A DNA stretch of 59,241 bases from a virus (Duplodnaviria > Heunggongvirae > Uroviricota > Caudoviricetes), in IMG/VR virus record IMGVR_UViG_3300006149_000003; one strand, given 5' to 3'. How positions within the stretch are numbered: position 1 is the stretch's first letter; every line of letters starts with the position of its first letter. Positions 1 through 59,241 of this stretch are shown one piece after another. The notes under the pieces were generated by a model. The model was not told the DNA's origin and made no database searches. It worked only from the letters and a program-made list of their open reading frames with translations. Made by a program: the position numbers and the translations under genes.

Positions 1-1
1 C

Positions 2-208
2 GGGGTAGGTGAGAAAGTAGCAAATTGCGTTATGCTCTTCGGCCTACACCGTATGGACAGCTACCCCAGAGATGTATGGATCAATCGGTTGATTGACGAC
101 ATTTATCATGGTGACTTTGACCCCAGTAAGTACGCTGGATATGCTGGATATGTTCAGCAGATTCAATTCTTCCATTACCGGCAGATTGCAAAGGGGGTGG
201 AGGCGTGA
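2..208 (+). CDS. ogg: 3' end (partial) of 8-oxoguanine DNA glycosylase, HhH-GPD family
   Basis: Frame 2 is open from the window edge and reads GVGEKVANCVMLFGLHRMDSYPRDVWINR...YAGYVQQIQFFHYR*. It has the HhH GVGxKVA lysine and a P-x-D-V-W catalytic Asp. Stop overlaps the next start (GTGA). Absent from the ORF track because it has no start codon. Confidence 0.8.
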   Translation, partial: GVGEKVANCVMLFGLHRMDSYPRDVWINRLIDDIYHGDFDPSKYAGYAGYVQQIQFFHYRQIAKGVEA

Positions 209-1425
209 CGGTTAAAGTGTGCGATATGATTATGGGAGCTGGCAAGACCGAGAGCGCGATTACCCTAATGAACAGTGACGAGGAGAGCCGATATATCTTC
301 ATTACTCCATATCTGGATGAGGTGGAGCGTATCAAACGGAGCTGTGCCGTGCGGGATTTCAAAGATCCGCAGAACAAAGGGAACCGGAAGCTGGGGGATT
401 TACACCGGCTGTTGGCGGAGAGGTGCAATATTGCCAGCACTCACTCTCTGTTTGAGATGTATACCACTGAGACAATTTCACTCATTCGGGACGGAGGGTA
501 TAAACTCATTCTGGATGAGGTGTTCCAGGTGGCGCAAAACCTTGAAATATCCCAAAAAGACTTGAAAATGCTTCGCACTGAGATGATTGAGGTGGACGAT
601 GACTGCCGAGTGCGGTGGGTCAAAGAAGATTACGAGGGCCGTTTTGAAGACTTGCGGGATATGTGTATGACTGGCAATGTCATTCTCTACAAAGAGTGCC
701 TGATGCTTTGGCTGTATCCTATCGAAGTTTTTCACGCTTTTCAGGATGTTATTATTTTGACCTATATGTTCGACGCTCAAATGCAAAAATACTACTTCGA
801 CATGGCGGGAATCGAGGTTCAGAAAATCGGGACGGTGTATGAGCGTGGTGAGTACCATTTTACGGACTATGTGCATATGCCAGAGTATGTGAAGACTTTG
901 CATGAAAAAATCCACATCTTAGAGGACACAAAGCTGAATAAGATTGGAGATCAGTATGCAAGTCTGTCTTCCTCGTGGTATGATCGGGCGCGAAAAGCAA
1001 AAGGTCAACCTCAGCTTCGCCAGATGAGAAACAATCTTGTAAACGTGTTCACGAATCGGTTTGGCTCTTCGACCGGACAAAATCTATGGACTACTTTCAA
1101 AAACTATCAGGACATCTTGAAAGGTAAGGGTTATACCAAAGGATTTCTCTCGTACAACATCCGAGCGACAAACATATATCGTGGTAGGGATCATCTGGCC
1201 TACTGCGTCAATGTGTTCTATAACCCCCTGATGAAGAATTACTTTATGGATCATGGCGTAGAAGTGAAAGAGAATGAGTATGCTTTGGGCGAAATGATTC
1301 AGTGGATTTGGCGGTCTGCAATTCGTGACGGGAAAGAAATCTGGATTTATGTTCCTAGCCGGCGTATGCGAGAACTACTGAAGCAGTGGTTGATTGATCT
1401 TTCTTCCTCCGATAACGACGAATAA
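205..1425 (+). CDS. DEAD/DEAH-like P-loop helicase (SPbeta YonV-like by size and position)
   Basis: 406 aa; Walker A IMGAGKT, Walker B ILDEV; RBS GGAGG upstream of GTG. Confidence 0.7.
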   Translation: MTVKVCDMIMGAGKTESAITLMNSDEESRYIFITPYLDEVERIKRSCAVRDFKDPQNKGNRKLGDLHRLLAERCNIASTHSLFEMYTTETISLIRDGGYKLILDEVFQVAQNLEISQKDLKMLRTEMIEVDDDCRVRWVKEDYEGRFEDLRDMCMTGNVILYKECLMLWLYPIEVFHAFQDVIILTYMFDAQMQKYYFDMAGIEVQKIGTVYERGEYHFTDYVHMPEYVKTLHEKIHILEDTKLNKIGDQYASLSSSWYDRARKAKGQPQLRQMRNNLVNVFTNRFGSSTGQNLWTTFKNYQDILKGKGYTKGFLSYNIRATNIYRGRDHLAYCVNVFYNPLMKNYFMDHGVEVKENEYALGEMIQWIWRSAIRDGKEIWIYVPSRRMRELLKQWLIDLSSSDNDE

Positions 1426-1443
1426 AATCAAGGCGGTGAAGTT

Positions 1444-1776
1444 ATGGAAGACATCAAAGAAACTGCATGGGATCATATTTACGGAGAAAAGACAGCTACC
1501 TTTTCTACATCTGAAAAGAAGTGGATTAGGGAGATTCAACGATTACATGAAGAATATCCGGGCGAAGTGGATATTCGGCACGTAAACAATGACGGGAGTA
1601 TTTTGGTTCAACTCCCGGCTGACTGGTTTAGAATCAGGCCGAAGAAGAAAAGCAATCTATCGGCGGAGCAAATTGCGGCGTCAAAGGCAAGACTTGAATT
1701 AGCGAGACAGAAGCGTTTGGAGGATTTAAGGAAAGCTGACGCAGCGGTGGAGACAACGGAAGGAGGTAGCAAATGA
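1444..1776 (+). CDS. Hypothetical phage protein, 110 aa
   Basis: ORF in operon context; stop overlaps next start. Confidence 0.75.
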   Translation: MEDIKETAWDHIYGEKTATFSTSEKKWIREIQRLHEEYPGEVDIRHVNNDGSILVQLPADWFRIRPKKKSNLSAEQIAASKARLELARQKRLEDLRKADAAVETTEGGSK

Positions 1777-1973
1777 ACACCGCTAATCAAGAATGTATCT
1801 GGAAAGATCAGTGTGGCGGTGAGTGTCCTGGGTACTGCTCGGACTATACACCGGCTGACGAATCAGAGGAGAACGAGAATTATTATTCCCGCATCTTGAA
1901 AGAGAATGCGGAGGAGTATCAAAAGATGATCAACGATTATTCTGACGGGGAGGTTGATGTCAGTGAATCGTGA
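1773..1973 (+). CDS. Small Cys-containing acidic hypothetical protein, 66 aa
   Basis: RBS GGAGG; ATGA overlap with previous gene. Confidence 0.6.
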   Translation: MNTANQECIWKDQCGGECPGYCSDYTPADESEENENYYSRILKENAEEYQKMINDYSDGEVDVSES

Positions 1974-2301
1974 ACAACGTAGAGCGTTTCAAAAGAAACA
2001 CAAAAAGAGCGTGCGGGAGCACGCGGCGGATAAACTCAACAAGCTCTCTCAGGAGATTGAGAACCCATTGCATGAAGGTGATTTGGTTAAATTGGATGTT
2101 GACCGTATCACCAAGCGTGAGGACTATGCCCAAACGACAGAGGAGTATCAGGCTTTTGTTGAGTCCAGTAGGGATAAGGTATTCACTGTTCGCTTATATC
2201 GGAAGCGGGAGGATGGATTTTCCGCAATCATTGAACTGGTGGAGGAACCCAAGTGGCTATTCTGGTACGGTGATTTGGTTCGGATAAAGAATGGAGGGTA
2301 G
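1957..2301 (+). CDS. Hypothetical protein, ~114 aa
   Basis: RBS GGAGG; overlaps neighbouring genes. Confidence 0.7.
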   Translation: MSVNREQRRAFQKKHKKSVREHAADKLNKLSQEIENPLHEGDLVKLDVDRITKREDYAQTTEEYQAFVESSRDKVFTVRLYRKREDGFSAIIELVEEPKWLFWYGDLVRIKNGG

Positions 2302-5125
2302 ACCTATCAATAATTCAGTGTACATCGTGTCTGCGGACGCAAAGGATTTGTTTTTGTCCAACTATTCCAATGATTGTTGTACGGAATATACCGTGAGGTA
2401 TAGTAGCGGAGACAATCGTGGTGAATTTAATACGAAACGGTTTGTGAATACGCTGGATTACAGTCTGGATCTTATTAAAATGCGTGAGGTCTTTGAGAAA
2501 ATCTACCGTAGAATGGACTTTACTTTCTTCAAACGAGGCAAAGAATATTGCCGTCGAGTCATCAATGTAACGTTTAAGTACAGTGTCAAGGAGTTTAACC
2601 GTTTTTTCGATAAAACCTATATCAAATACGGTTATCTCCCGTCTGATGTAGAGTTGGTAGACAATATCTGCATAAAGGACGGAGAATTGATCGCTGTTCG
2701 AGTAGATAACCCAGTGGATCAGCCTGTGGAGTCTTCAGTCTTGGGGAATCTGTTTGTGTTTGAGGACGGTGTTTACAAGCTGGGAAAAAGTATGAAAGTT
2801 GTCTTTACCGCTGCCCAGTTACGGAGTCGGTTGTACCATGATGGCTTTGTGTGTGACGGTATTCGTTTTCGGAGGTTTAAGCGTTCTGCTGGCAGCGGTC
2901 GGGTTGGCAAGTGCCTCTTTATTGATGAACGGCTTTATCCTCGTATGCACAAATGGGAGCAGTGCGGTTTACACATCCGAGATGGGCAAGACCTTGACCT
3001 GGCCGGATTTGAGGCTTACATTGCTCTGACGTTGAGCAGTATCATTGGTACAATTCCACTTCGTCCCGAAAACTTCCTGGTGATTGACGATTATACCAGT
3101 AAGTTCAAAGATCGAGTAATCGCCACCAGAGTTGGGGATGATGGGTGGCTATCATCTCAGCCAGAAGATGTTGAAGTTGAGAATAGCATCTGGGATGGAC
3201 AGTCTTTGATAGACAAGAGTGCAATGGCAGAGTATGGTGAACACGGAATGATCCTGCTCCGCAACCGCTTCTTCAAGTCGGCTTGCTTCAACTGCAATAT
3301 TCAGGAGTTTTTTGCTGCTCAAGGAATCACAGAGGTGTCCCAGCTAAACGGGTTTACTCTCGCAAATTCGATTAGTGACATCAAAATCATCACGACGCCA
3401 AGCAGCATCAAGTATGTAAAGTTTGGCCCGTTGGAAACGTGGCTGAGGCTCTTAGAAGATGACGGTGATTTTGGTGTGGTGAAATATGAGAAGCCTACGG
3501 ACTTCTTTGATGGACGTATGGTTCAGATTCATTACCAGCTGCTGAATACTTTGCAGATGACGCAACAGGAAGTAGATTTGTTGGTGAAACCGTCGTTGGA
3601 CTATCTGAGAATGATTCAGAATGACCCGGCAGTATTGCGGTATCATATCCGTTATTCTGGTGTTGATAAGCCGATTAACGCAGCACCAACCACAAATGAT
3701 ATCGTCTATCAGATGTTAGGGGTTACAGATAAATTTGCAAATACCCGTCTGTATGAAGACTTCAAGCACGACATAAGCAAAGCGTTCAAAAAGGACATTC
3801 GCAGAGGTCATATTTTGGTTGACGGCAATTACTCTACTTTGCTGGGTAATCCGATGGAAATGCTGTATGCGGCTATTGGGTCGTTTGATGGCACAAGCCA
3901 AATTGGAGCTGGCAATATTTATAGCAAGCGCTTTCGCTTCAATCAGACCATTCTTGGCTCCCGCAGTCCTCATGTAACAATGGGGAATATTCTGTTGACA
4001 AAAAACCGTGAAAATTCAGAAATTGAGCGTTTTTTCAATCTCACTAAAGAAGTCGTGTGTGTCAACAGTATTGAGGAGAATATCTTATTCCGTTTATCCG
4101 GTGCTGATTTTGACTCGGATACTATGCTTTTAACTGACAATCCCATCCTAATTGGTGCCGCAGAGAGGAATTATAATCGCTTCTTGGTTCCTACAAGTCT
4201 GGTTGACGCCAAGAAGATTGTGCGGCATTACACTCGTGCGGATCAGTCCGATTTGGACATCAAAACATCGGTCAACAAGATTGGTGAGATTGTAAATCTC
4301 TCGCAAGAGCTGAATACTAAACTATGGGATGCACTGAACAGCGGCGCAGACTTCTCCGAGGTGGAGGAGCTTTACTGTGAAATTGCCCAGTTGGATGTGC
4401 TTTCTAACATCGAAATCGACAAAGCCAAACGGGAATACGCCGTAGATAGTGTAGCGGAGATTAAAAGGCTGAGAAAGAAGCACGAGGCACGAGATGATGA
4501 TGGTAGGCAAATCAAACCCAACTTTTTCGGAAAGATTGCCCGTATGAAAGGGTATTATGACAGTGATCGGAAGAATTACAAATTCCACGATACTACGATG
4601 GACTACCTACAGCACAGTCTGAATACTTTCCGTGTCAATCATGTTCATCGTGATTATGTGCCGTTTTCTGCATTGCTGATGCCCAAAGATGAATATTCCG
4701 CTCGTTCTGTCAAATATCCGCAGGTAGACCGTATCCTGGAGTTTGTGCGTGATATGAGATCCAAGATTCAAATGATTTGGAACGGTACAGACGACGATCT
4801 GGATAACTACGGTAAGGCGATTCTGGTAAACGAGGTTAGACAGGAATACCTGAGCTACATTGAAAAGCTCAAACTAAATCGTCATACGGCATACCGCTTA
4901 CTATTGGCAATCGAAGATCCAGCCAACAAGGAAATTTCAAGGACTCTTTTCTATGCGCTATTTTCTTTGCCCAATCAGGACTTCTTGAATTTGATCGAGC
5001 AAAGCCGGACACCAATCCCGTTGCTGGTAGAAGATGAAAATATCGCAGGAAGTATCGAAATCTATGACTTCCGATTCCGCAGAGAGATGGTGATTCCGGC
5101 GAATTTGGCCGACTGTATTCGTTGA
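2291..5125 (+). CDS. Single-subunit two-barrel RNA polymerase (YonO / eukaryotic RdRP-related), probable late-gene RNAP
   Basis: 944 aa; motifs FKRSAGSGRVG, WDGQSL, RSPH and GADFDSD (DxDxD at 4106-4120); lies just upstream of the late genes as yonO does in SPbeta. Confidence 0.85.
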   Translation: MEGRPINNSVYIVSADAKDLFLSNYSNDCCTEYTVRYSSGDNRGEFNTKRFVNTLDYSLDLIKMREVFEKIYRRMDFTFFKRGKEYCRRVINVTFKYSVKEFNRFFDKTYIKYGYLPSDVELVDNICIKDGELIAVRVDNPVDQPVESSVLGNLFVFEDGVYKLGKSMKVVFTAAQLRSRLYHDGFVCDGIRFRRFKRSAGSGRVGKCLFIDERLYPRMHKWEQCGLHIRDGQDLDLAGFEAYIALTLSSIIGTIPLRPENFLVIDDYTSKFKDRVIATRVGDDGWLSSQPEDVEVENSIWDGQSLIDKSAMAEYGEHGMILLRNRFFKSACFNCNIQEFFAAQGITEVSQLNGFTLANSISDIKIITTPSSIKYVKFGPLETWLRLLEDDGDFGVVKYEKPTDFFDGRMVQIHYQLLNTLQMTQQEVDLLVKPSLDYLRMIQNDPAVLRYHIRYSGVDKPINAAPTTNDIVYQMLGVTDKFANTRLYEDFKHDISKAFKKDIRRGHILVDGNYSTLLGNPMEMLYAAIGSFDGTSQIGAGNIYSKRFRFNQTILGSRSPHVTMGNILLTKNRENSEIERFFNLTKEVVCVNSIEENILFRLSGADFDSDTMLLTDNPILIGAAERNYNRFLVPTSLVDAKKIVRHYTRADQSDLDIKTSVNKIGEIVNLSQELNTKLWDALNSGADFSEVEELYCEIAQLDVLSNIEIDKAKREYAVDSVAEIKRLRKKHEARDDDGRQIKPNFFGKIARMKGYYDSDRKNYKFHDTTMDYLQHSLNTFRVNHVHRDYVPFSALLMPKDEYSARSVKYPQVDRILEFVRDMRSKIQMIWNGTDDDLDNYGKAILVNEVRQEYLSYIEKLKLNRHTAYRLLLAIEDPANKEISRTLFYALFSLPNQDFLNLIEQSRTPIPLLVEDENIAGSIEIYDFRFRREMVIPANLADCIR

Positions 5126-5173
5126 AAAAGCACAAATCCGGGTGTGAATTATTGCTTTTTGGTAGAAAAATTC

Positions 5174-5240
5174 TAATTTGACCACACCTAACCGCCGAGG
5201 TTGCTCGGCGGTTAGGAATAGCATTTTTGTGGTCAAATTA
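5174..5240. promoter_or_regulatory. Nested inverted repeat after the RNAP gene (terminator or late-control element)
   Basis: 13 bp perfect stem 5187-5199/5204-5216 inside a 12 bp perfect IR 5174-5185/5229-5240. Confidence 0.6.
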
Positions 5241-5302
5241 TGAAGGGGAAGTAACGAACAAAATCAAGCCCCTCGAATCTATATGAAAAGGATGAGTTTT
5301 TC

Positions 5303-5539
5303 GTGATTTCGATTACCAAGCAAGAGAAAGACCTACTGGTCAAACTGTTCCCGCATTATAAATTTCCCCGTACCATGAAGCAAGATTCCAAACGGCATCA
5401 CTATTTCTGTACGGAGAGCGAGGAGCTGATGCGTCCGATTGCCGACAGTAATTCTGCGGCTGCAGAAAGGGTGAAGGAGTTTGACCGCCAACGTGCGCTA
5501 CGGGATGCGCGAAGAAAAAGCCAGAGTGGTGAGTGTTGA
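5303..5539 (+). CDS. Small basic hypothetical protein, 78 aa
   Basis: RBS AAGGA, GTG start; stop overlaps next ATG. Confidence 0.7.
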   Translation: MISITKQEKDLLVKLFPHYKFPRTMKQDSKRHHYFCTESEELMRPIADSNSAAAERVKEFDRQRALRDARRKSQSGEC

Positions 5540-5733
5540 TGGCCTTTCAGGAGCAAAGAGAACAATATACAAATGTCACAATCGACTGTTCTGACGGAAC
5601 CTTGACGGAATTTCACAGGGATAAAGTAAACACCTACAGCATAGAGGAAATTCTAAAACGGTGGAGTGGAGTACCCAATATTACACTAATAATTGAGCGA
5701 CAGATAGAATTGCCGCCGACAGAAGAGAGGTGA
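5539..5733 (+). CDS. YonK-like protein
   Basis: 64 aa; pattern TYSIEEILKRWSG..ITLIIE resembles SPbeta YonK; same position ahead of the phosphoesterase. Confidence 0.6.
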   Translation: MAFQEQREQYTNVTIDCSDGTLTEFHRDKVNTYSIEEILKRWSGVPNITLIIERQIELPPTEER

Positions 5734-6968
5734 AACAATTCGTGAACCCTAAGTACGAGCAAAAAGATGGTGAAGATCTTTACGAGTATGGGCTTCGTCT
5801 GATTGAAATTAAGATGGAGCAGAAACCGGACGACCTGGACTGGGAAGATATCGTAGAGGCGACTCAGCTGGACTGTCATCGGGATAGTCTGAGGAAAGCG
5901 GCGTCTGTTACGCCATACTCTGGCTATGCCGTCGCCCAACACTTTAAGCGAAAGTATGCAGCGGTAGACCGACCGGATAAAGAGCAATATCTGGGAGAGC
6001 TTGATATCAAAATTGCTGAAGCCAGAAAAGAATCTAAACGGCTCTTTGATCAGCGGCGTGAGTTTAACAAGCTGGTTGACCGCATTGGACGGACTGAAAA
6101 TCTGGAAGACCGTCTTGTGGAGGCGGCTGCGGCATTGAACGAGTCTACGCCTCTGAATATAGACAAATCTTCCGTTTACGCCTATGGTGATAACGAAGCG
6201 GTTATTGTGTTTGCGGATTGGCACTATGGTATGGTGACAGATAACATCTGGGAGCGTTATAATACCGAAGTGTGCCGCTGTCGTGTGGAACGGTTGGTGG
6301 AAACGGCAATCGAACGGATCAGACTGCATCGCTGTCGGAGGCTTCATATCCTTCTGCTGGGGGATATGGCCCACGGTGCGATTCACACCAGTGCCCGTGT
6401 TGCCTCTGAAGAGTTGGTGTGCGATCAGGTGATGCAGGTGTCGGAAATTATTGCCCAAGCAGTGGCTGCTCTGGCAGATGTAGTTGACGAAACGGTGGTA
6501 CACGCAACCTACGGAAATCATTTGCGCACCGTCCAGAATAAACAAGACAGCATTCACGCGGATAACATGGAGCGTCTGATTCCTTGGTGGCTGGAACAAC
6601 GACTGGGTGATAGGGGCGACATTCAATTTCCCCAAGCTGAGTATTACGAATTTCTATACTTTAATGTGTGTGGTTATCAGATTTGCGCCACTCACGGCGA
6701 CCTTGACAGTGTGAAGAACGCCGGCAGGACGTTGAACACTCTGTTTGTGAAGAAATATGGCTCTGGAATTGATTATGTTATCCTTGCTGATAAGCACCAC
6801 AAAGAGGAATTTGAGGAATTGGGCATTGAGAGCATGATCGTAAGGTGCCTTTGCGGAACTGACGAGTATGCGAACGGGAAGCGGTTATATTCCACTCCGG
6901 GTCAACTGATGATGGTGTTTACGCCTGGGATTGGCGCTGACGCATATTATCAGATCAAACTGAACTGA
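5730..6968 (+). CDS. Calcineurin-like metallophosphoesterase (YonJ-like)
   Basis: 412 aa; motifs ADWHYG, LGDMAHG, YGNH, THGD, ADKHH. Confidence 0.8.
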   Translation: MKQFVNPKYEQKDGEDLYEYGLRLIEIKMEQKPDDLDWEDIVEATQLDCHRDSLRKAASVTPYSGYAVAQHFKRKYAAVDRPDKEQYLGELDIKIAEARKESKRLFDQRREFNKLVDRIGRTENLEDRLVEAAAALNESTPLNIDKSSVYAYGDNEAVIVFADWHYGMVTDNIWERYNTEVCRCRVERLVETAIERIRLHRCRRLHILLLGDMAHGAIHTSARVASEELVCDQVMQVSEIIAQAVAALADVVDETVVHATYGNHLRTVQNKQDSIHADNMERLIPWWLEQRLGDRGDIQFPQAEYYEFLYFNVCGYQICATHGDLDSVKNAGRTLNTLFVKKYGSGIDYVILADKHHKEEFEELGIESMIVRCLCGTDEYANGKRLYSTPGQLMMVFTPGIGADAYYQIKLN

Positions 6969-6979
6969 GGAGTGATCAT

Positions 6980-7297
6980 GTGCTCAAAAACGATCTTGTA
7001 GTTGCCTTGTCCGAGATGGACTATTACAAAAATCAGGCTGGTGCTGTAATCAACGATGTGTTCCATGTCATTGCAGAGGCGTTGGCTCATGGCGAGAAAG
7101 TAACAATTCGGGGATTTGGGACATTTGAGGTGAAGACAAGGAAAGGATGTCTTGTGCGAGACATCCATACCAAAAAGCAAAGACAAATGGACGATTATCG
7201 GGTGGTTGTGTTCCGTCCTGGTGATAATTTGAAAGAGGCTGTAAAGGCTAACGACCCTGGGAAACTCCGCTTGTTGAGCAGAGCAGAAAAAAATTGA
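6980..7297 (+). CDS. hup: HU-family DNA-binding protein
   Basis: 105 aa; signature VTIRGFGTFEVKTRKG...VVVFRPG..LKEAV. Confidence 0.9.
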   Translation: MLKNDLVVALSEMDYYKNQAGAVINDVFHVIAEALAHGEKVTIRGFGTFEVKTRKGCLVRDIHTKKQRQMDDYRVVVFRPGDNLKEAVKANDPGKLRLLSRAEKN

Positions 7298-7301
7298 AAA
7301 A

Positions 7302-7369
7302 ATTTTGTTCGCCGCTATTGACATCTGGTTCAGAGCGTGCTATACTATAACCATAGCGGCGAACAAAAT
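7302..7369. repeat. Perfect 17 bp inverted repeats bracketing a promoter
   Basis: ATTTTGTTCGCCGCTAT (7302-7318) and ATAGCGGCGAACAAAAT (7353-7369). Confidence 0.95.
7318..7346 (+). promoter_or_regulatory. Near-consensus sigma-A promoter driving the RNA operon
   Basis: TTGACA (7318-7323), 17 nt spacer, TATACT (7341-7346). Confidence 0.85.
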
Positions 7370-7372
7370 CAA

Positions 7373-7387
7373 TGTTCCTTGAAAATT
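7373..7387 (+). promoter_or_regulatory. boxA-like antitermination element
   Basis: TGTTCCTTGAAAATT resembles Firmicute rRNA-leader boxA; lies just after the predicted +1 of a long untranslated operon. Confidence 0.45.
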
Positions 7388-8013
7388 TAATCTTTGCATC
7401 ATGCTTATTACTAACTCGGTGAACAAAGTGTGTCAGCACTCCGAGGCGTATGGTATTTTCGGTTTGACTTGGCGATTGTCTATGGACATCGTAGCATAGG
7501 GATACCTTTCAAGTGAGGCCGCTACTGTACAGTGATGTACGGTGGGGAGGCGGAAACCGCCAACAGAAACATATGTCGCCAAGAGTTATCGCTTCATAAC
7601 GCACAGAACTTTCGGGCGCAACAATAGACGCTCCTGTGGAGAATAAGCCTTGCAGTAGCTCGGTGTGGTAGCCGAGAGATACGGAGGTAAAACCAACAAT
7701 GCGCTCCTGTCTTGATGTCGGAGAAATCCGGCTATAACGAAAGTCACTGGTTAGAGTAGCCGTAGGACAGATTGCAAAATCTTTTGAAGAAATTACTATA
7801 AAAGTAAGTATTTAATTCAAAACTTTTCTGAACGAACGGTGAAATTTGTGAGTAAACAGGCTCACGTAGGAGGTGGCGCTATGGCGCTGGGGCAAGAAGT
7901 TAGGGGTCGCTCCCCGAAGCTCAGACTTGTCTCCCTGGTGGCGGAACAATGAAGAAGATTATGGAGGTAGGGCGAAGGCCCAGTGGTGAGTATGATGGAA
8001 AGATTAAATTTTC
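7381..8013 (+). ncRNA. Large structured ncRNA, ROOL-like
   Basis: 7381-7412 pairs with 7982-8013 over 32 positions (one G.G mismatch, four G.U pairs). No long ORF; many internal hairpins; ~630 nt; next to phage tRNAs. Family assignment is from recalled motifs only. Confidence 0.7.
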
Positions 8014-8039
8014 CTTAGAAACAAACAAAATCAATGTAT

Positions 8040-8115
8040 GGGGTTGTAGCTCAGTTGGGAGAGCGCCTGTTTTGCAAGCAGGAGGTCGGGAGTTCGATCC
8101 TCCCTAATTCCACCA
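8040..8115 (+). tRNA. tRNA-Ala(UGC)
   Basis: Cloverleaf; loop TTTGCAA; G3.U70; CCA encoded. Confidence 0.92.
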
Positions 8116-8229
8116 GCAAGATATGTTGGTTATGCTGACGCTTGTGTGGTTCAGTTCATTACTTAACTACTATTCCTGTCAGAAACCTATCGGTCATGAA
8201 CGAGGTTCTTCGGACGCATATCGCTAAAT

Positions 8230-8305
8230 CGGGATATAGCTCAGTTGGTAGAGCACACGACTGATAATCGTGCGGTCAGAAGTTCAATTCTTCTCGTCCC
8301 GACCA
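8230..8305 (+). tRNA. tRNA-Ile(GAU)
   Basis: Cloverleaf; loop CTGATAA; CCA. Confidence 0.92.
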
Positions 8306-8328
8306 TAGGTACTTTGACAATTCTATAT

Positions 8329-13503: not shown

Positions 13504-15308
13504 GCATGAATTACGAAAAAGTTATGGATGAACGGCAGCGTCATGTACATGAGCATTTTTCATCCTCAAACTATCTGGGAGATCCCCATAGAGTACAGAA
13601 ACTAATGGATTGGATTACCTTTTGGAGAAGAAACCCAAGCCGTTTCGTACAGTATTATTTTGGGATTACTCTTCACCTTTATCAACACATTATCTTGTTT
13701 CTAATGGATATCTTTCCAAGTATTTGTCTGGTTGCAGCGCGGAGTGCCGCAAAATCCTTTATCATTGCGATTTATGCTTGTAAGGAAGCAATTTTGCGAC
13801 CAGGTGCGAAAATCGTCGTAGCTTCAGCCACGAAGGGACAGGCAAAGCTGATTGTGTCTGAGAAAATCCAGAAGGAAATTCTACCTCGATCTCCGTTGTT
13901 GCAGGCGGAGATTGAGCGCATCCGTGATAATCAGAATGAAATTGAGGTTTTCTTCCATAATGGAAGCTCTATTATTGTGGTGCCGGCCAATGACAATGCT
14001 CGTGGACACCGTGCGACTGTAATGATTTATGAAGAGTTCCGTATGATTCTGAAAAACATAATTGATACCGTTCTCTCTCCTTTTCTATATGTGCGGCAGG
14101 TTCCATGTATTTTGAAGTATGAGGAATACAGTTCTTTGATCGAGGAGCCGAAAGAGGTCTATATCAGTTCTGCATGGTATAAAAACCATTGGATGTGGGA
14201 TCAGATGAAGATCATCGTGAAAGATATGTTGAAAAAAGATTCTGCTATTCTGATTGGCATGGATTATAGCATTTCGTTGAAACACGCAATCAAACCAAGG
14301 GCGTTCCTTATCAAAGAACGGAACAAACTGGATAGTGTAGCATGGGCAATCGAGTACGAAAACCAAATGATTGCCGAAAACGCCCACGCTTACTTTACTT
14401 ACGAGATGTTGAATAAGAACCGTTGCCTAAAACGTCCATTCTATCCACGGAAAAACGAGGATGTTTTGATGCGGGCAAGAAATCTCTATGCTATTCCTCG
14501 GCAGCAAGGAGAAATCCGTATTATATCTTGTGATATTGCCACTGAGGGGGGAGACAGCAACGATAACTCTATTTTCTCTTGTATTCGTGCTTTGCCAGAA
14601 AGTATGGAATACAAGACTTCTGATGTGAACGGAGAACACATTGAAGTTAAGCAAGGGTATCGCCGGCAAGTGGTGTATATGGAACCTCAAACGGAATTTG
14701 AAACAACCAAGCAGGCCATTCGGATCAAACAACTATTTACAGACTTTGATGCGGACTACTGTGTATTGGATACCAGAAATGCAGGTATTGCTATTTACGA
14801 TGCCTTAGCGAAGGTTCTATATGATGTAGAACGCAATGTAGAATATGAGCCTTGGTCGTGCATGAACGACGATAACCTAAGATCTCGTATCGTAATTGCC
14901 GGTCAGAAAGAAGTAGTTTACTCTATTAAAGCCCAGTTGGAAACGAACAGTAAAATCGCTGTATGTATGAAAAATACACTCAACAGTAAAATGATTGAGC
15001 TAATGGTGCCCAATCAAGAGGGTGTGGAGGAACTACAGCGAATTGTTCCGGACTATGAGACAGCAGATGTCGAAACTCAGCTTTTTTATGAGCGTCCTTT
15101 CTTGGAAACTGTAGCACTAATCAATGAAATGATTGGGCTGGAGTATACGGTGCAAAATCAAACTGGGCTTATTAAAATTGAAGAACGGTCTGGAGCACGG
15201 AAAGACCGGTATACTTCGGTATCTTATGGCAACTATTTCATTGAGCTTTTGGAGCAGGATCTATTTTCGGATAGTTCAGAATACGAATATGTAACATTTT
15301 ACAATTAA
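13500..15308 (+). CDS. terL: Terminase large subunit
   Basis: 602 aa; ATPase region (AARSAAKS, YEEFR, YISSA) and nuclease region (ISCDIA, VLDTRNAG, RKDRYTS). Confidence 0.85.
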   Translation: MSMNYEKVMDERQRHVHEHFSSSNYLGDPHRVQKLMDWITFWRRNPSRFVQYYFGITLHLYQHIILFLMDIFPSICLVAARSAAKSFIIAIYACKEAILRPGAKIVVASATKGQAKLIVSEKIQKEILPRSPLLQAEIERIRDNQNEIEVFFHNGSSIIVVPANDNARGHRATVMIYEEFRMILKNIIDTVLSPFLYVRQVPCILKYEEYSSLIEEPKEVYISSAWYKNHWMWDQMKIIVKDMLKKDSAILIGMDYSISLKHAIKPRAFLIKERNKLDSVAWAIEYENQMIAENAHAYFTYEMLNKNRCLKRPFYPRKNEDVLMRARNLYAIPRQQGEIRIISCDIATEGGDSNDNSIFSCIRALPESMEYKTSDVNGEHIEVKQGYRRQVVYMEPQTEFETTKQAIRIKQLFTDFDADYCVLDTRNAGIAIYDALAKVLYDVERNVEYEPWSCMNDDNLRSRIVIAGQKEVVYSIKAQLETNSKIAVCMKNTLNSKMIELMVPNQEGVEELQRIVPDYETADVETQLFYERPFLETVALINEMIGLEYTVQNQTGLIKIEERSGARKDRYTSVSYGNYFIELLEQDLFSDSSEYEYVTFYN

Positions 15309-15322
15309 GGAGGTGAAGATTT

Positions 15323-17005
15323 ATGGCAGGTGAATCAAGATTTCGGTCATGGCTGACCAGACTGACAGGCGGGGAAAATCATCCAAGAGATACTACTGAG
15401 CAGAATGCGATTTCCTCTACAGTGGAAGCAGTTTTACATGAGTTCAACACTCAACTCGGAGCGGCCTATTTGAATGCGGTCGGTTGTGGAAGCTCTAAGA
15501 CAGCACCATATTCTACGGAGCAGATTATCAGAATGGCGCAAGAACCTATGAGATACATTACTGAGCTGCGTCAGTGGGCACGTTGGGCGTATTACTCCAA
15601 TGGGACGGTTGGCACTGCGATTGACGCCCTGACAAGTCTTCACTCTCTGGATTACATTGTGACGGCAAGACCCAAAAAGTCCGGTGGTCAACGTAAAGGC
15701 TATCGCACTAATGCTGATCGGATGAATAGTGTTCTTCGTTCTATGCGCTACAAAGAGGTGATTCGTGACGCTGTTTTTCATAATGCCAACGAAGGAATGT
15801 ATGTAGGGTACATGGAAACCCGCACTATTCCTGTAGAGCGGAGGTTGGCGCTGACGGATGCGGATATCAATGGCATTACTGATATCAACTCTGCTGGCGT
15901 CAACACGGTAGTTATCTCTCTTCCTATTGAATATGTAAGAATTATTGGCCGTAGGAATAACTGCTACGAGGTAGCGTTTGATCTGCGGTATTTTGATGGT
16001 ATGTTGGATGACGAGCGCAAGCGGAAATTACGTGGATTTCCTCGGCAAATTCAAGACGGCTGGGAAAAGTATCACAATGGTGGGTTTGAAAACGGCGCTA
16101 CATGGCTGAGGTTGGATTGGCGCAAAACGATTGTAACCAAAATTAAAAGCAGTCAGAACGATCCGTATGGCGTTCCGTTTGCTGTTGCGGCTTTGGATGA
16201 TATTGATTATGCCAAGTATTTTATCAATACCAAGCGTCATGTGTTGGATAAGGTAAACAATCAGATTTACTACGAGACATTTCCAGAGGGGAAAGATAAG
16301 GGTACTTCCGCTCTATCTCAGAAGCAACAGGAAAATCAGCATAACACGGTAAGACAAGCTCTGACACAGCGCACAAATTCCAGCGGCATTGCATTTTTCT
16401 CTTTGGCGGCAGGCACAAAAATGGATAGCCTGCCAGTCAATATTGACTTGCTGGACGAGGATAACGAGAATGCGATCAAAGAAGATGTGAACGAGGCTAT
16501 CGGTGTGGGCGCGGCGGCTCTAAGCGGAAGCAGTTCCACAAGCAACTATGCTACGGCCATGCTGAATCTGGAGATTGTGGCAAACAATGTTTTTACATGG
16601 ATTGAGGCTATTGTTGAGGAGTTGAACAAGTGCTTAAACTATAATGTAATTCGTGATAGCAGTTATCGCGTAGAGTTTAGGGTCCTGCCTATTACATTTG
16701 CTAATCGGGAGAAGCAGGTAAAATATTTCTCTGATCTGTATGCGCGTGGCAAAGGGAGCTTGCTTGCATGGATTGCAGCAACGGGTATCAATGCTGACGA
16801 CTATCTCTCTCTCATGGACTTGGAGTTGGAGGAAGATTTTGAAAATCGCTACCCAGTCCATAAAACTTCGTTTACTGTGACGGGTAAAGACGCTCCAGAT
16901 GGCGATGTAGATAAAAGTACCAGCGGTGATGCGCCACAAAATGCAAGCACCGCATCTACAACGGCTAATAATGGAAATGCAAGTCCATCTCCTTCTGATA
17001 CGTAA
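15323..17005 (+). CDS. Portal protein (YonE-like)
   Basis: 560 aa; follows terL; DPYGVPF motif. Confidence 0.75.
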   Translation: MAGESRFRSWLTRLTGGENHPRDTTEQNAISSTVEAVLHEFNTQLGAAYLNAVGCGSSKTAPYSTEQIIRMAQEPMRYITELRQWARWAYYSNGTVGTAIDALTSLHSLDYIVTARPKKSGGQRKGYRTNADRMNSVLRSMRYKEVIRDAVFHNANEGMYVGYMETRTIPVERRLALTDADINGITDINSAGVNTVVISLPIEYVRIIGRRNNCYEVAFDLRYFDGMLDDERKRKLRGFPRQIQDGWEKYHNGGFENGATWLRLDWRKTIVTKIKSSQNDPYGVPFAVAALDDIDYAKYFINTKRHVLDKVNNQIYYETFPEGKDKGTSALSQKQQENQHNTVRQALTQRTNSSGIAFFSLAAGTKMDSLPVNIDLLDEDNENAIKEDVNEAIGVGAAALSGSSSTSNYATAMLNLEIVANNVFTWIEAIVEELNKCLNYNVIRDSSYRVEFRVLPITFANREKQVKYFSDLYARGKGSLLAWIAATGINADDYLSLMDLELEEDFENRYPVHKTSFTVTGKDAPDGDVDKSTSGDAPQNASTASTTANNGNASPSPSDT

Positions 17006-17021
17006 AGGGAGGTGAAGAAGT

Positions 17022-18218
17022 ATGGCTGAGAAGTTTTTTTATCCAATTTGTTATGAGATTTCCAGCGAAAGCAAGATTGCAGGCAGACGGCCTATCAAGG
17101 TCATCCTGCATGAAATCTTTCCAGACGATTCTACGTGGCAGGAGAATGGAATCTCGTGGATTGAGAAATATGTACAAGCTAACCTGCATTCTGTAGTAGG
17201 TATGTCAATTACCGTTGAGTTTCTGACAGATGATAGAGACATTCCTTATGGGCACGGAATGACTGAGATTCGTGTACAAGATAACTTGCCTTTGTTTGAG
17301 GATGCTACTATGGTGGGGCATTTTGACAGGGCGTATATTGATGACGTTGAAATTGATGGTGTAACGAAGCGAGTGTTGATTGCTGAGGGAACACTGGACG
17401 AGATGCGTTATCCAAAGTTTGTAGCTTGGCTGCGTGAGCATATGGCAGAATCCACTATTAAGGGATCTGTCGAAATTGTTGGTAAAGCCGAGCATGATGG
17501 ATACATTATTTACTCCGGCGGTTGGAAAGAGCAGGGTCGTATTCCGCAAATCTATGATTACAGTGGCTATGCAATCCTTAGCGTCAAACCGGCTGATGAG
17601 GCCGCTATCGTGATGGAGTTAAATAATAAAAAGCAACAAAAGGAGGAAAGTACCATGGATGAGAAGCTGAAAAATGAATTGATGGCGGTCATCTCCGGAG
17701 CTGTTTCCGAGTCCAATTCCAAGTGGGATGAATACTGGGCAAAGGTTGAGGCAAAGGATGCTGAGATTGCCCAGCTCCAGGCGGACATCAAACTCAAGGA
17801 GGCCGAAATCGCACAGCTGCGGGCCGACTTTGAGGCGGCAAATGCCGCACAAGCCGCTGCTGAGGCTGGACTGACTGAGGCAAATGCCGCCAAGGAGACG
17901 GCAGAAGCCAGTTTGAGTGAGGCTAACGCCAAGATCGCCCAGCTTGAAAGCGAAGCTGCCAAAGCCGAGCTAAATGCAGCATTGGCACCTTACACCGAGG
18001 AGCAGCAGGCGATCGCAAAAGAGGAGATCGACGCTTTCAATGAGAACCCCGGAAGTGTGGAAATCAATGCTATCGTGGGCAAGATTTGTACTGAGATGGT
18101 GCGCTTGTCACGCGAGAAGTCGGTTGCAGAAACCAACGCTGCCAGTGAAATTGATGTTTTCGCTATGACAGACAGCACTAAGCTGGAAGCTGACGACGGT
18201 GAAGTCGATGTATTCTAA
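17022..18218 (+). CDS. Prohead protease/scaffold (YonD-like), possible nested scaffold from ATG 17655
   Basis: 398 aa; globular N-terminal half, Ala/Glu coiled-coil C-terminal half; internal AGGAGG plus in-frame ATG. Confidence 0.65.
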   Translation: MAEKFFYPICYEISSESKIAGRRPIKVILHEIFPDDSTWQENGISWIEKYVQANLHSVVGMSITVEFLTDDRDIPYGHGMTEIRVQDNLPLFEDATMVGHFDRAYIDDVEIDGVTKRVLIAEGTLDEMRYPKFVAWLREHMAESTIKGSVEIVGKAEHDGYIIYSGGWKEQGRIPQIYDYSGYAILSVKPADEAAIVMELNNKKQQKEESTMDEKLKNELMAVISGAVSESNSKWDEYWAKVEAKDAEIAQLQADIKLKEAEIAQLRADFEAANAAQAAAEAGLTEANAAKETAEASLSEANAKIAQLESEAAKAELNAALAPYTEEQQAIAKEEIDAFNENPGSVEINAIVGKICTEMVRLSREKSVAETNAASEIDVFAMTDSTKLEADDGEVDVF

Positions 18219-18237
18219 GAAAGGAAAGTGAGAGGAA

Positions 18238-18696
18238 ATGAAAGCAAAGACTATCGGTTATTTCAAGAATGTTCAGAACGTCGGCTACTGCAAAGCTGCT
18301 GTCGATCTGAAGGTGGGTATGGGCGTGATTCTGGATCGCGCTGCTAAGACGGCTAATTTGCCTGCCAGTGCGGATGAGGCTAAGGCGTGCCACCGCATCG
18401 TTACCAATATTAACGATAAGCCTGAGATGCACAATTACAGTGAGACTGTGGAGGTCAAGGAGGGCGAATATGTTCGTGCTGACGATTTGACTTCCGTGGC
18501 AAACATGGAGATGGAGTTTGCCGACTATGAGATCAACGGCGGTGTTGACAGTGTTGACGCTGGCGATACCCTGGTGTTTGGCACTGATGGCCTGATTGTA
18601 AAGGGCACAAGTGACGGCTACAAGGTGTACTTTGAGGTCATCGAGAAGACCGCGTATATGGGTAAGGGTATTCTGGCCGTTATCCGCGTGCAATAA
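18238..18696 (+). CDS. Head decoration / capsid accessory protein
   Basis: 152 aa; lies between scaffold and major capsid genes. Confidence 0.55.
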   Translation: MKAKTIGYFKNVQNVGYCKAAVDLKVGMGVILDRAAKTANLPASADEAKACHRIVTNINDKPEMHNYSETVEVKEGEYVRADDLTSVANMEMEFADYEINGGVDSVDAGDTLVFGTDGLIVKGTSDGYKVYFEVIEKTAYMGKGILAVIRVQ

Positions 18697-18713
18697 TGAA
18701 GGAGGGAGAAAAC

Positions 18714-19820
18714 ATGAACCCGATTTATGAAATCAATATGAACAATGCTCAGGTTGTTGTTGACACTGGGCGTGTTAAGCAGAACTCCCCTGTTGTCGAG
18801 GTGTTTTCTGCTCTCGCAGCGGGCATGAAGCCCAATGTGGATGCCAAGGTTTTGGACAAATCTGTGGCAACGCTGAAGGAGCTGTCTTCTAAGGCTTTGG
18901 CTGGCGATCTTGCCGCACAGAGCGAAATCAATACCATTGTCCGTTTCGCTATTGAGCCGAAACTGCTGGAGGCTGTGCGCCTATTCGACTTTATGGGTAC
19001 TTATCGTCGGATCGGATACCACGAAGCTCCTATGATGAAGACCTATAAGTATGAGAGCGTGGATTCTCGTTTCCAGGCTTCCAGTGCTGATGTGCCGTTT
19101 GCGGCTTGGAATTGGCGTGAGTACCCCATCGGCACCCAGACTATTTCTGGTGGCTTTGCTGTTGATTACCGTGAGCTTCAGAGCGGCAATTTCGACGGCA
19201 ATATTGCCGAGGGTATGAACCAGGTGCAGACTGATATGCAGAATAAGGCTGTCTATTATGTGATGACTGTTCTGTACAATGCGCTGAAGAACGCTAAGGG
19301 CGTGAAGCACTTTGCTGAGTCCACCGGTATTACCAAGACCGGCGTTGACAATATGCTGAAGTCCATGCGTCGGTACGGCAAGGTCAACATCGCTGGTGAC
19401 TACTCTGTGGTTAGCCAGTTTAACGATTTTGCTGGGTTCAAGTCTCTGGCAGCTGACGAGACGCGGTACGCAAACACTATTGTCGCTGAGGAGATTCGTA
19501 AGACTGGACTTGTCAATTTGTACAACGGCGCAATCGTGACCGAGCTGCCCAACGCAATTAACTGGACGAAGCTGAATGCTGCGGGCACCGACTACGATCT
19601 GTATATGCCCCAAGGTCTGCTGTTCTTCCTGCCCCGTGGCGCTGTGTCCCCGCTGCAGGTCTTCCTGCGTGGTGGTCTGACCACTATGACTGGTGACGAC
19701 ATCGTGACTCGGCAGCATCTGACCCGCTTCGACATGGAACTGGGCGCTGGTGTTGCGGAGGGTATGGAGGATCAGATCGGTCTGATTTCCGACACCAACT
19801 TTGAGGCACCCACCGCCTAA
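18714..19820 (+). CDS. Major capsid protein (YonB-like)
   Basis: 368 aa; strong RBS; biased codon use; followed by a terminator. Confidence 0.75.
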   Translation: MNPIYEINMNNAQVVVDTGRVKQNSPVVEVFSALAAGMKPNVDAKVLDKSVATLKELSSKALAGDLAAQSEINTIVRFAIEPKLLEAVRLFDFMGTYRRIGYHEAPMMKTYKYESVDSRFQASSADVPFAAWNWREYPIGTQTISGGFAVDYRELQSGNFDGNIAEGMNQVQTDMQNKAVYYVMTVLYNALKNAKGVKHFAESTGITKTGVDNMLKSMRRYGKVNIAGDYSVVSQFNDFAGFKSLAADETRYANTIVAEEIRKTGLVNLYNGAIVTELPNAINWTKLNAAGTDYDLYMPQGLLFFLPRGAVSPLQVFLRGGLTTMTGDDIVTRQHLTRFDMELGAGVAEGMEDQIGLISDTNFEAPTA

Positions 19821-19848
19821 GCGACGAACTAAATCAAAGAAAACTAAA

Positions 19849-19876
19849 AGGGAGGGGTAAAACCCTCCCTAATTTT
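19849..19876 (+). terminator. Intrinsic terminator after the capsid gene
   Basis: AGGGAGGG-GTAAAA-CCCTCCCT-AATTTT. Confidence 0.6.
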
Positions 19877-19896
19877 CAATAACAAGGAGAATCGTT

Positions 19897-20367
19897 ATGG
19901 CAACAAATAACAATGTCCTGGTAAATAATCTGTGCGCTTGGCCTCTCTCTTTCTGGCGTAAAGCTGGGCAGGGTGATGTTGAGATCCCCGCGAACGCGAA
20001 GAACTGGCCTCTGCTGTCATTCGAGGAGGTTCAGGCACAGATTCAAACTGGGAATAGGATGTTCACTGGCACAGACGGTATGGGCAACCATGCTCGTATT
20101 CAGATTGTCAATGATGAGCAACGTAAGCAGCTTTTCGGCCTGGAAAGTGTGGAGACAGACGCTCCTGCTCTGCTGAACCTGGATGCTGTCAAGGCATTGC
20201 TGAATATCCGTACTAAGGCCAAGTTCAACGAGCAGCTTAAAGCAATGGTAACAACCGATGCTGAGAAGAAGATGCTGGTAGAGTTGGCACAGCAGGCCGG
20301 GTCAGATGATGTTGAGGCGTGGAAGGTGGATGCCCTACGTGCTCTGGCTGAAACTGCCGCCGTTTAG
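19897..20367 (+). CDS. Head-associated protein (YonA-like position)
   Basis: 156 aa; RBS AAGGAG. Confidence 0.65.
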   Translation: MATNNNVLVNNLCAWPLSFWRKAGQGDVEIPANAKNWPLLSFEEVQAQIQTGNRMFTGTDGMGNHARIQIVNDEQRKQLFGLESVETDAPALLNLDAVKALLNIRTKAKFNEQLKAMVTTDAEKKMLVELAQQAGSDDVEAWKVDALRALAETAAV

Positions 20368-20393
20368 GTCTGAGAGAGGAGAGGGTATGGAAT

Positions 20394-20798
20394 ATGCCTA
20401 ACGCTAAGAGAACAACCTTTGCGGATATTGAGAAAACCTTCCATTCCATGCCTTTGACGAAATTTGAAATCCCAGAAGGATTAGAGGCAGAATGGCTTGC
20501 CACAGCGGTTGCAGATTATGAGTTGAATTTAAGCTGCGACTTGCGGTATAACGAGAAAACACAAAAGTTTGCCGGCAAACTGGATAGAACCGTTTGCCGG
20601 ACGCTGGCGCAGATGATGTATGTGTCTTATCTGCAAAGGGAATTGAGCCGTGTCATGGCCTTGAATGGTATTTACGGTAAAGATGTACAGCTGACAGGGC
20701 AGGATGCTACAAAGCGTGTGACCAAGCAGGAGCTTGACGATCAGATTGCTTTGGTTGAAAGACTGCTCCATCGGCAGAAAGATCATACGTATGGATAA
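20394..20798 (+). CDS. Head-tail adaptor candidate
   Basis: 134 aa; position in neck module. Confidence 0.55.
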   Translation: MPNAKRTTFADIEKTFHSMPLTKFEIPEGLEAEWLATAVADYELNLSCDLRYNEKTQKFAGKLDRTVCRTLAQMMYVSYLQRELSRVMALNGIYGKDVQLTGQDATKRVTKQELDDQIALVERLLHRQKDHTYG

Positions 20799-20809
20799 GG
20801 GGTGGTAAT

Positions 20810-21862
20810 ATGTCAGAGGAATCCAAGAGCTGGTATCGGATGACACGCCCCCTTTTCAACAGCGGTTTTGAGGATGATGAGTTTTGGGCATATGGTCAGG
20901 ATGGCTTTCAGGAGGTGCTTGACTCTTTTATCGGGGCCGATGTGTTGATCTATGATAAGGCTGTATATGCCCAGCCACAACAGGTAAGAGCAATCGTTCA
21001 AAATAAGACCAGCGATGTTTACAACAGCACGACAGTACGACAAATTCTCTGTAATATTGGAATTTTGAAGTGCGGGCAGTATGTGAAATACGATGGAGCA
21101 TTCTGGCTGGTCAGTGCGTTGCCAGACAACAACCGTATTTACGAAAAAGCGGTATTGTGGAAATGCAAACATTCCATTCGATTTGTTTCCCCGCTGACTG
21201 GTGAGATTGTAGACTATCCAGTATTTAGCACCAATAGTACACAGTACGGTACAGGTGAGTTGGAAAAGACCCACATGAATGTTGGAGAAGATCAGCATTT
21301 AATTTATCTCCCATTTAACCAAGAGACGATTTTGCTGGATGACAATTTCCGCTTTATCATGGATAAAAGACGTGACAAGCCAAGTGTCTATCGTATTACA
21401 AGGGTAGATCCTGTTTCTTATGCGGTAGGCAGTGAGCGTGAGGAGGATGGGTTAATTCAATGGTCAGTGCTGCAAGACCAGCTGAATACCGCAACAGACA
21501 GTGTTGAACTGATGATTGCAGATTATCATGCTGCTACCTCTGGTGGTGTAGAGGAAGTACCAGGGTCAACGGCTTCTCTCATATTGACTGATTTGGACGG
21601 AGACTTCAGATTGGCAAGTGGCGAAACAAAGCAAGTACAGGTTCGTTGTTTGACGGCTGATGGAGATCCTATTGATCCACCTCAATACCACTTGGAATGC
21701 GACTTTGGCGGTGCAGTCAGTATTATCGCAGAGGAAGATGGTGTAATTACATTACAGGCAAAGAGCGATCCATCTTATGTTGGAAAGCAAATTGAAATCA
21801 AAGCGATCAATGACGAACTCGCGTGTGAGGCTGTCATTACTATTCAAATCGTGAATTGGTAG
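20810..21862 (+). CDS. Head closure / neck protein candidate
   Basis: 350 aa; position; C-terminal Ig-like segment. Confidence 0.55.
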   Translation: MSEESKSWYRMTRPLFNSGFEDDEFWAYGQDGFQEVLDSFIGADVLIYDKAVYAQPQQVRAIVQNKTSDVYNSTTVRQILCNIGILKCGQYVKYDGAFWLVSALPDNNRIYEKAVLWKCKHSIRFVSPLTGEIVDYPVFSTNSTQYGTGELEKTHMNVGEDQHLIYLPFNQETILLDDNFRFIMDKRRDKPSVYRITRVDPVSYAVGSEREEDGLIQWSVLQDQLNTATDSVELMIADYHAATSGGVEEVPGSTASLILTDLDGDFRLASGETKQVQVRCLTADGDPIDPPQYHLECDFGGAVSIIAEEDGVITLQAKSDPSYVGKQIEIKAINDELACEAVITIQIVNW

Positions 21863-21875
21863 GGAGGTGAAGAGA

Positions 21876-22373
21876 GTGCCGCATTTTGACGCGATGATTC
21901 AGCAAAAAATCCTTTTGAAGCGTAAGCTGCTACAAAATCAGGCAGTGGTAAACCTGCTTTGTAATGTGGGCAATAATGTAGTGGAGTTTGAGAATATCAG
22001 AACGGGAAGCAAAAGTCCTGCGGCGTCTCTTATCAAAACTCACTTTTATGTCCCAGATACACAAACAGTAGATAAAAACTTCATTACGATGCGTAGCCGT
22101 GTGGTATATACCGACTCGAATGTGGTGAAGGAGACGGGGATCACCGTCTATATCATCTGTAACGAACACCAAATTGACTTGCTGCAGGGTTCCAGAGCGG
22201 ATCTGCTGGCAGATGAGGTTGATTGTATTCTGAATAACGGAGAGGAACCTTTGTTTGGGCTGGGAGGAATTGTTCTGAGCACAGCAGATGAGGTTCAGTT
22301 TAACGAAGGATATTCTGGGTGGCAAATCCCATATATCACTCACGAGAGGAATAGGAGCGCAGAACTGTTATGA
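21876..22373 (+). CDS. Tail terminator / neck protein candidate
   Basis: RBS GGAGGTG before GTG; position. Confidence 0.55.
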   Translation: MPHFDAMIQQKILLKRKLLQNQAVVNLLCNVGNNVVEFENIRTGSKSPAASLIKTHFYVPDTQTVDKNFITMRSRVVYTDSNVVKETGITVYIICNEHQIDLLQGSRADLLADEVDCILNNGEEPLFGLGGIVLSTADEVQFNEGYSGWQIPYITHERNRSAELL

Positions 22374-23089
22374 TTGATAGTCTAACTGCGCTGACAGGCG
22401 AAGCGTACAAAATTACACCAAAAATTGGAGTGAGGAACCCAACATTGAGGGAGATCTACCATTATGGGGAGCAGCAGTATTTTGGACTTGCACAGACAAT
22501 TTGTGCAACACCCGCTGACCGTAAGGTAGAGATATGGGACGCTATGAATACTTATTGGGATAGGATAGACGAGTATGAGTTGTTTGTGTCTACGTTTAGA
22601 GCTATCCAGTTGCGTGACACGAAGATACTGTTTGGGGATTTAGATGTGGCTTCGTTTCAACCTATGCCCTCAAAGAACCTCAAAGATTTTGTTCTTGTGA
22701 ATCGGGATGGGGCGGTAATCGACCGTGCGGTTTACAAGTTGCTAACTGATTATCTACGGCATATCCATCAGTTCAAAAAGAATGAAGTGAAGCCGTATGA
22801 CGATTATACCAGAGATATTATGATCGAGGCGGATCGGGATGATCGCGAGGACGCAGCAAACAAGCCGTTCAAGTCCATGCTGAAACCACTTGTTTCTTCG
22901 GCAATAAACCTGCCTGGATCTCAATTTCGATGGGATACTGTTTGGGATGCACCTATCGGAGTGTTTATGGACAGTATTATGCGTATGCAAAAGCGTGACC
23001 ATTACTATTTCACAATGCTTGGAATTTATAGTGGTTGCGTTGATATGAAAAAAATCAACAAAAAAGAGCTTGAATGGATGTCTGACTGA
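22370..23089 (+). CDS. Phage structural or assembly protein, 239 aa
   Basis: ATGA overlap; position ahead of the tail tube. Confidence 0.6.
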   Translation: MIDSLTALTGEAYKITPKIGVRNPTLREIYHYGEQQYFGLAQTICATPADRKVEIWDAMNTYWDRIDEYELFVSTFRAIQLRDTKILFGDLDVASFQPMPSKNLKDFVLVNRDGAVIDRAVYKLLTDYLRHIHQFKKNEVKPYDDYTRDIMIEADRDDREDAANKPFKSMLKPLVSSAINLPGSQFRWDTVWDAPIGVFMDSIMRMQKRDHYYFTMLGIYSGCVDMKKINKKELEWMSD

Positions 23090-23121
23090 CACCTGCGGCT
23101 AACAAGAAAGGATGGTTAATT

Positions 23122-23916
23122 ATGCCTAATTTTGACATTAAGAGTGCTGTTATCAACAGATTTCTCCGTCTAACCGAGGTAGATCTGGAGTCTGGTATGG
23201 TGAATTGGGTGCTCAGAAACATCGAAAGCCCCCAGGCTGAGTTCACTGGCGAATCTGTGGATAAGACCGACGAGCGTGGTATTCTAATCTCACGTTTTGA
23301 TACCGCCAAGGGTTTCACTCTGTCCGGCGAAAGTTCTAAGCTGGAGCTTGGCCTGATGGCTTCTCAGCTGGGTACTGAGGTTCAGGTGGCGACCGCCGAC
23401 AAGAAGATCAAGGGTGAGGATTTCGAGATCATCACGATTGTGGAGGACAGTGGTGAAAAGAAAGCTACCATGGCTTATACCCCGACGACTACCCCCAGTG
23501 TGGTGTACGCGATCAACAAGGACAAGTCTCTGGGCGATCCCATTGAAGTCGGTACTGCTGATGAAAACGCCAAGATTACCGGAAATGTTATCACGCTGCC
23601 TGATACCTATACCGGAAGTCGTATTGGCGTGCTGTATCAGTACGAGACGGACGAGGCCGTTCGTGTGACCGACAGCTCTGAAACCTTCAACAAGAATGCC
23701 AAGTATATTGCCAAGATCCTGGCTGAAGATGTGTGTGGTGTGACCGCTGCTATCACTATTGTGATTTCCAAGGGTAAGCTGGACAACAACTTCAGTCTGA
23801 ATCTGACCACCGAGGGCACCCACCCCTTCAGCATTTCCGCCATGAAGGATTACTGCTCCGAGGAGGAAGAGCTGTGCTACATCCTCATCGGTAAGGCAGT
23901 TGGCGTGGGCGTGTAA
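23122..23916 (+). CDS. Major tail tube protein (YomU-like)
   Basis: 264 aa; beta-rich; biased codon use; position. Confidence 0.65.
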   Translation: MPNFDIKSAVINRFLRLTEVDLESGMVNWVLRNIESPQAEFTGESVDKTDERGILISRFDTAKGFTLSGESSKLELGLMASQLGTEVQVATADKKIKGEDFEIITIVEDSGEKKATMAYTPTTTPSVVYAINKDKSLGDPIEVGTADENAKITGNVITLPDTYTGSRIGVLYQYETDEAVRVTDSSETFNKNAKYIAKILAEDVCGVTAAITIVISKGKLDNNFSLNLTTEGTHPFSISAMKDYCSEEEELCYILIGKAVGVGV

Positions 23917-23919
23917 GCG

Positions 23920-24282
23920 ATGAAGCGTCATTGCCGGGTGTGCGGTGCAGAGTACGAGTATTGCTATTCCTGTGAAAAGGTTCATAGCTGGCGTGCTCTG
24001 ACCGACACCGCCGACCATTACTATATTCTCAATGTCTTGATGGAATATCAGGGCGATCACGATGCTGTGAAAGCCTATCATGCTCTTAGCAAACGTGGTG
24101 TGAATATTCGAGAGACAGACGGCCTTTTGCCGAGTGTGAAAATGCTCATGGTGGAAATCGCCTCAAAAGTGAAAGGTATGAATGGGACGAGAAAGAAAGC
24201 TGTTCCCGCTGGTCAGGCGGTCGTTGAGAAGAAGGATGAAAAGCAGTTGCATTCAACAGATGATGCTGAGGTAAGTGAATAA
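23920..24282 (+). CDS. Zn-binding hypothetical protein (possible tail chaperone)
   Basis: CRVC...CYSC; follows tail tube. Confidence 0.6.
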   Translation: MKRHCRVCGAEYEYCYSCEKVHSWRALTDTADHYYILNVLMEYQGDHDAVKAYHALSKRGVNIRETDGLLPSVKMLMVEIASKVKGMNGTRKKAVPAGQAVVEKKDEKQLHSTDDAEVSE

Positions 24283-24292
24283 GAATAAAGAA

Positions 24293-24330
24293 GAGGCGTT
24301 GCAGAAAATAGGCTGCAGCGCCTCCTTTTT
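24293..24330 (+). terminator. Intrinsic terminator
   Basis: GAGGCGTTGCAG-N8-CTGCAGCGCCTC-CTTTTT. Confidence 0.75.
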
Positions 24331-24350
24331 CGATTTGGAGGTGAGTAGAG

Positions 24351-24884
24351 GTGAATATCCTGGCCGTTGATCAGGCCAGACATGGTGCGTGGGCTGTTTT
24401 CGATTATGAAGAAAAGTCTCTGGTTGACTATGGGACGTGGGCTTTTGAGAGCAAAAATCATACATTTGAACAGGCAATTTTGCACATCGAGGCGTTGATA
24501 AATGAAGTGATACACACGCGCTGCATTGATGCGGTTTTCTTTGAGGACATTCAGTTGAGAAAGAATGTGCAATCTTTCAAGAAACTGGCACAGTTGCAGG
24601 GTGTACTCGTAAATCTGTGTGAGAAAAACGAATACCTTTATGGTCTTGTAGCACCAACGCAATGGCAAAATTTTTGTAAAGCACGAGGCAGAACTACCAA
24701 GGAAATCAAATCCAAGGTAAAAGAGGTGGAGCTTGAACCAAAGAAAAGTTCCAAAATTCTTTCTCTGCAATTTGTGCGGGAAAAGTTCGGAATCGAGACT
24801 GATAATGACAACCTTTCGGATGCAATCTGTATTGGTCACTATGTCGTAAACAATTTGGAAATATCAAAAGGAGAGAAAACATGA
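24351..24884 (+). CDS. RuvC-like Holliday junction resolvase
   Basis: 177 aa; ILAVDQ, FFED, DNLSDA acidic catalytic set. Confidence 0.8.
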   Translation: MNILAVDQARHGAWAVFDYEEKSLVDYGTWAFESKNHTFEQAILHIEALINEVIHTRCIDAVFFEDIQLRKNVQSFKKLAQLQGVLVNLCEKNEYLYGLVAPTQWQNFCKARGRTTKEIKSKVKEVELEPKKSSKILSLQFVREKFGIETDNDNLSDAICIGHYVVNNLEISKGEKT

Positions 24885-25528
24885 GTGCAAACATGAAGAA
24901 TCGTATTTGTGGTGAATTTGCCGAGGACTTTGAGGACATTCAGGATTTGATGGAGGATGTGCTTCCTGAACCTTCCTTGCTTGAATACTATCGTCGGCTG
25001 AAAAAGAGGGAAATTCTCTGGAACGACGAAATTGATGATGCCACAGTCGACATTGCGCTTTACATCCGAAAGTGGAATGCAGAGGATAGAGGCATTGAAC
25101 CGAAGGATCGTCGGCCTATCAAAATCCTTATCAATTCAGACGGCGGCAGTGTGGATACAGTGCTACACATCATTGATATGATCCACTTATCTAAAACCCC
25201 CGTTTATACCATTGGCATGGGACGAGTTTATAGTGCTGGTGGCCTTTTGCTGATGGCCGGTCACAAACGGTATATCTTCCCTCATACCAGTTGTCTTATT
25301 CACGATGGATCTTCTGGTGCAATCGGCAGTATTGGCAAAATGTTGGATAACTTGGAATTTACCAAGGAGCTGGAGGTGCGGATGAAAGCGTATATCATTT
25401 CCAGCACTCACATTACGGAGGATGTTTATGACAAGAACTACCGGCGAGACTGGTTTATGTTCAGTGAAGAAATGATTAAGTTGGGAATCGCTGATGAGAT
25501 TGTGACAGACATTGATACCATTCTTTAA
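24881..25528 (+). CDS. clpP: ClpP-like serine protease subunit
   Basis: 215 aa; INSDGG, YSAG (Ser), LIHD (His), RDW (Asp), GIADEI. Confidence 0.85.
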   Translation: MSANMKNRICGEFAEDFEDIQDLMEDVLPEPSLLEYYRRLKKREILWNDEIDDATVDIALYIRKWNAEDRGIEPKDRRPIKILINSDGGSVDTVLHIIDMIHLSKTPVYTIGMGRVYSAGGLLLMAGHKRYIFPHTSCLIHDGSSGAIGSIGKMLDNLEFTKELEVRMKAYIISSTHITEDVYDKNYRRDWFMFSEEMIKLGIADEIVTDIDTIL

Positions 25529-25531
25529 GGA

Positions 25532-26266
25532 GTGAAAAATATGGCGCGGAAAAATATTGGCGTGAGCATTCATGATGTTCCTATTACCCTTTCTGAACAC
25601 CCGTTTTATGGGCTGAGGCTGGATGAACAGCAAAAGATTTTTCGGGATGCGATTTGGAGCAAGGAGAAACTGGTTGTTTTCTGTAACGCCAAGGCAGGTA
25701 CAGGAAAAACACTTATTGCTACTGCCACGGCCAATCTTCTATATGAGTATGGCAGAAGCCAAGGCATTGTGTATATCGCTTCACCGACACAGGAACAAAA
25801 ACAAGGTTTCCTAAAGGGAACTATCGAAGAAAAATCCGAACCGTATTTCGAGCCGTTTTATGAAGCGTTAGATAAGATAGGTGTGAATCGGAACACCGCA
25901 TTTTATGACAGTTCTATCAACGAGAAGTACCAGAGCGCCTACATCGAATGTTTGACACACACTTTTCTGCGAGGCACGAACTTTGAGAACAAGGTAGTTA
26001 TTGTAGATGAAGCCCAGAATTTCTACTTTGATGAGTTAAAAAAAGTGCTAACACGTGTCCATGATAGCTGCAAAGTAATTGTTATCGGACATGACGGACA
26101 GAACGACCTTATTTCCAATCCGGAGCGTTCTGGATTTGTGCCTTACATGGAGTGGTTTAACAATGATGAGCGGACGGCAGTTTGCCGTCTGGAAAAGAAC
26201 TATCGTGGCTGGATCAGTCAACACGCGGATGATTTGACTTACAATCTGGCTATGAAAATGAACTGA
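25532..26266 (+). CDS. phoH: PhoH-family ATPase
   Basis: 244 aa; AGTGKT, FLRGTNF, IVDEAQN, GHDGQND. Confidence 0.85.
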   Translation: MKNMARKNIGVSIHDVPITLSEHPFYGLRLDEQQKIFRDAIWSKEKLVVFCNAKAGTGKTLIATATANLLYEYGRSQGIVYIASPTQEQKQGFLKGTIEEKSEPYFEPFYEALDKIGVNRNTAFYDSSINEKYQSAYIECLTHTFLRGTNFENKVVIVDEAQNFYFDELKKVLTRVHDSCKVIVIGHDGQNDLISNPERSGFVPYMEWFNNDERTAVCRLEKNYRGWISQHADDLTYNLAMKMN

Positions 26267-26278
26267 TTCTGGAGGATT

Positions 26279-26905
26279 ATGATAATGAAGAAAATCGCAG
26301 TGAATACTGTAAAAGCCTTTCTAAAAGAGCACAAGCGTGAAGACGCATATACCCAGACATTCACCATGGGAGACAGTTCTTTTGAAGTGGCCTTTCACAC
26401 AGCGTTGACAGTAAGTGAGAAAACCACCTTTATCAATCGGGTGATTTCCGGTTGTTTTGATTCTACGGGCAAATTCCGGCCTGAGTATGTTTCCCCTATG
26501 CTGCGGGCCACAATTATGCAGATGTGTACGAACCTTCCGCCCCTGACTCTCAAAAACGAAACAGACGATGAGGGCGCTGCGGCATTGGATTTGAACGGCA
26601 TGAACGAGCTGTATTTGGCTCTCAATCTGGATGCCGTGCAGAATGAGGGGTATCAGGCTATGTTGGGTGAAATGGTTGCCCTCTGTACTCAAGCTATCGA
26701 CTGGAAGAAGGGCTGTACTTTGAGTGGTAACACAACGGAGAACGCTCTGCGTGATTTGATTGTGGCTCTGACTACAAAGGTGGATAGTCTGAATGTGAGC
26801 GACCTGATGCAGTTTGCAGGTGATCTGTCTGTTGCGACAAAGGGGTTAGACGAGGGCGGCATTTTGCAAGGATTACTTAAACTCCACGAGGGGAAGAAAG
26901 AGTAA
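26279..26905 (+). CDS. Hypothetical protein (possible tail assembly chaperone), 208 aa
   Basis: RBS GGAGG; lies ahead of the tape measure. Confidence 0.65.
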   Translation: MIMKKIAVNTVKAFLKEHKREDAYTQTFTMGDSSFEVAFHTALTVSEKTTFINRVISGCFDSTGKFRPEYVSPMLRATIMQMCTNLPPLTLKNETDDEGAAALDLNGMNELYLALNLDAVQNEGYQAMLGEMVALCTQAIDWKKGCTLSGNTTENALRDLIVALTTKVDSLNVSDLMQFAGDLSVATKGLDEGGILQGLLKLHEGKKE

Positions 26906-26922
26906 AAGAAGGAGGTGGCGGC

Positions 26923-27420
26923 ATGGGTACGACTATTCGTGAAGCTCTTGCGGCAGCGAACAAAAAATTGATGGGAAAGATTGACGATGCCATGAATAAT
27001 GAAGTATTCAAAGAGATTCAAGACGAAGAAGCCGCCACCATTTACGAGGTTATCTATAAAGTCTATACGCCTCGAATGTATCGCAGACGCGGAGAATATG
27101 GCGGTATGGCTGACCCTTATAACATTGAAATTGAGGGAGGAACATCCCGTGGTGGAGTTATGGCGGTAGTCAACTTAACCGATCCGAATCCGGGCGGCTG
27201 TATGAGCGAGGGACAGGTGACGACCGGGAAAAATCTTCCCGAACTAATCGAGTACGGGCATGGGTACAAGTTTTATCAATACGACTTTCCGAAACAAGGC
27301 GCGGCCTATATGGGGCCGCGTCCTTTTACTGCAAAAACGATTGAACACCTAAAAGCAAGTAAAGCACACATCACTGCTTTGAAAGCAGGATTACAAAGGC
27401 AGGGTGTCAAAGTGAAATGA
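26923..27420 (+). CDS. HK97 gp10-like tail completion protein candidate
   Basis: 165 aa; Y.P..Y.R motif, IEYG, GPRPF. Confidence 0.6.
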   Translation: MGTTIREALAAANKKLMGKIDDAMNNEVFKEIQDEEAATIYEVIYKVYTPRMYRRRGEYGGMADPYNIEIEGGTSRGGVMAVVNLTDPNPGGCMSEGQVTTGKNLPELIEYGHGYKFYQYDFPKQGAAYMGPRPFTAKTIEHLKASKAHITALKAGLQRQGVKVK

Positions 27421-27448
27421 TTTTTGAAATAAAGGGTGGTGAGAAAAG

Positions 27449-30400
27449 ATGGACGAAGATCTGAAGATTGTATTGACGAGCGAACTGGAGGCCGACGAAC
27501 AGGCTTCCGCACAACGAATTTCAGCGCAGCTTCCTAATATTGCGAAGATGATCAACTCGAAAAGCACTATCAAGGTTGGCGTTTCTCTGGATAGCTCTAA
27601 CATTCAGTCTGAAGCCCAAAAAGTAAGTCGGCAGATCGCTCAGGCAACGAAAACACAAGGTATCGGCGTTACGTTGAATTTGGATCAAAGCTCTGTTGCA
27701 AAAATCCGGCAAGAGCTAAACAACTTGAAGGTCAGTCCTGATATTTCTCGCGCCATGACCGACCAGCTGGATAAGATGGGCATTCAGATTGATCGGATTA
27801 CTGGGCGGTGGCAAGCAGTCAACGGTGAAGAGGAGCGAATGCTGAACCTGACTATTCAGGGCACAGATCAGATGCAGCGCACGGTCACTTATTTGCAGAC
27901 CTACAACACTGAGACGGGCGAAATCAACACCCACTTGACCAATGTGACAGCCAATCTTGAACGCCAGCGGAATGTCCAGGAGCAAATTGCAAAGCAGGCG
28001 CAAAAGGATAATGAATCACGAGTTTCATACTTAAATCGGCAGTTGTCTATTTTGGCCGATGTCCAGGCTGCTTATGCTGGTTCCACCTCTGTAAAGCCGA
28101 TCAAGGATAGTTCACATTTGGAAACGCTGAATAATACCTATACTGCTCTTAATGCTCAAATTCAGAATATGATTTCTGCTGAGGGGCGTTTGGACAATGT
28201 GCAGCGTTCCAGCCTGGAGGCGCAGATTGCTAATCTGCAACGACTTGTAAAAGAGTATCAGAATGCGGAGTATGTAGCGACCAAGCTGAGGACAAAAGAC
28301 ATCGGTTCAATCAAGGGCGACCAGCTTTCCGGTTTGGAGGCTTTGGAAAAACGGCTGGAGGCTGCGGGAACGCTCACCGAGACATTTAAGACGAAAATCG
28401 ACGGACTGAAGACCTCTTTGCAAAATGTTGGCACTAAAGATGAGCTTGTGACATTTCTTAACAGCTTTGACCAGCTGAATAACGATGTGTCTGTGTTTCA
28501 AGAGCGGCTACGTGGTGTCAATGCTATATACACTCAGTTGATTGGTTTGGATAAACAGATTACCTCTGTGCAAGCTCAAATGGTGAAGTTAGACCCCAAA
28601 GCCGATCAGAATAAGTTGGTTGCTTTGCAGGGGCAGCTTGCAGTCCTACAGAACCAGAGAACTACCTTGGAGGGACAACTGGTTCCTTATGTGGATATCG
28701 TTCAATACGCACAACAGGCGGCGGCTCTTGAACAGAGCCGCCTTTTGAATGGTTCTCAGCTGGTATATACCCAGATGGAAATTGCGGATAAGGCGAGAGA
28801 ATACGATGCCGCTATGCAGCGCATTCCGAGCACTATCGCTGATTTGCAAACTAAATATAATCAGCTGGTGCAACCCACGGAGTCTGTTACTCGGAATATG
28901 AGACAGCTTCGGGAACTGGCGTCGCAATATAGCTCGAATATGGGCGATCGGGAAAAGGTTCAGACATATGAACGGCTGCAACAACTAATTGGAGCGTGCA
29001 GCAAAGAGATGTCTGAGCTGATGCGTGTCCAACGTGGCGAGGTCAACGATTTTAGATTCACTCAAAGTCTGGAAAAGGCAAAAGCGGATTTGGCAACCGT
29101 TGGAAGAACGTGGAGTGCCTTAAAAAAAGATCCTGGATTGAACGCACAGTTCCAGCAGTTGGAAGCAAATCTCAGACGAGTAAACAGCCAGGCAGATTTG
29201 ACTAAGTGGACAGCACAATTCAGTGCGTTTAAGTCTGAGGTTAAGGCGGCAGGGAAGAATATGCAATCCCTTGGCGATGTTCTGAAGAACAATGTCGGTA
29301 AGGTATTGCAGTGGGTTTCAGCTACAACGCTACTGTTCAGAGCCTTTCGTTTGCTGAGGTCTGCGATTTCAACGATTATCGACCTGGATACGGCTATGGT
29401 GGATTTGCGTAAGGTTACAGTGGCAACAGAGGCGGAGTATCGCAATTTCTACGCTACTGCAAACGATACAGCAAAGGCACTTGGAGTAACGACAGAGGCG
29501 GTCATCTCTCAAACCGCTGAGTGGGCACGTTTGGGTTATACTATGGCCGAGGCCGCAGAGTTGTCTAAAAACTCTGCAATTTTTGCGGCAATTTCTCCTG
29601 GTATGGACATTACTCAGGCAACAGATGGTCTGGTCAGCGCCTTGAAAGCGTTTGATGAAATCGACGTAAACGATTCCTTGGACGGTATCATCTCTAAGGT
29701 TAATGATATTGGCAATAAATTTGCTGTTTCCAATAAGGATATCGTAGAGGTTATGACCAGAAGCTCTTCAGCAATGAAAGCGGCGAATAATACTTTTGAG
29801 GAAACTGTGGCTCTGGCTACTGCCGCTGTGGAGATTACAAGAGATGCCTCCAGTGTCGGTAATGCTCTGAAAACTGTGTCTATGCGTATTCGTGGGTATG
29901 ACGAAGAACTTGAAGAGTATTCAAACGATGTCGCTGAATTGACAGGGGATATTGCGGATCTTACCAAAGTTGCCAGCAATAATAACCAAGGTGTTAGACT
30001 GTTTGAAGTTGGCGATCCCGATACTTACCGTTCCACATATGACATTCTTCAAGATATCGCAACAATTTGGGATGAGCTGACAGATAAGAACAGGGCACAA
30101 CTGCTGGAAGTTTTGTTCGGCAAACGGCAAGGCCAGATTGGTTCGGCTATTCTTTCCAATTTTGAGCAGGCTCAAAAAGCTATCGAAACAATGGAGAATA
30201 GTGCTGGTAGTGCAGAACGCGAAATGGATAAGATTACCCAGTCTTTGGAATACAAGCTCAATACTCTACAACAGACCTGGGTTGGCGTTGCCCAAAATCT
30301 ATTTCAGACCGATGATTTGAAATTGGTTGTTGACGGCCTGATTGCTGTTTCTAACGTGATTGACCGTTTAACACAGTCTCTTGGTTTGTTTGGATCTGGT

Positions 30401-33400
30401 GCTCTTATCACAACCATTGCACTGATTGCAAAGTTCAGATCGACGATGGGGTCTTTACAAACTACAGTATTGCCTGCTGTAAATGCAATTAAGGCATCTG
30501 GGGTAGCTATGGATGGTAGTGCGGCAAGCGTACAATTCTATGCTACGAAACTGATAGGGCTGGACAAGTCTCAACAGGCAGCTGCTATGAGCGCACTTGG
30601 ACTAACTGCGGAGCAGAAGAAACAGATCACAACGATGTCTGCTCTAATTGTTTCTGCCCAAAGATATACAATCCAGGAGCTTGCCGAAAAAGCGTCTACG
30701 GATAAAGCGACCGCTTCAGCCCTTGCTAAAAATATGGCAAAGGCCACTGAAAAGAGAACAACGGAACAGCTTTCTGCCGCAATGATGGTGGAAATTCTAA
30801 ATTCCAACAAATTGACCGCTACCCAAAAGCAGGCGATTATTGCATCTTTGGAACAAGCTGCGGCAAACGAAACCCAAGCATTTTCATGGAAAGTTGTCGG
30901 CGCAAATGCCAAGGCAGCGCTTGCAGCTATGGCGACTAATCCCATGACGTGGATTATGCTGGCGGTAACTGCGGTTATGGCATTGGTGCAGGCGTGGCAG
31001 AGCTATAAGCAGGCGCAAGAGGAAGCTCGTCAAGCGGCGATTGATGCTGCGAACTCGGCGGCTACACTCAGCGATGAAATTGTGGATTTGACAGGTCGCT
31101 ACTTGGAGTTGAGCGAAGCTGTTAAAACAGATGATTCTGTCAAGGAAGATTTGCTTTCTACCCAAGACGAGCTTATTGACAAGCTCGGAATAGAAAAAGA
31201 TCGAATCCAGGAGTTGACCGAAGAGTACGGGAACCTTACGGACGCAATTAAAGCAGCCGCGATAGAATCTCTCCAAGCGTCTGAGCGCGATTTGCGTGGT
31301 GGTCTTAACGCTCAAAAAGATGAGCTTTTATCAACTGGGAAAGGCTCTGGCCCCGCCAACAAATCAATGAACCACATAATTACAACATGGGGAGCAGATG
31401 AAGCGGATATTAACCGGAAAGGGTTGCAAGCTCTGGTTGACGCTGGATACATTTCGGATGGCTCATTTGCTCCACGTGGTATGGAATTGTGGTTGCCCAG
31501 TGAGGATGATTTTGATCTTTCAACTGTTGAGGGAGTCATTAACGCCTATGAGCGGTTGGGTAAAATGCTGGATATTGTGTCTGAAACTGCTGGTTCGGAT
31601 AACGAAGTCTACAATGCCCTATTTGATGCCTACAACAAATGCTCATCCGCAGTAAAGAGTTATCAGGACAGTATTTCGTCGTTGAACAACAATTTGGCTG
31701 AACAGTATATGTTGCAAGGCTTGATTGAAAATGAGATCCCGTCTACGGAAGATGAGTTCAACGACTATCGGCAGAGCGTGATAGCTGCGGCTGAGGAGAG
31801 CGGAGAATTTATTGGCTCAAGTCAAGATATTGCGAACGCTGTTGACTCTGTTCTGAAAAGCCAGTCGCATTTCGCGGCTTTCTATGCTGAGGATTTGGCT
31901 GGAGCCTCTGAGGAGACGGGTCGCTATATTGCACAGCTTCAAAAGTTGCCAGAGGTGCTTTCAAAACTGAAATCAGCTTATGATGTTTTGGAGGCGGCTC
32001 AAAAAGAGATGGCAGACGGCGGAGGGTTGTCTGCTGATACTATTGAAAAGCTGGCTTCTGCTGAGGACAATTATCTTGATTATCTCTATGAAGAAAATGG
32101 GGTTGTCAAGCTCAATACTGAGGCATGGAAAGAAAACGCCAATGTTAAAATGCAGAATGAGATGGCCGAAATCCAAAAGGAAATCGACTCGTTGGAAGAG
32201 CAAAATGAGGCTTTACGTGAGAATATTGCTTATTATGAGGAGCAACGTCAGCTTGGTAGTGATGGCGGTCTATGGAGTAATTTGATTGCTAAGGCAACAA
32301 ATGAAATCAATGAGAATACCGACGCTATTGCTGCTAACCAAAATAAGCTGGCAATTTATGAGTCGTTGTATGGAAATATCACGGGAAGTCTGGATGCTTA
32401 TAGTGCGGCACTAAACAACTTTTCCAACGTAGCAAGCACCATTGATTCTGTCTCCGATTCGTTCCAAACCCTTGCAGAACTGCAGGCTGAGGTTGCAAAT
32501 GGGTTCTCGCTGTCATTGGACAAGGCTTTGGAGTTCGCTAAGGTTTATCCTGAAATTCTCAACAATGCTCAAGTATCTGCTGATGGACAGGTTATTCTGA
32601 ACGAGGGTGTTGTCAACTCGTTTATTCAAGGAAAAAAGGCCGAGTTGGACGCACAGATTGATGCAGAGGTTGCCAAGCTGGAAGCGGATAAGGCCGTGTT
32701 GGAAGCGAAGGTTCAAGCAGCGCAGGCACAACTTGATCTCGCCCAAAATGTAGGTGAGGGAGAGGGTCAGATTGCTAAAGAGCTGGCGGAGTATCGTATC
32801 AACGCTGGCAATATTGTAGCACAAGCTCTGATTGACGCAGGGATTGATGAAGCTACTGCATTTAAGCTGGCGGCGGCAGCTATGGCCCAGAACGCAGAAG
32901 AGTTTGATCGTGTTGCTATGGAGGTCTGCACTGATGTAAACGGTAACTTTAATCAGGCCGCATATGCGGCAGCACAGGCTGTTTACAACAACATGACACA
33001 GGCGAAGCTGGATGTTGCTTCTTTTGCGAGACAATGCCAAGAAGCTGCTAAGGCTATGGCTGGAGTCGCTGGTGGTCAGGTTGCTGGATCAAGCGGTGTT
33101 CAGGGTGGCTCTGGTGGTGGTGTTGGCGGTAGTGGGATTTCTCTAAATCTAACAAGTGGGAGTTTCCAAGGTACTGATTATAACTATACTGCCAAGCAAA
33201 CAAATCTGGACGATTTTATTTCGCAGATTCAGCTTGATATCTCCAGCTACCAGAATGCGATTGCTCAGATTGATGGACAAATTGCCGCGCTTCGTGCGTT
33301 GAAAAATATCCCCTTGAAAGATTTTAAGGGTGGATTAGGCTCTGGTGGCGGTGGAGGCTCAGGTGGTGGATCTTCTAAGGAAGTTGAAGAGTATATTGCT

Positions 33401-35668
33401 GACATTGACGCATACCGTGAAGCAATCGAGCGTCTGCGCAAGGCTCAAGAAGTCAGATCTAATATTGAGACGAGAATCGACGAGTCTGATAATCTGAAAG
33501 AGAAGATCCTATTGGAACGACAGTTGATTGGCGCTTACGAGCGTGAACAAGATGCTCTACACAATCTAAACAACCAGAGGGATAGCACAATCACAGCTGG
33601 CGTTGCAGCGCTCCGTGAGTTGGGCTTTGTTGTGAAGTACAATGCAGATACCAATGAACTCTGGATTGAGAATATGGAGCGTCTCAATGATCTGACAGCC
33701 GACAGCAAGGGAGAATACGATACCTTGCAAGAGGCGACAAACGCTCTTCGCAAGGAAACGGAAGATTTAATCGGTTCGCTGACCGATCTAAACGAAGAAA
33801 ATCGGGATGCTTCTGCTAACTGGTGGGAGTTGCAGCACAGTATGAAAGATTCCCGTGAAGAGATTCTTTCTTTGCTTGACGCTATTGTGGAAGAGGCATC
33901 TAAGGCGGTTGATTCTATCCAAGACGTTTACGACACCCTACATGATGCCGCCGATGAGTATGCGGAAAGTGGATACATTACAGTTGATACTTTGCAGAAC
34001 ATTATCGGATTAGGTGTGAAGTATGTGGCGTATCTTATGGATGAAAACGGCCAGCTGGTCATCAATGAGGAGCGCATTCGTGATGTGATTGCGGCAAAGA
34101 CACAGCAACTTGCAATCGAGAGTTCTTTGTCTTACATTGAGGCTTTGCGTATCGCGAAAATGGAGGGGAATATCGAAACCCTTAACAATTTGCTGTATGC
34201 TACCGAGGAAGCGACTGACGCTACATGGGGCTTCGTGTATGCAAGTTTGGCTATGGCAGGGCTGGATCAAGATCAGTATAAAGCAGCGCTGGACAACATC
34301 AATGCTATTCGTGCATTGGCTGACAGCGCTGTACAAAGCATTGGGCAAACTGCTGGCGGCGTGACTGACGAGCTGAAAAAGATGCAGTCTGGGCTTGACG
34401 ATATCTTAAAGTACGTTATGGATATGTTGAAACAACGAATCAACGATCAGATTGACGCACTGGAAGATATGAAAGACGCTTACTCTGAAATCATCGACCA
34501 GAAAAAAGAGTCGCTGGATGCTACGAAGGATGAGGCCGACTACGAAAAAAAGCGTGCTAACAAGCTGAAAGAAATTGCTAAATTACAAGCTCGTATTGAT
34601 GCGCTTAGTTTGGATGACAGTCGAGAGGCGCAGGCGGAACGGGCCAAGCTATTGGAGGAGATGGCTGAGTTACAGGAAGACTTGGCAGACGAACAGGCAG
34701 ATAAGGCTTTAGATGCTACCAAAAACGCTTTGGATGATATGGAAGACGCCTATCATCAAGAAAAGGATAAAGAAATTGCAATTCTGGAAGATAGCATTTC
34801 CTCTTATCAAAAACTTTATGACATGGCGATCGACTATATTCAGAACCACTGGGATACACTGTATTCCGAACTGATTGATTGGAACACGCAATATGGAAGT
34901 GTGCTGAACAGTGAGATAACTACTGCGTGGGATAACGCTCTGGCAGCGGCACAACGGTATGGGAGCTATGTGTCTGCCCTCAAAAATATTGGTGCTGATA
35001 TGGATGCTGCGGGTGCTACAGGTAAAGAGCCGAACACCGTTGTTGGAAATACGAATTATGGCAACCAGTCTTCAAATGATGAAATGATTCATGCCATTAT
35101 TAAGCAAATGTACGCAAATAGCCAGGAGCATCATACGGCCAGTGACGCTCGCAAGAAAGAACTAAGCGATTATAGCTTGCGGCTTGGTGAACAACTGGCG
35201 CAGTACGGTGTCTACACTCATCGGGACAATGGAACCTGGTATATGGATGGGTCGAAAGAGCTTCTGTTCGATAAATATAAGAAGTACATTTACCATACGG
35301 GTGGTTTTGCTGGCGTGGATGGATCAGTCAAAGACAATGAGATTATGGCAAAATTGGAAAAAGGCGAACCGGTATTGACAGAAGCGATGTGGAATACAGT
35401 AACTGAGATGGTGAATCGAATGAGTAAGCTGTCCGCCGCATTTAGCGATATGCCTGGGTATGTTAATGCTCCTATTTTGCCCGAGTTGTCAAAGGTCAGC
35501 GCTGGTGCTGTGAGCAATGTGTATAACAATAGTTCTCAGCCTGTGGAAATTCATATTGGCGATACCATTATTCAAGGCAACGCAAGTCCTGAAACGGTGA
35601 ACGGTCATGTCAAAGTTACTCGTGATATGGTCAACCAAATTGCACGGATTCTGAAAATCAGGATCTAA
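27449..35668 (+). CDS. Tape measure protein
   Basis: 2739 aa; helical Ala/Gln-rich; TMP core (LDTAMVDLRKV, GNALKTVSMRIRG); C-terminal HTGG. Confidence 0.92.
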   Translation: MDEDLKIVLTSELEADEQASAQRISAQLPNIAKMINSKSTIKVGVSLDSSNIQSEAQKVSRQIAQATKTQGIGVTLNLDQSSVAKIRQELNNLKVSPDISRAMTDQLDKMGIQIDRITGRWQAVNGEEERMLNLTIQGTDQMQRTVTYLQTYNTETGEINTHLTNVTANLERQRNVQEQIAKQAQKDNESRVSYLNRQLSILADVQAAYAGSTSVKPIKDSSHLETLNNTYTALNAQIQNMISAEGRLDNVQRSSLEAQIANLQRLVKEYQNAEYVATKLRTKDIGSIKGDQLSGLEALEKRLEAAGTLTETFKTKIDGLKTSLQNVGTKDELVTFLNSFDQLNNDVSVFQERLRGVNAIYTQLIGLDKQITSVQAQMVKLDPKADQNKLVALQGQLAVLQNQRTTLEGQLVPYVDIVQYAQQAAALEQSRLLNGSQLVYTQMEIADKAREYDAAMQRIPSTIADLQTKYNQLVQPTESVTRNMRQLRELASQYSSNMGDREKVQTYERLQQLIGACSKEMSELMRVQRGEVNDFRFTQSLEKAKADLATVGRTWSALKKDPGLNAQFQQLEANLRRVNSQADLTKWTAQFSAFKSEVKAAGKNMQSLGDVLKNNVGKVLQWVSATTLLFRAFRLLRSAISTIIDLDTAMVDLRKVTVATEAEYRNFYATANDTAKALGVTTEAVISQTAEWARLGYTMAEAAELSKNSAIFAAISPGMDITQATDGLVSALKAFDEIDVNDSLDGIISKVNDIGNKFAVSNKDIVEVMTRSSSAMKAANNTFEETVALATAAVEITRDASSVGNALKTVSMRIRGYDEELEEYSNDVAELTGDIADLTKVASNNNQGVRLFEVGDPDTYRSTYDILQDIATIWDELTDKNRAQLLEVLFGKRQGQIGSAILSNFEQAQKAIETMENSAGSAEREMDKITQSLEYKLNTLQQTWVGVAQNLFQTDDLKLVVDGLIAVSNVIDRLTQSLGLFGSGALITTIALIAKFRSTMGSLQTTVLPAVNAIKASGVAMDGSAASVQFYATKLIGLDKSQQAAAMSALGLTAEQKKQITTMSALIVSAQRYTIQELAEKASTDKATASALAKNMAKATEKRTTEQLSAAMMVEILNSNKLTATQKQAIIASLEQAAANETQAFSWKVVGANAKAALAAMATNPMTWIMLAVTAVMALVQAWQSYKQAQEEARQAAIDAANSAATLSDEIVDLTGRYLELSEAVKTDDSVKEDLLSTQDELIDKLGIEKDRIQELTEEYGNLTDAIKAAAIESLQASERDLRGGLNAQKDELLSTGKGSGPANKSMNHIITTWGADEADINRKGLQALVDAGYISDGSFAPRGMELWLPSEDDFDLSTVEGVINAYERLGKMLDIVSETAGSDNEVYNALFDAYNKCSSAVKSYQDSISSLNNNLAEQYMLQGLIENEIPSTEDEFNDYRQSVIAAAEESGEFIGSSQDIANAVDSVLKSQSHFAAFYAEDLAGASEETGRYIAQLQKLPEVLSKLKSAYDVLEAAQKEMADGGGLSADTIEKLASAEDNYLDYLYEENGVVKLNTEAWKENANVKMQNEMAEIQKEIDSLEEQNEALRENIAYYEEQRQLGSDGGLWSNLIAKATNEINENTDAIAANQNKLAIYESLYGNITGSLDAYSAALNNFSNVASTIDSVSDSFQTLAELQAEVANGFSLSLDKALEFAKVYPEILNNAQVSADGQVILNEGVVNSFIQGKKAELDAQIDAEVAKLEADKAVLEAKVQAAQAQLDLAQNVGEGEGQIAKELAEYRINAGNIVAQALIDAGIDEATAFKLAAAAMAQNAEEFDRVAMEVCTDVNGNFNQAAYAAAQAVYNNMTQAKLDVASFARQCQEAAKAMAGVAGGQVAGSSGVQGGSGGGVGGSGISLNLTSGSFQGTDYNYTAKQTNLDDFISQIQLDISSYQNAIAQIDGQIAALRALKNIPLKDFKGGLGSGGGGGSGGGSSKEVEEYIADIDAYREAIERLRKAQEVRSNIETRIDESDNLKEKILLERQLIGAYEREQDALHNLNNQRDSTITAGVAALRELGFVVKYNADTNELWIENMERLNDLTADSKGEYDTLQEATNALRKETEDLIGSLTDLNEENRDASANWWELQHSMKDSREEILSLLDAIVEEASKAVDSIQDVYDTLHDAADEYAESGYITVDTLQNIIGLGVKYVAYLMDENGQLVINEERIRDVIAAKTQQLAIESSLSYIEALRIAKMEGNIETLNNLLYATEEATDATWGFVYASLAMAGLDQDQYKAALDNINAIRALADSAVQSIGQTAGGVTDELKKMQSGLDDILKYVMDMLKQRINDQIDALEDMKDAYSEIIDQKKESLDATKDEADYEKKRANKLKEIAKLQARIDALSLDDSREAQAERAKLLEEMAELQEDLADEQADKALDATKNALDDMEDAYHQEKDKEIAILEDSISSYQKLYDMAIDYIQNHWDTLYSELIDWNTQYGSVLNSEITTAWDNALAAAQRYGSYVSALKNIGADMDAAGATGKEPNTVVGNTNYGNQSSNDEMIHAIIKQMYANSQEHHTASDARKKELSDYSLRLGEQLAQYGVYTHRDNGTWYMDGSKELLFDKYKKYIYHTGGFAGVDGSVKDNEIMAKLEKGEPVLTEAMWNTVTEMVNRMSKLSAAFSDMPGYVNAPILPELSKVSAGAVSNVYNNSSQPVEIHIGDTIIQGNASPETVNGHVKVTRDMVNQIARILKIRI

Positions 35669-35676
35669 ATTAGTCA

Positions 35677-35706
35677 GGGTGGGGAGATTTTCTTCCCACC
35701 CATTTT
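35677..35706 (+). terminator. Intrinsic terminator after the tape measure
   Basis: GGGTGGGGA...TTCCCACCC-ATTTT. Confidence 0.6.
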
Positions 35707-35786
35707 AGGCTGACGAAGCCGCCCAGACGGTGACATGTCTGGTATGCCCGCCTGTCAAGTGGGTTTGATGAGAGGAGGTGTGGCGG

Positions 35787-36572
35787 GTGTATAGAACCTA
35801 TGAGTTTACTTTTGCAGATACTCCGGCTTCATTGTATGGAATGTTTGTTGCTGATATCGGTAGCAACAAACATAATAACAACGATTTTGGGAATCAGGCT
35901 AACATCGTAGAGACAAGAATTGCGAATCGGATTACTCCGCTGCATTTTGGTGTACGGTATCACGACCAGCCTTTGAGCTTTACACTTATTTTTGGAAGTG
36001 AGCAGTACATGGATCGCTACCAGTTGCAAGAGGTTTCAAATTGGCTGACTGGATATCAGGAGTATCAATGGCTTTCTATTGATCAGCCAGATATGGAGCA
36101 TATTCAGTTTCGGTGTCTGATTCAAAAGCTAACACCAATCAGCGTGGGGTGGCTACCAATCGCTTTTGAGGCACAGGTACTGTGTGATTGCCCGTATGGA
36201 TACAGTTATCCGTTTGAGGAACGTATTCAAATTAACGGTACAACAGAATATCGTTTCTATAATGACAGCACAATCAAAGAGAATTTGAAGCCAGATTTGA
36301 AAATTGAATTGGCGGCTGGTTGTACAAATTTTGCAATCACAAACAAGACTACAAAGCAGACACTCCGTTTGTCAGGTCTTCCAGCTGGCGGGTTGCAAAT
36401 TCTTATCGACAATGAAAATGAAGTCATGGTGGAAAAAACTGATGGCTATGACTTGTACAGCTTTTTCAATTTTCAATTCTTTGAGGTAGCATCGGGAGAT
36501 AATGAATTGATTTTCGATGGAAGCGGGACTGTTACAATCAGCGGACGCTATTTGTATAATGTTGGAGCATAA
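35787..36572 (+). CDS. Distal tail (Dit) protein
   Basis: ~261 aa; follows TMP; ends GDNELIFDG...ISGRY. Confidence 0.75.
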   Translation: MYRTYEFTFADTPASLYGMFVADIGSNKHNNNDFGNQANIVETRIANRITPLHFGVRYHDQPLSFTLIFGSEQYMDRYQLQEVSNWLTGYQEYQWLSIDQPDMEHIQFRCLIQKLTPISVGWLPIAFEAQVLCDCPYGYSYPFEERIQINGTTEYRFYNDSTIKENLKPDLKIELAAGCTNFAITNKTTKQTLRLSGLPAGGLQILIDNENEVMVEKTDGYDLYSFFNFQFFEVASGDNELIFDGSGTVTISGRYLYNVGA

Positions 36573-36590
36573 CAAGAGAGGAGGTCAGAG

Positions 36591-39500
36591 ATGTATCTAA
36601 ACTATGCCAAAATTAAAAGTGGACAGAGAAAACAGCCTATGCTTCGGCTTCGCACTCTGGCCGGAAAAGAGCTTGGCCCAATTCCATATGTACATGATTT
36701 GAATTTTGCAATCAACTATGCAGAGTTGAGCACGATTTCATTTACAATCCCGTATCAAGTAAATGGAATGCTCAACCCCCTTTATGCCGCTGTTTCAAGT
36801 TTCAAGGTGGTTTATACAGAGGAGTTTGGCATCTATGTGTTGACTTCTCCCAGTAAAGAGGGCAATGGCGTGTCAGAAATAAAGACCGTTACAGGATATT
36901 CTTTGGAATATCTTTTCCAGAAGAAAAACCTATTTTTAGAAGAAGGTACTTATAATTTCTGGAATCCAGTCAATTCAGCAGATACGATTTTGGGTCGTAT
37001 TTTAGAATTGGATCGGACATGGCACGTGGGCTATGTGGCCCCAAGGCTGATTGGGTGCTACCGCACATTTGACCAGTATGATAGTGATGCTCTGGGTTTT
37101 TGTTACGAAGACGCCATGGAAAAGTATCGCTGTGTCATTGTGTTTGATGTGTACGATAAGAGTATCAATGTATATGATGCCAACGAAAATCCGGAAACCC
37201 TACCCATCTATTTGAATTATAACAATCTGGTCGATGCAGTTAGTGTTGAGGAAATCCCAGAGGAGATGGTAACAAAGCTACATCTCTATGGTTCGGATGG
37301 TCTGTCGGTGCGGGATGTAAACCCCACAGGGACAGACTACCTTGTGGACTTGAGCTATTTTCTCTATAATGGGGATCTGGACATCAAAGTAGGGAACAGC
37401 AATACCACATTGGCAGACCGCGTGCGGGGATGGCAGCTGGAAATTGCGGAGAACCAGCAGTATTATACTGGGCTGGCTGCGTCACGGGCTTCTTTGACAG
37501 CACAGAAATTGATGGCCGAGTCCGATCTTGTAGAATTGAACGGTGAGATGGAGAGTCTGGTAGCACAGCAAAGTGTAACTATTCAGGCGTTTTCCCTAGA
37601 AACCACTGCAAGAGGACAGCAAACACAACAGGCAAACTTGGATCGTATCAATTCTCAGATTGCCGCAAAACAGAATGAGATCGACACACAACAGGCCAAA
37701 ATCAACTCTCTACAAGTTGAAATTGACAGCTACATGAATGATATCAAACGGCTTACTGGACGATTGGAATTTTCATCATACTTCACACAGGAGGAACAGA
37801 AAATCCTCAACCAGTATTTTATTGAAAGCACCGTAGAGGAGGAAACATTTGTTGCTACGGATGTGGACACTTCTGCGGCAGGTGCAATTTCTAAGGTAAG
37901 CGGCACTGTGTCCATAAATGCTTCAAATATCGCACGAGTGGAACTGAGCCAGTTTGCAAAAACAATGTACACTTTGGCCGGCGGTACTGTTACGGTTGGA
38001 AACGCTGGTGTCTCCGCTGAAATCGTGCGGGGCACTTTGGATGTAAAGGGTGACAGCAGCTATGTATTGACGGCCTATCTGGGAAATACGAACTACAACA
38101 ATCGGAAATTTAGCAGTGGACTTTTGACCATCGCTGGCAGGTTATCACGGTTTTCCAGTGATATTTCTGTGAGGACGGAGCAAGGAATTACAGAATATAA
38201 AGGAACAAGACTGAGCTTCAGTACAAGCAATGCTGATTCATATTTTACAGTAAATGTGAGTGAGTTTCAACAATATTCTGTTGCAATGGAGCTATACGAC
38301 TTTGGTACGGATGTTCTTTCCGATTACGCATGGCCTGTGTATGAGTTTAGCGTAGATAGCGCCAATTTCCTTTACCACGAGAAATTTGAACCGTTCAAAA
38401 ATAGGCTGGAACTTGGCAAGGCGGTCTATTTAGAATTGGGCAGTGAGGGATTGGTTAAGCCAAAGATTATCGGTTTTGAGCTGAACTTTGAGAAAATCAA
38501 TGAGTTCAAGCTGGTGTTTTCTAACCGCTACCGTTTGCGGAATGGGGCGGAGAGTTGGACAGAGGATATCAGAAACTCCACTCGTTCAAGCCGAAGTTTT
38601 GACGCCAGCAAGTATATCTATAACCGTACTGCTGACAAAGCAACCGAGATCGACATTTTTATGAACGATTTGCAAAAAGGTGCTGTTGACGCAGTGCTTT
38701 CAGCGAAAAACCAAACGGTTGTCTTTAACGGTTCAGGCATTCATGTTGGTGGTGATTCCAAATATCAGATGCGGATCATCGACAATATGATTGCCATGAC
38801 AGATGACGGCTGGAAAACAGCAAAATTGGCGATTGGACGCTTTGCGTCTCCCGAAACCGGAGTGCAGTGGGGTGTTAACGCGGAACTAATTGCTGGTAAG
38901 CTGATTATCGGCAATAACCTTGTACTTCAAAATCCGTTGATTGACGAAAATGGAAACGTGACTGGCACCATGATGTTTCAAGTGGATAGCACCGGAGCAT
39001 GGCTGTATAATTCACGGATTGTTTTGCAGAGCAACAACGGACTTATCATCGTAGATCCCGATTATGGTATTGTGGCTGGTACAAAGCTCCTGTTCAATAC
39101 AAATGGTACTACTGTGACACCTGAATTTCTGGACAAGGCCGGCAGTATTACCTATGACTCTGAGGGAATGCCGGCAAATGCGAACTTCTATTTGGATGTA
39201 AATACTGGCAATGCCTACTTCCGTGGAAAACTGATCGCCAAGAGCGGTACGATTGGCGGATTTACGATTGCTGACAGCTACCTTTATTCTGGGTCAGGCA
39301 ATACACGTGTAGCTATCAACGGAGGAACAAGCTATTACTCAGAATACGCTTTGTGGGCGGGCGCAAGTAATCCTTCTATCGCTCCGTTTTGGGTTAAGAA
39401 AAACGGTGATTTTCACGCTAAGAACGGTGATTTCAGCGGAACATTGAGCGCTGCAAAGCTCAGTGGGTCGTTGACAGCTCTTGCTGGTGCAGAAATTATC

Positions 39501-40070
39501 GGCCCAGCTATTTATGTTCCGAATAAATCTAACCCGAAATTTAAGGTGGATTCTGCTGGCAATGTTAGTATGACTGGAAATCTGACATTGAGTAATGGTG
39601 CAATTAAGTGGAGCAATCTAAATTATAGCTTGCAAAACACAATTAACGGCGCATATGATGCCGCTGCTGATGCCGCTGAGGATGCTGCAGCCGCCGCAAG
39701 AGATGCTTCTGACGCTGAAAAACTGGCAAGAAAAATTGCTAATGGTGAGTTCAACAACGGAACATTTATCAATGGAACTGAGATCTACAGCCCAACGATT
39801 TACGCAGATGAGTTTATTGTTAAACCTAAAAATGCCGCTGGGTATAGTAAATGGACTGGCGGATACAGTATGTATGGTTATTTTGGGAACTATCTCTACA
39901 AGATGCTTTCAATTTCTTACATTGACACTGGCTTCGGGCCGGAAGTTGAGTTCTGGAGTCCAGATGGTGCATATGCTTACTGGGCTTTTCCACGAACTAC
40001 TTTTTCTGGGTATTTGAATTTCCAAAACGCCCATATTGAAGGACTCTCATTAGAGGCAACATTCGGATAA
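36591..40070 (+). CDS. Tail-associated (Tal) / baseplate hub protein with fibre-like extension
   Basis: 1159 aa; follows Dit; VTKLHLYG motif, coiled coil, Gly-rich beta repeats. Confidence 0.75.
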   Translation: MYLNYAKIKSGQRKQPMLRLRTLAGKELGPIPYVHDLNFAINYAELSTISFTIPYQVNGMLNPLYAAVSSFKVVYTEEFGIYVLTSPSKEGNGVSEIKTVTGYSLEYLFQKKNLFLEEGTYNFWNPVNSADTILGRILELDRTWHVGYVAPRLIGCYRTFDQYDSDALGFCYEDAMEKYRCVIVFDVYDKSINVYDANENPETLPIYLNYNNLVDAVSVEEIPEEMVTKLHLYGSDGLSVRDVNPTGTDYLVDLSYFLYNGDLDIKVGNSNTTLADRVRGWQLEIAENQQYYTGLAASRASLTAQKLMAESDLVELNGEMESLVAQQSVTIQAFSLETTARGQQTQQANLDRINSQIAAKQNEIDTQQAKINSLQVEIDSYMNDIKRLTGRLEFSSYFTQEEQKILNQYFIESTVEEETFVATDVDTSAAGAISKVSGTVSINASNIARVELSQFAKTMYTLAGGTVTVGNAGVSAEIVRGTLDVKGDSSYVLTAYLGNTNYNNRKFSSGLLTIAGRLSRFSSDISVRTEQGITEYKGTRLSFSTSNADSYFTVNVSEFQQYSVAMELYDFGTDVLSDYAWPVYEFSVDSANFLYHEKFEPFKNRLELGKAVYLELGSEGLVKPKIIGFELNFEKINEFKLVFSNRYRLRNGAESWTEDIRNSTRSSRSFDASKYIYNRTADKATEIDIFMNDLQKGAVDAVLSAKNQTVVFNGSGIHVGGDSKYQMRIIDNMIAMTDDGWKTAKLAIGRFASPETGVQWGVNAELIAGKLIIGNNLVLQNPLIDENGNVTGTMMFQVDSTGAWLYNSRIVLQSNNGLIIVDPDYGIVAGTKLLFNTNGTTVTPEFLDKAGSITYDSEGMPANANFYLDVNTGNAYFRGKLIAKSGTIGGFTIADSYLYSGSGNTRVAINGGTSYYSEYALWAGASNPSIAPFWVKKNGDFHAKNGDFSGTLSAAKLSGSLTALAGAEIIGPAIYVPNKSNPKFKVDSAGNVSMTGNLTLSNGAIKWSNLNYSLQNTINGAYDAAADAAEDAAAAARDASDAEKLARKIANGEFNNGTFINGTEIYSPTIYADEFIVKPKNAAGYSKWTGGYSMYGYFGNYLYKMLSISYIDTGFGPEVEFWSPDGAYAYWAFPRTTFSGYLNFQNAHIEGLSLEATFG

Positions 40071-40084
40071 GGCAGGTGAGTTAA

Positions 40085-40723
40085 TTGGCTTCATTTACTG
40101 TATCTTGCACCGACACCACTGTTACGATGCGAGTGTCTGGGTTGAAAAGTGGGCAAAAAGTTCGGTTTTATGTAAGAATAGATCCTGGAAGTACAGTCTA
40201 TGTAGACCGAACATATACTGCTACTTCGTCTTCGCTTTCCAGGTCGTTTAGTGGTTTGAAGCCAAGCACCGACTATGCTTGCAATGTCAAATTGGACGAT
40301 ACAACATGGATTGGCACAAGATACTTTACCACGGATAGTCCAGAGATAAAGGTTGAGCCATGGTCTTGGTCAAGATCGAATGGAGACGCCTCAGCTTCGC
40401 AAACAAGCGCCGCTTACTCTGCCGTTAGAAATAAGGGCAAAGTAAGCGGTTTTTCATATCTTGTATGGAACGATATGGTGAATAAGGTTAAAGAAATCCT
40501 TGATGCCAAAGGTCTTTCTTGGAACAACAGATTCGCTTCATATGCAGGTACATTGATGAGTTCTGGAAGTAGGACTTTAACCGCAACAAAATTCAATTCG
40601 CTTCGATACAATATAGGACTACATTATTCAACAGGAATTGACACTGTTTTTCGTGGTGATACCGTGTACGGCTGGTATTTTACTACTTTGACAAGCTGCA
40701 TGAATTACTGGCTTAACGACTAA
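40085..40723 (+). CDS. Fn3-domain minor tail protein
   Basis: SGLKPSTDYAC Fn3 signature. Confidence 0.6.
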   Translation: MASFTVSCTDTTVTMRVSGLKSGQKVRFYVRIDPGSTVYVDRTYTATSSSLSRSFSGLKPSTDYACNVKLDDTTWIGTRYFTTDSPEIKVEPWSWSRSNGDASASQTSAAYSAVRNKGKVSGFSYLVWNDMVNKVKEILDAKGLSWNNRFASYAGTLMSSGSRTLTATKFNSLRYNIGLHYSTGIDTVFRGDTVYGWYFTTLTSCMNYWLND

Positions 40724-40731
40724 GGAGGGTA

Positions 40732-40929
40732 ATGAAAATGACAAAAATTGAAATCGTACAGCATATCGCAAATATTCATAACTGTTTGGCACAGATTCAA
40801 GTCTGTGGTGATGGTGCTATTATGATGGGCGATACTTTGAAGGAACTGCGTTTTTTAGTGCAAGAGCTTCAAAAGGATATTGAGGCAGAGAACGCATCGG
40901 AGGAGGAGCAAAGCAAAACGGAAGAATAA
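40732..40929 (+). CDS. Hypothetical protein, 65 aa
   Basis: RBS AAGGAGG. Confidence 0.65.
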   Translation: MKMTKIEIVQHIANIHNCLAQIQVCGDGAIMMGDTLKELRFLVQELQKDIEAENASEEEQSKTEE

Positions 40930-40941
40930 GGAGGGGATGAT

Positions 40942-41328
40942 ATGCACATTCCAAACCCATATACACTACCAGCATTTGATTTTGTTGGTGGATCGACTCA
41001 GGATCTGATCTTTCATTGCTATTTTTTCAAAACGAAGAAACCACAGGATTTGTCCGCTTGTGTAGCGGACTTTTCTATTATCAATTTTGTAAATAAAAAT
41101 GGTAAGCCGCTCCTATCAAAGCAAATGGAGATTAGACCAGATCCAAATAGAGACGGTGATGTAAACAATGTGGTTTGTGTTACGTTAGAGGCGGATGAGA
41201 CGGTGAATCTGCCTGCGGGTAAGTATATCTACCAAATTACCATCCGTGATATTTCTGGTGAAGTTGAAATTCCCAATCATGGGCTGATTCATATTATCAA
41301 AAATATTAACCAAGCATTTATTCGATAG
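40942..41328 (+). CDS. BppU-N-like baseplate protein
   Basis: 128 aa; LPAGKYIYQI pattern. Confidence 0.55.
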   Translation: MHIPNPYTLPAFDFVGGSTQDLIFHCYFFKTKKPQDLSACVADFSIINFVNKNGKPLLSKQMEIRPDPNRDGDVNNVVCVTLEADETVNLPAGKYIYQITIRDISGEVEIPNHGLIHIIKNINQAFIR

Positions 41329-41377
41329 TAGATGATCTGATAGCGTTACACAAATTAAAGAACAAGGAGGATGCAAA

Positions 41378-41779
41378 ATGACTACGACATATTTTCTGAA
41401 TCTTGCTGCCGGTAATATTTATCGGACGAAGGAAACTCCGGCCATTCCTACAGAATACTGGATTGGCCTAAGCACTACTGCACCCAATCTCAACGGTACG
41501 AATGTTTCCGAGCCGGTTGGTAGTGCTGGCTATGCGAGGGTTAAGCTCGATATGCTGAGTGAACCTGCTTCTGGTGTTGTTACAAACGAAGCAAACATTG
41601 ATTTTAACGAAAGTACCGCAAGCTGGGGTACGGTGACACATTTTGTTGTGTTTGACGCCCAGAATGGAGGAAATCTGCTTCAGTATGGAGCACTGTCAAC
41701 TCCTCGCTCTGTGGAGGCGGCTACTATTATGACCATTAAGGCTGGATATCTGAACCTGTCTGTGCAAAACCCGACGTGA
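41378..41779 (+). CDS. Minor tail / fibre-base protein
   Basis: 133 aa; WIGLSTTAP...GYARV...WGTVTHF...GGNLL. Confidence 0.6.
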   Translation: MTTTYFLNLAAGNIYRTKETPAIPTEYWIGLSTTAPNLNGTNVSEPVGSAGYARVKLDMLSEPASGVVTNEANIDFNESTASWGTVTHFVVFDAQNGGNLLQYGALSTPRSVEAATIMTIKAGYLNLSVQNPT

Positions 41780-41803
41780 TAGAAAGAAAGGTGGGGTAGA
41801 TCT

Positions 41804-42736
41804 ATGTCAAAGGAGTTTGATATTTTTTTGAAAAAGCACATTATCGAATGTGATTTGCTTATCTACTCCATTCCATATCGTGACGGTATCTCTGTGACAG
41901 ATCGCCTTATTTTGAATGCTGCGCTTGAAAGCTATTCGCTTTATAAATTTGTGGCGGTTCAAACTGGATCACTGCTTACTGCACATATTGATGAGATGAT
42001 AAAATTGTGCAAAGAGCGGTTGAGCATCGAGATGACATTTGGTGCTTCGGCAGAAATTGAGGTGCATAACAACCTGTACATTCAAAACGATCCAATCGTT
42101 TTTGATACACCAGCTGTAGAGACTATCGAACTGGTTATGAATGAGTTCAACAATGGACTTATCCTAACTGCTGGAGACATTGATACGCAGGTGGCGTTGT
42201 CTGCCGGTAAAGTGAATTTGGCATTACTGCTTAATGCAGATGTGATAGGAACTAAAAAGACAAGTTTGATTAGAGCCGACAGCGGTTTCTTTCTTGATTC
42301 CGATATTCGTGAAGTCAATCAGCGGAATTACATTGAAACAGATACGGCACTGGAAATGGGCGCGACTCTTCAAAGTCTTTGTTACCAACTAACGATTGAG
42401 GCGAGTGCGGCATTTGAACTTATGGCAATGGTCGTCGGCACAGAAATACGGCATTCACTTGGTAGATGGTATAACGGTCTTGCTATTGGTGCTAATGTGA
42501 AAGGGACAAATTCTCAGAAGTTTGAAAGAGCAGAGGCAATTATCCAGCTCATGGAGAGTGCAACAGGAACGCTGGTGAAAGTGCTATACCTTTCTGATTG
42601 CGGTATGGCACTTGATGTTGCTGATGCAAACTTTGGGCTAAAGCGATATCGACTTCTTAGAGAAATTGATGATTTGGAGTTAAGAGATATTGACGATATG
42701 ACACTTAACGAGCTTGATTGGGTCGAGCTTACATGA
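41804..42736 (+). CDS. Hypothetical tail-region protein, 310 aa
   Basis: ORF in tail operon. Confidence 0.65.
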   Translation: MSKEFDIFLKKHIIECDLLIYSIPYRDGISVTDRLILNAALESYSLYKFVAVQTGSLLTAHIDEMIKLCKERLSIEMTFGASAEIEVHNNLYIQNDPIVFDTPAVETIELVMNEFNNGLILTAGDIDTQVALSAGKVNLALLLNADVIGTKKTSLIRADSGFFLDSDIREVNQRNYIETDTALEMGATLQSLCYQLTIEASAAFELMAMVVGTEIRHSLGRWYNGLAIGANVKGTNSQKFERAEAIIQLMESATGTLVKVLYLSDCGMALDVADANFGLKRYRLLREIDDLELRDIDDMTLNELDWVELT

Positions 42737-42761
42737 GTTGATGGATGGAAGGAGGTCAAAT

Positions 42762-43052
42762 ATGTCTCAGGCGCATTTGGGTAGCTTCAATGGAACTGTT
42801 ACACCTGGCGTCAATATGCTGGAGACGTTCAAAAAGAACGAAATCAGGGATAACCCGAACAGCATTTTGAAATATGGGGACATGGTGCTGAAAAAGTTCG
42901 GTATCTCCTGTCCTGCCGGTACAGTAGTAAAAATTAACGGGAAGGAAATCCCGTTGTTTACTGGCGTTTTTGAGTTGGGTATGAACCAGATTGATATTAC
43001 ATCGCTGGAATTTTTAGAAACGGTAAATGTTAATATTTACTATATGTTTTAG
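42762..43052 (+). CDS. Hypothetical protein, 96 aa
   Basis: RBS GGAGG before ATG 42762. Confidence 0.65.
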   Translation: MSQAHLGSFNGTVTPGVNMLETFKKNEIRDNPNSILKYGDMVLKKFGISCPAGTVVKINGKEIPLFTGVFELGMNQIDITSLEFLETVNVNIYYMF

Positions 43053-43067
43053 GGAGGAGGTGCGACG

Positions 43068-43490
43068 ATGGCAGATTTGAGTTTAAGAGACGCTTTGCTT
43101 ATTGCAGGCAGTGGCTCTGGCGGTAAAGATGGCGTTGGCATTGCTTCCTTAGAAATTAACGACAGTGGAGAGTTAGTCGTTACTCTGGATAATGGGCGAG
43201 TAAAAAATCTTGGCAGAATCGTCGGTGCGGATGGTGCAGTATATGTGCCCCATATCGACGATAAAAAAGTTCTTTCATTCACGATTGAGAAAGCGCCCGA
43301 CAAGGTTCCAGATCCTGTTGATCTAAATGGGGACGGTGTTAAACCCTCTGATGTAACAACGGACGAGGAAGTCAATGAAATGCTTGGAGAAGTCTTTGGT
43401 GAACAAAGTGGAGATGGCACCATAGACGAAAACCAGGTTGTCACCGATGCGGAGGTGGCAGAAATGTTGAAAGAAGTTTTCGGTCGTTGA
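43068..43490 (+). CDS. Tail-region protein with two TDxEVxEML motifs
   Basis: 140 aa; GKDGVGI...G.LVVTLDNG fibre-like repeat. Confidence 0.65.
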   Translation: MADLSLRDALLIAGSGSGGKDGVGIASLEINDSGELVVTLDNGRVKNLGRIVGADGAVYVPHIDDKKVLSFTIEKAPDKVPDPVDLNGDGVKPSDVTTDEEVNEMLGEVFGEQSGDGTIDENQVVTDAEVAEMLKEVFGR

Positions 43491-43542
43491 CCGTCAACTG
43501 ATAGAAAATACAAACCTATGACAAAACAAGGAGGAAAAGACA

Positions 43543-44325
43543 ATGAGTTACGATGTGAAGAAACTGACCAGACTACAGGATTTGAAGACCTTGGCGACCA
43601 CTATCAATGAAAACTTTGCTACTAAGGAAGAGATTGCCAGCCTTGCAACGTCGTTTAAGTCTGGTGAGGTGGCGGGTAATACCGTCAAGCTGTACACCAC
43701 CGAGGATAAGAGCGGCACCCCTGCGTTCAGCTTTGATTTCCCTACAGAGCTGTTCCTGGATCAGACTAAGACCCAGTTTGTGAGCGAGTTTGCTTTTGAT
43801 GCAGATACTTATGCTGGGGCGACCGACCCTAATCTGGAGGGCAAGCCTGTTATGGTTTTGGCCGTCAAGGGCGGGAGCGATGCGATTACCTACTCTTTCC
43901 TAAATATGGCCGCTCTGGTGGACACCTATAAGGCCAAGGCTGGTGATGGCACTGCTACCGTGACTGTGAGCGGCTATGAGATCAGCGTGGATGTGAATAT
44001 CTCCGCTGAGGCAAACAACGCCCTGGTGAAGAAAGACGATGGCCTGTATGTGCCTAAGTCCGATGTGGTTGATATCACTGGCAAGGCTGATAAGGTCGGC
44101 AGCGCTATCGCTGGCAACTTTGCCGGCCTGGATGCTAATGGCAATTTGACCGACAGCGGCAAGTCTGCTACTGATTTTTCTAAGGTTGAAGCAAGCACTA
44201 CCGCTGGTGCAATCAGCGTTGACGGTGCCGATGTGACCGTGGTGGAGATCGCCACTGATGCTGAGGTCAAGGAAATGCTGGATGAAATCTTCGGTGTTCC
44301 TGATACTCCGGAGGTTAGCGCCTAA
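43543..44325 (+). CDS. Fibre/whisker-like structural protein
   Basis: 260 aa; GKADKV, GNFAGLDANGNLTDSGK; C-terminal TDAEVKEML. Confidence 0.65.
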   Translation: MSYDVKKLTRLQDLKTLATTINENFATKEEIASLATSFKSGEVAGNTVKLYTTEDKSGTPAFSFDFPTELFLDQTKTQFVSEFAFDADTYAGATDPNLEGKPVMVLAVKGGSDAITYSFLNMAALVDTYKAKAGDGTATVTVSGYEISVDVNISAEANNALVKKDDGLYVPKSDVVDITGKADKVGSAIAGNFAGLDANGNLTDSGKSATDFSKVEASTTAGAISVDGADVTVVEIATDAEVKEMLDEIFGVPDTPEVSA

Positions 44326-44344
44326 TTTCAGATAATGGCTGTAT

Positions 44345-44374
44345 AAAGAGGAACGGCATATGCCGTTCCTCTTT
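44345..44374. terminator. Perfect 30 bp palindrome, likely terminator
   Basis: AAAGAGGAACGGCATATGCCGTTCCTCTTT. Confidence 0.7.
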
Positions 44375-44403
44375 TGTATTTAGGATAGGTGGAGGTGAAT
44401 CTT

Positions 44404-44829
44404 GTGGCAGTGAATAAGGTTCCATATTTGGAGCACTTGAAACAGTTTGGATTGCGGGAAAGCGCCTTGATCGGTCAGGTCGCTAAGACCGCCGCTGATG
44501 CAATCGAAGAGCAGGCGCAACAAATTGGCGCTTTGTCCGATAAAGTGGAAAATTTGCCCGGAATCTCTGGGGAAATTAGTCGCTCAGTCAATGCGACACT
44601 GACCGTTGCCGGATGGGAAAACAATCGTCAAATTGTTGAGATTGAGGGGCTAACTGCAAATCAAAATGGTGTAGTCGGTTTATCTCAAGACATTTCAACG
44701 GCGGAACGTGAGACTGTGGCAAGTGCGGAGCTGTATATCTGCGGCCAGGCCGATGGGTCTTTTACGGTTGCGTATGGTGGTGATAAACCGACATACGACA
44801 TCCCGATTACCCTTATCCTGCTCGATTAA
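44404..44829 (+). CDS. Tail-fibre adaptor-like protein (paralog 1)
   Basis: C-terminal domain similar to that of the next gene. Confidence 0.6.
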   Translation: MAVNKVPYLEHLKQFGLRESALIGQVAKTAADAIEEQAQQIGALSDKVENLPGISGEISRSVNATLTVAGWENNRQIVEIEGLTANQNGVVGLSQDISTAERETVASAELYICGQADGSFTVAYGGDKPTYDIPITLILLD

Positions 44830-44846
44830 CGAGAGGAGGAAGGAAT

Positions 44847-45251
44847 ATGAGCGCGACAAAAAACTATGGATTCTATCTCGAAGGAGATGATACCGCCAAG
44901 TTCAAAGAGTGGCGGGAAAAACTAAACGGCCTGGTCAATTCCAATATGGAGATGATTGATGAGGTCTTGGCTGAAAAAGCAATCAAAAGTCAGTCATTCC
45001 AGGCTTCATTAACATCTTCCGATTGGGTTTGGACAGGTTCAAAGTATTCACAGACTTTGGAAATCGAGGGGCTTACACCTGATACAAACGGCATTATTGG
45101 TGTTGGACAAAATCTTACACTTGAACAGACTGATGCTGTTTATATGGCAGAGCTGATGGTTGGCGACCAGACTGATGGTGCGCTAACCATTTTTGCTAAT
45201 GGTGATAAGCCCTATTGTGATATCCCAGTCATCATCATTCTTTTGGGATAA
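44847..45251 (+). CDS. Tail-fibre adaptor-like protein (paralog 2)
   Basis: W...QTLEIEGL...GDKP..DIP.I.ILL shared with the previous gene. Confidence 0.6.
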   Translation: MSATKNYGFYLEGDDTAKFKEWREKLNGLVNSNMEMIDEVLAEKAIKSQSFQASLTSSDWVWTGSKYSQTLEIEGLTPDTNGIIGVGQNLTLEQTDAVYMAELMVGDQTDGALTIFANGDKPYCDIPVIIILLG

Positions 45252-45269
45252 AGAAAGAAGGAGGTTACT

Positions 45270-47294
45270 ATGCCTATTATTGGAAATTTCCCGTCTGGCA
45301 GCGGCGGCAGCGGCGGCGGTCTTGCTCTGGCCGCAGTTTCGGGCATTCAGACATTGACAGCGGCGGGAAAGGTCTATGTTAAATGGACAGATCCTGACGA
45401 TCTGGTTGTTGCCGGTTCGCCTTTGGCAAGCTGGGGAGGAACCCTTTTGGTTCGCAAGGCGGGTAGTGCGCCGGTGAGCCGCAGAGACGGTACTGTCGTT
45501 TTAGACAGCAAGACCAGAAACGCTTATCAGAACAGCTATTTCTGTGATAGCGGTTTGACAGATGGTGTGGAGTATTTCTACAAGTTTTTCCCGTACACCA
45601 CTTCAAGTGCATATACAGATAGCGCCGACGATGAGTTTAGTGCGACGCCCAACCCTGTGGCGGTCGGTGATGTATCTGGAATTACTTTGGCAGCGGCGGG
45701 CAATGGGAAGTTGTCTATCAAGTGGACTGATCCTGCCGCTACTGTTGTTACTGACGGTGTTACCCGTGCGACCTGGGCGTCCACGATTGTGGTCGTGAAA
45801 GAGGGAAGCTATGCTGCCTCTCCCACCGATCCTGACGCCGCATATACCCATACCAGCACAACCCGCAACGGCCACTCAAGTACCCCGCTGGTGGCGACAG
45901 GGCTGAAGAATGGAACGACTTACTATGTCTCTCTATTCCCCATGTCTACAGACGGCAAAGCCAACACTAACGCCGCTAATCGCAAAACTGGTGTAGCGAA
46001 CAGGATGACGATTGCGAATGTCCCCAGTCAAAGTGGTAGTTTGACATTCCAAGAGAACACACCGCAGTCCCCGTCTTGGAGTAACTATAACACCGCACAG
46101 CTTACACTGGGCGGTGTGACCACAGGCACCAATGCCACGAGTTACAACGCCACCTTTACTCCGAAAGATGACTATATGTGGCCTGACGGTACTACAACGG
46201 CTAAGACTGTATCGTGGAGCATTGGTAAGGCGGCTGGCAGCTTAACTTTGAGTAAGAGTTCTGTAACCCTGAACACATCAAAGCTGAGTGACACTGTGAC
46301 TGTGACTCGTCCTGGTGATGGCGCAATCTCTGCTACATCCAGCAATACCAGTGTTGCAACAGTAAGCGTATCCAGCAATATCGTGACCATTAACCATGTG
46401 AATCAGACCACCGGATCAGCAACTATTACCATCAAGGTTGCAGCGGGAAGCAATTATACTGCTCCTGCTAATAAAACGGTTGAAGTGACAGCTCAGTTTA
46501 TGCCCGCAAAAGGGAATAAGCTGAACACCTATACATGGGAGCAAATCAAGCAAGTGTCTGATGCTGGTCTTGCAGCAAGCTATTGGAATGTTGGTGATAC
46601 CAAAACCATTAAGCTCAATGGTAAGGCGGGGAATTATACTTTCTCTAACCTCTCCGTTGATGTTTTTATTTTGGGCTTTAATCACAATAGTGCCAAGGAG
46701 GGAACAAATCGTATCCACTTCCAAATCGGAAAAATTAGTGGGAAAGATGTGGCACTTTGCGACAGCAAATACAACAACGAGCAAACTTCCGCTGGATATT
46801 TCCACATGAATACCTCCCGCACCAACAGCGGGGGATGGAACAACAGCGCGATGCGCAAGACGCTGTTGGGCAACAGCAATAGTCCGACCAGCCCCTTGGC
46901 GAACAGCCTGATGGCGGCGCTTCCTGCCGATTTGAGAGCAGTTATGAAGTCAGTGACGAAGTATACCGATAATACTGGCGGCGGCTCTAACACAGCAAGC
47001 TATGTGACTGCGACAACGGATTACCTGTTCCTTTTGTCTGAGTTCGAGGTTTTTGGAACCAGAAATTACGCAAACTCAGCAGAGCAAAACTACCAGCTTC
47101 AGTATGACTACTATAAGAGTGGAAACGCTAAGGTAGCTTATAATCACAGTGCGAACAGCACTGCTGTGTGGTGGTGGTTGCGTTCCCCCTATTACAGCGG
47201 CAACGACAATTTCTGTGCTGTGGACACCAGCGGCAACATCCGCACCACCCTTGCTTCCTGGTCGGCGGGTGTGCGCCCCGGCTTTTCTGTCTAA
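45270..47294 (+). CDS. DGR target: tail fibre / receptor-binding protein with Fn3 and Ig-like domains and a C-terminal DUF6273-like variable domain
   Basis: 674 aa; C-terminus WWWLRSPYY...VRPGF carries the VR. Confidence 0.85.
   Translation: MPIIGNFPSGSGGSGGGLALAAVSGIQTLTAAGKVYVKWTDPDDLVVAGSPLASWGGTLLVRKAGSAPVSRRDGTVVLDSKTRNAYQNSYFCDSGLTDGVEYFYKFFPYTTSSAYTDSADDEFSATPNPVAVGDVSGITLAAAGNGKLSIKWTDPAATVVTDGVTRATWASTIVVVKEGSYAASPTDPDAAYTHTSTTRNGHSSTPLVATGLKNGTTYYVSLFPMSTDGKANTNAANRKTGVANRMTIANVPSQSGSLTFQENTPQSPSWSNYNTAQLTLGGVTTGTNATSYNATFTPKDDYMWPDGTTTAKTVSWSIGKAAGSLTLSKSSVTLNTSKLSDTVTVTRPGDGAISATSSNTSVATVSVSSNIVTINHVNQTTGSATITIKVAAGSNYTAPANKTVEVTAQFMPAKGNKLNTYTWEQIKQVSDAGLAASYWNVGDTKTIKLNGKAGNYTFSNLSVDVFILGFNHNSAKEGTNRIHFQIGKISGKDVALCDSKYNNEQTSAGYFHMNTSRTNSGGWNNSAMRKTLLGNSNSPTSPLANSLMAALPADLRAVMKSVTKYTDNTGGGSNTASYVTATTDYLFLLSEFEVFGTRNYANSAEQNYQLQYDYYKSGNAKVAYNHSANSTAVWWWLRSPYYSGNDNFCAVDTSGNIRTTLASWSAGVRPGFSV
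47159..47286 (+). repeat. DGR variable repeat (VR)
   Basis: 128 nt aligned to 48227-48354; 16 mismatches, all opposite TR adenines. Confidence 0.96.
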
Positions 47295-47320
47295 TCTGCC
47301 GCAGTGTATCGGGTCTATAT

Positions 47321-47342
47321 CCCGCCCACGTCAGTGGGCGGG
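47321..47342. other. GC-rich hairpin downstream of the VR (target-recognition element)
   Basis: CCCGCCCAC-GTCA-GTGGGCGGG, perfect 9 bp stem. Confidence 0.7.
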
Positions 47343-47382
47343 TGCTCCGATAGAGGCAGAAAGTTTCGGTACGGAAAACAAT

Positions 47383-47401
47383 GTCGGCGCGAAGCGCCGA
47401 C
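47383..47401. other. Second hairpin downstream of the VR
   Basis: GTCGGCGC-GAA-GCGCCGAC, perfect 8 bp stem. Confidence 0.6.
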
Positions 47402-47535
47402 GCGATTTTTTGAAAAATGGGCTTTTTTGCAGTTTTCCAAAAAAGTGCTATCACTTGACAGGTTAAAGACTGCATACAAAGCATGAACGTCGCCCTATAA
47501 TATACCTTATACCAGTTAGATGGAGGTACGATAAT

Positions 47536-47742
47536 ATGGCGACAACCAAACGAGTGTTTACCCTGCGTCTGACTGATGACGTGTTTGATAAGATTGGTAC
47601 GCTTGCGGCGAATGAGCACCGATCCATGACAAATTACATCGAGTATGTCTTAATCAAGCACCTGGAACAAGTTGAGCAGGAGCGCGGGGTGATAGATACT
47701 AAAAAAGCAGTAGAAGAGGAGAAAAACAGTGTCGGTACTTAA
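47536..47742 (+). CDS. Arc-like ribbon-helix-helix DNA-binding protein
   Basis: 68 aa; VFTLRL..D...KI..LA..EHRSMTNYIEYVL. Confidence 0.8.
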   Translation: MATTKRVFTLRLTDDVFDKIGTLAANEHRSMTNYIEYVLIKHLEQVEQERGVIDTKKAVEEEKNSVGT

Positions 47743-48193
47743 AGCAAAGCGTACCACAAGCAAGGCGGAGTTTGTCAATACGGCAAACCAACTTTATGTG
47801 GAAACGCTAAATTTTCTTACAAGGCTGTCTGCAAGATATTCCAGATTGATTGCTGAGGATATCGCACATCTGGCCGGTGGAGTGGTGGATCAAGCTGAAA
47901 TGGCAAACAGTATCTACCCCTCAGACGACCAGAGAAAGACATTGCGCAAGGCACACCTGCTGGAAGCAAGGGCTTCTTTGAAAGCCTTGGATGTGCGGCT
48001 TACGCATTGCTATCTTCTTATGATGCAGAACCCAGAAGGATGCTTTACGAACAGTAAAGGCGTTCAGTTGAAATCTGCGGATGCGGTTGAGAAACTTGAT
48101 CGTATGGCGGAAAGTTTAGGGCTGCTGATCGACAAGGAAGATGAACTTCTCAGAGGTGTTACTAAGGCACTGGCACAAACTAAAAAGCAGTAA
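47729..48193 (+). CDS. avd: DGR accessory variability determinant (Avd-like four-helix bundle)
   Basis: 154 aa; immediately upstream of TR; helical and basic. Confidence 0.8.
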   Translation: MSVLKAKRTTSKAEFVNTANQLYVETLNFLTRLSARYSRLIAEDIAHLAGGVVDQAEMANSIYPSDDQRKTLRKAHLLEARASLKALDVRLTHCYLLMMQNPEGCFTNSKGVQLKSADAVEKLDRMAESLGLLIDKEDELLRGVTKALAQTKKQ

Positions 48194-48226
48194 TCGGTCT
48201 ATGGGTGTATTTCTGTAAATGAGTCA

Positions 48227-48354
48227 CACTGCTGTGTGGTGGTGGTTGCGTTCCCCCTATTACAACAACAACAACAATTTCTGTAATGTGAACAACAACG
48301 GCAACATCAACAACAACAATGCTTCCTGGTCGGCGGGTGTGCGCCCCGGATTTT
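48227..48354 (+). repeat. DGR template repeat (TR)
   Basis: 14 AAY codons; matches the VR at all non-A positions. Confidence 0.96.
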
Positions 48355-48571
48355 GCAATGTGCGAGGTCGAATGGTAGTAGCTTCGGCGAAGGACGACCT
48401 TTGCAAAAGGAGAAATACTTCCCTGGTGAAAGCCTAAAACGGCCCTTTGACGACCATGCACGGACGCTACTTGCATGGCGGGGGATTGCGTTAACCCCGT
48501 TTCATGTGTATGGTCAACGTAGTATTAGACACGCACCTACAAGACATCTATGCGGAGGGCGAATAAAAAAT

Positions 48572-49747
48572 ATGACAAGCGAAGAGCGCCGAGAGGCGCG
48601 TTATCAGCGCCGTCAGGCACGACGGCAGGCCAACAGGCAAGAGCGGAGTGATGCGGTAGGATCACTTAACGAAATCTACAACTACCACGATATGTTCTTC
48701 TATGGGAAGGAGTGCTGTAAGGGCGTTCGTTGGAAGCAGAGCACCCAAAACTTTGAAATGCACTTGCTTTCTGGAACGGCAAAGAGGCGTCAGATGGTGG
48801 TCAGCGGAAAGTGGAAACCACAGCCTTGTTCTCACTTTATGCTCTGTGAGCGAGGGAAGGTTCGCCCCATCGACGCCCCTCATATCGTAGACCGGCAAAT
48901 TCATAAGGTGGAAAGCAACAAGATCCTGATTCCACTGTATGAGCCAAGCATGATAGTTGATAATGCAGCCAGTCAGAAAAACAAGGGTTTGCATTGGCAA
49001 TTCCGTCGGCTTAAAGAACAGCTTGCGTGGCACTACCGGCGATATGGGCGTGAGGGTGCAGTGTTTCTTATGGATTTGAAGAAATTCTTTCCTAACGCCA
49101 ATCGTCGGTTGATTTACCAACGGCACAGTAAATTGATGCTTAACCCAGAGGTTAGAGCGTTTGCGGACTACATCGTTACTACCGCCCCAGCTACTGCTCC
49201 GGGGCGGGGTATGCCATTAGGCGTGGAACCGAGCCAACAAGAGATGGTGGCGTTGCCCAGTGCCATTGATAATTATATCAAGTGTCAGTTGGGAATCCAC
49301 TGTGCCGGCCATTATATGGATGATTATTATATCATCCTTCCTGATACCGAGGAATTGAAAAAGATTGCTCGTGGAATCGTAAAAATGATGGAGTCATATG
49401 GTATTCAAGTCAATCGGCGTAAATGCAAAATCGTTCCACTTGCCAGTCCGAAAGGATTCCGTTTCTGTAAAGCAAGGTTCACTCTGCTGGAAACGGGTAA
49501 AATCAAGGTCAACGGTAATCGGTGCGGGATGAAGAGCGCCCGCCGTAAGTTGAAGTTGTTCCATCGTGAATATTTGCAAGGCAAACGGACACTTGCTGAG
49601 ATAGATCAGTTCATGGAGTGCCAAACGGCGTACTATAAGAACTATAACGATCACGGTAGGCTGTTACGACTGCGGAGACTGCATTATGCAATCTTTGAAA
49701 AATATAGAAAGTTGGAACAACAAAAACAGCTTATGCAAACAGCTTAA
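48572..49747 (+). CDS. DGR reverse transcriptase
   Basis: 391 aa from ATG 48572 (RBS GGAGG); MDLKKFF, GMPLGVEPSQ, YMDD. Confidence 0.93.
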   Translation: MTSEERREARYQRRQARRQANRQERSDAVGSLNEIYNYHDMFFYGKECCKGVRWKQSTQNFEMHLLSGTAKRRQMVVSGKWKPQPCSHFMLCERGKVRPIDAPHIVDRQIHKVESNKILIPLYEPSMIVDNAASQKNKGLHWQFRRLKEQLAWHYRRYGREGAVFLMDLKKFFPNANRRLIYQRHSKLMLNPEVRAFADYIVTTAPATAPGRGMPLGVEPSQQEMVALPSAIDNYIKCQLGIHCAGHYMDDYYIILPDTEELKKIARGIVKMMESYGIQVNRRKCKIVPLASPKGFRFCKARFTLLETGKIKVNGNRCGMKSARRKLKLFHREYLQGKRTLAEIDQFMECQTAYYKNYNDHGRLLRLRRLHYAIFEKYRKLEQQKQLMQTA

Positions 49748-49760
49748 ATAAATAACAACG

Positions 49761-49790
49761 AACGTCTGAGGCGTATGTCTCAGGCGTTTT
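49761..49790 (+). terminator. Terminator after the RT gene
   Basis: AACGTCTGAG-N8-CTCAGGCGTT-TT. Confidence 0.6.
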
Positions 49791-49812
49791 GCTATGTTTG
49801 GAGGAATTTATT

Positions 49813-50211
49813 GTGGAGCACAGGAACTATGTTGCAAAAAGACGAGCCAGGTTCAAAGGGATTTCTGGTGAAGTCAATATTCCCTATGGCACGCATCTGG
49901 AGGCGTATGATGGTATCTTGACACTTGATGGAAAACCCGTGTGTGTTGCAACCAGTCAGAACGGCCTGGATTACTTTGCCCAAAACGATGACGGCCAGTG
50001 GGAGGAGCGGGGGAAGTTGACCATTGATATTATCTCTACATTGACAAAGAGAGACAATAAGTATCAGACCAGATGGGATAAGGTGGGTAACGACTCTGTT
50101 TGCAAGAAGTATCGCAGGAAAGAGCACGAAGACTTCTGGCTGTGGAGTCCTGATTTCTATACTGCCTCTATTGCGGATTTGCGGCATATCAAAGAGCTTA
50201 TCAATATTTGA
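49813..50211 (+). CDS. Hypothetical protein, 132 aa
   Basis: RBS GGAGG before GTG. Confidence 0.65.
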   Translation: MEHRNYVAKRRARFKGISGEVNIPYGTHLEAYDGILTLDGKPVCVATSQNGLDYFAQNDDGQWEERGKLTIDIISTLTKRDNKYQTRWDKVGNDSVCKKYRRKEHEDFWLWSPDFYTASIADLRHIKELINI

Positions 50212-50225
50212 AAGGAAGTGGTTAT

Positions 50226-50495
50226 ATGTATCAGGTCATTAAAGGCAATACGGTAATGGCTTATGTAGATCAGCCCGTTTTCATTCGCCTACACGAGAAT
50301 GGCTGCTATGTGCCCGCAACGGAAGAAGATGCTCAGGGGCTTTCTATTCAAAGCGTACCTTATCATATCCTTGGCAGAGATGAACTCCCTGGAGCGGTTG
50401 CTACTGTAGTAATCTCCAAGATTGACGGAGGCATCCTGGTTGCGGAGCAGAAGCAAGTTATTGACGGGCTGATTGTAAACATTTTGGAGGGTTGA
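50226..50495 (+). CDS. Hypothetical protein, 89 aa
   Basis: RBS AAGGA. Confidence 0.65.
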   Translation: MYQVIKGNTVMAYVDQPVFIRLHENGCYVPATEEDAQGLSIQSVPYHILGRDELPGAVATVVISKIDGGILVAEQKQVIDGLIVNILEG

Positions 50496-50498
50496 GCT

Positions 50499-51077
50499 AT
50501 GGACAAAAACTATATTGCGCAGCTGTACAATGATAAGGTTCTAACCAGTGTCGGTGTGCTGAACGCTATTCAAAAGGGCTGGATCACTACGGAGGACGCT
50601 GTTGAAATTTTGGGCAGTGACACAGCGCTTGATACGATTCGGACAGCGAAGCTGCTGGAAATCTCCAAAGCGTGCAATGCTGTCATTGTGGCGGGTATTG
50701 ATGTGCAGATTGGTGAGCGAACCGATCACTTCAATCTGGCTCTGGAGGATCAGAGCAACATCAACAACCTATTCCGAGTGGTTGAGCTGGGAGGCACCGA
50801 GTTCCCCTATCAGGCGGATGACGGCACCTGTACGGTCTATTCTGCACAGGAGATCGCGCAAATCTACATTGCGGCCCAAGGCCACATCACATCCCAGACC
50901 GCATATCACAATGCACTCAAGGCGTATGTAAATTCACTGGAAACCAGTGAAGAAATCACCACAATTCAGTACGGAATGACTCTCCCCGATCCTTATGCCA
51001 CTGAACTGGCGGACAAGCTGGCAGTCGCTCAGACGCAAATGCAGGCCATTGTTGCACGGCTGGGTGAGACTACATGA
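50499..51077 (+). CDS. DUF4376-like tail fibre assembly protein
   Basis: 192 aa; LLEISKACNAVI..G...DQSNI...YQAD. Confidence 0.65.
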   Translation: MDKNYIAQLYNDKVLTSVGVLNAIQKGWITTEDAVEILGSDTALDTIRTAKLLEISKACNAVIVAGIDVQIGERTDHFNLALEDQSNINNLFRVVELGGTEFPYQADDGTCTVYSAQEIAQIYIAAQGHITSQTAYHNALKAYVNSLETSEEITTIQYGMTLPDPYATELADKLAVAQTQMQAIVARLGETT

Positions 51078-51253
51078 GCGGAGTTGAACTGATTTCAGAA
51101 CTGACGGATATTTGCATCCGTCAGGCTGAGATCATCAAAGCACAAGCCTATGTGTTGGAGCAGTTTGGCGCTGAGGTTATGGAAGAGGAGAGATTGAAAG
51201 AACTGAACCGTCTTCGCAGTATTGCCGGAACGTGGGAGGAGGATGCACTATGA
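51074..51253 (+). CDS. Small hypothetical protein, 59 aa (below the ORF-track cutoff)
   Basis: MSGVELISELTDICIRQAEIIKAQ...; ATGA overlaps at both ends. Confidence 0.7.
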   Translation: MSGVELISELTDICIRQAEIIKAQAYVLEQFGAEVMEEERLKELNRLRSIAGTWEEDAL

Positions 51254-51696
51254 AAAGAGAACAGGTAGGAAAATGGGTGCTGTCCCTGCTTCTGTGGATG
51301 TGGACTGGCGGGCTGTATTTCTTTATGGAAGTCGCGTGGAAGACATTCCAGGGCAGGCCAGAGACGATTTCTTGGACGATGTTTGCGCTTGCTATTTTCC
51401 TGGCTATTCCGCTGGAGCGGTTTGGAGCAGAATTGCCTTGGAGTATGCCTCTGTGGATGCAGGCTGTAATTTGTGCTACAGCGATTACTGCTGCGGAGTT
51501 CGTAGCTGGTCTTATCCTCAATATCTGGCTGGGGCTGGGGATTTGGGATTATTCTCACTTGTTTGGAAATATTCTGGGTCAAATTTGTTTGCCGTTCTAT
51601 TTTATCTGGATTGCGGCCTCAGCTGTGGGGATTGTCATGCTGGACTGGATGCGATATGCGGTAGAGGGCGGAGAAAGACCGCGATACACATTCTAA
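51250..51696 (+). CDS. Four-TM membrane protein (putative ABC-permease / CmpB-like family)
   Basis: GGLYFFMEV..RGR...WDYS....NILGQIC. Confidence 0.7.
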   Translation: MKREQVGKWVLSLLLWMWTGGLYFFMEVAWKTFQGRPETISWTMFALAIFLAIPLERFGAELPWSMPLWMQAVICATAITAAEFVAGLILNIWLGLGIWDYSHLFGNILGQICLPFYFIWIAASAVGIVMLDWMRYAVEGGERPRYTF

Positions 51697-51735
51697 TTAC
51701 AGAATGAAACTACTATTTGCTAACCATTTCTTTTG

Positions 51736-51768
51736 AGAGCTGCACCTTTTTCGGGTGCAGCTCTTTTC
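51736..51768 (+). terminator. Intrinsic terminator
   Basis: AGAGCTGCACC-N7-GGTGCAGCTCT-TTT. Confidence 0.75.
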
Positions 51769-51786
51769 ATATAGGAGGTGAGGGAT

Positions 51787-59241: not shown

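What the first reader, a model, noticed from the sequence alone, without database searches (positions are those of the whole stretch)
7381..8013. ~630 nt RNA closed by a 32 bp terminal helix (ROOL-like)
Seen: the ends pair over 32 positions with four G.U pairs, which points to selection on RNA rather than DNA structure. Internal hairpins include GGCGGAAACCGCC, GGGGTCGCTCCCC and GGGCGAAGGCCC. Known: ROOL RNAs are about 600 nt, found in Firmicutes and their phages near tRNAs, form multimeric cages, and have no known function. The family call is from memory of motifs.
Basis: partly seen in the sequence, partly recalled or inferred. Interest (0 to 1): 0.7.

Follow-up and report, generated by a model that had tools for sequence, protein, structure and literature searches.

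The report
Phage ROOL RNA with rRNA-style stalk
This is a genuine copy of ROOL, a known ~600-base phage RNA that builds hollow RNA-only cages of unknown purpose. Here it opens a mouse-gut phage's tRNA operon, and its long closing helix begins with a signal resembling the one bacteria use when making ribosomal RNA.

Summary
Bases 7381-7412 pair with 7982-8013 over 32 positions: 27 Watson-Crick pairs, 4 G.U pairs and 1 G.G mismatch.

Rfam's ROOL model (RF03087) matches 7391-8000 end to end at 348.5 bits, against a gathering score of 99.1 (E 8e-80). The + strand folds far better than the - strand. In 18 distinct relatives the helix is 93.6% paired, and 13 of its 32 pairs show compensatory changes. 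This is a new member of a known family whose function is still unknown.

Three points add to that:
- **Helix length.** The natural closing helix is about twice the 16-17 bp of the Rfam model and of the solved env-120 construct. Long versions are common in the family.
- **Operon position.** ROOL is the first gene behind a near-consensus promoter, ahead of 19 tRNAs and a tmRNA, in an SPbeta-like mouse-gut phage.
- **boxA-like motif.** AUGUUCCUUGAAA straddles the 5' base of the helix. It resembles the NusB-binding boxA of B. subtilis rRNA operons. It recurs at that spot in other ROOL lineages, and a similar motif holds the same position in the 16S processing stalk of related bacteria. This is an untested lead that ROOL is made like an rRNA.

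The scan has noted rRNA-style leaders on other large phage RNAs elsewhere (e1-5380566).

The parts
7318..7346 (+). Sigma-70-type promoter: TTGACA, 17-nt spacer, TATACT, with TG before the -10 hexamer. The predicted start is near 7353.
   Evidence: 11 of 12 consensus positions, the best site in 6900-12700. The promoter is kept in relatives L163/L150 and the region aligns in the L172 group. Promoter activity is inferred.
7351..7375 (+). Leader repeat, copy 1. It contains the exact 14-mer AACAAAATCAATGT at 7362-7375.
   Evidence: (family D15). The second copy lies at 8013-8037. Its meaning is unexplained.
7372..7384 (+). boxA-like motif AUGUUCCUUGAAA. Its last four bases are the first four bases of the closing helix.
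   Evidence: It matches 11 of 13 positions of the B. subtilis rrn boxA consensus AUGAUCUUUGAAA, which binds NusB (PMC13753749). The motif is in the same register in other ROOL lineages. A similar motif holds the same position in the 16S stalk of a related bacterium. Its function is inferred.
7381..8013 (+). ROOL RNA gene, 633 nt including the full closing helix. The Rfam model itself covers 7391-8000.
   Evidence: 348.5 bits, full model. (strand asymmetry). (153 consensus pairs, 70 with compensatory change); the only ORF of 60 aa or more touching it is 7248-7439 on the - strand, which overlaps only its 5' end.
7381..7412 (+). P1, 5' strand (32 nt). The outer 15 bp lie outside the paired part of the Rfam model.
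7982..8013 (+). P1, 3' strand (32 nt).
7549..7561 (+). Hairpin GGCGGAAACCGCC. By its order in the Rfam structure line this is P3c, whose loop makes an A-minor contact with P5 in the solved env-120 structure.
   Evidence: alignment and (pairs 233-237 with 241-245 covary). The structural role is from PMC12286853. The mapping by helix order is my inference.
7765..7834 (+). Variable A+U-rich linker. In solved ROOL cages this is the disordered loop inside the cage.
   Evidence: the long loop of the model; the relatives cannot be aligned here. Its location inside the cage is from PMC12286853.
7903..7915 (+). Hairpin GGGGUCGCUCCCC = P18/L18. In env-120 this loop forms the symmetric kissing contact (bridge B6) between the two half-shells.
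   Evidence: It is invariant or covarying in relatives. P18/L18 lies at env-120 positions 554-577 of 659 (supplementary table 3 of PMC12286853). That is the same distance from the 3' end as here. The mapping is my inference.
7970..7981 (+). Hairpin GGGCGAAGGCCC, the last hairpin before the 3' strand of P1 (P19 by order).
   Evidence: (pairs 689-692 with 697-700 covary).
8013..8037 (+). Leader repeat, copy 2. It has 20 of 25 identities to 7351-7375 and ends 2 nt before tRNA-Ala.
8040..8115 (+). tRNA-Ala(UGC), the first of 19 same-strand tRNAs (8040-12441). The array also holds a tmRNA at 8329-8753.
   Evidence: ARAGORN; Rfam.
12477..12492 (+). Intrinsic-terminator-like hairpin followed by a T run. 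It closes the RNA gene block after the last tRNA.
   Evidence: Nothing terminator-like lies on the + strand between ROOL and tRNA-Ala.

Best explanation
The stretch is a functional gene for a ROOL RNA (Rfam RF03087) of an SPbeta-like phage from the mouse gut. My estimate for each step follows.

(1) Identity, about 0.98. It is a full-length, selectively maintained ROOL.

(2) Expression, about 0.75, inferred. It is transcribed from the near-consensus promoter at 7318-7346 as the first product of an RNA gene block. The block holds ROOL, tRNA-Ala, tRNA-Ile, a tmRNA and 17 further tRNAs, and ends at the terminator at 12477. ROOL must then be cut out of a longer precursor. RNase P cutting at the 5' end of tRNA-Ala would leave a 26-nt tail. 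The 32-bp helix P1 would stop exonucleases and clamp both ends.

(3) rRNA-style biogenesis, about 0.35-0.4, inferred. P1 works like an rRNA processing stalk. Its 5' base carries a boxA-like motif (AUGUUCCUUGAAA). This motif would load NusB-S10 on the polymerase, protect the untranslated transcript from termination, and hold the 5' strand until the 3' strand emerges 600 nt later. The finished helix is long enough to be an RNase III substrate.

(4) Assembly, about 0.7, by homology. The flat monomer assembles with copies of itself into a closed hexameric or octameric RNA-only cage, as shown for four other ROOLs.

(5) Purpose, about 0.15-0.2, a guess. The cage sequesters or shields some macromolecule in support of the phage's own translation RNAs during infection. 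This is the encapsulation idea of the structural papers. Nothing here tests it.
For: Identity:
- 348.5 bits, model positions 1-574 of 574.
- 16 more distant loci retrieved with a ROOL motif all score 288-390 bits, so the comparison set is real ROOL.

Selection on the RNA fold:
- P1 is 93.6% paired, 13 pairs change on both sides, 0 of 500 shuffles reach this, and one G.U is invariant.
- 153 consensus pairs, 70 of them with compensatory change.
- the + strand has z -6.6 and the - strand z -3.0.

Operon:
- promoter, same-strand tRNAs and tmRNA, terminator, and no terminator between ROOL and tRNA-Ala.
- the whole block is syntenic in at least 9 related phage contigs.
- ROOL can sit first (here), in the middle (L172) or last (L134 group) in the array, 8-26 nt from tRNAs.
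- in four distant loci the tRNAs abut or overlap the ROOL model ends. That makes tRNA-processing enzymes the obvious end-makers there.

Presence in RNA libraries:
- the stretch is held in metatranscriptome contigs from 3 mouse-gut studies.
- In two runs the contig carrying it (5252-9806) has depth 1018 and 533, against 15-25 for the neighbouring structural genes. This is weak, because depth is a single figure per contig.

boxA and stalk:
- the published B. subtilis boxA consensus binds NusB.
- 13 of 29 distinct long-P1 ROOL junctions lie within 2 mismatches of the published boxA consensus in the same register. Only 0.43% of random windows do. The L134 group matches exactly.
- in a complete genome of the nearest genome's family, GCACCUUGUAAA lies in the rrn leader and GCACCUUGAAAA in the 16S-23S spacer. 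The leader copy forms the outer 5' strand of a roughly 25-bp stalk enclosing 16S.

Cage and abundance:
- PMC12286853 and PMC12990946 for the cages.
- PMC5643018 for abundance above 16S rRNA and for stability.
Against: - No transcript ends, levels or strand could be read. All the RNA runs are kept only as contigs.
- The boxA support rests on few independent lineages. With published consensus sequences only, 3 of 9 sequence clusters reach 2 mismatches or fewer, and 4 more reach 3.
- A single boxA-like 12-mer is not rare. About 37 sites at 2 mismatches or fewer occur in this 59-kb window when the rrn-derived references are included. The weight therefore lies in the fixed position, not in the match itself.
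- Similarity of P1 to the rrn stalk beyond the motif core is modest: 17-18 of 33 positions.
- Part of the motif (GAAA) is base-paired in the mature RNA.
- In relatives where ROOL is last in the array, a boxA there could not protect the upstream tRNAs.
- ROOLs with short P1 that are abutted by tRNAs lack the motif, so it is not a universal ROOL requirement.
- The oligomer state cannot be read from the sequence.
- The function is unknown in every studied ROOL. A deletion in L. salivarius gave no clear phenotype (PMC5643018).
Confidence: 0.75

Rival explanations
1. The terminal helix is only an end clamp, and the boxA resemblance is incidental. The outer half of P1 merely protects ROOL from exonucleases. 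The conserved UUCCUUGAAAA would then be kept for a structural or nuclease-recognition reason unrelated to NusB-S10.
For: A clamp alone would explain the very high stability reported for ROOL (PMC5643018). Only 3 of 9 ROOL clusters match the published boxA consensus within 2 mismatches. boxA-like 12-mers occur by chance at about 3 per 10 kb per strand. Short-P1 ROOLs do without the motif. Four bases of the motif are paired in the mature RNA.
Against: If only pairing mattered, the outer helix should drift freely in sequence, as the rest of P1 does between clusters. Instead the same words sit in the same register in clusters whose P1 is otherwise unrelated. The L134 group matches the NusB-binding consensus at 13 of 13 positions. 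A related bacterium places a very similar motif at the outer 5' strand of its 16S stalk.
Confidence: 0.45
2. The 32-bp inverted repeat acts at the DNA level. It would be the terminal repeats of a mobile or recombining cassette, with the flanking 14-25-nt direct repeats (7351-7375 and 8013-8037) as a target-site duplication.
For: The outer 15 bp are a perfect DNA inverted repeat. The element is bracketed by a direct repeat whose two copies are identical within a phage but differ between phages: AACAAAATCAATGT here and AACAAAATCTCTTA in L163/L150. ROOL occupies different slots in related tRNA arrays.
Against: Four G.U pairs would be A-C mismatches on the other strand, and one G.U is invariant in 19 sequences. 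The helix evolves through G.U intermediates and compensatory changes, as RNA helices do. The whole interior is a covarying RNA fold with strong strand asymmetry. P1 is part of the family model and of the solved structure. No transposase or recombinase gene lies inside or beside it. The L172 group and most other relatives have no flanking repeat.
Confidence: 0.05
3. ROOL acts in cis as a leader that controls transcription or processing of the downstream tRNA-tmRNA block. On this view it is not a free-standing particle.
For: Here and in L163/L150 it lies between the promoter and the first tRNA. Other large leader RNAs heading phage tRNA arrays have been noted in this scan (e1-5375170, unchecked).
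Against: In most relatives ROOL is the last element of the array and is followed by a protein gene, or it lies between tRNAs. L. salivarius ROOL accumulates as a discrete, stable 520-nt species (PMC5643018). Purified ROOLs form closed cages on their own (PMC12286853).
Confidence: 0.05
4. The copy is an inactive relic.
Against: The full model is matched at a score typical of the family: 348.5 bits against 288-390 in 16 others. All conserved blocks are intact. The helices are maintained by compensatory change against relatives at 72-85% identity. A near-consensus promoter is present. The stretch is present in metatranscriptome assemblies from 3 studies.
Confidence: 0.03

Closest known systems
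ROOL RNA (Rfam RF03087; Weinberg et al. 2017, PMC5737381; Cousin et al. 2017, PMC5643018; cage structures in Kretsch et al. 2025, PMC12286853, and those reviewed in PMC12990946)
   Same: Full-length match to the covariance model. The conserved blocks are all present: ACAAUAGACG, GGUGAAA, GGUCGCUCC, CUCAGAC and GGGCGAAGGCCC. It has a closing P1, a variable internal linker and a phage context next to tRNA genes. It is a member.
   Different: The natural closing helix has 32 positions, against 16-17 bp in the Rfam consensus and in the env-120 construct used for cryo-EM (pairs 1-659 to 17-642). A boxA-like motif sits at its 5' base. Here ROOL is the promoter-proximal gene of the array. The long helix is not unique to this copy: 11 of 15 distant ROOLs have 21-35 bp.
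GOLLD RNA (giant ornate phage RNA near tRNA arrays; 14-mer cage, PMC12286853)
   Same: Same lifestyle: a large RNA in phage or prophage tRNA islands that forms an RNA-only cage with a disordered internal linker and has no known function.
   Different: Unrelated sequence and fold. No GOLLD match was found anywhere in the window at the gathering threshold, nor in 7000-12800 at E up to 1.
Bacterial rRNA operon leader and processing stalk (boxA with NusB-S10; long helix enclosing 16S or 23S, cut by RNase III)
   Same: A strong promoter, a boxA-like word early in an untranslated transcript, and a long helix joining the two ends of a large structured RNA with the boxA-like word on its outer 5' strand. 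This is as in the rrn operon of G013. tRNA-Ala(UGC) and tRNA-Ile(GAU) follow directly, and these are the two tRNAs typical of rRNA spacers (that last point is from my own knowledge).
   Different: It is not an rRNA. Neither NusB-S10 binding nor RNase III cleavage is shown. This is a resemblance in how the RNA may be made, not a family membership.

Membership tests
ROOL RNA (RF03087) | Covariance-model score above the curated gathering score over the whole model | tested here: met
   348.5 bits against 99.1, E 8e-80, model positions 1-574 of 574, + strand only.
ROOL RNA (RF03087) | Conserved multi-junction secondary structure supported by covariation | tested here: met
   153 consensus pairs in 19 sequences, 70 with compensatory change. 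P1 is 93.6% paired, with 13 pairs changed on both sides. Nested helices only.
ROOL RNA (RF03087) | Pseudoknots and tertiary contacts of the solved structures | not tested
   The loops concerned are present and conserved (P3c GAAA-type loop, P18/L18). I counted no pseudoknot pairs and cannot model the 3D fold.
ROOL RNA (RF03087) | Phage or prophage context, typically beside tRNA genes | tested here: met
   19 tRNAs start 26 nt downstream. The flanks carry exonuclease, HU, terminase and portal genes. The terminase is nearest to an uncultured faecal phage and to SPbeta-like phages.
ROOL RNA (RF03087) | Discrete, abundant, stable transcript of about 500-650 nt | tested here: inconclusive
   the stretch is held in RNA-library contigs from 3 studies, and the contig carrying it is 20-60 times deeper than neighbouring gene contigs in 2 runs. 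Contigs cannot show ends, strand or local level.
ROOL RNA (RF03087) | Self-assembly into a closed homo-oligomeric cage | not testable with these tools
   Known for env-120, env-209, E. faecalis and L. salivarius ROOLs (PMC12286853, PMC12990946, PMC12191101).
rrn-type boxA antitermination element | Sequence close to a NusB-binding boxA consensus | tested here: met
   7372-7384 matches 11 of 13 positions of the B. subtilis consensus. The L134-group ROOLs match 13 of 13. 13 of 29 ROOL junctions are within 2 mismatches, against 0.43% of background windows.
rrn-type boxA antitermination element | Placed early in an untranslated transcript, at or before the 5' strand of a long processing stalk | tested here: met
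   It lies about 20 nt after the predicted start and runs into P1. The rrn operon of G013 has the same layout.
rrn-type boxA antitermination element | Binds NusB-S10 and confers read-through | not testable with these tools
   Needs binding and reporter assays.
GOLLD RNA | Match to the family model | tested here: not met
   no GOLLD hit in the window at the gathering threshold, nor in 7000-12800 at E up to 1.
DNA transposon or MITE (terminal inverted repeats plus target-site duplication) | Inverted repeats that are complementary as DNA, with no RNA-type substitution pattern | tested here: not met
   there are 4 G.U positions and an invariant G.U, with substitutions passing through G.U; the strands fold asymmetrically.

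The most novel reading that the evidence does not exclude
ROOL is produced by hijacking the host's ribosomal-RNA production line. A boxA at the foot of its closing helix recruits NusB-S10 to the polymerase. The modified polymerase reads through the untranslated RNA operon and chaperones the 600-nt-apart strands of P1 together. The finished stalk is then trimmed by the rRNA maturation nucleases. This would explain why ROOL can reach rRNA-like abundance. It would apply to the long-helix ROOL lineages generally, and perhaps to other large phage RNAs.
Probability: 0.35. Interest if true: 0.6.

Novelty: new member of a known kind. Interest (0 to 1): 0.4.

Why it matters
ROOL is one of very few natural RNAs known to build a closed cage without protein, and nobody knows what the cage is for. 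This copy does not answer that question. It does supply a clean natural example in a defined setting: the promoter-proximal gene of a 5-kb RNA-only block with 19 tRNAs and a tmRNA, in a phage that recurs in mouse-gut samples.

Two practical points follow. First, the natural RNA has a closing helix about twice as long as the constructs solved so far, so structural and in vivo work should use the full ends. Second, the boxA-like motif at the foot of that helix gives a concrete, cheap hypothesis for how ROOL is made and why it accumulates like rRNA. The hypothesis is testable by NusB binding, boxA mutation and RNase III end mapping.

Tried and rejected
- **Phage collection searches.** blastn of 7300-8120 against the phage collection matched only the tRNA-Ala part. 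megablast of 12500-32000 found nothing. No close cultured relative exists there.
- **Window's own assembly.** It is not held. The nearest genome G001 and virus record G002 gave no ROOL hit and matched only tRNA segments of 6900-8400. This says nothing about absence, because tRNA regions assemble poorly.
- **First motif scan.** The pattern ACAATAGACG...AATAA was too unspecific. Only 3 of 114 loci looked like ROOL, so it was replaced by a 20-base pattern.
- **RNA runs.** All are kept as contigs, so transcript ends, strand and local depth cannot be read. One contig in run X19 starts at 7340, next to the promoter, but no second study repeats this, so I give it no weight. Parts of the window without cover mean nothing.
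- **ROOL docking to the RNA at 12067-12360 through the shared P18/L18 hairpin.** I lowered this idea. That RNA belongs to a family with more than 110 viral loci. Four phage records carrying it, one of them a complete 43-kb genome, have no ROOL, while the positive control was found. The shared hairpin is therefore not a ROOL-specific docking device.
- **DUF6273 gene.** A DUF6273 protein gene follows ROOL by about 40 nt in 35 related loci. These are syntenic relatives, and this window has only a distant homologue 38 kb away, so it gives no evidence of partnership.
- **Similarity of P1 to the rrn stalk beyond the motif core.** It is modest, 17-18 of 33 positions, so I make no claim of homology.
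- **Other dead ends.** A 16S search in G001 found nothing, so a family member (G013) had to be used. One literature query timed out. The P1-finding heuristic mislabels some loci; I used only helices of 21 pairs or more for counts.

Full report
**Observation.** Pairing base 7381+i with 8013-i gives 32 consecutive positions. These are 15 Watson-Crick pairs, a G.G mismatch at 7396/7998, then 16 pairs of which four are G.U. Any other register collapses, and the three positions outside each end do not pair. The 633-nt RNA folds to -219.8 kcal/mol (z -6.6 against dinucleotide shuffles), with this helix present in both the minimum-energy and the centroid structures. The opposite strand reaches only -160.6 kcal/mol (z -3.0). 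The only ORF of 60 aa or more that touches the stretch lies on the minus strand (7248-7439) and overlaps just its 5' end.

**Identity.** Rfam's ROOL model RF03087 matches 7391-8000 on the + strand at 348.5 bits (gathering score 99.1, E 8e-80), covering the model from its first to its last position. The same scan shows 19 tRNAs, a tmRNA (8329-8753) and an RT-2 RNA elsewhere in the window.

**Relatives and covariation.** A 20-base ROOL pattern retrieved 82 viral and 53 genome loci.
- About 45 loci align to 7381-8013 from end to end at 72-85% identity, which reduces to 26 distinct sequences.
- In an alignment of the window with 18 of them (A1), the 32-position helix is paired in 93.6% of cells. 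Sliding the partners by 1-3 columns gives only 37-48%.
- Thirteen pairs change on both sides, and 0 of 500 shuffles reach the observed values.
- The G.U at helix position 23 is invariant, and the non-pair at position 16 is kept in 14 of 19 sequences.
- RNAalifold on the same alignment predicts 153 pairs, 70 with compensatory change.

**How unusual is the long helix?** The Rfam consensus pairs only 16-17 positions in P1. The env-120 RNA solved by cryo-EM ends at that same helix, with pairs 1-659 to 17-642 (supplementary table 3 of PMC12286853). I took sixteen more distant loci, all confirmed as full-length ROOL at 288-390 bits, and asked how far the flanks continue the helix.
- Eleven of the fifteen analysed have 21-35 bp, reaching 1-12 nt beyond the model ends.
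- Four have 12-15 bp (L225, L140, L162, L223). In these, tRNA genes abut or overlap one or both ends of the ROOL model.

A long closing helix is therefore a common natural state of the family that the model and the solved construct truncate. It is not a peculiarity of this copy.

**Setting.**
- A near-consensus promoter lies at 7318-7346: TTGACA, 17 nt, TATACT, with TG before the -10 hexamer (11 of 12 positions).
- ROOL follows about 28 nt after the predicted start, and tRNA-Ala begins 26 nt after ROOL.
- Eighteen more tRNAs and the tmRNA follow on the same strand. A terminator-like hairpin at 12477-12492 closes the block. No terminator-like site separates ROOL from tRNA-Ala.
- The flanks carry phage genes: an exonuclease, an HU-type DNA-binding protein, large terminase and portal.
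- The terminase is closest to an uncultured 176-kb faecal phage (46% identity) and to SPbeta-like Bacillus phages (38%).
- The whole RNA block is syntenic in at least nine related contigs. Across relatives ROOL can be first (here, L163, L150), between tRNAs (L172 group) or last (L134 group and others), 8-26 nt from a tRNA.
- The DNA occurs in mouse-gut metagenomes from many studies and in metatranscriptome assemblies from three.
- In two RNA runs the contig carrying ROOL (5252-9806) has depth 1018 and 533, against 15-25 for contigs of the adjacent structural genes. Depth is one figure per contig, so this is only a hint that something in that 4.5-kb stretch is highly expressed.

**A boxA-like motif at the foot of the helix.** The bases AUGUUCCUUGAAA (7372-7384) run from the leader into the first four pairs of P1.
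- The boxA-like consensus of B. subtilis rRNA operons, shown by NMR to bind NusB, is AUGAUCUUUGAAA (PMC13753749). The window matches 11 of 13 positions.
- ROOLs of the L134 group match 13 of 13 at the same spot, although there the motif follows a tRNA rather than a promoter.
- I located P1 heuristically in all ROOL loci and scored the junctions against the two published consensus sequences only. Of 29 distinct junctions with a long P1, 13 lie within two mismatches in the same register, against 0.43% of random windows from the same loci.
- By sequence cluster, 3 of 9 reach two mismatches and 4 more reach three.
- None of the 37 short or uncertain cases reaches two mismatches, even with the wider five-sequence reference set.
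- In a complete genome of the family of the nearest held genome (G013), all six rRNA operons carry GCACCUUGUAAA in the leader and GCACCUUGAAAA in the 16S-23S spacer. A genome of a neighbouring family (G019) has GCACCUUGAAAA in its leader.
- In G013 the leader copy is the outer 5' strand of a roughly 25-bp stalk that pairs with the spacer just after 16S. This is the same geometry as in ROOL.
- No paper in the searchable library contains both 'boxA' and 'ROOL'.

There are cautions. Few lineages are independent. Single boxA-like 12-mers are common by chance. Likeness to the rrn stalk beyond the motif core is modest. Binding is untested.

**Unexplained detail.** The 25 nt from the predicted start to 5 nt before ROOL (7351-7375) recur right after ROOL (8013-8037; 20 of 25 identical, with the exact 14-mer AACAAAATCAATGT). 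The second copy ends 2 nt before tRNA-Ala. In L163 and L150 both copies read AACAAAATCTCTTA, so the copies are identical within a phage but differ between phages. This looks like a target-site duplication or a shared processing signal, and I could not decide which. The RNA-type substitution pattern of P1 argues against a DNA transposon.

**Shared module with another RNA.**
- The hairpin at 7903-7915 corresponds by position to P18/L18. [quoted passage not shown]
- The same 14 bases, together with CGGUGAAAUU, recur at 12153-12178 in an unassigned RNA between tRNA-Phe and tRNA-Lys.
- That RNA belongs to a large family with more than 110 viral loci.
- Four phage records carrying it, one of them complete, have no ROOL, while the positive control was detected.

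The module is therefore shared between two RNA families rather than being a ROOL docking site. A common partner or a common self-association loop remains possible.

**Mechanism.**
- *Shown here:* family membership, selection on the fold and on the long helix, the gene order, and the conserved motif and its position.
- *From the literature:* ROOL RNAs assemble without protein into closed hexamers or octamers about 28 nm across, with the variable linker inside (PMC12286853, PMC12990946). One ROOL is more abundant than 16S rRNA, very stable and dispensable (PMC5643018).
- *Inferred:* transcription from the promoter at 7318 as part of a long untranslated precursor; release by tRNA-processing enzymes and by trimming to P1, or RNase III cutting within it; boxA-dependent antitermination and chaperoning of P1 formation; and cage assembly for this copy.
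- *The cage's purpose* remains a guess. I favour sequestration or shielding of a macromolecule in support of the phage's own translation RNAs, at roughly 0.15-0.2.

**Verdict.** The value added is the natural full-length helix, the promoter-proximal position in an RNA-only operon, and a testable rRNA-style biogenesis lead. Other notes of this scan describe rRNA-style leaders on other large phage RNAs, for example a GOLLD (e1-5380566). I did not check them and do not count them as evidence.

Noticed in passing
window 7306-7321 and 7354-7369: A perfect 16-bp inverted repeat (TTTTGTTCGCCGCTAT / ATAGCGGCGAACAAAA) brackets the ROOL promoter. In L163/L150 both arms carry a matching change (CGCCGC to CGCTGC and GCGGCG to GCAGCG), so the pairing is kept. 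It could be an operator, a DNA switch, or an RNA hairpin in read-through transcripts from the HU gene upstream.
   Followed up: partly
window 8329-8753: A phage-encoded tmRNA: Rfam RF00023 at 72 bits against a cut-off of 47. ARAGORN does not call it. It directly follows tRNA-Ala and tRNA-Ile and is syntenic in the related phages.
   Followed up: partly
window 12067-12360: An unassigned structured RNA that shares TAGGGGTCGCTCCC and CGGTGAAATT with ROOL. It is a member of a large family (more than 110 viral loci), often directly after a tRNA-like 3' end. The family is also present in roughly 40-kb phages without ROOL. Rfam gives no match.
   Followed up: partly
window 45270-49747: A likely diversity-generating retroelement. 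It comprises an ORF at 45270-47294 whose C-terminal part resembles DUF6273 proteins, a small ORF at 47729-48193, an RT-2 RNA (48363-48580, 154.7 bits) and an ORF at 48353-49747.
   Followed up: no
L153:582-1385, L156:2950-3762 and 33 other ROOL loci: A DUF6273 protein gene of about 270 aa starts about 40 nt after ROOL in many related phages and is followed by a terminator and then tRNA-Ala. In this window that slot is empty.
   Followed up: partly
window 10071-10268 (-) and 10739-10968 (+): Two short ORFs with ribosome-binding-site-like sequences sit inside the tRNA block. The minus-strand ORF has its own terminator-like hairpin at 10046-10063. The block may therefore not be a single uninterrupted transcript.
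   Followed up: no
L162:3821-3896, L213:7060-7158, L223:7290-7358: Other catalogued RNAs lie in the loci that carry ROOL in distant phages: RAGATH-21 (89 bits) about 240 nt from ROOL, a drum RNA (52 bits) and a type II hammerhead (49 bits).
   Followed up: no
window 7396/7998: A conserved G.G non-pair sits exactly where the Rfam-model P1 ends and the outer 15 bp begin. It is unpaired in 14 of 19 relatives and G-C in the L164 group. It could be a nuclease-guiding internal loop or a tertiary contact.
   Followed up: partly
window 7462-7510 (alignment A1 columns 83-180): A side hairpin within the P3a region varies from 0 to about 60 extra nt among close relatives. The window has about 24 extra nt and L163/L150 about 60. 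The adjacent AGGGAUACCUU block is invariant.
   Followed up: no
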